This document shows positions 1-64,000 of a stretch of DNA of 64,000 nucleotides, piece by piece. The notes under the pieces were generated by a model. The model saw only the letters and a list, made by a program, of their open reading frames with translations. It searched no databases and was not told the origin of the DNA. How positions within the stretch are numbered: position 1 is the first letter of the stretch; each line of letters begins with the position of its first letter. The DNA is from Takakia lepidozioides. Taxonomy: Eukaryota > Plantae > Bryophyta. The DNA is taken from the NCBI GenBank assembly GCA_030704615.1, contig CM060732.1, forward strand, positions 47,802,001 to 47,866,000, given 5' to 3'. Position numbers and translations under genes: made by a program.

Positions 1-1
1 A

Positions 2-75
2 CTAGGTAAGGTATGTAGGATAAGAGTAAGTTTAGGTAACAATACCCTTACTTTTATCCTACATACCTCACCTAG
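2..75. repeat. Short inverted repeat (hairpin or MITE remnant) downstream of CYP97B, possibly cut by the window edge
   Basis: ctaggtaaggtatgtaggataagagtaag (2-30) is nearly the reverse complement of cttacttttatcctacatacctcacctag (47-75). Confidence 0.7.
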
Positions 76-372
76 GGCATTGTTACTAGAACACATCGGC
101 CTCAGGTTCAGGCATGCTACTTTATTGCACATACACCTCTGCATCCCCAGCTCAGTTGCTGGGGGATGCAGTTTTTTCGGAGGAGCGATGACTTGTGTTG
201 CATGAATATAAGCAAAAGCACATAGTCAACTCCTTGGTACTGAGTTCTAGTAGATGACCTACAGATGAACTTAAATGAAGAGGAAGAATGATATTCCGAC
301 TGCAATCTGCAGAGTCGTAGATGATAATAGTTGTCTGGAGACTGCATGCAAGACATTCCCAGGTGCGTGCAA

Positions 373-3300
373 TCAGGACTGAACAGAGAGTGCCTTTTCC
401 TGATCCGGAGCGATAGGAATCAATTGTCGCCGCCGCAGTTTACACCACAATCCAGCCTTGGTGTGTATGGTGGCTCCTGTCACAAGCTCCACCTCTTCAG
501 GAGAGCCTCGCAGCTCCACATCAAACTTTTGCAGCAGCATGGTCAGGGCCACTGTGGACTCCATCAATGCAAATTGGTCTCCAACACACTTGCGAGGTCC
601 CCCTCCAAAAGGCAAGAATGCAAAATCTGCCATCACCTGTATTTTGGAACAGGACACAGCAACATGACATTCAAGGACATCGGGAGGGTGTGGTTACAGA
701 GACCAGCGTGATTTAACCTTGCTACTAGTAGGTGGTCAGTCTGATAACTTCTTCTGTGACCAGCTCTTTCCCTGGGGACCTCATGTACCTCGCCAAGACT
801 GGATGTGTAGACCATGGAACTACATTGGGAAGCAAGTTATGTGCATCTTACACACACAGAATTTCATCCTTGCCTCTGAAAGACGTCAGTGCTGGAGTTT
901 GGTGCGTAAATTTAGACTCACGAGTAGTAGTCTCCACTGGGAAGTTAAACACATGTTATGGTCCAGGATTGTGTGTCAGAGTTCAAGTCGTGTACCATTT
1001 GACATGAAACCCCAGAATATTTACTATTCCACAAATGTTTCTAATAAATGGGTCACCTGACTAAAAGGTTTTCAGGGCATCTTTCCAAAGAATAGCTAGC
1101 TGCTTGTTTTCTAGTTCTGGGCTTGGTGAATAAAAGTGAACCAATGCTTCCAAATTGACACGAGTGGCCTAGACAATCCTTTGTGTAACTTCAGGAAGAC
1201 TCTGTTGTCTCAGAGTCACTGACCACCTCATAAGCATTCGTAAAATAATATGCCGAGTCAACATCTACCAGGGTCTAACAGACCTCATTCTTCAACAAGC
1301 AGTATGTGAAAGCACCCACTTGCCAGTAGCTTTCAATAAATTTCAACATGAGAGAGGGATAATCACATAAACATAAACAGCGACACAGACAAATGGCAGG
1401 TGAAGTGTAAGCACAGACAAACCTCATTCGGATAGAGGGCTCCTTGACCTCGAGTGGGATCAAAGCCAGCCCAACCCTTAATGCCCTCATTAGTTCTGGA
1501 CTTCAGGAACCTCTCAGGTTTGAACTTCTCTGGTTCCTCCCAGAAATGAGGCGACCTATGCAGGTTGTACACCTGTCACAAAACATATCTTGTTACAGCT
1601 TGCAACCAAACGTACAGCCTTCACCAAAACAATGAGGCCAGAAGTTGTCTCCACATCCAAGGAGAGCCCACGACACTACAAGGCAGTGAGTGATACCCAC
1701 TGGTCTGCGAGCATGCGTACAAGCATCAGAACTAGAATCATTGGTCCAGCTGGTATTGAATTTCTCTTTCCAAATCCTCATGTATCAAGTTCCAGTAAAA
1801 CATGGGGGCTCAGCCAAGTTTGAAAGGGTCAGATATAATATCCCACAAAACATGCATTTGGCTGTGCTCGAAGGGAGCCACATCAGTTTAAGCAAAGCTA
1901 AAAACCACACTAGTCAGACAAAACAAGGGCTTCTATATCTGAAGTCATCCAATGTAAAAATTCCAGTTTCTGCCCATCAGAACAACAAGGTTTCAGAGAT
2001 TATAGAATTAGAAGATGGGTTGCACGACATCCGAAGGTCTGGACATGACAGGAAAATTGGGAATTCTGGTAGTTGACAATCACTTACAGAGATGAAAATG
2101 TCCACTCCCTTGGGAATACTGTACCCATTTGGGTCACCTTTATGGCCTCCTGCATTCGGACAAAACACAACCCTATCAGCGTGAGAAGCTGCTTGCAGGC
2201 AAAAAGAGTACATGGCTGCAAGACAAATGAACAAGTTAAAGTGTACCGTCACTGGAAGTATGCCTAGCTTATCTGCTACACAATGTCCCTAACTCAACAT
2301 ACTTGCAACTAAACGGCTCAATACACCCACTGACCAAACTTCATATTTAACCAGCTCCATCATGAAACCAATCTTGGTTATGGGGGTGAAAAGCTCATGC
2401 ACTTAGTTAACTACCAGACAACTAGCATGATGCACGACGCTAGCTCCACTTGCATATATCCAGACCTCATTTTATCTTTCTCTGTGAGGTCCTTATTGTT
2501 TCTTGAATAGGGTGCAGGTGGACCCTGTTCATGATTGTTGAATGGAAGTCATGCTCTTCAGTTGCACTTGTCATTCTGGTGCAAGGTGAAGGTCCAGTCA
2601 TTGAGAACCCAAATTGCATTTTCAAAGCAAAGCAAAAATCAGTACTAAGAAAAAATAAATTTCCAGTTGCCTATCCAGCTGCCAAGTGACCATCTGCAAG
2701 ACGGACACACATGTCCCAGAGCCAAAGGTCAGTTTCAAAGTCAAAGTATTCCTTTTCCTTTCACAGTGAAGCTACCTAATGATGAAGAAGTGCTACAACC
2801 TCGTAAGCTATGTACCTGGAAGAATGTCAGGTTGTAGAGATCGCCTGATGAGTAAGGGTGGCTGTGGATAGAGGCGTAATGATTCGGCAACAATCAGCTT
2901 TATATACCTGCGCACCACACCAACAAGATCCATCAAGCAGCACTCTTAACAGCAGGGAGGGAACCCAAGGGGAAGGTAAAATTCCAAAAACGTGCACAAA
3001 CATGTCTCATGTGCACCTACACAACTGTCAACTCCATGTCGCGTCTGAAAGTAAATTGTCACTTGTCTGCAAATACATTCCACATCTGTCTGATCACTCT
3101 TGCAGGAGCACATTGGTGGCGTCCAGCTAAAGTTCTGGGTCACCTTCAACAAGAAATGAAGTACAAATACATGCTTGGCTGGATGAGTGCAGTCTGTATT
3201 CATCCACCCCTAATCCCCCCCTTTTCATGCAGCTTCCCCTGCCTTCACTCTCTCTGTCTAGAACCTTAGTGACCTCTCATCCTGACATTTTGAGCAGTCA

Positions 3301-6300
3301 ATGCATAATAGCAAGGAAAACATGATACGTCCAACTCTCAAGGCTCTACCACTTGATGGAAGGATAATTTTGAATTGTTTGTCCAAACTATTGGCACTAG
3401 CCCAGAGACCAGGAGCGCACTAGCCCAAGCCTCCCCTTTCCCCTTCTCCCTCACTTTACTGCTGCAACCAATTTGAGTGTGGGGCCTCCAGCAATAAGGC
3501 TACAGCACACAACTTGTAATGAATGGTATCTCAAATATAGGTACAAACTGTGAGCTCACTGCAGATTTTTGACATCTTCTAAACCAGGCCTTCTCCCCGC
3601 AAGCACCCTATCTATTTCCGCTTGAGCCTTCACTATCATTGAAGGATTCTGCACAATACAAATCCAAGCCCACATCAGAGAACTTTCCCATGCTTAAAGT
3701 AATGGGATTCCATGCATGCTTTGTTAAGTTATAACAGTAAACTTGCATGATATGGTGGCAGTTTTTCAGTTTGTTCTGGCACAAATGAAACTTTCACCTC
3801 TTATAAGCTTTCCACCCCAGGCATACAGGAAACGCACAGATCATACCAAACAAACAAATTCATCAAATAAAGCTCATTGAATGATAACACAAAGTGCGGG
3901 AGGGATGTTAAGTTTGTAAGGGAATGAGGATACAAGACCTGGGCAAGCATAAAAGTGGCCCAAGTGAGGACGGCTGCTGTGGTCTCATGTCCAGCAATGA
4001 GCATGGTCATCAAGTCATCTCGCAGCTGCAACCCGCCACCCTCATCATTCTCCTCTAGCCAAGGTGTGCGTATGCTTTGCATGGCTAAGTTCGTGAAGCT
4101 TAGACCCAACAGTCATCAAGCTTCTGTAACAAATCTTCAAGAGAGTTTGTAAACTGCAGACAGAATCCGACAATTTTACCAGTTACAAGCTCACCAGCTG
4201 GAGGATGGCTGCAACAGGGGGGGGTGCTTACTTGTTTTGTGTTGAAGTTTTCACCCCTCATATCTACCAAAAATCTCAGCAGACTAGAGTCCTGTCATCC
4301 ATCACAAAGCCACAGTAAGCACCATTCTATGACTGTCAAATTTCCTTAGGCATCCATCCAACTGCTGCCTTTGCCCACAGGAATTAGACAACCTACTAAA
4401 CATCATGTAACTGCAAGAAGAAGGAGCAGCTGATTTACTTACTGTAAGTTTCGAAAAGTCCCTTTGCAGCAGTGTTTCAATGTCCTCTTCCTGTGCATGT
4501 CAGAACAGAGGGGGCCTACTTCTGTTAGACTTCATGATATATGTTCTTCCTTGAAACGGCAGCTGAGAGTCTTACCCTCTCCCTCTGCCTCAATACACCA
4601 TCAGCATTGTTGAAGACACCAGCCATAGACCTCAGGCATTTAAAGAGAAAGATTCCTCCAGTCTTTGCTTCACGTCTTGAGATATGCTTCCTACCATGTC
4701 AAAAGCTGAGAAGCAAGTCTCAAATTGAAACTGACCTGTCGAGTATCTCGTGCCCTTTGTATGAGATCATCCAAACAGTCATTGATCACCTTCAAATCTT
4801 CCTGGAACTTGCGTTGCCGTGGGACTAGCCACCTTGCCAAGGGAAACTTCCAATAGGGAATATAAAACGTTGATCTATGTTCAGCCTCTGACAATGTGCC
4901 ATATACTGCCTGTGCAGATCAACATTCAGTCTTCATCAATCCAAGCACAGAACATATACCAATCTGACAGTACGCACATGGCAGAAAACTTCTATACAGC
5001 AAACCATATGATTACACATGAATGCCAAGATCCTATGTTATGGACACATACTAGAAATGAGACAAATGTACTGCAGGAGACTTGACACAATGAAGACCAA
5101 CCCAACAGCTTTCAAGGGACAGGTAGCATACAGGAGATAAGAGCAAGGAAAGCAGGTAACACGGGAGCCGATGGAAGGAACAGTAGGGATGAACATAACA
5201 AGGTATCATGTCTGGACTTCACTACGGTAGTCACTGAAGGATGTAGTCCTTGCAGAACACTAACGCACTGGACCGAGCCTTACCGAGATTACAGGAGACT
5301 CTCTAGTAATAGATCCAAAGTCATAGTTGAATACACCCAACCCAATAATATCCAGTGCAAGACTTGAGTACACTGCCTCCATTTCCACTTCAACATATGG
5401 CAATCCTTTCTCTTCTGCAATTCCTGAAAGTGACTCCAGTTTTTTCATAGCACGCTCGGTACAATTGTCGAAGACTTGGACCATTGCTTCCAGATAAGCC
5501 GCATGGAAACCCGGAACTATAGCTGTTCATAGCAACATACCAATATCAGAAGCCCTTCCAGCACTTTAGTGACGCTCCCTTTTCTACTGCTTATTCCATT
5601 CTCAGGGTGGATATCAAAAGTCACCTTGGACTGAGGAGTGACTACATCAATGGGAAGGGCAACAGACCTCGCCTTCGTAATTTCCATGTCTCGAGATCAG
5701 CAGGAATGAGTCCCTTGCCCATAATTGGTTCCAGAATATCTGCTAGGACACCCTGTCGCATGAGGTCAACTTTTAAGTAGTGGTAAATCTTGAGGAAGCC
5801 TTACGATTAGCAATGTCTCCATCTTTCACTCTGCCAGAACTTCTGGCTTTCAAACAGCAAGAGCAAGACATCCTGTTAAAGCTACTCCATATGCTCAAGG
5901 TGATCCCTGCCTAGCACCTAGTATCCATCCTGCAAAGCATCCAACTTCAGAGGATATCCAACCTATAGCCTGCATGACGTAACCTGCAGAATGGATCACA
6001 CCTCAAATTGTGTCCTGCACCTTAAGGCCCTGGAGCAAGACAGCTGCATCCAATTGAAAGTCAAAGTAAGAAAGAGGCTGGAACAAAGAGCTGTGGAGAC
6101 ATAGACCTTGTCATATCCGAATGCATTCTCTCGAAGGATGTGGCGTGCAACAATTGGATCAGAGACCACCACAAAGGCCTTGGGTCCAAAAGCAAGCTTA
6201 TACACAGGCCCATGCTGCAACACGCAAGGTTCACAGATCAATTCTTTCGTCTGACCCTAGCCTGTACTTTAAATGTTCAGAATAATTAGAGGGGTGAAAA

Positions 6301-7474
6301 GGAAACAAAGGGAGAATTAAAGACTTACTTCAATGAACCAGTCATATAGAGCAAAAAAGAGAGGCCTCCGAAAAAGGTCAGAGACAGCCCCCTCCGCAAT
6401 CGGCATACTGCCCATACTGCCCCCACTCAGCAGATTTGTCAGCAGATTGCTTGCATTGTCCAGTAAAGACCGCTCGTTTTCAGGCTTGCGTTCTGATACT
6501 GTTTTCAAACTTTCAAACACACACCCTTAAATACATCAATTTGAGGTATACTAGGTCTCTAGATTAATACCTCAGCAACTGAATTGCGTAAGATCAGCAA
6601 GTAAACACAGGGCAATGTCTTGGAGAGTCAATCTCAACCTAGAGATGTGCCTGCCACTCTTCACGGAAATAAGTATGGAAATGAGTGTAGTGGCCAAGTT
6701 AGGGGTGAAAGTAACATAGCTTCGCAGTGCCAATTTAGAGAGAGACGACCTTCCAACATAGAATTATCTACTGCTTCACAGGATTCGTCTCCACCCCTCA
6801 CTTTACTTTCGAATTGCAAATGTTCAGATAGTGGCATTGCCACCCACGCCTTTAATAATCTCTACCGACAAGGCCCTTTCTCTGCTCCAGCTGGATCACA
6901 ACGTTTTCTTTTACTGGGGTTTAAGTTCATGTCCTGTGTGTTCTTAAGATTCACCACTGATCTCATCCGTATTTTGAACTTTTCCCTCTGCTCACTCTCT
7001 CCCTTTTGTGCGATCCCACTAGAAAGCGACGGTCGTGGATGCCATTCTGCTTCCCCATTTGCCCACTTCCCCTCCCACCTCCTCTTCTCAGCTTCTCCAA
7101 ACTGGGCACGGGTCTATGTCCACAAGGCTAGAGTAGATTTATCCATATCCTGCTGTTGAAGATCACATGAACCGGGTGCTCCGCACGTTAGAGAATTCAA
7201 CATATTCAATTGTTTACAATCAAATCGAAACAGTATCCATAGCAGTGCGTATGGAAACAAACCAGCAAATTCGGAGAGGACGAGCTATAGTGGAAGGAGA
7301 GACATGTTCCGAGCGACGTCTTAGTCCCACGTCAATGGCGGGATAATGCCTTCCTAACTGGACGTACTTGAAAGTGCCGACTTGAGACATTGCCAAAAGG
7401 GAGACACCTGCCCTGCGACAACCGGAGATGTCCGAACCATATGCAGCTGACAAAGGAGGCACACAGAAAGCCAT
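373..7474 (-). CDS. CYP97B: Cytochrome P450 CYP97B-type (plastid carotenoid hydroxylase family), 14 exons, about 616 aa
   Basis: GT-AG exons joined in frame: 7263-7474, 6329-6509, 6107-6214, 5668-5752, 5284-5522, 4736-4909, 4443-4490, 4232-4291, 3939-4025, 3560-3648, 2816-2907, 2088-2149, 1423-1572, 373-636 (sum 1851 nt). Motifs: [30 protein letters not shown]-helix [26 protein letters not shown], heme [10 protein letters not shown]. Exon 1 (transit-peptide-like) is the least certain. Confidence 0.95.
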
Positions 7475-8050
7475 TCAGACAGAACGAGAGCTCGTGGACG
7501 ACAGATAGAAAGCTTCTAACCCTTAAGCTGCCCTGGGTTTACATGTAGCTCTGCACACACCCCGGATTGTTCAGGTTTGCAGATTTCCATACGTGGATGT
7601 CTTCAGATTTGCATCGACTCTTGCAGAATGTTCTCCAACGACTTGGAAGAACTAACTGTTTGAGACAGCAAAACATTTGAAACAAGGACAGGCGAAATTT
7701 TTGAAGGGGGGTTTCTCATCTGTCTCTCTGTGGAGGTCTTGATCGAAGTGGAGCTGCTCGGTGCGAATCCCCATTTTCCTGCGAGGGGCCCGAGTTCATA
7801 TTGTCATCAACTCCATTGGGGGCCCCACACACAAAAATCTCAGTTGTTGCCTTAATGCACGTTATCCGTATGCAGAACGTTGTATGTACGTATGTAGTAT
7901 GTACCAGACTGGTCCTGCTGGTATGCCTAGTGGACCTTTAAGGCCAAGCTGGTCTTAGGGCCAACTTCCATGCCTCGGCCAAGTTATCCAAAGTTTGCCC
8001 TGGAGCATGGCCGACTGGTGGCATGGATGGTTGCTTTTGTGTGCATAGGG

Positions 8051-9133
8051 TAGGGAATTCCAAAAAGGCCTTGATGTGAAATGCATCGCAATTCACTTGA
8101 TCACCCCCCTACAAGTGCGCAATTCAATTGAATTGCAAGGGCAATTCAATTGAACTAACCCTAATTTGCAATTCAATTGAATTGTCGGCACACGATTCAA
8201 TTGAATTGCGAATTGGCAATTCAATTGAATCGCTAGTTGGCAATTCAATTGAATTGTAATCTATAATTTTTAACTTATTTTTGTATATAATATAATATAT
8301 ATGTACATGTATATATTCAAATTATATTTATACACTTATAAGAGTATAAGCTAAAAATACATGTTGCCCGTCTATTCTTGCTGGCCCTCTTTTTTGTGGA
8401 AATTGTGGAGTTGTGAAACCACCTCAGCCTCAGCGAGAAAGGAGCTAGAGACGGAGACAGCTCAGCAGCTTCCTGTGATTCACTGGCAAAAGAAACATGG
8501 CTGGCTCCGAAAAAAACAGACAAAATCAAACCTGACAATTGATGAAAGGTTTCCCCTGCATCACCATGTAGTCCCCTAACACTAGTATCTGGCCTAGGAC
8601 AAAGAAAACAAAAAATATGTTCATCTTGAGAATTATCAAAAATTTCGATACCCTTACAAAGGTATCATGTTGAAGTTGGGATGTGTGTTCTATATAAGTT
8701 TAATATATCAAACTCTTACACGTTAATACTCTTACATTGGTATCATGTTTGGTATATGTACATAGCCATATATTGGCACCAACATCCACAAAGAGAGACA
8801 ATCCCGCTTTTACAAGCGCTTCGTGACTTCCCCTCTCTCTCTCTCTCCCTCTCTCGCTCTCCCTTAGGCTTATCTTGGGCTCAAGCCTTACCACGGGCAA
8901 AGGATTGACAGACGGACAGCAAGAATAGACGGGCAACATGTATTTTTAGCTTATATCTGTGTATGTATATATGTATAATTTATATATATATATTATATAT
9001 AGAAATAAGTTAAAAATTATAGATTACAATTAAATTCAATTGTAGTCAACAATTCAATTGAATTGCGCACTTTTAGGGGGTGATCAAGTGAATTGCGATG
9101 CATTTCACATCAAGGCCTTTTTGGAATTCCCTA
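8051..9133. mobile_element. Non-autonomous TIR element (hAT-like/foldback MITE, about 1.08 kb)
   Basis: Terminal IR of more than 55 bp (tagggaattccaaaaaggccttgatgtgaaatgc... / ...ggaattcccta). Inverted similarity continues inward to about 8380/8917. Flanking direct repeat cataggg(t) at 8044 and 9134. Repeated caattcaattgaattg palindromes. Confidence 0.9.
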
Positions 9134-10164
9134 CATAGGGTTCAAAAGTAATTGGGCAATAGGTGTGCATAGCTGTCCAAGGCCCAGACCAATTGAGCCT
9201 GTCACTTTGCAAAGGGTGGGTCCCCTAGAGGAGACATGAGCGACAATGAGCATGTGCACAAAGGTGACCTTCACAGCAGGTAGAAGAGACAGGTAACCCA
9301 CTACAACAGGTGAAAAGCGATTACCGGCCCTGAAATTGTGCTCACCGATGTGGGTCACCGATATCTGGGCGCAAGTCGTCATTTTTGTCATCTAGTGCCA
9401 GTGATTCCCAATGTGGGTAGTGTACGTGGCTGGTTGAGTATTGCCATGTGGGACATACGCAAATTCCAGGTAAGAGTAGGTCTGAAATTGAATTCAAGTA
9501 CTGGGGTGATATGTATACCGGTATGGTTGAGCCCCACATGCGTCAAGCTGCACCAGAAAGAGGAAGAAAACCAAGTATAAGGATAGGTTTTTTTTTTTTT
9601 TTTTTTTTTTTTCGGTTGGTGGTATAGGTTTTGGATAGGTTCCAGTAAATAAAACAAGGCGTGAGATACACGAGGCCCTGCCATTGTTTTATTGGCTCCT
9701 CGCTATAAGGGAGAGTCCACACATTGGTGCCAAAAATGAGTAAGATCCTGATATACCTCCACTAGATAGTACCTACATGAAGCACATAATCCTCCCCCGC
9801 TTAGATCTTAACTTGAATGTACCTTGATTGGATAAGACCCATAAGTGAATTTTACACATGTAAATATTCATAAATGAAGACCCAAAATTGGTAGGCAGTT
9901 TAGGGATAGACACATCTGAATTATTGAAAATCTATAAGAATAAGAGCAAGGTTTAATTTCCTTCATACATATATATATTGTGGTGTGATTTCAGCTGTTG
10001 AAACCTGCCATAGGAGTTGAGATCAGAGAAAACCTGGTGTTGGGAGGAAAATCATTGAAGGACTTAGGCAAATATGAAAGGGGTGAAGTTTTGAGCCAGG
10101 GATGAATAAGTTCACATTGGATGAATAAGTTTATTCTTCGTCTTGTTCACGTATAAATGTTGGA

Positions 10165-10358
10165 CATTGTTTTTTTTTCTGGCGAAAAATCACTAGCTTT
10201 CGACCTGGAAAATGCCAGGTCGGCTACTTTTACTAAGGAATTATGGGAGTAATTTTTTTTAATAAAAATTGCCAGAAAGCGCCAATGGTCAAATATCTTG
10301 AGCCAGATTTGTCCTACATGGACTTGTTAAAATGACACCTGTAATATATCCATTTTTT
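10165..10358. mobile_element. Truncated copy of the hAT-type MITE family found at 47381-47667
   Basis: cattgtttt..ctggcgaaaaatc..ttcgacctggaaa..ggaattatggg..tgacacctg matches the reverse complement of the right part of the 47381-47667 element. Confidence 0.65.
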
Positions 10359-13300
10359 CAGGTGTTGGCATAGCTCAACGGCTACTATTTCACTGAAGGA
10401 TCTGGGGTGTTGCACATACGACATCAAAGAGAAGGGGACGGTGGGTCTGACAGCCTCTTGGCAATTCAAATTGATAAGGATCTGAATGAAAGGACGGTTG
10501 CAGATAGGCTTTGAGTTAAGGTTTTCGGGAGGTAGATTCATTGCAGAAGGGAGGTGATAGTCTAGGAGTTATTAGGGTATGGGGTGGTCGGTTGCTTATA
10601 CTGGTGGCAGCTCAAGCGGTGACGGCATGCGCTTGGGAGTTATGGGGTGTGGAGCTCGAGTAATCGTTACTGGCGCAGCTTGGGCGGTGACAGCATGGAG
10701 CGAGGGCATCAGCAGGGGATGGACAGCTCAACTGTGGATGGGTACTTACAAATATCAACCCAGGAAAGGGGTATTTAGGTGTTGTGCTCGTGATGTTTCT
10801 TCTTCTTTTTGCTATGACTTTAGAACAGAACATGCTGGAGAGATATAGCTTGGTAATGTCGTTAGGGAGAAAAACTTGGGAAATTGGGGTTATGAATGAA
10901 GCTGTGACAGAGTGAGTTCAAACCAGATGGATTCCTATGTTGAGAGAGCTTGGAGTGTGCATTCTTGATTTGTGAGAAGAATGATTCACTGATGGTAGTG
11001 GTATAGATGTTGCATGACCTTTGTGACAATTAGATCTGTTGCATTCTGTTTGCAGTCTGTTTTGCTTCAGTAGAATTAAGTCAATTAGTTGTAGTCATGA
11101 CCACAATGGAGGGGATATTGAGTAGATAGGGTTTCAGGCCCAGTGCTGTTTTACTGGAAATTAGTTTGTTGCAGAGTGTGGTGGTCATAGCAGGCAGGCT
11201 AATGGTTCATGTGATGACATGCTGCACATTGAAGGCCAACAGGATGGGCTCAATTGCATTGCACAGCATATAGGTTGTAGTAAATTTGTGGAGGGTATTT
11301 GTGTTTGCAAACACAACTTGCTGCTGTGAGAAGAGAACAGGGGTGGGAGAGAGACCTGAAAATGCATATCATAAAGTGGTTGGGAGCATGATCAAGTGAC
11401 AAAGAGGTGACAAAGAGGTAACACCCTGAGATGACCTGCAATGTACTAGAGTAATTGTTCATCAAAAGGAAAACCTGCAAGGCTGTTGAACTGACTGAAT
11501 TTCACTAAGTTAGAGGGATAGGCAAGAAGAGTTTGTGAGCCTGACATACATTTATCCTTGTCATGATGTAAGGAAGAGAACAAGGGATGGGAGAGAGATC
11601 ACATCTGCATACATGATCTAGAAAGAGGGGCTGCCTACTCAAACAAGGGAGAGGGAACATCCGGAGATGTTTGCAGCCATACCCTGTCAGAATGAAACCA
11701 AAACAAGACGTGTTGCATAGCTGGGTTTATCCTAAAAGTGCATAGAAGTGTACAAGAAAAAGTTGTATGTCAATCTATAGTTGCAAGCTTTTTGGTGTAA
11801 AACTAACCCAACATTTGTGATGCTGTATTTTGTGTTATGAGTATAGGACTCACCTAGTGGCTAAGTTAGGTAGTCACCAAACACAAGAGGATAGAATAAT
11901 ATAAGGGGTAGATGGATAGTGTAAATAGGTTTATTCTTACTTTCTCTTCCACTGCGCCAAGGGTAAGCCTTGACTTCTCTGGTCATAATGAGTTAGTAAT
12001 TAATACTACCTAGGCTGTTAGGCCATTCTTTTCACACTACAACATATAATGTTGGTGGCCCGACAAATGCCTACAATATTTCAGTACATCAAAATTTCAG
12101 TATTTCAGTATTTCAGCGAGTATTTCAGCAAATATTTCAGTATTCCAGTTCGTATTTCAACAAGCATTTCAATATCTTAATAATTAGTAAACTTGATGAT
12201 TAGTTTTGTAATATCATACATCAATATTTAATTCCTACATCAATAAAGTTTCGCCTTTGTCCCTCGTTTTATAAATAAAGAAACTTTCTTCTTATACAAA
12301 ACATGTTTAAAATATACTGAATATGTGTTATCTGATTTTAATATAATTTTTTAAGGAAATTTTCTGCTTAGAATCTTAGGGTGGAGCCATTACGCGACTA
12401 GCCGCTTGTTGATATGAAGTTTTATGGAATTATGTTATGGCTAAGAATAATTTATTTTAATTTTGAAGTGATTATGAAGTGAGGTTCTATTAAAATGAAA
12501 TGTTGTGTGTGTAAACATGACCAAAGTATTTATAGTAAACTATTACGGAGTGGAACATGTGCCCAACTGGGAACTAAAAACTTTCATGTTCCCATTAAGT
12601 CTCATGGGAACAACCCATGATATAAGGTTAAGGGCACTTTGGCCACTTGATGCGTAGTCCCTACCTTGTCGGGCAGGGCCAATAAAAACTTTCAAGCATC
12701 CAGCAAATTGCTATTGGTTCGTTTGTACTACAATGTTGGAGCGTTACAAAATGCAAACAGGCATGGCAGCCATGTACAACTTGTTAGTTGGAATTGGAAA
12801 TGGTAGGCCAAGAAAATGGGAAGCTTTATTTTCGTCATATGTCAGCTGTAAACCATACCGGTCGCAGTATAGTTGTTGGCGATGTTGCGAGTAAGGCTAA
12901 TACCGAGTTTCAAGCAGTCCAGGAGGGGTAGGGCCTAGGCATTATGATGGTAGGACAACCAAGTTGTAGCCCAATAGTAATGGGCACATGCCACCTGAAG
13001 TGGTTGTGGGTTCAATCCACCTTTGGTGTCACAAAGGTGTTCATCTTCCTAGCGGAAGGAAGTAATCCTTCGGGGTGAAGAGACACCATAGTTTACGCTT
13101 CCTTCGGGAGGCGTCAAATATTAATATTATTATGACTTAGGTTATAAGGTCATTTTTCCTAAACCCTAAGTTCTGCAGACAACCGGATATTTGCCCAATG
13201 ATACCCCCCACTGGTTAGTCTTATGATACCTTCACTCAGACCTGGGCACATACCAGTACAATACTGGTATGTATCCCTATGAGCTCTGTTGCTAGTTGGT

Positions 13301-15251
13301 GTGTTTTGTCTCCTGTCAAATGCCGCCATGACCTCAAAAAACAACGGGTAAGGTATGTTGTCATTAATAGCAAGTCCACAGTTAATAGTGATGTAGAGCT
13401 GTACGCAGCAGGGCATGGATGTGATGTACTGCAAAATCATTGTACTACACAAAACATTAAATTAGATGAGATGGGATCCATTACATCCCAGCAGGTGAAG
13501 CGACATGCATGGTATATGGCAGAGAGGAAGTTGACATGTGCATGTTGTACAATCTGAAAGAGCCCGCAAAAGAGACAGAAAAATGTGGCGCGTTGGGTGC
13601 CATCAATTGAAAGTGAGACGTCCTGCATTTGTGCTCCAATGTAGGGGAAGTCACTCGACATCAATTCCAAAACCATGTGCGATAAAACATAGGGTCCAAC
13701 AAACTCTTGAAAAATAAAAAATCTAAAAGATTTAATTAACAAAGGGTTGTGGTATTATGAAAAACACATTTATAAAGAAATAAATGGTACTTCTTTGTCT
13801 GTGTGTTATAATTTTTTTTTTAAATATATGGGAAAAAAAAATTGTGGAGCTATGATTCCCTTCACCATTATGATTCCCTTGGGTGGATGAACGTATGTAT
13901 GTGACTCTGGATGAAATATAAGCTGGATGGAGTTATGAGGAGGTGACGATTTTAACAGCTAGTTTAGGATTAGGATTAAAGTATATAGATGTGGCACCTT
14001 TGTAGGATCTACGTGGACTAAGATCTGGCTATCAGTGCCACATGACATTTTGTTAGATTAGGCTTTCTATCTATTTAACTTGGAAGGTGTGTGGTGTGGT
14101 TGGGGTTTTGGATGAGTGTGGGATTTGTGAGTGCATGTGCGCGATCGAGATTGAGGTCGAGATTGAGGTCGTATTGGCCTCCATATTCGCTTGAGTAAAG
14201 TTCATGAAATTTGTTATGTTGTTGTGCACGTGCTGCTATTGGGTTTTTTTTTCCTCTTCAAATTGAACTTTATATAATAATTTAAAATAAGAAAAAAAAC
14301 TAGTATAATTCAAAATAGGGTGTCTACAAAAAACCCGTATTACAAAATTATGTAATGCAAGGGTACCAAAAAAAAAACCATACCCCCCCAACTATACACC
14401 CTTTGTTCACAGATTGTAACAAAATTTTACAATGACTGATCACTCCGGGGCTCCAATTATCGAGAGTGAGAGTTAGAGCAAGAGAGGGAGAGAGACTAAC
14501 GGAGGTTGCGTGCATGGAGAAAGTGGCAAAATCTGACTTGCAAGGAGCATCGACCAGCCAATGATTACAGTTCAGTCGATCATCCACTAGGTACTTTCTT
14601 TGCTTCAACCAATGTCGTATCATAATCTCAAAATGATTCCATCGAAACCTTGGTTTTTTTCAAAGGGGAAAAAACTTTATTTGGGACAGTACATGAAAGC
14701 AATTAACCAAGAGGCCGGGAAGAGCTTGGGAGTGGAGGGAAAGAGAGATAACATATTTATCTCTCCATGCATGAGCCAAATGTGGACACATCTATGTGAA
14801 TACAAGTTTTTGCTAGACCAGGAGCTCAACCCCATCCATGTTAGAGTCTCAATTTGTTTTGGGTACTTTGGGGAAATTTTGTTTCCAAATTCACGGATCA
14901 AAATGTATCTAAGTTCATACTCAATAATTTTGGCATTGTTGTGGAAAGAGAATGCATCTGTTTGCGTCATTACTTTGCATGTTTATTAAATATGTAAGTT
15001 GTATTTAACCAAGAGTAAAATACCAATCCGACATTACCTGACTACAGATACAAGCAGCACACACAAGAGGTCCTTTTGGGTTGATGGTCGGTCAAATCCT
15101 CCATGGGTCATGACACAAGATAAAGGACAATGTGGTGATGATACCTTCTTCTTCAACCTATTTCAGTCTGTTTTGCCCTCTCATCAGACTCGGCCCTGAG
15201 ATGCATATTGAATTTTGTAAATTAGCTCGTTGGTGGATTTGTGGTTGTTTA

Positions 15252-15906
15252 GAGTGACTTTGACAAGTTGTTGCTGATGTGGCAGCATGAAAGACAGGTA
15301 ACGGAGATGAGGAGAAGCTTTGGAATGAACACTTTTCCGACCCCAGTCAATGGCGGGACAATGGAGACAAAAAGGTGAATGCATGTTGGACTACACTAGA
15401 GAGAAGTAGATGCAATTTAGAATTAGAACTACTGTAATAATTAGGGTTGGGGTTTGCTGGAAGAACTTCACGGCGTCAGTGTCAGCTGCTAGCAGCAAGT
15501 ATTCATGATTTGTACACAGACAGGGATAGCTGAAGGACCAGGGATAAAGGTCCAGGTTCATCCAAGAGGGCCAGATTTCAAACACAACATTACTTCTGAT
15601 TCCTGTGGATCAATAGCTACAAGAAATCTGCTAATGAGAAAATGGTCTGCTAATGAAGGCACCTTTTTCGACACATTTCATCCTGTTTTTCCCTATTATC
15701 AGAATCGGCCCTATATTTTCATGTTGAATTCTTCAAGTTAGTTGGTTGAGTGAACCTGGGATAGTTTGGAGTGACTTTGACATGATACTGCCAATGTGAC
15801 AACAGGAAAGTATCCAAAAGAGGTAACAGAGATGAGGAGAAGCTATGGAATGAATTTTTTCTGACCCCAGTCAATGGTGGGACAACCGAGGCAAAAATGT
15901 GAATGC
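15252..15906 (+). repeat. Degenerate direct duplication of about 135 bp (15252-15383 and 15770-15906)
   Basis: Both copies read agtgactttgaca...aggtaac(g/a)gagatgaggagaagct(t/a)tggaatgaa...gaccccagtcaatgg(c/t)gggacaa...gtgaatgc. Confidence 0.75.
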
Positions 15907-16366
15907 CTGTCAGATTACCAGATGTCATTTTGAACACTGCCCCTACCTGGGTGGACATGTATGTCAAATGTGGGTGCATCAAGGATGCAAAGGGAGTGTT
16001 CAACACTATGGCTGAACGAGATGTGGTGTCATGGAGTGCAATGTTTGCAGGGTATGCACAGCAGGGGTGTGGGATGGAGGCTTTGGAGACCTATGAGCAA
16101 ATTATGAGGGAAGGGGTACTGAAGCCCGACCACATAACGTGTGTGTGTGTTTGCAATGCGTGTGCAAGCCTGGCAGCCCTGGAAAAGGGCAAAAGGTCCA
16201 TGGTTGCATCGTCAAAGCTACAAATGTATCAGATGTCATTCTGAACACTCCCCTGGTGGACAATATGTATGCCAAATGTAGGTGTAGCAAGGATGCAAAG
16301 GGAGTACTGTTCAACAACATGGCTGAACAAGATGTGGTGTCTTGGAGTACCATGATGACCACCTAT
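15903..16366 (+). pseudogene. PLS-class pentatricopeptide repeat (PPR) gene fragment
   Basis: VDMYVKCGCIKDAKGVFNTMAERDVVSWSAMFAGYAQQG..EAL..YEQ..REGVLKPDHIT..NACASLAALEKGK, a frameshift, then [26 protein letters not shown]. No start or C-terminal domains. Confidence 0.9.
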
Positions 16367-16377
16367 CAGCCAGTATG

Positions 16378-16670
16378 TATCCTATACAGAACACCTTCAT
16401 CCACAAAGTAAATATTATGAAAGCTCCCAGAGTTGATGTGGGCAAGCTTATGGAGATAGAACTCGCTTCCCTCCTCTAATTTAAGTGCTGGATAAGTTTC
16501 AGTTTAGTGTCGACGTTCACTGCATACATTGGCTGTTTTCTTGGCTGGTATCTTGTTGCTTGGCTGCTTTCATGGGGATCACATACAGTGAGGAGGTGGG
16601 ATCAAAGATAGAGCGACATGTTGGTGAGTTGGAAGAGCTTGAAGGGGAGCATGTTGAGGTACGGTTAAAT
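16378..16670 (+). pseudogene. RPS3A: 40S ribosomal protein S3a C-terminal gene fragment (copy 1, with intron remnant)
   Basis: 16378-16455 translates [26 protein letters not shown] and 16571 onward gives HGD(fs)YSEEVGSKIER. This resembles the plant RPS3a tail [31 protein letters not shown]. The splice donor is mutated to AT. Confidence 0.85.
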
Positions 16671-17129
16671 TGCCCGTGTGTAGTGGAAGGGGAGGAGTAC
16701 GAGCGTAAGTTCTGCTGCAATAATTTTTGTTTTCCAGCCTACATGTTCTTGTTGGAAATTAATTGAAGTGCTTTCAATGTTGCTGCAATACCATAATAAA
16801 GTGGAGGCTGCTGAATGCAATTGGCCTTGCTTGGTGCGGACAGAATCCATTGCAATGTGGAGATGGCTGATTATAGCATTTCCAGAGGATGGTGTGGATG
16901 GCCTTGCGTGGTGCATGCAGAGTCCGTGGCAATGTGGACATGGCTGAATGGGCAAAGGAGGCAAGTGGCAAAGAAACCACGTCACTGGTACATAGTTGTG
17001 TGCGACATACTACAAGAAACTGTACTATATGTCATTCCAGAGACTGTCATTGTTGGTCCATGTGTTTTACAACAATGCTATCAATATAAAACTTCTGGTT
17101 CGCATTGGAAGCTCAATCCCTGTAAGTTC

Positions 17130-17360
17130 ATTGTGTGTGAAGCTCAAACTTGTGATTTGAAGGATCTTGTAGCCAAGTTCACTCAACCGGAAAGGAAATT
17201 TTTTGAAAGCTCCCAAATTTGATGTGGGCAAGCTTATGGAGGTAAGACTTATCTTCCCTCCTCTAATGTAAGTGTTGGATAAGTTTCATTTAGTGTCGAC
17301 CTTCACTGCATATATTGGCTCTTTTCTTGGCTGGTTTCATATTTTCTTGGCTGGTATGCT
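17130..17360 (+). pseudogene. RPS3A: RPS3a fragment copy 2 (internally deleted, includes intron start)
   Basis: EAQTCDLKDLVAKF, then LKAPKFDVGKLME followed by gtaag. The downstream intron sequence is similar to 16456-16550. Confidence 0.8.
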
Positions 17361-18026
17361 GTTGGTTGGCTTCTATTCATAGAACATTCATATCTAAATT
17401 TTCTTTATGCAACAACAATCTGCTTACCTATAGTTGATACCGATAGGCCCCCAACAAGATCTGTGTCAGAGATCCCTTCTGCCGCCCCATTAAGCAGTGG
17501 GAGCCTTGCCGGTAGGGTCGGCGGGACGGCCATACCAGCAACGTCTCAATTGGGCGCGTTGTCAAATCCCCACCCCCACTGCTCCCTTTTCCCCAATGAG
17601 CCTTGTATTGTAGAATAAAGAATTAAGAATCCAAGGCTTGGCAAGAAGCAGATGGTAGCGAGAAGGCTAGGTAATGCCCATCATAACGATGGGGTCTGAG
17701 GTTCAACCCGTGGCAGTAAAACTACATTGAATGATTGGTTGCATATGTAGCTAAAGGTCTGATTGCAGTGGAGGGTTACGCTGTAATCAGCCAGCTGTCA
17801 ACTCCTTGGGTAAGCGTAATCTTCTTCCATATTTATGATGCTTTGACTGCACATTTGGATGACCGACTATAGCCGGTCCAATATTCTGAAAAAAAGGTAT
17901 ATGGGAAAATCAGATATGTGTAAATCACATCCATTGTACCAAGATACCTTTTTTGATGAGGCTACTTATAGAGTTGAGTCAAAATGAATATATGTGTCAC
18001 TTGATTATGTTTGTTCCTTGCATATA

Positions 18027-18847
18027 CCGTAGGTTCATAGCAGATTAGGCACAATTTTTTATTTATTTATAAACTGCCTAAGCAAATCTGTGATTTTTCA
18101 AGATTTATGCCTAAAAGGTTGGAAAAATAATATGAAAGTGCCTAATTCAGTAAAATTGTCTAAGAAAATCCTACTCTATATAATTTCTATTGAAAACAAA
18201 AAATAAATACCTCCATAAATGTTCAAAAAGTGTAGGCCAACTCCCTAGGTCCATAGAACCTCCAAAGGACCTTCCCATGATAAGTACTAAGGTACGCAAT
18301 TATTACTGCAGATTAAGGTGTGGGTATCATGTTATCACCGCCTTTTGTAGTTGGATCTCTCTCTCACTCTCAAATGTCACTGCTTAATTCCATCTCCTAG
18401 GCCAACCACTTGTCGGAGTCGTTCCAACGACAGAGCAAAAAATTGATGCACAATTTGAGCCCATTACCTTGTGATCTCGTGGTGAGTGTGTTTGGGCGAG
18501 GATTTAGCCTGCGGGCTAAAAGTTGCACCTGACCTAAGCTTGGCCCAGGCTGGGTTCCTCCATTGTTAGCCATCTCCACATTTGCGCCCGCATTGTGTAG
18601 TGGGCTCTCAGACACCATCTCCGTTAGAAAAGACTTTTTTAGGGTTTGTCTTGGGAAGAAGAGAGAGGGTACGTGAGACCTTTGGGGATGGAAGGAGAAG
18701 TTCCAAGTGATGAAAGGTGCCTAACACCAAATGTTATGGATGAAAAGTGTCTAATTTACATAAATCCCTTTGTAAGTGCCTAAAAAGAATATTCTAAATT
18801 TAATAATTATTAGGCACTAGGGTGCCTAATCTGCTATGAACCTACGG
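18027..18847. mobile_element. Tc1/mariner-type non-autonomous element (about 820 bp)
   Basis: Perfect TIR ccgtaggttcatagcagattaggcac / gtgcctaatctgctatgaacctacgg, flanked by TA at 18025-18026 and 18848-18849. Confidence 0.9.
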
Positions 18848-19978
18848 TAACCCTTACCTGCCTTTAGATAGCGTTTTCCTTTATCAAAATTGGGCATGAG
18901 TTTGCCAAACTGGGCATGAGTTTTGCAGCCGATGCACTCTCATACCCGTGCAGTGATCTCGCAGCTTGCTGCTTGCATGTCGCTAGGCGTCACGGGGCGT
19001 GCAGCTCGGCAAAACCCAAACTGCGTATGAAACTAGTTTGACCACCAGTTTTGGTGCTCAAACTAGTTTCATCCCATGTTTTTTTCTTTTGTTTGAGTTT
19101 GGTCCCCAGTTTCTTAACTCGTCTCCACTTTTGGCCAAACCGGGGGTACTCGTCCCCAGTTTTTGGCACTTTACAGGTAACTTTATTGGTGAAGATTATA
19201 ATGTTTTAGTGTGAGGGATTTTTTTCTCAAGTTTTTGAAAATAATTTTTTTTGCGTTCAACCAGAGAAATGGAGTGACGTGTTGATTTTTGTTGCCTATG
19301 AAAGTAACATATACACATTTCTAAACTTGTTACAAGGGTTTCCAAATTTTTTGAAGCGATCTCAATGGTCCAAAAACAAATTTAAAAAAATAAAATCTTA
19401 ACAAATAACAGGCTTTTTTCACACATGCCGTGACCCGTTTTTCGGGTCACATAGGCAATTAAGGGGTAATTTTATAATTATTATCATTTCTTCAATCGAG
19501 GTGAGCAATACAAAATAATTAATTTTTTAAGTTTCACATTTTTCTTTTGTAAGTGTTATATGTCATTTTTTAAGACACTTTATTCTATAAGCCTATAGAC
19601 ATGGGTGGATACACATATGTCATTTTAGAAATGAGAAACGCCTCACAAATCAGGCTCCTTCATTATAGTTAGAGGAGAAAAGAGGACCAAACACGAGCTC
19701 AAGGGACGCTGCCCAAAAGAAGGGGACGAAGATGTAGGAATTGAATCCAGAATCACCTGGGTGGCATTTAATGCTCTATCCAAGTATCAATTGATTATCT
19801 GTCCCCTGTTCTCTTTTTTCTTTTTTTTAACTGATTATATATTATTGTTCGTTGATTCCCTTTTTTTTTCTTTTTTTTTTTATGCTCAAACTGTTCCAAT
19901 ATTGTGTCATGTGAGTGATGGTATGGTTTTATACAATCTTTGCAAATGCCAAATAACAAGAACAAGACGATTCTTCAA

Positions 19979-19981
<3 letters not shown>

Positions 19982-20011
<30 letters not shown>
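19982..20011. repeat. (GA)n microsatellite
   Basis: Uninterrupted GA run of about 30 nt. Confidence 0.9.
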
Positions 20012-20017
<6 letters not shown>

Positions 20018-20527
20018 CAGCCATAGCCATAACCAGGAGTCATTTCACCTTGCGGCTACTCTCTTCAATCACAAGGAATATATATCACATGAAATTTTAA
20101 TTCAATTCAGAAAACCCTTGTATTATATACTAAATTTAAAATTTTGTCATATTTGGACAAATGCCACACACAAAAACCAAGATTGCATTATATCTGGGAC
20201 TATTTAATCATATATAAATTTTTTTTTAAAACACAACTACCTAGTCACTTCTACTATTTCATCGTTCATTTCTTGAATTAATATAATATTGTGTTCTTGT
20301 ACTTATAAATGTGGATCGGATCCTTTCTTTATAGGACAAGTTGAGTGATCAATAATTATTTGGAATATTTTGACTGAACTAACAACAACATGTAATAAAA
20401 CATGGAATTGTTTTTAGTATATCTGACTTTGTAAATATATTTTGGACATATGACTTGACATTGTCCATTAGGATATTTGTCGATTATATGTGGTGGCCTT
20501 TGGGATTATCAACCTTACCCACCATTA

Positions 20528-20896
20528 GGGTAAAACACCCTATGACCGTTATAGTTCCTATGACCGTTCACCTCATAATTGCTTGGGTCAGGCCTACATG
20601 AGCGACCATGGCTGGGCCCAAGACTGCTCATTTTTGCCACTTGGCAAACAGTTGTTTGATAGAACCCCCAAGAAATATGAGTGGTCATAGGGCTCAAACT
20701 TCACACAAGCATTCGGATTGGTTCAACTTTGAAACCCCATAACTTTGTGTGGATTTCATGAAATCATGCACTTCCAAATGTGTTGGGATGCCCCAGATGT
20801 GGGGCATCTTATCAATTTATCCGGGGTAAAAACGACAAAAATTCACCGTTAGATCTTCCGCCATCTTTAGATGAACGGTCATAGGGTGTTCTACCC
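20528..20896. mobile_element. MITE (about 370 bp, possibly Mutator-like) upstream of the lectin gene
   Basis: TIR gggtaaaacaccctatgaccgtt / aacggtcatagggtgttctaccc. Flanking repeat is only degenerate (cccaccatt / caccccatt). Confidence 0.75.
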
Positions 20897-21098
20897 CACA
20901 CCCCATTGCATCATCATATAAACGAAATAAAGGCCAACCCAAGCGACTGAGTGAGTCCCACACTGACGATAGCTATGTTCTTTGAGACTATCAAATGCTA
21001 CTAATAAAACAAACAAATCGAATCGAGGATGTCATTTTTTAATTTATTTATTCGATATATGTAATATACCTTTACTTTGGCTATAATATCAAACCACA

Positions 21099-21105
21099 TA
21101 TAAAA
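21099..21105 (+). promoter_or_regulatory. Candidate TATA box for the lectin gene
   Basis: TATAAAA about 125 nt upstream of ATG 21226. Confidence 0.35.
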
Positions 21106-21225
21106 TCTGAGCTGCACTCCATATAAGAGAACCGACTAACAAGTGGACCAGCTAGCTTCAATAGAGATCACATGCTTGAGCATAAGGAAAACTCCACAAT
21201 TGTCTTGCACCAAAGAAAGAGAAAT

Positions 21226-21665
21226 ATGGGTGGTTTAGGTATGCACACATATGTACGTCAAATCTTGTTAGTGGTATTGACATTATCGGCACTTGTAGCC
21301 TTTGTAAAAGCGTATCCAATCCCTCCGACCCTTGAAGCCACCAACTCGTTGTATATGGTCAATCTCTCCAAAGCACCAATCTCGAATATCTTTTGACAAT
21401 GCAGGATGACTGCAATGTGGTGTTGTACAAGGGCGACACTCTGGTATGGAGTACGCAGACCAAGGGAGTACAAGGTTCACATTGCTACCTTCACCTAAAT
21501 CCAAATTCCCACATGGTGATTATAGATACAACGACCAACTCGCTCGTATGGGACAATCGCCTGTCGGACTCGAGGAATGATTGCACATTGATAATGCAAG
21601 ATGATGGAAGGGCTGTTATTTATGCCTATGATGCTAATGGTGATTATCCGGTATGGGCCACATGA
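21226..21665 (+). pseudogene. Secreted GNA/bulb-type mannose-binding lectin with one frameshift near 21355
   Basis: Signal-peptide-like ILLVVLTLSALVAFVKA, then after a 1-nt shift GQSLQSTNLEYLLTMQDDCNVVLY..LVWST..CYL..LVW..LIMQDDGRAVIY..VWAT*. QxDxNxVxY is the GNA mannose-site motif. No intron. Confidence 0.85.
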
Positions 21666-21819
21666 ATTAGTTTCTACTACTTTTTGTATTAGCATTCAAA
21701 TTTAAACTTATACTGTGCTAAACGTTAATATATTCAATTTGAGGAGAAGATAACCTCTTTCATAGTAACCTTGTCATGAAGTGCCGAGCACAGGGCTCAA
21801 GGATATATCTTTTTAACCA

Positions 21820-22130
21820 GTTTTTTTTTTTTAAAAATTAATAGGAACAGGGGGAGGTATCCCTGTTTACTTTATTATAAAATGTTTTGTTTCAGCGAAA
21901 AACCACCTTACAAATTATTCCGAATTATTTGGGGAAAAAAATTAAAACCCTTTTTACGCCATGAGGCACACACACCGTACTCAGTGAATAAAGATCTTGA
22001 CTACTGAAAACAGGTTTTTCCCTCCCTAAAGAGGGTTGACCTCCAGTTCTTCCCGAACTATCTGAAAACCCGAACTTGCAAATGACATTCTTTGTTTGGA
22101 CCATGATCCAAGAAGTGAAGCGGTAATCAA
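21820..22130 (-). mobile_element. Probable 3' end and poly(A) tail of a LINE
   Basis: T12 tract at 21821-21832 with a minus-strand AATAAA about 40 nt inside it. Same orientation as the LINE body at 27113-29403 on the far side of the inserted retroelement. Confidence 0.4.
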
Positions 22131-22379
22131 GGCACAAACGCCTGCTCAGTCAATGACAAGGCCTCATCCTGCCCCATCATCTCATCCTTGAGGACTTCCT
22201 CAACCCGAGAAAAATCCCCAACCTCATCCATCACCGCCGCCCTGGCTGCCAACTCCATCTGAACCTCGAGCACCTCCCACGTGTGCCATGGATACCTGCA
22301 CCCCGTGGTCCTCACATGCTCGCCCCCACTCACTGCCTGTACCGTCTCGATAGGTAGAGAGACCATCGAGGGAAGTATA

Positions 22380-23380
22380 CTCCGCACTCTGCGTTGCTCA
22401 GCCATAGCCAAATGATAATCCAGGTCAAGCAATTGAGATCCATTGTTTGCCCCAACACCTGACGACGTGATACCTCAGAAAGAGACGGCACCGCCGTGGT
22501 ACCAGTGGTAAAACCCATTGCCCGCTCACGCTCGTCAGCATTAGGCTCCACTAACTGCTGCAACTGAGCATCCCACAGGAGGCCAGGTCCACTATCCCGG
22601 AAAGCATGCGATCCTGGGAAGCTGAGCAGTGTAGGTAATGCTGCTCGTGGTTGACCCCTTGTTGACCACTGCCAAAGGCGAACGGTCATCGTGTCTCACA
22701 CGCTGAGACTGCCTCCCTGTGTCCAAAATGCTATCCACTGTGAGGTGTGCTGGCCGCTGCACCCCATCAAATGCACGCTTGAGCAGTGCGGGTGGCATCA
22801 AGTTAGTCCACCATAGCCGTGGACGATGAGCTCGTGACCCCACTGTAGCTGCATCTAGCAACACTGCTGACCCAAGCCACGACCGGACTTGATGCACACT
22901 GGCCATCACCCTGGCCCAAGAATCGTCCATCAGTGACACATTCTCCAAGATGTATGCTGGAGATACAGCTTGATGAAATTGCAAGTGGCGCAAAATCCGC
23001 ACCATCTCCCAAAACAGACCCGACCTCGAGTCTCGCAATCCATTGCCATGCCCGGCTGATGAATGCCCTTGGCAGGGCCAACCTGCCACTACTAGATCAA
23101 TGGAGCCAACCTGCTCCAAATTCTGCGCCCCCAGCAACAAAATGTCTGCTGGCAATGCCTGCTGATATCCACGAACTGCAGACACTGGCAACAACTCAGG
23201 GTACTGTTGCACCAACTGAGCAACATGGCGAAGTGAAACATGTCGTGCAATCTCATCCCTCTCCACATACAGGTAACGCCGAACTCGTACACCTGCCTGT
23301 AACACAGCAGCCAATCCGGTGCTGATCCCGCCAAACAAGTCCAGAAGACAAATGTCTTCATCCGGATACTGCCACACAAT
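22380..23380 (-). pseudogene. C5 cytosine DNA methyltransferase domain (DNMT3-like), copy 1
   Basis: Motif I LLDLFGGISTG, II YVERD, IV DLVVAGWPCQGHSSAG, VI YILENV and VIII AHRPRLWWTNL lie in one frame (ORF 22592-23377). IX ERERAMGF and X RRQVLGQTMDLN follow after a frameshift. Confidence 0.93.
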
Positions 23381-24385
23381 TGGCTAGGAGCACCACTACC
23401 CCGTGGTGTCTTCTTAGCAAATCCCACCATGACCACTCGTTCCTCCACCATGTTGAGCTCTATCCACTCTGCCAGCAAAAACACATTTTGCTAAGGTGGG
23501 TTGGGCCGCTTATAGGAGAGTTGCATCCCGCACCCTTCTCCTCAGCTCCTTGTCCAATATCCCATACCGGAATTGGACTGCCTGAGCTTCCGTAACCCCT
23601 TGGGTTACATTTATCAAGCGCCTCATGCGAGTGAAAGCCTCCCTCAAGCTCTCAGTCGGCTTCCGTTGGAACTCTTGCAAGCTCCGCAACTTCTCTGTCC
23701 TCATCCCTTGGTAGTTCCCTCTTAACTCTTCGAAGAACTCCACAACAGGGTTGAAGGTAGACACCGCCACTGGTGTTGGTGCAGCAGTAGCTTGGGTGGA
23801 CGTCGTAGCTACGGTATCACCAGTCCCACTAGTCCCACTGCTGCTTGTTGAAGCTGTCGGTGCAGCGGCAGCTAAAGCCACTGCCCTCGTGGCTCTAGTG
23901 CCCCTAGTGATGGAGACATAGTCGGGTGACCAGTACATCCTCCACTCCTCGATCTCAACCTCATGCCCCCGCCTGAACTCATGGTAATCATCCATAGGCG
24001 GCCCCTCAAGGTGCTGAAACAGCCCCTTCCATGCCATGAAAGGCGTAAATAGTTGTGGATTGCGTATTTGCTGCAAATCACACCAACTATCAAACTCTTG
24101 GATAAAATCATCCAACTCGATGGTGCCCACTGCCCCAGAGTACCTTCATAGCCCCTTGGTAGCTCCACAGATCTCCTCCATTGTGTCCCACAACAATGGC
24201 AAGGAAACAACTTGCACCGCCGGTGTGAGTCCTCCTGATTCACAATCCGAATCAGAACCTTCCGTAGAAGACACGGGAGGTGAAAGTGGCCTAAACCACA
24301 CACCTCATCTCGTGTACCCACTAGTATCGTTAGTGCTCGAACCGGCACTGTCCCCAGCAACTAGTGGCACCTCCGTGTTGACAAA
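23381..24385 (-). pseudogene. Retrotransposon gag (capsid-like) region, copy 1
   Basis: ELDDFIQEFDSW..FFEELRGNY..LRSLQEFQRKPTESLREAFTRMRRL..QAVQF.YGIL. Contains in-frame stops. Confidence 0.8.
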
Positions 24386-25059
24386 CTGTCACTCAACCGG
24401 TCATGAACATGTCCCTAACCCCCCTTCCACAAGGTAACTGGGTAGAGAACCTGTTGCGGCTTATGGTTTGGAATACTAGGTTCCTAACATAGCCTACACC
24501 TGCACCTGCATCCACCGCAAGCACTCCTATGGTTGGCTGGTCATCACCTCCAACCTCACCACAGGAGAAACAATGATGGTCTGACTGGTCATCACCCCAG
24601 CCTCACCATCGACAGCATGCTCTAGGACTGGCCGGTGATCAAATCCGGACCAATCACCTATAAAAACAAACGCCCACACAAAACTAACATGGTGCACAGT
24701 CAAGCATGCAGGTATGGAGGGGATCCAAACACAAGAAATCAGAATGACAACTCCCCCATACCAAAAACAACTCCACGGTGTTGCTCCTGCAAGGATACCC
24801 CAGCCCAAACCCGGACTGACTCTTGCCTCCACCTACGGAAAGGTCTTGGCCTAATGAGAGGGTGGAAAACTACGAGGAAGAGAAGCTAAAGCAATGCCTA
24901 ACCCCAGCATGCCCTCATCCCAACTCTTTTTCTCCTCTCTTCCCTCACTTGCATGACCATGGAAATTTCATGAAGATACTCCTCAAACTGCCCTCCACGA
25001 GCTTCAAAATTCGGCCTTCAAGACATGCCTGTCCTTAGGCAGTCCACCAGTGCCTCCAC

Positions 25060-25606
25060 GAGTCAGCACAGGCCCAGGGCAGTGACAGGCTGTGGCCTGT
25101 GTGGGGCTGTGACGGCTGTGACCAGTGATCTGTGTACACATGTCACAGGGTCACAGCCCCATGGGCCACAGCCTGTCACAACCCCCAAGGCCACAGGCAC
25201 AGCCTGTCACAGCCCTACACAGGTCACAGGGGTCACGGCCCCAAAGGCCACAGCCTGTCACAGCCTGTCACAGCCTGTCACAGCCTGTCACAGCCCGTCA
25301 CAGCCCTACACAGGTCAGAGGGCACAGCCCAAAGCCACAAAGTCATAGCCTATCACAATCCATCACAGCCCTACACAGGTCACAGGGGCATAGCCTATCA
25401 CAGCCCTACACAGGTCACAAGGGTCACAGCCCCAAAGACCACAGCCCGACAGGCCACAGGACTTAGCCTGTCACAGCCCCTCACAGCGTGTCACAGCTCG
25501 CCACAGCCTGTCACAGCCCCTCATAGCCCATCACAGCCCCACAGGCCACAGGGCACAGCCCCTCACAGCCCCTCACAGCCCCAGAGGCCACATGGCACAA
25601 CCTGTC
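25060..25606. repeat. Low-complexity tandem array of (tg)tcacagcc-type units in the retroelement leader
   Basis: Dozens of cacagcc/tgtcacag/cacagg units. Counterpart at 35680-36200. Confidence 0.9.
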
Positions 25607-27112
25607 ACTTCAAGAGCCATGCTCAATCTAGGCTTGAGGTTGAAACCCCAACTCAGAACACGCTCTACAAGTGTCGGACTGTCACATAACAGCAGATCAG
25701 CCCCTTACCTTCTCTTCTAGTTCTCTAAAGCTTGAAAACAAAAAGCCCAATGGACTGAAGGCATGCTCCACACATGCCCACTCTCACCACAAGAGAATCA
25801 GCCCCTTTGCTTTCTTTCTTGCACCCACCAACCTGAAAATACAAGCTTCAGCGGGCTAGAAGCATGCTCCACACATGCCCTACAGGGAAACCAGCCCCTT
25901 CCTTCCTTTCTTGCACTCCCAAACTTGAAAGTACAAGCCTTCAACAGGCCGAAAGCATGCTCCATACATGCATTGCCCTCACATAAGGGAAGTCAGCCCT
26001 TCCCTCTTCCTTGCTTGCCCTCCAAGCTTGAAGATGGAAGCTTCAATGAGCTGAATACATGCTCCACACATGCAACCTCTTCACACAAAAGGTATCAGCC
26101 CCTATCTTGGCTCCTTGGCTCATTGATGCTCTCTAAGACAAGACTAAGCACTCCACAGCCTTTGCCAAGCTTCTGAAACCCTAAGGCTTACATTTCCAGC
26201 CACAAGACACTCCTCTTGTGGTGCAAGAGCTCTTCTTCCAAGCTCTGAAACCCTAGGTGTACATTCCATTGTCTTGCCGCACCTCTTAGCTCCTGTTCCA
26301 GCCCTGCTCTTGCCATGACGAGCCCTCTCAATGCTGAAGCTCGAGATTGAAACCCAATCTCAATGTACTCCACAAAGTGCACTGATTTGCCCCAAGCCAA
26401 ATCAGCCCTTTCGCTTGGTCTTGCAATCCTTCACACAATGAAAGCTCGCATTCCCAAGGCTAGTTCTCAGATTTGCCCCCAAAGCCACTATAACCTGCTC
26501 TTGACTGGTCTTCTTCCCAATCATGCTTGCTCATGCATGAACACAATCTGAAACCATCAAGGTGCTCTGGAATTACCTGCAGCATAGTGCTTTCATCTCT
26601 GAAGCTGAAGATCGAATGCCAAGGTCTACCACCTCGTAACCCACATCACCTCCGCTTCTAACAACCAAGAGCTCCACGGTGCTCCTTGCATAACAACCTG
26701 GTTTCTCTCATTCTCAAGCAAAAACCACAACTGCTACAACTAACTCGTATCTGGCACTCACAGATACGAGCTCATCTTTCTCGAGTGATAAAGAAGAAGA
26801 ATACAAGCACAAGCTCATGCGAGCTCACGAAGCTGAAGCATAAACTCATGCATATATAACCTCATCACTCAAATAGAAGTCAAGCCAAGTGCACCCCACG
26901 CCATGGGGAATCCACACTACGGTGCCATAGCTAGGCGCGGTGAGGCTCAACTCGAGAAAGATGAGCCTCCCGCGTTTGCTATGAAGATAACCACTCTAGG
27001 GCCTAAATCTGCCTTGACCCCTAGATTGACACTTGGGCCAATCCCAAATGTCAATATGTAAAAGCTAGCTATTTCCTAGCTAGTTTCACACTAGTGGTAA
27101 AATAACTTGACA

Positions 27113-29403
27113 GGACCATGATGCATTCTTTAGCGGGGAAGCCAGTAAAATATTGTCAGCCACGAGGAACTTCCACCAGCCACCCTCACGACCCATGAAG
27201 CGCGGAATCCATTTTGCCAAAAGGGCTGTTACTTGGGTTTTTGGATCAAGCACCCCCAGCCCCCCCTACTTTTTAGTAAGGCATATTTGGTTCCAGGAAA
27301 CCTGGGGTCTTCTTTGATGCGACGACGATTCAGCCCCCCAAACATAGTTCCTGAGCAACTTTATAATTTGTCTAATCTGTTGCTTGTTCGGCCTCCATGA
27401 GCTAGCATAGAACCAAATTCCAGCCGAAATAATTTGGTTAGTGGTGAGGGCTCTGCCTGTGATGGTAAGATGCTTTGACCCCCAGTGAGCCATCCTGTGT
27501 TTGAGGGTTGAGAGAATAGGCTCAAATCTCTGCTGGTCAGTGAGATCTATGCCAAAAGTGTAGCCCAAAAGCTTCGTGGTTTGTCCTGGTTTCAGCCATT
27601 TAAGCCCATGTTGGTGACCCCAGTTTGGATTGGCACCAAGGTCCGACTTAGAGAGATCACCTACGAGCAAAGCGCAGGTTTTGCTCCAGTTTACTTTGAA
27701 TCTAGAAGCGGAGCAGAAGATATGGAGTGTCTCAACGGTTCTGTCCAGGTTGCGTGATTGGGCTTGAAGAATAAAAGTATCGTCATCAAACATTGAGTTG
27801 ACCACTTGAGCTGGTTGTTGGGTGATGTAATTATTGACTGAGCCCTGAGAGTTGAGCCTTATGTTGAAGGGCATAACCCAATGCATCCGCTACTATAAGA
27901 AAGAGAAACGGAGACAATGGACAGCCTTGTCGAACAGATCTTTGTAGAGGGAAGGATTTAGATAGTGCCCCATTTACCACCACTCTGCTGGTGGAAGTAC
28001 ATAGCTGAATCTTGACCCAATGGGAGAAAGACTGAGGGAATCCAATTTTGTGCATGGCTGCCAACAGAAAAGACCATTCTACCTTGTCAAAGGCCTTTTC
28101 AAAATCTAAGAGAAGGAGAGCTATGGCTGGGTTTGTTTTTTTGGCATAACCAGGGATTTCATGAGCCAGAAGCAAGTTGTCCATGATGTAACGGCCCTTA
28201 ATGAAACCTGTTTGATTGGGTCTGATGAGAGTGGGCAGAAGGGGTTGGAGGCGAAGGGCTAAAGCCTTGGCTATGATTTTGTATGCTACATTGAGCAAGG
28301 TGATGGGTCTATAATTGGAGAGGTTGGTTCTATCACCCTTTTTGTACAACAACGTTATAATTCCTTGAGACATTGCAGCTGACATCATCCGCTGGCTAAA
28401 GATAAAGTTAGCCATTTGAGTGCAGTCTGCCGAGAGCTCTGGCCAGAGGGCTGTATAAAATTCCACCGTCATTCCATCGATACCTGGGGCCTTGTTGTTC
28501 TTAAGCTTATGAAGGGCTTCTTCCAGCTCCATGTCCGTGAATTCCCCCTCCAGACCTTCCGCAGAGGTAGGGTTCAGGTAGTGGGTGTAGTTTGCAAGCA
28601 GGCATTTTGCAAAGGGGTGGGATCGAGGCCTTGAAGGTCACTTTGATATAAGGCTTTGAAGTGGTTGGGAGCCAGCAGAGCTAGATCCTTAGGATTCGAG
28701 AATAAGATCTCTGATGTCTGGTCAGTCAGTTCTGTGATTTGTTGGGAAGCTTTCCTGAGCTTTGATTTCTCAAAAAAGTATTTCATCATCTTTTCTCCCT
28801 TCGTCGACCAGTTCACTCCAAGATGACTGAACCTGCATGCTGCCAAGCCTGGATAAGTCCCAGCTTGAAGGGGGGCAATTTAAGGAGGATACTATTGAGT
28901 TTGTACACCCCTCTGCCCCTACGCTGTGTATCTGGGATATTTATCTCCATTGCAATTGGTGCATGGTCGAATCCCAGAGGGAATGGCTGCTGCGGCAGCC
29001 TCTTGGACCATTGAACTATATCAAATGATATATAAGCTCTATCTAGACGTGCCATCTGCAGGTTGTCAAGGGTCCGATTGTTTGTCCATGTAAACGTGAG
29101 GTCATTGGGCTCGTGAGAGAGTGGAGTCGCTTCCACCAGGTTGTGGTTTTGAGTACAGATAGTCCACTGCTCTAGGTCCTCAGAGCTTTGGTTGAAATCC
29201 TGAGAGCCCCTCCTGTCTTGGAGCGACTCCACCATATTAAAATCACCCATCAGAATCCAAGAATCCACGTTTGATCGAGCCAACATTTTGTTTGACAATG
29301 CCTCCCAGAGGTCTCTCCTCTCTGACTGGGTGTTAGGGGCATATATGTTCAATATGCCCAAAGCCTTTATTGTTTGGGAGCTGCATTGAGCCGGAATAGT
29401 CAA
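27113..29403 (-). mobile_element. L1/Tx1-like LINE ORF2 relic (AP endonuclease plus reverse transcriptase), 5'-truncated
   Basis: Endonuclease: NIYAPN, ILMGDFN, FTW, ARLDRAY, DHAPI. RT: KAPGIDG, YRPITLLN..YKIIAK, LDFEKAFDKVEW, RQGCPLSPFLF, FDDDT (degenerate), KVNWSKT, VSWNQIC..K*GGLG. Several frameshifts. Confidence 0.95.
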
Positions 29404-29647
29404 CCATGGGGACTATGTGTATCTGCAGCAGACAACACCAACGACCTTGGATGTCACAGCAGGGCGTGTGATTCTAAGGATCAGGGAGGTGTTGCCTTCA
29501 GGAGTGTTGATTCTGGAAGGTCGAGATGGCATGGTATGGAAGGATCATGTGCGCAATTGTGTGCCATGTCACCTTCCACATGTGGATGGGAGGATAGATC
29601 CCAACCTTGCAGTGGTACCTACAGGGTTGCGTTGCATGCTATGTGGA
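29404..29647 (+). mobile_element. Fragment of a related Gypsy-like element (integrase C-terminus to PHD start)
   Basis: DYVYLQQTTPTTLDVTAGRVILRIREVLPSGVLILEGRDG..WKDHVRNCVPCHLPHVDGRIDPNLAVVPTGLRCMLCG is homologous to 42403-42637 but diverged at synonymous sites. Confidence 0.9.
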
Positions 29648-29649
29648 CG

Positions 29650-30443
29650 GAGGTAGGTTCTGTCCCTTTGGTTTCCGCTCAAACTGGGCGCGGGGTCAAT
29701 GGCCACAAGGCTACGGCAAACAACGTCTTATGAGTACATTCTCTCTCATTAGACCTGCCTTGGAGTAAGGATCTGCAATATGGGTTGATAACTCCAACCA
29801 GGCTAAGTCTTTAGAATCCATTCAAGTGGGGGTGCTTAAGGAGTGCATGTCAGCATGCTCCAAAATAGCAAATGTGGCTGTTCGGGGTGAGTTTGGCATC
29901 CCGTCTCAAACAGGTAAAGTCCTAGCAGAAGAGAGTAGAAGAGATTCTCAAGGATCTGGATCTGGATCTGGACCCGCAAGTCTTGACCCTGCTGGATAAA
30001 CCCGACTTAGAGGCTGTAGTGTCCAAAGCCATGTCTGTTGCCATGAAATTCCGTTGTGTGGGCAACTTGAAGACAATATTCATTTCCTGATTCACTGTCT
30101 GGGGTTTCTCTCACCAGAGAGACGCTCTCCTAAAATCTAGCAAGGGAATTGTGCCCCTACCTCCGTTTACCAACTTTGAAAGTCTCGAGGCTGAGCCAAA
30201 AGCCTAGGCCCTTCTGGGGCCTAGTTACTGGGAAAATCACACACAACAGATTGATGCTTGTGTGAAGGGATTTCTAGAGGATATCTAGAAAACCCGGATC
30301 AATGTTATACCAAGATAAGTCTTACTACCAACGTTAGCCCCTGACAGAGGTAGGTTCTGTCCCTTTGTGTTCCGCTCAAACTGGGCGCGGGGTCAATGGC
30401 CACAAGGCTACGACAAACAACGTCTTATGAGTACATTCTCTCT
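29650..30443 (+). repeat. Near-identical 97-bp direct repeats (29650-29746 and 30347-30443)
   Basis: gaggtaggttctgtccctttg..ttccgctcaaactgggcgcggggtcaatggccacaaggctacg.caaacaacgtcttatgagtacattctctct occurs twice. Confidence 0.9.
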
Positions 30444-31369
30444 ATCATACATCCAGGGTATTCTCACCAGAGAGTGATCCTCTTTAGGAACGTCAAGAAC
30501 ATTCTTCCTGCACCTCTGTTCACTTACTTAGAAAAACCTCGAGCCTAAGCGTGTTGCTCCCCTAGCACTGTAACTGCACACTAATACCATGTCACAGAGC
30601 TAGTCGATCAACGTCATGCTTTCTAGTATGAGGGAACCTGGGAGACCTCCTATCCAGTGGGGATCAGCCAGTGCTGCACACAGTCCTTCTCTGAGTCTCC
30701 CTTTGGAAATTCAAGACCCTTCAAATACCCTGGCGGTTTGAAACCTCAGGGGAGTAAGTTTTTGAGGCTACAACTGTCAGTGACTACACTCTCTCCCTTT
30801 TTGCAAGTCAGTGTGAAGTGAAATACGCATATATGTGTAACTAAGGTGATGGCTACTTTAGCAGTTCTGGTACAAGTGTAATGCCAGAACAATGAACAAT
30901 TTATCCTCTCTGATTGGATTGTATCTTTGAGACAATTTTTGGCCTACCATGGTGGATTAAAAAGCACATTTGACTGACCCTGGCAGCTTTAATGTCCAGT
31001 GAATTTACTCATGCAAGGGTCTGCTGTTTGTAAGGATTTTTTTTTCTCTCCCTCGTGCCCTGTATCTATTTTTATTAAGTCTTGCCACCAATTCAGCATA
31101 GAAGCAAGTGTTTTCTAATTGGACTATGAGTTGTCATTCTCGGCTACGTATGGTGAGGGGGTTGATTGATGCATCTTGTTGGATATAGCTGAATGAGGCA
31201 GGAATGGAGTGTGGGTGCAGATCTATTGTACAGCACCAGATTTCAAGCACAAGATTATCAATCAGCACTGTGGGTTGCTAGCTACAAGTTCCATGCATGG
31301 CTGGATGTGATTAGAAGCAGACACCTCCACTATGACCACTGCTTTTGAAAGAGGAAGTCCACAATAACT

Positions 31370-32902
31370 CAAGACTTATGTCTATCTCTTGCAGGAATGC
31401 ATCAAGATGAAAGAGCTACCAGAGGCAAAGTACCTACATTATCAAGCCAAACATATTTCTATATAACAGCCAATCAACATGTATGCCAACTGCGGGAGTG
31501 AACGAGATATTTTTACAGGGAATATAATGATGGCTGGATATGCCAATCGTAGGTATTGCAGGGAAGCTTTGAAGGTCTATGAGCAAATGATATGGGAAGG
31601 CGTGTCACCTGACCGGGTCACATTTGTCACTGGTCTTAGGGTGTGTGCCAGCCTAGGAGCCCTAGAGAAGGGCAAACGGGTCCATGCTGACATCATCAAA
31701 TCTAGAATTGCACCAGATATCATGCTGGACAATGCTTACTTGCCACGTCTATCAAATGCAGGAGCATAGAAGATGCACATCGAGTTTTAAGCAAGATGGC
31801 TCAATGAAAAATGGTTTCGTGGAGTGCAATGACTGCAGGATGTCCTCAACATGGTGGTAGGTAGGCTTTTGAAACGTATAGAGGACACGATGGGGGTAAG
31901 GTCACGTTCATGTGTTAATGCGTGTATCAGTTTGGCAGCCCTGGAATTGACTCTCACATCATCAAAAGTGGAGCTGAGCCTAGTATCATTCTGGATTATA
32001 TCCTTGTCGACATGTATGCCAAATGCGGGAACATCAGGATTGCATGGCAAGTCTTCGACAGTATGGCTGAATGAGATGTGGTCTAATGGAATAGGATGAT
32101 GACAAGATATGCTCAGCATGGGGGTGGTAGGGAGGCTTTGGAGACCTATGAGCAGATGAAACAGCCTAGGGTGACACCCAACCAGGTCACGTTCGTTTGC
32201 ACTCTTCATGCATGTGTGAGCCTTACAGCTCTGGAGAAGGGCGAATCGGTCCATGCTGACATCATCAAAGCTGGAATTACATCAACTGTCATGATAGACA
32301 ATAGACACTACCCTTTGTCATCATGTGTGCCAAATGAAGAAGCATGAAGTATGAAAATCTCGTGTTTGAATATGGCTCAACAAGATATAATCTCATAGAG
32401 TACAATAATGCCCAATGGGGGTCTGGTCGGGAGGCTTCGGAGACCTACAAGGAAATGATACGAAAAGGGGTGACACAGGTGCTCAATGCATGTGCCAACC
32501 TGGCAGCTTGGAGAAGGGCAGAGAGATTCATGCTGACAGTATCAAAGCTGGGATTAACGACGATATCATTTTGTACACAGCCCTTGTCAATATGCGTCAA
32601 TATGTACATGAAATGTGGGAACATGAAGGATGCACATAGAGTTCTCAACAATGTAGCTGAAGTCTCTTGGAACACGATCATATGCGCAAAGTGGGTATGG
32701 TTAAGGGCCCTGGAATTTTTTGAACAAATACAACAGGAAGGGTTGAAGCCGAATGGGATCACTGTCATGTTCTCTCTGCACGCAACCATGTAGGCCTAGT
32801 GTATAAAAGCAGGTATTACTTCGATTCCCTAACTCAAGTTCATGCCTACATAGAAGCTTTTTGGCTGCATCGTGGACTTTCTTGACCATGCAGGGCAATT
32901 GG
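31370..32902 (+). pseudogene. PLS-class PPR pseudogene, N-terminal and repeat part
   Basis: TYVYLLQEC.., MYANCG..MMAGYA..EALKVYEQM..EGVSPDRVTFV..LRVCASLGALEKGKRVH and further frameshifted P/L/S repeats, ending VDFLDHAGQLD (cf. VDLLGRAGxLD). Confidence 0.9.
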
Positions 32903-33822
32903 ATGCTTGAGGCGTGCATTGTAAGTGAGTTTGATGTGATTATTCATGCATTATTAAGCTTTAGGTTGATTGATGGGTGCAGATTGCGGCTCTCTTCTAC
33001 ACACTGAAGCACTCTCAAACAATCGAGAATCAAGCAAGTAAGATTTGATTCTTTGGCACACTTACATGTTCTTTTTTTGCTCTTTCACACAATGGATAAG
33101 GAAACTATTCCTAATCAGAAGGGAAACCATGAGTGGATAGAATCCATGATCGTGGTTTGGTAATGGAAGCAATATCACAATGGAAGAATATTTTTAAATA
33201 ATATCTCAAGCCAAGATCCTAAAAAAATGACATGGAAATTGCCTCCATCAACAGGAAAAAACACTTATGCTTGGTGTGCTTTCTTCCATGGCTCCCAATT
33301 GAGTATAACATGTCTCCATCACATTATACAAGGAATTCATGATCAAGGTTTCTAGCTATTACACATAGAGAGGCTTCTCCATAGACAGGCTTCTCTTTGG
33401 AGTATGTTAGAGATAGAGAATTCATGATCAAGGTTTATAGCTAATACACATAGAGAGGTTTCTTCATAGAGAGGCTTCCTTTTGGAGTATGCTAGAGAGG
33501 GAGACATATACCTATTACACATATAAACTGGCACTAGTATACAAGGTTTGTGTCCAAAAAGCATTTTACAGGGGATTCATGATCAAAGTTTCCATATTAT
33601 ATATAATGCATAGTTGAGTGTATGGGAGAGGCTTCTTTATGGAGCATGCTAGAGAGGGGTACTATAGATTTGTTGAACGTGGAAATTGTCATACTGTAGG
33701 GTATTTGTTAATACAAACTACTTCATAGGTTCAATCCATCATCATAGTTTCCATGGTATACATTTGGGTGTAGGGATGTGATAGGCTACTAGGAGTTTGC
33801 TAAAGAGATAGAGTGTAGATTT

Positions 33823-34148
33823 TGTCAAGTTATTTTACCACTAGTGTGAAACTAGCTAGGAAATAGCTAACTTTTACATATTGATATTTGGGATTGGCCC
33901 AAGTGTCAATCCAGGGGTCAAGGCAGATTTAGGCCCTAGAGTGGTTATCTTCATGGCAAGCGCGGGAGGCTCATCTTTCTCGAGTTGAGCCTCACCGCGC
34001 CTAGCTATGGCGCCGTAGTGTGGATTCCCCATGGCGTGGGGTGCACTTGGCTTGACTTGTATTTGAGTGATGAGTTTATATATGCATGAGTTTATGCTTC
34101 AGCTTTGTGAGCTCGCATGAGTTTGTGCTTGTATTCTTCTTCTTTATC
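33823..34148 (+). repeat. Terminal repeat A1 (copy A2 at 43206-43532; third copy inverted, ending at 27112)
   Basis: A1 and A2 differ by about 10 substitutions and 1 indel by eye. Contains a TATA-like tttatatat near 34076. Confidence 0.95.
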
Positions 34149-35679
34149 ACTCGAGAAAGATGAGCTCGTATCTGTGAGTGCCAGATACGAGTTAGTTGTA
34201 GCAGTTGTGGTTTTTGCTTGAGAATGAGAGAAACCAGGTTGTTATGCAAGGAGCACCGTGGAGCTCTTGGTTGTTAGAAGCGGAGGCGATGTGGTTACGA
34301 GGGGTAGACCTTGGCATTCGATCTTCAGCTTCAGAGATGAAAGCACCATGCAGGTAATTCCAGAGCACCTTGATGGTTTCAGATTGTGTACATGCATGAG
34401 CAAGCACGATTGGGAAGAGGACCAGTCAAGAGCAGGTATAGTGGCTTTGGTGGCAAAGCTGAGAACTGGCCTTGGGAATGCGAGCTTTCATTGTGTGAAG
34501 GATTGCAAGACCAAGCGAAAGGGCTGATTTGGCTTGGGGCAAATCAGTGCGCTTTGTGGAGTATGTTGAGAGTGGGTTTCAATCTTGAGCTTCAGCATTG
34601 AGGGGGCTCTTGTCATGGCAAGAACAGGGCTGGAACAGGAGCTAAGACGTGCGGCAAGGCCATGGAATGTGCACCTAGGGGTTTCAGAGCTTGGAAGAAG
34701 AGCTCTTGCACCACAAGAGGAGTGTCTTGTGGCTGGAAATGTAAGCCTTAGGGTTTCAGGAGCTTGGCAAAGGCTGTGGAGTGCTTAGTCTTGTCTTAGA
34801 GAGCATCAAGAGCCAAGGAGCCAAGATAGGGGGCTGATACCTCTTGTGTGAAGAGGTTGCATGTGTGGAGCATGTATTCAGCTCATTGAAGCTTCCATCT
34901 TCAAGCTTGGAGGGCAAGCAAGGAAGAGGGAAGGGCTGACTTCCCTTATGTGAGGGCAATGCATGTGTGGAGCATGCTTTCGGCTTGTTGAAGGCTTGTA
35001 CTTTCAAGTTTGGGAGTGCAAGAAAGGAAGGAAGGGGCTGGTTTCCCTGTAGGGCATGTGTGGAGCATGCTTCCAGCCCGATGAAGCTTGTATTTTCAGG
35101 TTGGTGGGTGCAAGAAATGAAGCAAAGGGGCTGATTCTCTTGTGGTGAGAGTGGGGCATGTGTGGAGCATGCCTTCAGTCCATTGGGCTTTTGTTTTCAA
35201 GCTTTAGAGAACTAGAAAGAATGTAAGGGGCTGATCTGCTCTTATGTGACAGTCCGACACTTGTAGAGCGTGTTCTTAGTTGGGGTTTCAACTCAAGCCT
35301 AGATAGAGCATGGCTCTTGAAGTGGCAGATAGGGGGATGGAATAGACTCTAAAACAGATGCTATGGCCAAGGAAACGCTGGAATGAGTGCTCACAAGGGC
35401 TGGAAACCACAAGGCTTGGTTGTTTGCCATTGAGTTTAGTGGCGTGTTTGGGGAGTCTGAGTGAGAAAGAAGGCTTGGTTGTGGCAACCATCTTCCTCAT
35501 GGCTTAGGGCTACTATGGTGGTGTGTGGGAGCCGAAAGAGCAAGAATACCTTGCTGATTTCTTCACAGCCGCCATAGCTCGGTGCAAAGAAGCCTAGAGT
35601 CCAAGAGACACAAACCCTAGCTTGGCGTGGCTAAACCCCTTGGAGAAATGGCTAAACTGCCATGAGTGGCCATGGATGG

Positions 35680-36200
35680 GGCCTGTGGCTGTGGCTGTGG
35701 CCTGTGGCCTGTGGGGCTGTGACGGGCCGGGCCGGGCTGTGACACTGTGAGGCCACACCCTGTGAGGGGCTATGACAGGCTAGGGCCTGTGGGGCTGTGA
35801 TGGGCTGAGGGGCCTGTGAGGGGCTGTGACCCTGTGAGGGCTGTGACAGGTGTGTGGCTGTGAGGGGCTGTGAAGGGCTGTGACGGGTGTGAGGGGCTGT
35901 GACCCCTGTGACCGCCCGCTGTGACCTGAGGGGCACTGTGACAGGTTGTGGCCTTTGGGGCTGTGACCCTGTGACCTTTGTAGGGTTGTGACAGGCTGTG
36001 CCTGTTTGGGGTTGTGATGGGCTGTGACAGGCTGTGACATGTGGCCTTTGGGGTTGTGGGCTGTGATGCTGCCTGTGGGGCTGTGACCTGTGACCCCTGT
36101 GTAGGGCTGTGACAGGCTGTCTGTGGGGCTGTGATGGCTGTTGTGGGCCTGTGCTGGTCTGTGGTGGCCTGTGCTGACTCGTGGACGGCCTGTGCTGACT
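35680..36200. repeat. Low-complexity ggctgtga tandem array in the retroelement leader
   Basis: Reverse-complement counterpart of 25060-25606 with a different unit arrangement. Confidence 0.9.
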
Positions 36201-36879
36201 CGTGGAGGCACTGGTGGACTGCCTAAGGACTGGCATGTGGTCTTGAAGGCCAAATTTTGAAGCTCGTGGAGGGCGGTTTGAGGAGTATCTTCATGATATT
36301 CCCATGGTCATGCAAGTGAGGGAAAAGAGGAGAGGAAGAGTGTTGGGATGAGGGCATGCTGGGGTTAGGCATTGCTTTAGCTTCTCTTCCTCGTAGTTTC
36401 CACCCTCTCATTAGGCCAAGACCTTTCCGTAGGTGGAGGCAAGAGTCAGTCCGGGTTTGGGCTGGGGTGTCCTTGCAGGAGCAACACCGTGGAGTTGTTT
36501 TTGGTGTGGGGGAGTTGTCGTTCTGATTTCTTGTGTTTGGATCCCCTCCATACCTGCATGCTTGACTGTGCGCCATGCTAGTTTTGTGTGGGCGCTTGTT
36601 TTTATAGGTGATTGGTCCGGATTTGATCTCATCGGCCAGTCCTAGAGCATGTTGTCGATGGTGAGGCTGGGGTGATGACCAGCCAGACCATCATTGTTTC
36701 TCCTGTGAGGTTGGAGGTGATGACCAGCCAACCATAGGAGTGCTTTGGTGGATGCAGGTACAGGTGTAGGCTATGTTAGGAACTTAGTATTCCAAACCAT
36801 AAGCCGCAACAGGTTCTCTACCCGGTTACCTTGTGGAGAGGGGGTTAGGGACATGTTCATGACCGGTTGAGTGTCAACA

Positions 36880-38446
36880 CGGAGTACCACTAGTTGCTGG
36901 GGACAGTGCCGGTTCGAGCACTAGCGATACTAGTGGGTACACGAGACGAGGTGTGCGGTTTAGGCCACCTTCACCTCCTGTGTCTTCTACGGAAGGTTCT
37001 GATTCGGATTGTGAATCAGGAGGACTCATACCGGCGGTGCAAGTTGTTTCCTTGCCATTGTTGTGGGACACAATGGAGGAGATGTATGGAGCTACCAAGG
37101 GGCCACGAAGGTACTCTGGGGCGGTGGGCACCATCGAGTTGGATGATTTTATCCAAGAGTTTGATAGTTGGTGTGATTTGCAGCAAATGCGCAATCCACA
37201 ACTATTTACGCCTTTCATGGCATGGAAGGGGCTGTTTCAGCACCTTGAGGGGCCGCCTATGGATGATTACCATGAGTTCAGGTGGGGGCATGAGGTTGAG
37301 ATCGAGGAGTGGAGGATGTACTGGTCACCCGACTATGTCTCCATCACTAGGGGCACTAGAGCCATGAGGGCAGCTACACCTGCCGCTGCACCGGCAGCTT
37401 CAGCAAGCAGCAGTGGGGGGGACTGGTGGTACCGTAGCTACGACGTCCACCCAAGCCACTACCGCACCAGCACTAGTACCCGTGCCTGCCTTCAACCCTG
37501 TTGTGGAGTTCTTCGAAGAGTTGAGAGGGAACTACCAAGGGTGAGGACAGAGAAGTTGCGGAGCTTGCAAGAGTTCCAACGGAAGCCGACTGAGAGCTTG
37601 AGGGAGGCTTTCACTCGCATGAGGCGCTTGATAAATGTAACCCAGGGGTTACGGAAGCTCAGGCAGTCCAATTCTGGTATGGGATATTGGACAAGGAGCT
37701 GAGGAGAAGGGTGCGGGATGCAACTCTCCTACAAGCGGCCCAACCCACCTTAGCAAATGTTTTTGCTGGCAGAGCGGATAGAGCTCAACATGGTGGAGGA
37801 ACGAGTGGTCATGGTGGGATTTGCTAAGGAGACACCACGGGGTAGTGGTGCTCCTAGCCAACCACTACCTCAACGTGCTCAAGGCAACAAGGGGGCTCAG
37901 GTGAAGCTCAGGGAAGGGCAGAGAGGACCTCAGATGCAGGGGTCTCTCCTTCATTTGCAAGCCAACAACGGGCGGATGTGGTGTGTTGGACATGTGGAGG
38001 ACCCCATGTCAAGAAGGATTGCCCAGAGGGAGGCAAAGGGCCGGCACATGCACAGCCTGCACAGTTGCAGTGTGGGGCATTGTGGCAAGCACGGGCATGG
38101 AGAGGCCCAGTGTTATGGTTTGCATCCCGAGTTGCGCCCAGGCCAGTTCCAAGGGAACAATGGTGGCCGGGGGCGAGGGGAGCAGCCCAAAGAGGACGAG
38201 GTGGCCAGGCACGGGTGTAGGCCAAGGGCAAGCTCAACATGGCCAAGGACGCGGAGGTCAGGTGTTGACCAAGGCATGGCCAACCGGCTTCAGCAGCTAG
38301 AGCAGAGGCTCGCTGCCATGGCTACAGCTCAGGTGGTACCGGCTCCAAGGCCGGATGGTCCACCTCCTGCTCCTGAGGGAGGAGATATGGGAGCTATGGG
38401 ATTCATGTGCGGAGCAGCACTACCACTAGTGCACACGAGTTCCTGA
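36880..38446 (+). pseudogene. gag with two zinc knuckles (frameshifted)
   Basis: Capsid-like segment as in copy 1, plus knuckles CWTCGGPHVKKDC and CGHCGKHGHGEAQC. Confidence 0.85.
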
Positions 38447-39010
38447 GCCACGAGGTGCAGAGGTGGAGTTGGATCCACAGCGTGGGGAGGCAAGCCGTCA
38501 GGCTAGGCTCCTCAGTCATTCACATTGGCGGAGACAGTGTCGACGCCATCCATGGCACCTAGTTTCGCCCGACTGTTACCGAGGCGGAGGTTACTATGCC
38601 ATTGGGGAGAGCTACACGGGTAGCACCACTACCTAGTGTTGCCAAGGCTACGGCAGCTAGTGTGCTGCTGGGAGTGGCCACATCTGTGTGTCAGGCTCAT
38701 TGTTCTCGGCTACCATGATTGCGACGCCGGGGTAAGACCAGCTGAGGTGTTCAGGCTGGCAGCTACACTCTGTGAGAGTGGGGAGGTTACTTCATCTTCT
38801 GCGGAGATAGTGGGAGGGTGTAGTGCCGGAGGGATCCTCGGATTTGAGGGTCAAGACTGCCACGGCGGCGCCATGGCAAGCTGCAGCTGCCAGGTTGGAG
38901 CTGCCAGCTAGGCCAGCCATTGAACGCGCCATGGTGACACCTGGAGTTGTCATGTTAGACAACCAGGATGGCATTTTCTGTTTGAGTGGACCGCAGGCAA
39001 GAGGGGGCCA

Positions 39011-39300
39011 CTGCGGGTCTTGTTGGACTCGGGAGCTCAGCCATTGATGCTGGGCAGAGCTGCTATTGCAGGCTTGGGCCTCACGGAGGCGGATATGGAG
39101 CCTTGTCCTTTCCAGATACAGACATCTCTGGAGGATCGGAGAGCAGGCATGGACACGACGTGAGTTGGCTATCAGACTACGGCCGGATCACCCTACAGAT
39201 GGCTCAGTGATGCGAGCCAAGGCCATTGTGACAGACGCGGTCTCGTACGATGTCCTGGTTGGTGGGGCAATGTTGTACCCATGGGCTTCACCCTGGATTT
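39011..39300 (+). pseudogene. Retroviral-type aspartic protease
   Basis: LRVLLDSGAQPLMLG (DSG at 39025-39033) and downstream YDVLVGG. Confidence 0.85.
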
Positions 39301-39687
39301 TGGGGGAGGAGTCAGCTTCCTATAGGCCTGGATGGCAGTCAGGGGAGGGCCGGCGTGTGCAGCTCCCTGTGACGTTCATAGGAGGAGTTGCGGTTGCCCA
39401 GCGGGCAAGATGCCGACACTAGCAGCATTCACAGCTGCAGTGACTTGGCCTGGAGAGAAACGCTCATTCAGAGGATGACACCTCCGGAACGGATGACATG
39501 TATGGTATGGCGGAGTTGCCTGCCATGGTTGCTCAGACTCCATTGTGGGGCACGAGCAAGGATTTGCACGGGTTGCTGATCGACGGGTGCAACAAGCCTG
39601 GGTGGAGGCTTTTGTACCATCAAGAGAGGAGAGAGTGCGGGGATTGCACCAGGACCACCTCAGTTGTCTCCATTGGACACCACACCT

Positions 39688-40690
39688 ATTGTGTGGCAGT
39701 ATCCGGATGAAGGCATTTGTCTTCTGGATTTGTTTGGCGGGATCAACACCGGATTGGCTGCTGTGTTACAGGCAGTGTACGAGTTCGGCGTTACCTATAT
39801 GTGGAGAGGGATGAGACTGCACAACGCGTTTCACTTTGCCATGTTGCTCAGTTGGTGCAGCGGTACCCTGAGTTGTTGCCGGTGTCTGCAGTTCGTGGAT
39901 ATCAGCAGGCCTTGCCAGCAGACATTTCGTTGCTGGGGGCGCAAGATTTGGAGCGGGTTGGCTCCATTGATCTGGTAGTGGCAGGTTGGCCCTGCCAAGG
40001 GCATTCATCAGCCGGGCATGGCAATGGATTGCGAGACTCGAGGTCGGGTCTGTTTTGGGAGATGGTGCGGGTTTTGCGCCACTTGCAGCTTCATCAAGCT
40101 GTATCTCCAGCATACATCTTGGAGAATGTGCCACTGATGGGCGATTCTCGGGCCAGGATGATGGCCAGTGTGCATCAAGTCCGGTCGTGGCTTGGGTCAG
40201 CAGTTGTTTAGATGCAGCTATAGTGGGGTCACGGGCTCATCGTCCACGGCTATGGTGGACTAACTTGATGCCACCCGCATTGCTCAAGCGTGCATTTGAT
40301 GGGGTGCAGCGGCCAGCACACCTCACAGTGGATAGCATTTTGGACACAGGGAGGCAGTCTCAGCGTGTGAGACACGATGACCGTTCGCCTTTGGCAGTGG
40401 TCAACAAGGTGGTCAACCACGAGCAACATTACCTACACTGCTCAGCTTCCCAGGATCGCATGCTTTCCGGGATTGTGGACTGGCTCCTGTGGGATGCTCA
40501 GTTGCAGCAGTTAGTGGAGCTAATGCTGACGAGCATGAGGGGGAACGGGTTTTACCACTGGTACCACGGCGGGTGCCGTCTCTTTTCTGAGGCAGCACGT
40601 CGTCAGGTGTTGGGGCAAGCAATGGATCTCAATTGCTTGACCTGCATTATCAGCTTGGCTATGGCTGAGCAACGCAGAGTGCGGGAGTGC
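39688..40690 (+). pseudogene. C5 cytosine DNA methyltransferase domain (DNMT3-like), copy 2
   Basis: LLDLFGGINTG, YVERDE, DLVVAGWPCQG (PCQ 39990-39998), YILENV, AHRPRLWWTNL, RRQVLGQAMDLN, spread over several frameshifts. Confidence 0.93.
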
Positions 40691-41009
40691 ACTTCCCTCG
40701 CTGTCTCTCTGCCTACCGAGACGGTACAGGCAGTGAGTGGGGGCGAGCATGTGAGGACGGGGTAGGCATCCATGGCACACGTGGGAGGTGCTCGAGGTTC
40801 AGAGGGAGTTGGCAGCCAAGGTGCGGTGATGGATGAGGTGGGGATTTTTCTCGGTTGAGGACGTCCTCGAGGATGAGATGATGGGGCAAGATGAGGCCTT
40901 GTCATTGACTGAGTAGGTAGGGAGTACTGCTCAAGAGGTTGCAACATAGCAACCACTGGATGCGTCCTCTATCTCTAAGCCCAGTGGACTTAAGGTTGTA
41001 GTTACGGAG

Positions 41010-41250
41010 GACAGTTGGGAGCCTGACATTGGATCCATTGTCACCGGAGGAAAGAGACGACATATACGGTGGTTCCTGAGGGCTTACAGGAATTGTTTTG
41101 CCTTCAGTTTGAAGGACTTGGGAGCACTGAAGGGTCAAGAGATCCATATTGAGTTGGTCACTGACACGCTAATCTTTCGGAGACCCTATAGATACAGTGA
41201 CATGAAGAGTCTTTGATTCAGATGAGGACTCAAGATCTCTGGGAGGTTAG
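41010..41250 (+). pseudogene. N-terminal remnant of Gypsy-type reverse transcriptase
   Basis: FLRAYRNCFAFSLKDLGALKGQEIHIELVTDTLIFRRPYRYS is the typical pre-RT segment. No YxDD or RNase H follows. Confidence 0.75.
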
Positions 41251-41259
41251 GTTGGACCT

Positions 41260-42767
41260 ACAACAGGGATGACTGTAGACGGAGTGTCTGAGGACCCTGA
41301 GGCTAGTGATGAGCCAGGTGGTACCAGAGATATACATGAGGATTCGGCTGTGTTGGACTACCTCCGTACTGGAGACATGGCAGCCACTGTGACTGCCAAG
41401 GAGAGGGATCGGATCCTGCAACGAGCCAAGAGGTTCAAATGGGAGGGGATACACCTGCTCCGAGTATGGGAGGATGGTCGGGTGAGGATTGTGCCTCACC
41501 CCACACAGCGTGCACGGTTAGTGCGGCATGCCCATGAGGAGTTGGGGCATTTGGAGTGCGACGCACTCACAGTTTACTGCAGGGGCAGTATTGGTGGCGT
41601 GGTATGTATATACAGAGGTGCAACAGTTCGTGGCTAGGTGCATGGTGTGTGACAGGGTGCGTGCTTAATTCAACGCCCCTACACCACAGTTGCATCCTTT
41701 ACCAATCATGGGATTGGGCTACAGGTGGAGTCTTGACTTTGCAGGACTGTTGCCACTAACTATGCGCCACCACAGATATGTGTTGGTGATGGTGGAGCAC
41801 TTCTCCAAGTGGATTGAGTTGGTTCCATTGCCTGACAAGGCTAGTGAGGGGGCTGCGTATGCATTCTTGGATCATGTGCTTAGCCGATTCGGTGCTCCAG
41901 CTGAGGTACTCACGGACCAAGGGAGAGAGTTCTTGGGGGAGTTTCAGGCTTTGTGTGATAAAGCCTTGATAGACCACCGCACCACTTCTCGGGATCATCC
42001 TGAGGCCGATGGCTTGGCAGAGAGAGTTGTTCAGACGGTGAAGAGGGGGTTGCGCAAGTATGACTTGCAGAAATGACACCTAGGAGATTGGGATCTTCAG
42101 GTGCCTTGGTTAGCCATGGGCTGCAGGTTCAGCAAACAAGCATCATTTGCATCTTTCTCACCATATTTCCTTATCTTTGGCCGAGAGCCGGATTTACCTG
42201 CAGCCATTCGTAGGGACACTGCTCAAGTCCTTAACCTTGATGATCCGGACGTGTGGGTACGTGCATGTGATCAGCGTGCAGAGTTGTTCAAGAAAGTCAT
42301 GCCCATGGCTTTTGAGAACCTTGTCATTGCACAACACCGTGATACGTTGAGGTATGCCACTATACGTGGTGGAGGATATCTTCATGGGGTTCGGAGGTTT
42401 AGCCCTGGTGACTATGTTTATTTGGAGCAGACTGCTCCTACGACCCTGGATGTCACTGCAGGGCGTGTTATTCTGAGGGTTCGAGAGGTGTTGCCTTCAG
42501 GAGTCCTGATCTTGGAGGCTCGGGATGGCATGACTTGGAAGGACCATGTGCGTAATTGTGTGTCATGTCACCTTCAATGGCAGAGTTGACCTAAACTTGG
42601 CAGTGGTACCTGCAGGTTTGAGGTGCATGCTCTGTGGGTCTGCCAAAGGGGCAGCCACCATGCTGATGTGTGATCGATGCTCAAGAGGTTGGCATATGGG
42701 ATGCTTGACACCACCTCTTGAGAAGGTTCCTGGTGGAGATTGGTTGTGTCCACACTGCTTGGGATAG
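41260..42767 (+). pseudogene. DDE integrase (HHCC finger, catalytic core) with C-terminal PHD finger
   Basis: HAHEELGH..YWWRGM..CMVC; WSLDFAG, VLTDQGREF, HPEADGLAERVVQT; SPYFLIFGRE; PHD CMLCG..MLMCDRCSRGWHMGCLTPPLEKVPGGDWLCPHC. Frameshifts and one stop. Confidence 0.93.
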
Positions 42768-43027
42768 TGGCAGTGGACATGACTGGAGGCAGCTAACAAG
42801 ACATGAGAGGCCAAGCTCATAGGAGTCAATACACGAGATCCCAAGCTCAAGTTCACAGGTTGCAAGACGGCGATTAACGATGGGGCAACTCTTGCACCCG
42901 GCCTCTTGATCTATCGAGTTTGAGTGTAGTAGGGACAGTGGTGGAGGACTTAGTGAGGCTATGGTAACTATCACATCTTGTGGCTACTTGAACTTAGAGG
43001 GACCTAAGCACCAGCTAGGGGGGCGAT

Positions 43028-43723
43028 TGTATGGACTAGTGACTGCCATAGTGGGCAACATAGTGGCAGCCTAGTGACTGACTAGTTGTAGCCTAGTGGC
43101 TGGACTAGTGGTGGACTAGTGGTATACTAGTGTGTGGTGTGCACATGTGTTGTGTGGTTTATGACAACGATGTAGTTGTGTAGCGATATGTATGCGCACG
43201 ACAACTGTCAAGTTATTTTTACCACTAGTGTGAAACTAGCTAGGAAATAGCTAGCTTTTACATATTGATATTTGGGATTGGCCCAAGTTTCAATCCAGGG
43301 GTCAAGGCAGATTTAGGCCCTGGAGTGGTTATCTTCACGGCAAGCGCGGGAAGCTCATCTTTCTCGAGTTCAGCCTCACCACGCCTAGCTATGGTGTCGT
43401 AGTGTGGATTCCCCATGGCGTGGGGTGCACTTGGCTTGACTTGTATTTGAGTGATGAGTTTATATATGCATGAGTTTATGCTTCAGCTTTGTGAGCTCGC
43501 ATGAGCTTGTGCTTGTATTCTTCTTCTTTATCTATTGTGTGGACTAGTGACTGCCATAGTGGGCAGCATAGTGGCAGCCTAGTAACTGACTAGTTGTAGC
43601 CGAGTGGTTGGACTAGTGGCTGGACTAGTGGTGGACTAGTGGTATACTAGTGTGTGGTGTGCACATGTGTTGTGTGGTTTTGGACAGCGATGTAGTTGTG
43701 TAGCGATATGTATGCGCACGACA
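43028..43723 (+). repeat. Right-end repeat block B1 (43028-43203) - ac - A2 (43206-43532) - tat - B2 (43536-43723)
   Basis: B1 and B2 both run TGT(a/g)TGGACTAGT...GCGCACGACA. B2 has one extra 12-nt unit. Confidence 0.95.
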
Positions 43724-44399
43724 ATTTATTGAACACGGAAAATATATTCATGATCAAGGTTTTTAACTACTTCCCTGGAAGAAAGCACACCAAGCATAAG
43801 TGTGTTTTCTCTGTTGATGGAGGCAGTTTCCATGTCATTTTTTTAAGATCTTGGCTTGAGATATTATTTAAAAATCTTCTTTCATTGTGATATTGTTTCC
43901 ATTACCAAACCACGATCGTGGATTCTATCCACTCATGGTTTCCCTTCTGATTAGGAATAGTTTCATTATCCATTGTGTGAAAGAGCAAAAAATGAACATG
44001 TAAGTGGGTCAAAGAATCAAATCTTACTTGCTTGATTCTCGATTGTTTGAGAGTGCTTCAGTGTGTAGAAGAGAGCCGCAATCTGCACCCATCAATCAAT
44101 CTAAAGCTTAATAAAGCATGAATAATCGCATCAAACTTACAATGCACGCCTCAAGCATACAACTCATCTCCAAAAAAAACTCCATGCTCAAGCGAGCGAG
44201 CGAGCCGTCGCTCTAAATTCCTAAACCCTAAACCCTTGAATCTTCATCCTAAAATTTGGACCATTGACCACCCAAAGATCTAAAGTGACCATAGACCATG
44301 GCTGGACGCATGGGACATGACAAGGCATAAGACATGGTGCATTGATGATCATGGAGCAAGGTGGGCATGGCTATTGAGGGTCATGGCGGCTCATGGCTA

Positions 44400-44859
44400 T
44401 TAGAGGATGTTACAACTTATGTACTTATATCCCATATCTACGCTGCAACAAAGGTGCGAAAATGATGAAGGTCAGAGGTGTCCGAAAGGAGCAACGTTGC
44501 AGCTGCACTGAGATGAAAACAGATCCACGAACTAGGGAAATATACGCTGAGCTGGAAAGATTGTTTGGGCACATGAAGGCGGCTGGGTATGTGCTTCGCA
44601 CATGCTTATATTGCATGATGGGGAGAAGGAACATGAGTTGTCTCTTTGCCACCACAGTGAGAAGCTGGCCATTGCTTTTGATCTCATCAACACTCCTCTT
44701 GGCACACATCTCCATGTCATCAAGACCTTTCGTGTCTGGTGTGACTGCCACACGGCCAGTAACTTTATGTCAAAGATTTTGGACACAATCGCTGTATGGG
44801 ATGGCAACCGCTCTCAACACTTTCAAGATGCAGTTAGCCAACATACGGAGAAAACCTGA
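44400..44859 (+). pseudogene. E/E+/DYW deaminase region of a PPR pseudogene (probably the continuation of 31370-32902)
   Basis: MMKVRGVRKEQRCS, DPRTREIYAELERL..MKAAGYV, HHSEKLAIAF, VIKTFRVWCDCHTA, DGNRSQHFQD. Frameshifted, and lacks the terminal DYW. Confidence 0.88.
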
Positions 44860-45254
44860 GTGTGCAAACTTGATGTATCTATATTCAAACAACATTCGGT
44901 ACTACACTCAGAAGACACTTTTTCAAGGAATAGTAGGCATCCCGAAAAATCTGAACTTCCATACATGAGTCCTCTACCTGTTGGAGGACTCACCACTTTT
45001 GATGTGAATATAAATTTCTGCACAAATGCTGAGGGAATACATCTCAAAATGGACATCAAGATCCGATTTTCATCCTCAGTCAAGGATAGAATAATGATCC
45101 TCCCTAAATTTCATTCTCACTGAAGAGAGCTAGAAGTCCACAACTAGGTTGTTGTCCTAAATTCTGTCATGTAATTTCCAATCCCTAACTAGTATGTGCA
45201 AAAAATCAATTGATTCAGCCAAGCGAGAATTTCAACACCTGGCAGGCAGTCTAA

Positions 45255-45628
45255 GGGCCGCTTTACACTAGGGCCCAAGCCCAAGACCAAGTGAGAATGG
45301 AGCATTCCCATTGGCGGAGGCCTGAAAATTGGGCCCAACTGCTTTACACTACGGCCCAAGCCCAAGAAAATGGAAGTGGGTCATTTGCCTACATGACACC
45401 TACATGGCACAAGTTTTGGCGCCAACTTCTTGGGCCAGACCAAGAAAAAGGAACCCTCCTACAATGGAGACCCAACTCTCAACTCTTGGGCCCAAGAAGT
45501 TTGGTATCTATTTTCGTGCGATCATGACTGTTTGATCATGATCGTTGAAATTGGCCCAAGACCAGCCCAAGAGTGGTAGAAATTGGGCTCAGGATTTCTT
45601 GGGCTTGGGCCCTAGTGTAAAGCGGCCC
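45255..45628. mobile_element. PIF/Harbinger (Tourist-like) MITE
   Basis: TIR gggccgctttacactagggcccaagcccaaga / tcttgggcttgggccctagtgtaaagcggccc with TAA TSD (45252-45254, 45629-45631). Confidence 0.92.
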
Positions 45629-46596
45629 TAATTGTCATTTACTCCAATGCATATATATGATGGTGGCCAGAATGGAAGCCAAATAGTTTACTGACAAATG
45701 CCTCCTTGGAATGATCAGTTTCTAGCTCCTCTCGCCTCTCTTACTTGGATTAGCAAACTTGCATCATTAAATGTTAAAATCTTTAATGGAAAAGGTAACT
45801 ATTTCATTGTATCAATATTGCCATCCAGGATGGTTTCACCATTCAATATTCTCCGTACATAGAGCTTTCTCATTTGACACCAGCCGAAGCCAAAATGATG
45901 ACATGTCTCATGCACCCACCCTGAGGGACTCCATAGAAGTCAAGAGGTCATCAAGAGAGCAGATTCACAAACAATAGAAGTGGCTTCAACCCCTCTTTCA
46001 ATATGTCGTTCAAAAAATTCCTACTTCAGACCGCAGGAACAACACAGGGATGAAGCCTACAAACACCTTCACCTTTGTAAACCTCTACCCAACTAGTGAA
46101 AGGACACTAGACTCATAAGAAAGATTGATGATTTGTCGCATAACAGAGCTCAGATGCAGTCCTCCAGGCCTTCACTAGGGGGAATTTAGAAGATCTCCCA
46201 TGCCACTAACCTGTTTGGGAGGTGAGCTGAGAAGCAAGCACTTTCTAACCAGTGCAATCTGATAAATCCCTCTGAAATCAGTTACCCCATTTGATATGGC
46301 CATCTAGGTATGTGAAATTAAGCCAGCCACGGTGTACTGCCAACCCAGTGGTTCAGGTAGACAGGTAGAAAAATTGCAACATGTTGGTTTAAAGAGGTAT
46401 CCATTTCAGACCTTGCAAAAATGTCTCCGAAGAGATTGCAGAATAATTTGAGACAAAAACCAATGTGTTAATCTAGTGTGATGACCCCAGCCCACTCCCT
46501 TGGCATTGACAGTTATAAGGCAAGAGAAATTTTGGTCTGAAAAAATTCGAAGACGAAAGCCATAAACAGGGCAAGGGGATTCTCTACCAATAGTCA

Positions 46597-58110
<11,514 letters not shown>

Positions 58111-60179
58111 TGTCCACAACCCCCACAGCTTACACCACAGCTATTGCTACTACCCGTGGCCCTCCATCGCAAACTTCCGCCCCACACCCTCCTCCTCCAC
58201 ACCTCATTCCTTCTCACTCTACTTCACCGTCCCTCTCCACATGGGAAGAGAGGGACAAAAAACCCACAAACCTGCATCCACGTATTTTTGCACCCACAAA
58301 AGCCTCTGCTCCAAGCATGGTTGCATAGCCGGCTCTGGATTGTTGTAGAGCCAGGCAGGGCTGTGCATCCTCCATCTCCCGTGTCTGTGCAGCCCTCCCT
58401 GCACCCAAGTAACTACCCTCGCTATACTACCGTACCCAGTGCAACCTAGGGGGAAAACTATATTATTTTAGGGGTCCCGAAGCTCTCAATAATTTCCTCA
58501 CTTGCACTTATTTTCTCTCCCTCCCACAATTCACAACAAACATCAAATGGAAACCGCTCAACTCCCACCCCGAATTCCAGTCCCTATTGTAGCCCAGACT
58601 AGACTCTCTCTCCTGCTACCTGCAGGAGAGTTGTAGTGCAAAAGTATCTGTGGGCGGGTAGTTGCTTCACTAAAGACTACATAGCATCAAGATCGTCACT
58701 GACACCTGAGCACGAAAACCAAGAAACACGCTAGCACACATTTCATCATATACCTACACCCCAGAATACCTTTTCACTTTACTTGTACACTCATACCACT
58801 CATAGGTAGGTAGGTAGGAGGGTACTTGCAAGGCCAATACCCAGTACTGTGCCCACTGGTTCACAAGAGCTCCTACAGGATACCTAGTCTAGAATAGTTT
58901 GATTTCTTTTTGTTGATATAGCTCTATAGCTCTTATAGCTCTATGAGATTTTGCTTCTCCTCTCTTGGGGGACAGTTTTACCCATTTGTACAGTCACCCC
59001 ACTTGGGTCTTTTTATAAAACTATGCCGCTCTATCAATCTCGGCCTCAATTTCTAACAGCACATTTGACAATTTCCTATATATATATATATCGACTTATT
59101 GACATAACTTGAAGTGTCATACTAACTACTCAGAGAGGGCTCCTCTTCTCGCATTTTTTTTGGTCAGAAACACTTGCCCATCGTTAATATAGAGAAAGTT
59201 GAGTCTACACCAATGCAATTTGGCCCCATGTATGAGTCACTCCCCTTCAAAATTTGAGAGTTCATGTGACCTATGACAAATGATATGAAACCAGTAATAG
59301 GAGCACCCATTTTCACACCATGTCACACAAACAAAACAAAACCATGTTGCTGTCTGCCTAGGTAGTAGCCCTTTGGGCTGAATCCCTTATGCTTGCATTG
59401 GTAAGTTAGAGCCAACCTCCTCCTCTTTTGATTGATTTTTTAACATGAAATTGGCAATTTGAGAACAAAGTGATGACATCAAGCCATGAATTCAAGTCGC
59501 ATATAACCTATTTGGTATAGATATTAGCATCTTCAAGTTCCTCTATCCCCTGTTTTTTTTTGTTTTTCTAATTAACTGACCCAGCCAACATAACTAAGAG
59601 TCACTTTGTTTCGCGGAATCCAGGGGTTATGTTTGCAAACAAGCGGCTAGTCGCGTATGGCTCCTCTTTGTGAACAGCGAGATCTACTTTCATCCATAAT
59701 AAACTTTAAAATTCATCCATTTATTCTTCGTACAGTGTTCAATAAGAAAGATGTTACCTGAGGGAGGTGTTACTTGGATGCACTTCATGAAGAAGTTTGC
59801 AACAAAGGAGAGGAGGTGACACCTAGGGAAGGCGCAACAAGGACTTAGCGATTTTTGACACTGATGTGTAGTCTCCTCTTTAGAATAAAGAGGAGCCAAC
59901 AAACATACAAGTCGTATGGTATTAATGAATCAATAGGGTCACTCACATGGTATGTATTTACTTACTTGAACAAGCCGCAAACAACGAGAGGCTCAGTACA
60001 TTGAAGCAACAATTTTGACAAGTTGCCACCTGGTTTACACTTTAAAGAGCTTGTTTAGACCAATCATACTCTTGACATGGTGTAAGGTCTGTTGACCACA
60101 TTTTCTCCATTGACTTCAACATCTCTGCCCTGAAGGGACAGAGCCAACAAATAAAAATAATATTTTTCCAGGCTTTTGA

Positions 60180-62300
60180 CTCCAACCAGCCTTTGGCTCT
60201 CTAATGCTGGAGTTTGAAAAGGCCTTTGATAGCGTCAATTGGTCCTTTCTCATTGGAGCTCTAAGCAAATCTGGTGTGAATGGACTATTTCTGCGGTGTA
60301 TTCAAATCCTTCTATTCTCAGCTTGCAACAAAGTCATTGTGAACGGTATCCTATCCTCAGCCTTCCGTCTTTATAGATCAGTGTGGCAAGGCTGCCCTCT
60401 TGCACCCTTCCCGTTCCTTGTAGCTGCGATTGCGTTGGTCCATCTACTTCACTCAAACAAGGGAATCAGAGGCCTGAAAATTCCTAGATCCATGCCAAGC
60501 ACCTTCAGCATTAAGGCCTCCTTATAGGCAAACAACACAATGCTGCTTTTGGATAACAGCTCTCAGCGTAATGTCCAGTGTTGGCCGGGCACCATGTTTT
60601 GAGTTCTTCCGGTCCTGGTTATGGCATATTCTTTGAAAAAAATGACTGGCCGGGGTAGGGTATACCGAGAAGTTTGAAAAACATCCCGGTTACAAGTCCT
60701 CACTAAACACATGATTATTTTTTTGTCCAGTTTCCATCTACCGGTTATGCCATCTTAAAAAATGCCGGTGGTTATCGGATTTATTTTATTTTATTTTATT
60801 TTTCTGGAATTTTGTGTATGTCACGTTCAAAACTGCTTATACACTAAGCTTGTTTACAGCTATGTTTCAGCCAAATGCCAACAAATTAATTTCCTATTTA
60901 CTTGGACATCCTTTGACATCAAAATTCTCAATGTTGTGCACCTAATTCCCACACTTGGTAAATATATGGTTACTAGTAGACATTAGAATTCCAATCAAAA
61001 TGTGTCCACCTGTAATGTTCTTAACTACCTTATAGGGACCACCCCTGAAAATGGGTTGTAGCCGTGAGGCGAAGTGGCTCTTAGTTACGTCGGTTTCGGC
61101 CGGAGTCTTCTCTCTCTCTCCTCCTTATAAACTCTCTCTTCTTAACTACCTTATACTACATCACCAACCCCTATCGGCAGTACTTGTGTCACAATGCCAT
61201 AACAGAGAAAAAATAGCCAAAGAGGCTGACACATTTTGTTCAGGCTAATTTACTGCACCTGTACCTGCACCTGTACTATCTAGAACCGCCTCTATTCCAA
61301 TTACATTGGCTCCGGATCTCTTTTCGGGTATAACATCCTCATCATGATGCCGGTTCTCTAACCAATAAGCAAGCTGTTTGATGGCTTCTGCCGGTTCCCT
61401 TCCATAGCGGTTCATGCGTGCTACAATTTCCGGTTATGCATATATGCATAACCAACAACTAACCACTGGATATATATATCCAGATGTCATACCCGGCCAA
61501 CACAGCTAGTAGTTTGCTCCTCGCTCTGGAGGCCCTTCAGACCTTTACTACGGCCTCTGGGCTGCATGTCAATTGGTCTAAAACGGTGGTTATCATCTCC
61601 AAACTGAAACCTGAGTCGACTCTTGCTCATTCTGCCCCATGGGAAGAAGACTTAGATATCAAGTGGTTGCAAGAGGAGCAAGCACATACGCTCCTAGGTC
61701 AATTTATCGTGCACTATATCTCGGATCAGCTGAGATGTGCTGCAGGTAATTAAAAAATAAGTTGACTCAAGGAGTTCTTTACATCTCTCCAGTGTGGGAC
61801 GTGCCCTCATAATAACCAAGTTCTATTGGCTTCCATTTGGTGCACTACTGCAGTTGATCCCCTGGATTTGTTATTATTAAACAGATTAAAGCCTTGGTGC
61901 GTAACTTTTTGTGGGGTGCCACCCATGCTTCCCAGTAGACGTGCCATGGTTAGTTGGAAGCAGATTACCCAGAAGGAAAAATATGGTGGACTAGGTATTA
62001 TTGATCATTTGCCATAAATTTTAGCCATCTTGGCTGAGTGGATCCCTCGGATGCTCACTCAGCTAAACAGCCCATGGAGTATCTTGGTGAGACGACACAT
62101 TTTGGATGCGGTCCCTACCTTTGGACCTGGGCCTCCTTCCCTTCGCTGGACAACAGCTCTGTCCGTGCTTCCCCTCTCGGATCTAAGGCTTGGGACTCCA
62201 TCTAGGATGTTTGATTAAGAATCAGACATCTTCTTCCCCACGCTCTCCTTTTAACTAAGGAGGAGACTTTAAAGCAACATTTATTTGCTAACTATAGTAC
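60180..62300 (+). mobile_element. Decayed L1-like LINE RT fragment split by a DNA element
   Basis: LEFEKAFDSVNW..WQGCPLAPFPF..SL*ANNT before 60575. After 61506: SGLHVNWSKT, VSWKQIT..KYGGLG, WIPRML. Confidence 0.88.
60576..61505. mobile_element. Non-autonomous TIR element (hAT-like ends) inserted in the LINE
   Basis: cagtgttggccggg / cccggccaacacag with many subterminal ccggtt motifs. LINE coding sequence resumes on both sides. No clean TSD. Confidence 0.75.
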
Positions 62301-62439
62301 GGACTCAGAGTGCTTATCAAGTGCTTTGCACAAAGCATAGAAAGAGCGCACAAAACGCCAGATAATAAAAGGGGATGCGATAATGTTGTAAACAATGTTC
62401 GATTGTTTCGGGAGCATCCAATTGACAACACAAACATGA

Positions 62440-63260
62440 GTTATGATCCGGCCCCGAAATATATTGAAGAATTGGAAGAATCCTGTTTAGCGATTTTCCA
62501 TAAAGAAACCCGAGATTTTTGTTGCCCTGTCTTTTCTCTAGACATCATTCCAGATAGATCTCCAGTTAGGCGGTGACGTAAGAATGGGGTGCCATTTATA
62601 ATCCCATTTCTGGTCCATGGACACTGGAGGATTGAGCAAGGAGTAACCCAACTTAATTGTATAAGCAAAGAAGGGATCATGATTTTTTCATGATATCCAA
62701 TTCCATTCAACAGAATCAAATTGTAGCAGCTTGACAGGGGCAATAAGAAACCAGTGGAAATTACCAAAATTGTGCATGATATCAGGAGGTGGAGTAGGGT
62801 CGATAGCTCCCGAGTAAAGACAGAAAACTTTGATAGCATACAGAGAATTTTTTTCTGTTTCGCACTAGATATGGGAAGTGGTTACCAAGAGAATTTGTTT
62901 TGATGTGTCAACCTCGTAACATTCCGGAAAGTCCGAAGACCACAAACAAAGCGGAGTGTGAGGAGCCACAAGATCTTCCTAACCAATTAGCAAGGAGTAG
63001 CCGACAATTGGTAGGGAAAGAAGTCTACAATAAAATCCAATTGGGAAGGATTTCTTGAGTCACCATCCAAGATTTAGCTTGTCTGGTCGTGAGACCAGTA
63101 GAAGCCGTAGTGAGAGGTACAAGGTGGTCAGAGTCCTAGAGATGTGAAAAATGAGAAATTCCCGCAGCTTCCCGTTTTGCCCAATTCCCTGCTTGCAAGA
63201 TTCAAGGAGGCTCAGGCTTCATCCACAACAATTTCGAAGATATTCTAGGGCCTCTGACAA
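62440..63260 (-). mobile_element. Possible LINE ORF2 C-terminal relic
   Basis: Degenerate W-rich, LINE-tail-like peptides on the minus strand (LWLLTLRFVCGLRTFRN). Weak evidence. Confidence 0.3.
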
Positions 63261-63469
63261 GTGAGTGAAAGCTACATATTAAGCCTAGTAAGCAAACACC
63301 TCATCGTTTTCATCATCGTCGCCGGAGGCAATATCATCCAGCAGAGCGCGGGCCATAACTGGAATCCGGATTTCTCCTTTCACTCATCTGTACTCCTACG
63401 GAATTATCATGATCAAGAGATCTCAAAACTGAAGTCCTTGTCCGGTGTGGGCTACGTTGCAAGCTCATA

Positions 63470-63740
63470 CTTTGTGGAATATTTGGAAATCCATATGCTC
63501 TTATACATTCCATGTGTGAGAGTTATTCTTTATAGGGTTCACTCAAACTTATTGTCTAAAACAAGAAATACATGGCATGTTCTTTGTGCTGTTTTTTCAG
63601 ATGTGGAGAGAGGAGGAGAATGGCACAACTTCTTGCTAACTTTGACAACATTGGGCTAAATGACATCAATTGTGTAGTAGAATCTTTGAATCTTCTGTTA
63701 CCTAGAATGACAACCTCCTAACATGTTGGAAGTTCATTAA
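63470..63740 (-). pseudogene. Possible hAT transposase dimerisation-domain relic
   Basis: Minus-strand PMLSKLARSCAILLLSTSEK..VLD resembles the hAT C-terminal P.LSKLAR..LAIP.ST..SER consensus. ccggtt motifs at 63960-64000. Confidence 0.35.
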
Positions 63741-64000
63741 TGTTCGTTGCCCTGGCAATGAGTTCGACATGAACTAGAGGAATCGTCATAGCTTTAGAAA
63801 AGGGAAATCTAAAACTCAACTATCTTTTGAGCCCCCTAAACGTAAGAGAGGGATGTCGTGCACCTAAGCATCGTGCCACAACATACATCGCTGTCTACCA
63901 CACAATCTAAGCACACAACCTTATAAAGCTATACCACAATAGATAAGAGATGATAAATGAGACCGGAACCGCCAATGATCCCCCGGTTCCAGTTACCAGC

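Follow-up and report, generated by a model that had tools for sequence, protein, structure and literature searches.

Decayed Ty3/gypsy copies from a probable moss carry a DNMT3-type methyltransferase before a conserved, probably leaky stop codon

The 64-kb stretch of DNA studied here (the window) contains two decayed copies of a Ty3/gypsy retrotransposon that carries a cytosine methyltransferase of the DNMT3 type. We regard it as moderately probable that they are dead copies of a KnitGypsy-Dnmt3-type element whose DNMT3 closes a Gag-protease-DNMT frame before a conserved, likely leaky stop, and that particles would take up the enzyme, made at Gag level, which would then methylate the new cDNA. 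The kind of element is already known as KnitGypsy-Dnmt3 (available text of PMC5890265); the stop, self-priming, polypurine tract, 4-bp duplications and circle joints described below were not found in the literature searched.

The element and its methyltransferase domain

The element copies comprise the following features, with the strand in brackets.

33823-43723 (+): copy 1, a DNMT-bearing Ty3/gypsy element of about 9.9 kb, decayed, with termini TGTC...GACA
33819-33822 and 43724-43727 (+): target-site duplication of copy 1, 4 bp ATTT, left and right
34830-36206 (+): long leader holding tandem arrays of a 102-bp unit (x4) and of 10-bp GC-rich units
37073-38440 (+): gag-like region, frameshifted, collinear with Marchantia Mp4g09160
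37984-38022 and 38081-38113 (+): two zinc-knuckle-like motifs in the gag-like region
39020-39037 (+): aspartic protease active-site motif LLDSGA
39685-40690 (+): DNMT3-type C5 methyltransferase domain, motifs I-X, frameshift-broken in copy 1
40947-40955 (+): family-conserved in-frame stop TAG CAA CCA (CAR-YYA context), the end of ORF1 and a predicted readthrough site
40950-41246 (+): RT lead-in, with about 1.3 kb of RT/RNase H missing beyond 41246
41290-42590 (+): broken integrase with zinc-binding motif, rve core and C-terminal part
42624-42761 (+): PHD finger at the integrase C-terminus (PF00628, E 3e-12)
22141-27112 (-): copy 2 of the element, with the same 5' end as copy 1 and a truncated 3' end
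29404-29646 (+): third fragment, reaching from the integrase C-terminus into the start of the PHD; it belongs to a more distant relative (78% nucleotide identity)

Copies 1 and 2 are both dead elements. The methyltransferase motifs of copy 1 are scattered over all three frames, and 18 small indels separate the two copies over 39685-40917. The gypsy order protease-RT-RNase H-integrase is present and the RT is Ty3-type; RT core and RNase H are deleted in copy 1 and retained in sister copies and relatives, and contigs of runs X12 and X18 span 41246/41249 with 1311 extra letters. In copy 2, whose methyltransferase lies at 22141-23383, a deletion joins 37861 to 39685 (copy-1 numbering) with loss of the gag end and the protease; the copy ends after the methyltransferase, before the RT lead-in.

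Other sequences surround the copies. A decayed LINE (endonuclease and RT; 27266-29412, minus strand) adjoins the 5' end of copy 2 and abuts the third element fragment, and a 101-bp direct repeat follows it at 29646 and 30343. Copy 1 is flanked by a 394-bp inverted repeat (95%; 32899-33291 and 43773-44162) with 85-bp tandem units within its left part; it may have inserted into a foldback-like repeat or a local inversion. An isolated DYW deaminase fragment of a PPR RNA-editing factor (44551-44856, plus strand; PF14432, E 2e-18) is apparently degenerate. Beyond it lies a host ELF6/REF6-type JmjC demethylase gene (46597-58140, minus strand), with a JmjN exon at 57217-58140, C2H2 zinc fingers at 46600-47151 and very long open stretches (1186, 380 and 539 codons) without a Pfam match. 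Among the matches listed (best 120 of 317), identity of the JmjN exon reaches 60% with Ceratodon and 59% with Sphagnum, against 37-49% with vascular plants; liverworts and hornworts do not appear there. This closeness to mosses upholds the land-plant host that had been supposed, which is probably a moss.

The sequence-only reading had claimed unpermuted C5-methyltransferase motifs at this place and a domain present in both copies, and both points hold. Three-frame translation of copy 1 gives motifs I (LLDLFGG, 39721-39741), II (39792-39812), III (39918-39935), IV (GWPCQ, 39984-39998), VI (YILENV, 40113-40130), VIII (RAHRPRLWWTNL, 40232-40267), IX (from 40426) and X (LGQAMDL, 40610-40630), in unpermuted order over 39721-40630 and with the catalytic Cys, the Glu of ENV and the Args of motif VIII. 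PF00145 recognises the domain in copy 1 (E 4e-13, 49.8 bits) and in copy 2 (22592-23380, minus strand; E 3e-13, 50.2 bits), both above the gathering cut-off of 22. A fixed position between protease and RT had been claimed as well: copy 1 agrees, with the protease at 39020 and a match to the RT lead-in at 41094 in its three-frame translation, but copy 2 cannot confirm it, since its protease is deleted and its sequence is cut off before the lead-in.

Profile scores and a structural model support a predicted enzyme of DNMT3 type, with DRM, DNMT2, DNMT1/CMT and bacterial enzymes all more remote. A profile built from 26 natural sequences scores DNMT3A at 104 bits across the whole domain, a plant DRM-type chain at 56 bits over part of it, HhaI at 43 bits and DNMT2 at about 40 bits; its 57 matches include no DNMT1 or CMT. 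With an AlphaFold model of the intact relative L022 (pLDDT 90.8), the Foldseek matches listed were all DNMT3A/B/C, the best (TM 0.73/0.83) being to DNMT3A, so the original call of DNMT3-like rather than DRM is borne out. The ESM Atlas returned only generic PF00145 clusters. A DRM identity was rejected on motif order, which is not permuted (DRM has VI-X before I-V). Fold and motifs best match DNMT3A/B, but unlike host DNMT3 and DRM the element's enzyme has no introns, no PWWP or ADD domain and no DRM permutation, and it sits in a retroelement.

Across 143 new 50%-identity representatives, read by alignment column, the catalytic Cys is found in 139/140 and the Glu in 143/143, and the motif VIII Arg pair in 143/143 and 141/143. 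The domain is about 40 aa longer than that of DNMT3A and 20-22% identical to it, and the Klebsormidium domain gave no methylation in yeast, a result that its authors call inconclusive, human DNMT3B being likewise inactive in that assay (available text of PMC5890265). Length, divergence and the negative assay would suit a fold kept for some role other than 5-methylcytosine, be it nucleic-acid binding, RNA methylation or the trapping of cytosines to protect cDNA. We find such a role quite improbable: the catalytic residues and the SAM-binding motif are all conserved across families that are only about 40% identical, and DNMT2, at about 40 bits, scores well below DNMT3 at 104.

Relatives and age of the domain

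Named relatives come from Marchantia polymorpha (many loci), Calypogeia fissa, four species of Sphagnum, Klebsormidium nitens, Closterium and Scenedesmus, and vascular plants are absent from the named matches; all compared loci were collected via their DNMT. The trees are quick trees, with 104 of 174 rows kept in the DNMT tree after de-replication. In it, 82 element DNMTs form a single clade (SH-aLRT 100, against outgroups from viral and metagenome contigs in a tree without host DNMT3). The window's DNMT groups with the named liverwort and Sphagnum sequences in a set of 23 rows, and the K. nitens proteins KFL_009030040 and KFL_013780020 also belong to the element clade. Viral contigs (17 loci) gave short, weak matches and no member of the clade; no host DNMT3 was seen among 20 looked up of at least 150 representative matches.

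Two layouts occur: PR-DNMT-RT-RH-INT-PHD, and RT-RH-DNMT-INT-PHD, which is complete in one frame in 32 of the 143 representatives, including Scenedesmus. The second architecture was observed in L067, L072, L073, L076-L081, L086, L088 and P0319, in frames of up to 3329 codons; one of its representative clusters is named Scenedesmus pol, and L078 and L079 have further long ORFs downstream. RT and DNMT trees (24-25 elements) separate the two layouts alike, except for the long-branch L086, and this shared split argues for an old capture that moved once, not for a fresh host exon.

Pairwise comparison of the window's family with two peat-moss-type families gives a dN/dS of 0.09-0.19 in the DNMT and of about 0.04-0.12 in the integrase core, at a dS close to saturation; copies within a family show DNMT values of 0.56-0.93, attributable to decay after insertion. 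These comparisons support the DNMT domain as a part of the element that is under purifying selection between families. Neutral evolution between families and a recently captured host exon were among the outcomes that could have overturned the original proposal. The former is not seen, and the latter, as a neutral passenger in a few copies, is highly improbable and already largely refuted. The high dN/dS between copies of one family would fit it, as would trees that contain no host DNMT3; but the within-family values reflect post-insertion decay while those between families stay low, the DNMT and RT trees have their main groups in common, and the domain lies within polyproteins from Scenedesmus to mosses.

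With KnitGypsy-Dnmt3 of K. nitens, as far as the available text of PMC5890265 describes it, the element shares the gypsy domains, an unpermuted DNMT3-like domain, purifying selection and DIRS-like repeats; the host there is an alga, whereas here it is a land plant. De Mendoza et al. 2018 present the DNMT as an acquisition in the K. nitens lineage (same text), but the relatives gathered here span chlorophytes to mosses. No land-plant or chlorophyte description of a DNMT-bearing gypsy was found in the literature searched, a scope that leaves aside subscription journals and repeat databases, nor in the available text of PMC12344493 and PMC11982613, the first of which says 'streptophytes' without naming land plants.

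The stop after the methyltransferase

As read from their sequences, the bryophyte families end ORF1 (Gag-PR-DNMT) with the DNMT, followed by a stop and then by RT-RH-IN-PHD. The equivalent position is occupied by the stop in each of the 42 peat-moss-type loci spanning the junction (28 TAG CAA CCC, 12 TAA CAA CCC, 2 one-off variants), which are not independent, coming from few related samples with duplicates of one site included; in these loci the RT lead-in is in frame with the stop, 40 codons downstream. A second family reads TAG CAA CCA (L018) or TAG CAA CTA (L083, L084), with 646 open codons of RT-RH beyond the stop in L083, and L058 reads TAG TAG CCA. Motif X, stop and lead-in share one frame in L021, L022, L026, L018, L083 and L084. 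For the window's family, the differences listed in four runs, including a second organism label, show no change at 40947-40955, an indirect sign, as 17 differences fall outside the listing; another stop, at 40914, is private to copy 1, 99.5% of the X1 depth reading otherwise.

The same boundary appears in proteins. Many full-length Marchantia and metagenome examples run through gag-PR-DNMT and then end (1160-1330 aa), and full-length bryophyte-type proteins terminate 71-116 residues past motif X. A second K. nitens type also terminates directly after the DNMT. Separately, we observe a Klebsormidium-type group (P0138, P0047, P0048, P0140-P0142) in which Gag-PR-DNMT ends 27 residues past motif X, and two Marchantia frames with V-chromosome gene names, Mp_Vg00370 and Mp_Vg00540, that are full-length Gag-PR-DNMT of 1281 aa.

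In KnitGypsy-Dnmt3 the DNMT shares its ORF with the RT, whereas in the bryophyte elements it ends ORF1 at the conserved stop (compared with the available text of PMC5890265); no joint DNMT-RT ORF is seen in the bryophyte families, where the frame is shared and the stop stands between. Because of this stop we take the element for a variant and not for the KnitGypsy-Dnmt3 family itself. The sequence-only reading, which had built the domain into pol, was right about its place between protease and RT; its wording is not supported for the bryophyte families, where the conserved stop parts the domain from the RT frame and makes it the close of ORF1. Whether the lineage was catalogued had been left undecided: in part it is, as KnitGypsy-Dnmt3, but the bryophyte stop layout is not found in the available text of that description (PMC5890265).

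Judging from its context, the stop is likely leaky, with readthrough at UAG-CAA-CCA. CAR-YYA after a stop is the readthrough consensus of TMV, which is where the likeness to TMV lies (available part of PMC2194720), and in-frame stops are a known means of holding Pol below Gag (available part of bioRxiv 2022.12.06.519325). Some fission-yeast Tf1/sushi members have an in-frame stop before pol (available parts of PMC6317226 and bioRxiv 2022.12.06.519325); theirs reads GAA-UGA-CU, whereas the element's follows PR-DNMT in a UAG-CAR-YYA context. In SIRE1 the stop parts pol from env (available part of PMC2829016), but here it parts Gag-PR-DNMT from RT-RH-IN. CARYYA in connection with a retrotransposon yielded nothing in the literature searched.

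In the commonest peat family the codons after the stop are CAA CCC, one letter away from CAR-YYA; a T-rich run precedes the TAG and an ATG lies three codons past it. Such a run and ATG, seen in the peat-1 family, would favour a different account, in which the DNMT works as part of Pol, in cis beside the RT, as de Mendoza et al. and the sequence-only reading saw it, and splicing or reinitiation gets round the stop, or the rare full-length fusion alone matters. We consider this rather unlikely. Several relatives do pass from DNMT to RT without a stop (P0042, P0039 and P0113, of Klebsormidium type, and P0071), RT-RH-DNMT-INT-PHD is in one frame in 32/143 representatives, and the annotated gene models P0007, P0012, P0022 and P0050 skip the stop. 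However, the T-run and ATG are absent from the window's family, from the L018/L083 family and from L058; the CAR-YY context is kept in the window's and L018/L083 families, with L058 one letter off; and the four gene models join at different places each, as expected of ab initio predictions. Since some algal-type relatives lack the stop and a large group has its DNMT placed between RNase H and integrase, the family as a whole does not require Gag-level expression.

Split repeats, integration and the possible role of the enzyme

The ends of copy 1 are built from two repeats, A and B.

33823-34149 (+): repeat A1, 96.6% identical to A2, putatively part of U3 plus R and U5; ends CA
33969-33985 (+): self-primer predicted at the 5' end of the RNA; pairs 17/17 with 34149-34165
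34149-34165 (+): PBS-like sequence directly after A1, without a tRNA-type TGG start
43017-43025 (+): polypurine-tract-like AGGGGGGCG, directly before B1, with a matching G-tract in 9/9 peat-moss-type loci examined
43026-43203 (+): repeat B1, putative start of U3; ends GACA
43200-43209 (+): exact B-A joint GACA + 2 nt + TGTC, the uncut form of both element ends and putative integrase site
43206-43532 (+): repeat A2
43534-43723 (+): repeat B2, after a variable A-B joint (putative circle junction)

The layout A-coding-B-A-B is found in copy 1, L037 and L038, and its 3' half in L028 and L063; an assembly artefact was rejected because the layout recurs in independent contigs. Target duplications measure 4 bp in 5/5 elements with both ends visible. 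The B-A joint is exactly GACA + 2 nt + TGTC in 6/6 elements, and the A-B joints are all different (n = 6), with 9 nt of PBS-like sequence plus filler retained in L043 and an 18-nt filler in L037. All 15 distinct 5' ends begin at A with no B ahead (14 continue into the PBS side; L020 is rearranged). Single-B 3' ends occur in L040, L041 and L045, the last being a likely later deletion, as its flank is the same as that of L063, which has B-A-B. Within families, the comparison of B1/B2 and A1/A2 for concerted evolution was swamped by decay.

Priming by a tRNA was rejected, there being no TGG after A1. Instead, the 17 nt that follow A1 are fully complementary to positions 147-163 of A (shuffle maximum 10). 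The two copies in the window, L030, L038 and L050 all have the 17 pairs, even though 10 of the 17 primer letters differ between families. Among 13 peat loci, three have 17/17, three have 17 with one G-U, and in seven the duplex is imperfect or lost (decayed or deleted; 12-15 of 17 pairs). The peat family has TATAAA 26 nt upstream of the self-primer, and folding locates the duplex at the 5' end of the RNA for each of the two families (z -7.1 and -2.9, from hand-chosen start points). This covarying 17-bp duplex is predicted to follow the Tf1-type pattern of self-priming. Self-priming from the RNA 5' end is predicted for Tf1/sushi and Tcn1 elements too, and Tcn1 occurs in mosses (available parts of PMC6317226 and bioRxiv 2022.12.06.519325); likened by features, however, the present element has a PHD finger where they have a chromodomain, plus split repeats and a DNMT. 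The polypurine tract precedes B1, not A2, and together with the duplex it marks B + 2 nt + A as the putative functional LTR.

This layout would be most simply explained by a 2-LTR circle that integrase cuts open within the upstream LTR. Junctions of 2-LTR circles are a common source of LTR-end sequences and can carry insertions and deletions (available part of PMC13332604). The circle model alone does not account for 5' ends that always lie at A without a preceding B; the two candidate sites differ in both distance and side relative to the circle junction, a difference that might bias which of them is used. A circle model exists for DIRS elements. PAT-like/Ngaro DIRS and SymbioDIRS-Dnmt3, the latter with an active Dnmt3, have the same A-coding-B-A-B arrangement (available text of PMC5890265), but the present element has a DDE integrase, 4-bp duplications, TG..CA ends and a Ty3-type RT, as against the tyrosine recombinase of DIRS. 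Membership of DIRS/PAT-like elements was rejected on the rve integrase and the 4-bp duplications, with no tyrosine recombinase in its place. De Mendoza et al. note the DIRS-like layout of KnitGypsy-Dnmt3, and no explanation of it was found in the available text; nor were priming, polypurine tract, readthrough or a circle model, and PHD has 0 occurrences in the main text (PMC5890265). In the literature searched, split-repeat gypsy elements gave nothing beyond DIRS papers, and circle-junction integration of a retrotransposon gave nothing.

In the preferred reading, ribosomes would occasionally pass UAG-CAA-CCA into RT-RH-IN-PHD, and the protease would release many DNMT copies inside the particle. 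The RNA would self-prime via the 17-bp duplex, Tf1-style, and the plus strand would begin at the tract before B1, with B + 2 nt + A as the true LTR. The cDNA ends would then join into a 2-LTR circle, and integrase would open GACA/NN/TGTC in the upstream LTR to yield A-coding-B-A-B. By pre-methylating the cDNA, the DNMT would let the element enter chromatin already marked. Packaging of the enzyme and cDNA methylation had been proposed in the sequence-only reading, and we infer them here as well. As a separate observation, the B end (43714-43723) keeps two CpGs (CGCACGACA) in both families (L026, L038 and others) despite CpG depletion (o/e 0.44); they fall in the putative integrase site and could be sites on which the element's own enzyme acts.

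In both architectures the integrase terminates in a PHD finger. Its nearest solved structural relatives are those of CHD4, KDM5A/B PHD1, PHF21A, UHRF1 and BAZ2A, which we take to recognise H3 tails that carry no modification, as the ADD domain of DNMT3A itself does. On this structural likeness, the finger likely guides integrase to chromatin. The finger with its kin (CHD4, KDM5A/B PHD1, UHRF1), and the surplus enzyme that Gag-level expression would leave, also give some ground for supposing that the main target is host chromatin, at the insertion site or at sister copies in trans, where a PHD-steered enzyme would shape or dampen silencing rather than act on free cDNA. This is unlikely in our view, as the decay of C to T between copies shows the order usual in plants (CG 0.145, CHG 0.084, CHH 0.033) and the K. 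nitens methylome is ordinary and plant-like (available text of PMC5890265); the CpG/CHG depletion and C-to-T contexts of the element show nothing specific.

A wider history can be put forward only tentatively. A gypsy lineage reaching from chlorophytes to mosses may have taken up a DNMT3 before land plants and kept it in two positions, replicating by reverse transcription that is self-primed, by joining of the ends into a 2-LTR circle and by a DDE-integrase cut inside one LTR; the leaky stop of the bryophyte families may then give a capsid-level DNMT that methylates the circle and possibly settles at which of two equivalent sites it is cut.

De Mendoza et al. left the role of retrotransposon-borne DNMTs open and had no land-plant model (available text of PMC5890265). 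Marchantia polymorpha holds several apparently full-length Gag-PR-DNMT frames (e.g. Mp4g09160, Mp5g06330), which makes that role testable in a genetic model, and a DNMT encoded in ORF1 would be expected in many copies per particle. Counts of DNMTs in bryophyte annotations can be too high on account of such elements, whose split ends would be expected to evade LTR finders. Retroviral 2-LTR circles are generally treated as by-products; if the A-B-A-B layout does reflect integration of a 2-LTR circle, such circles would be the normal substrate of a DDE integrase.
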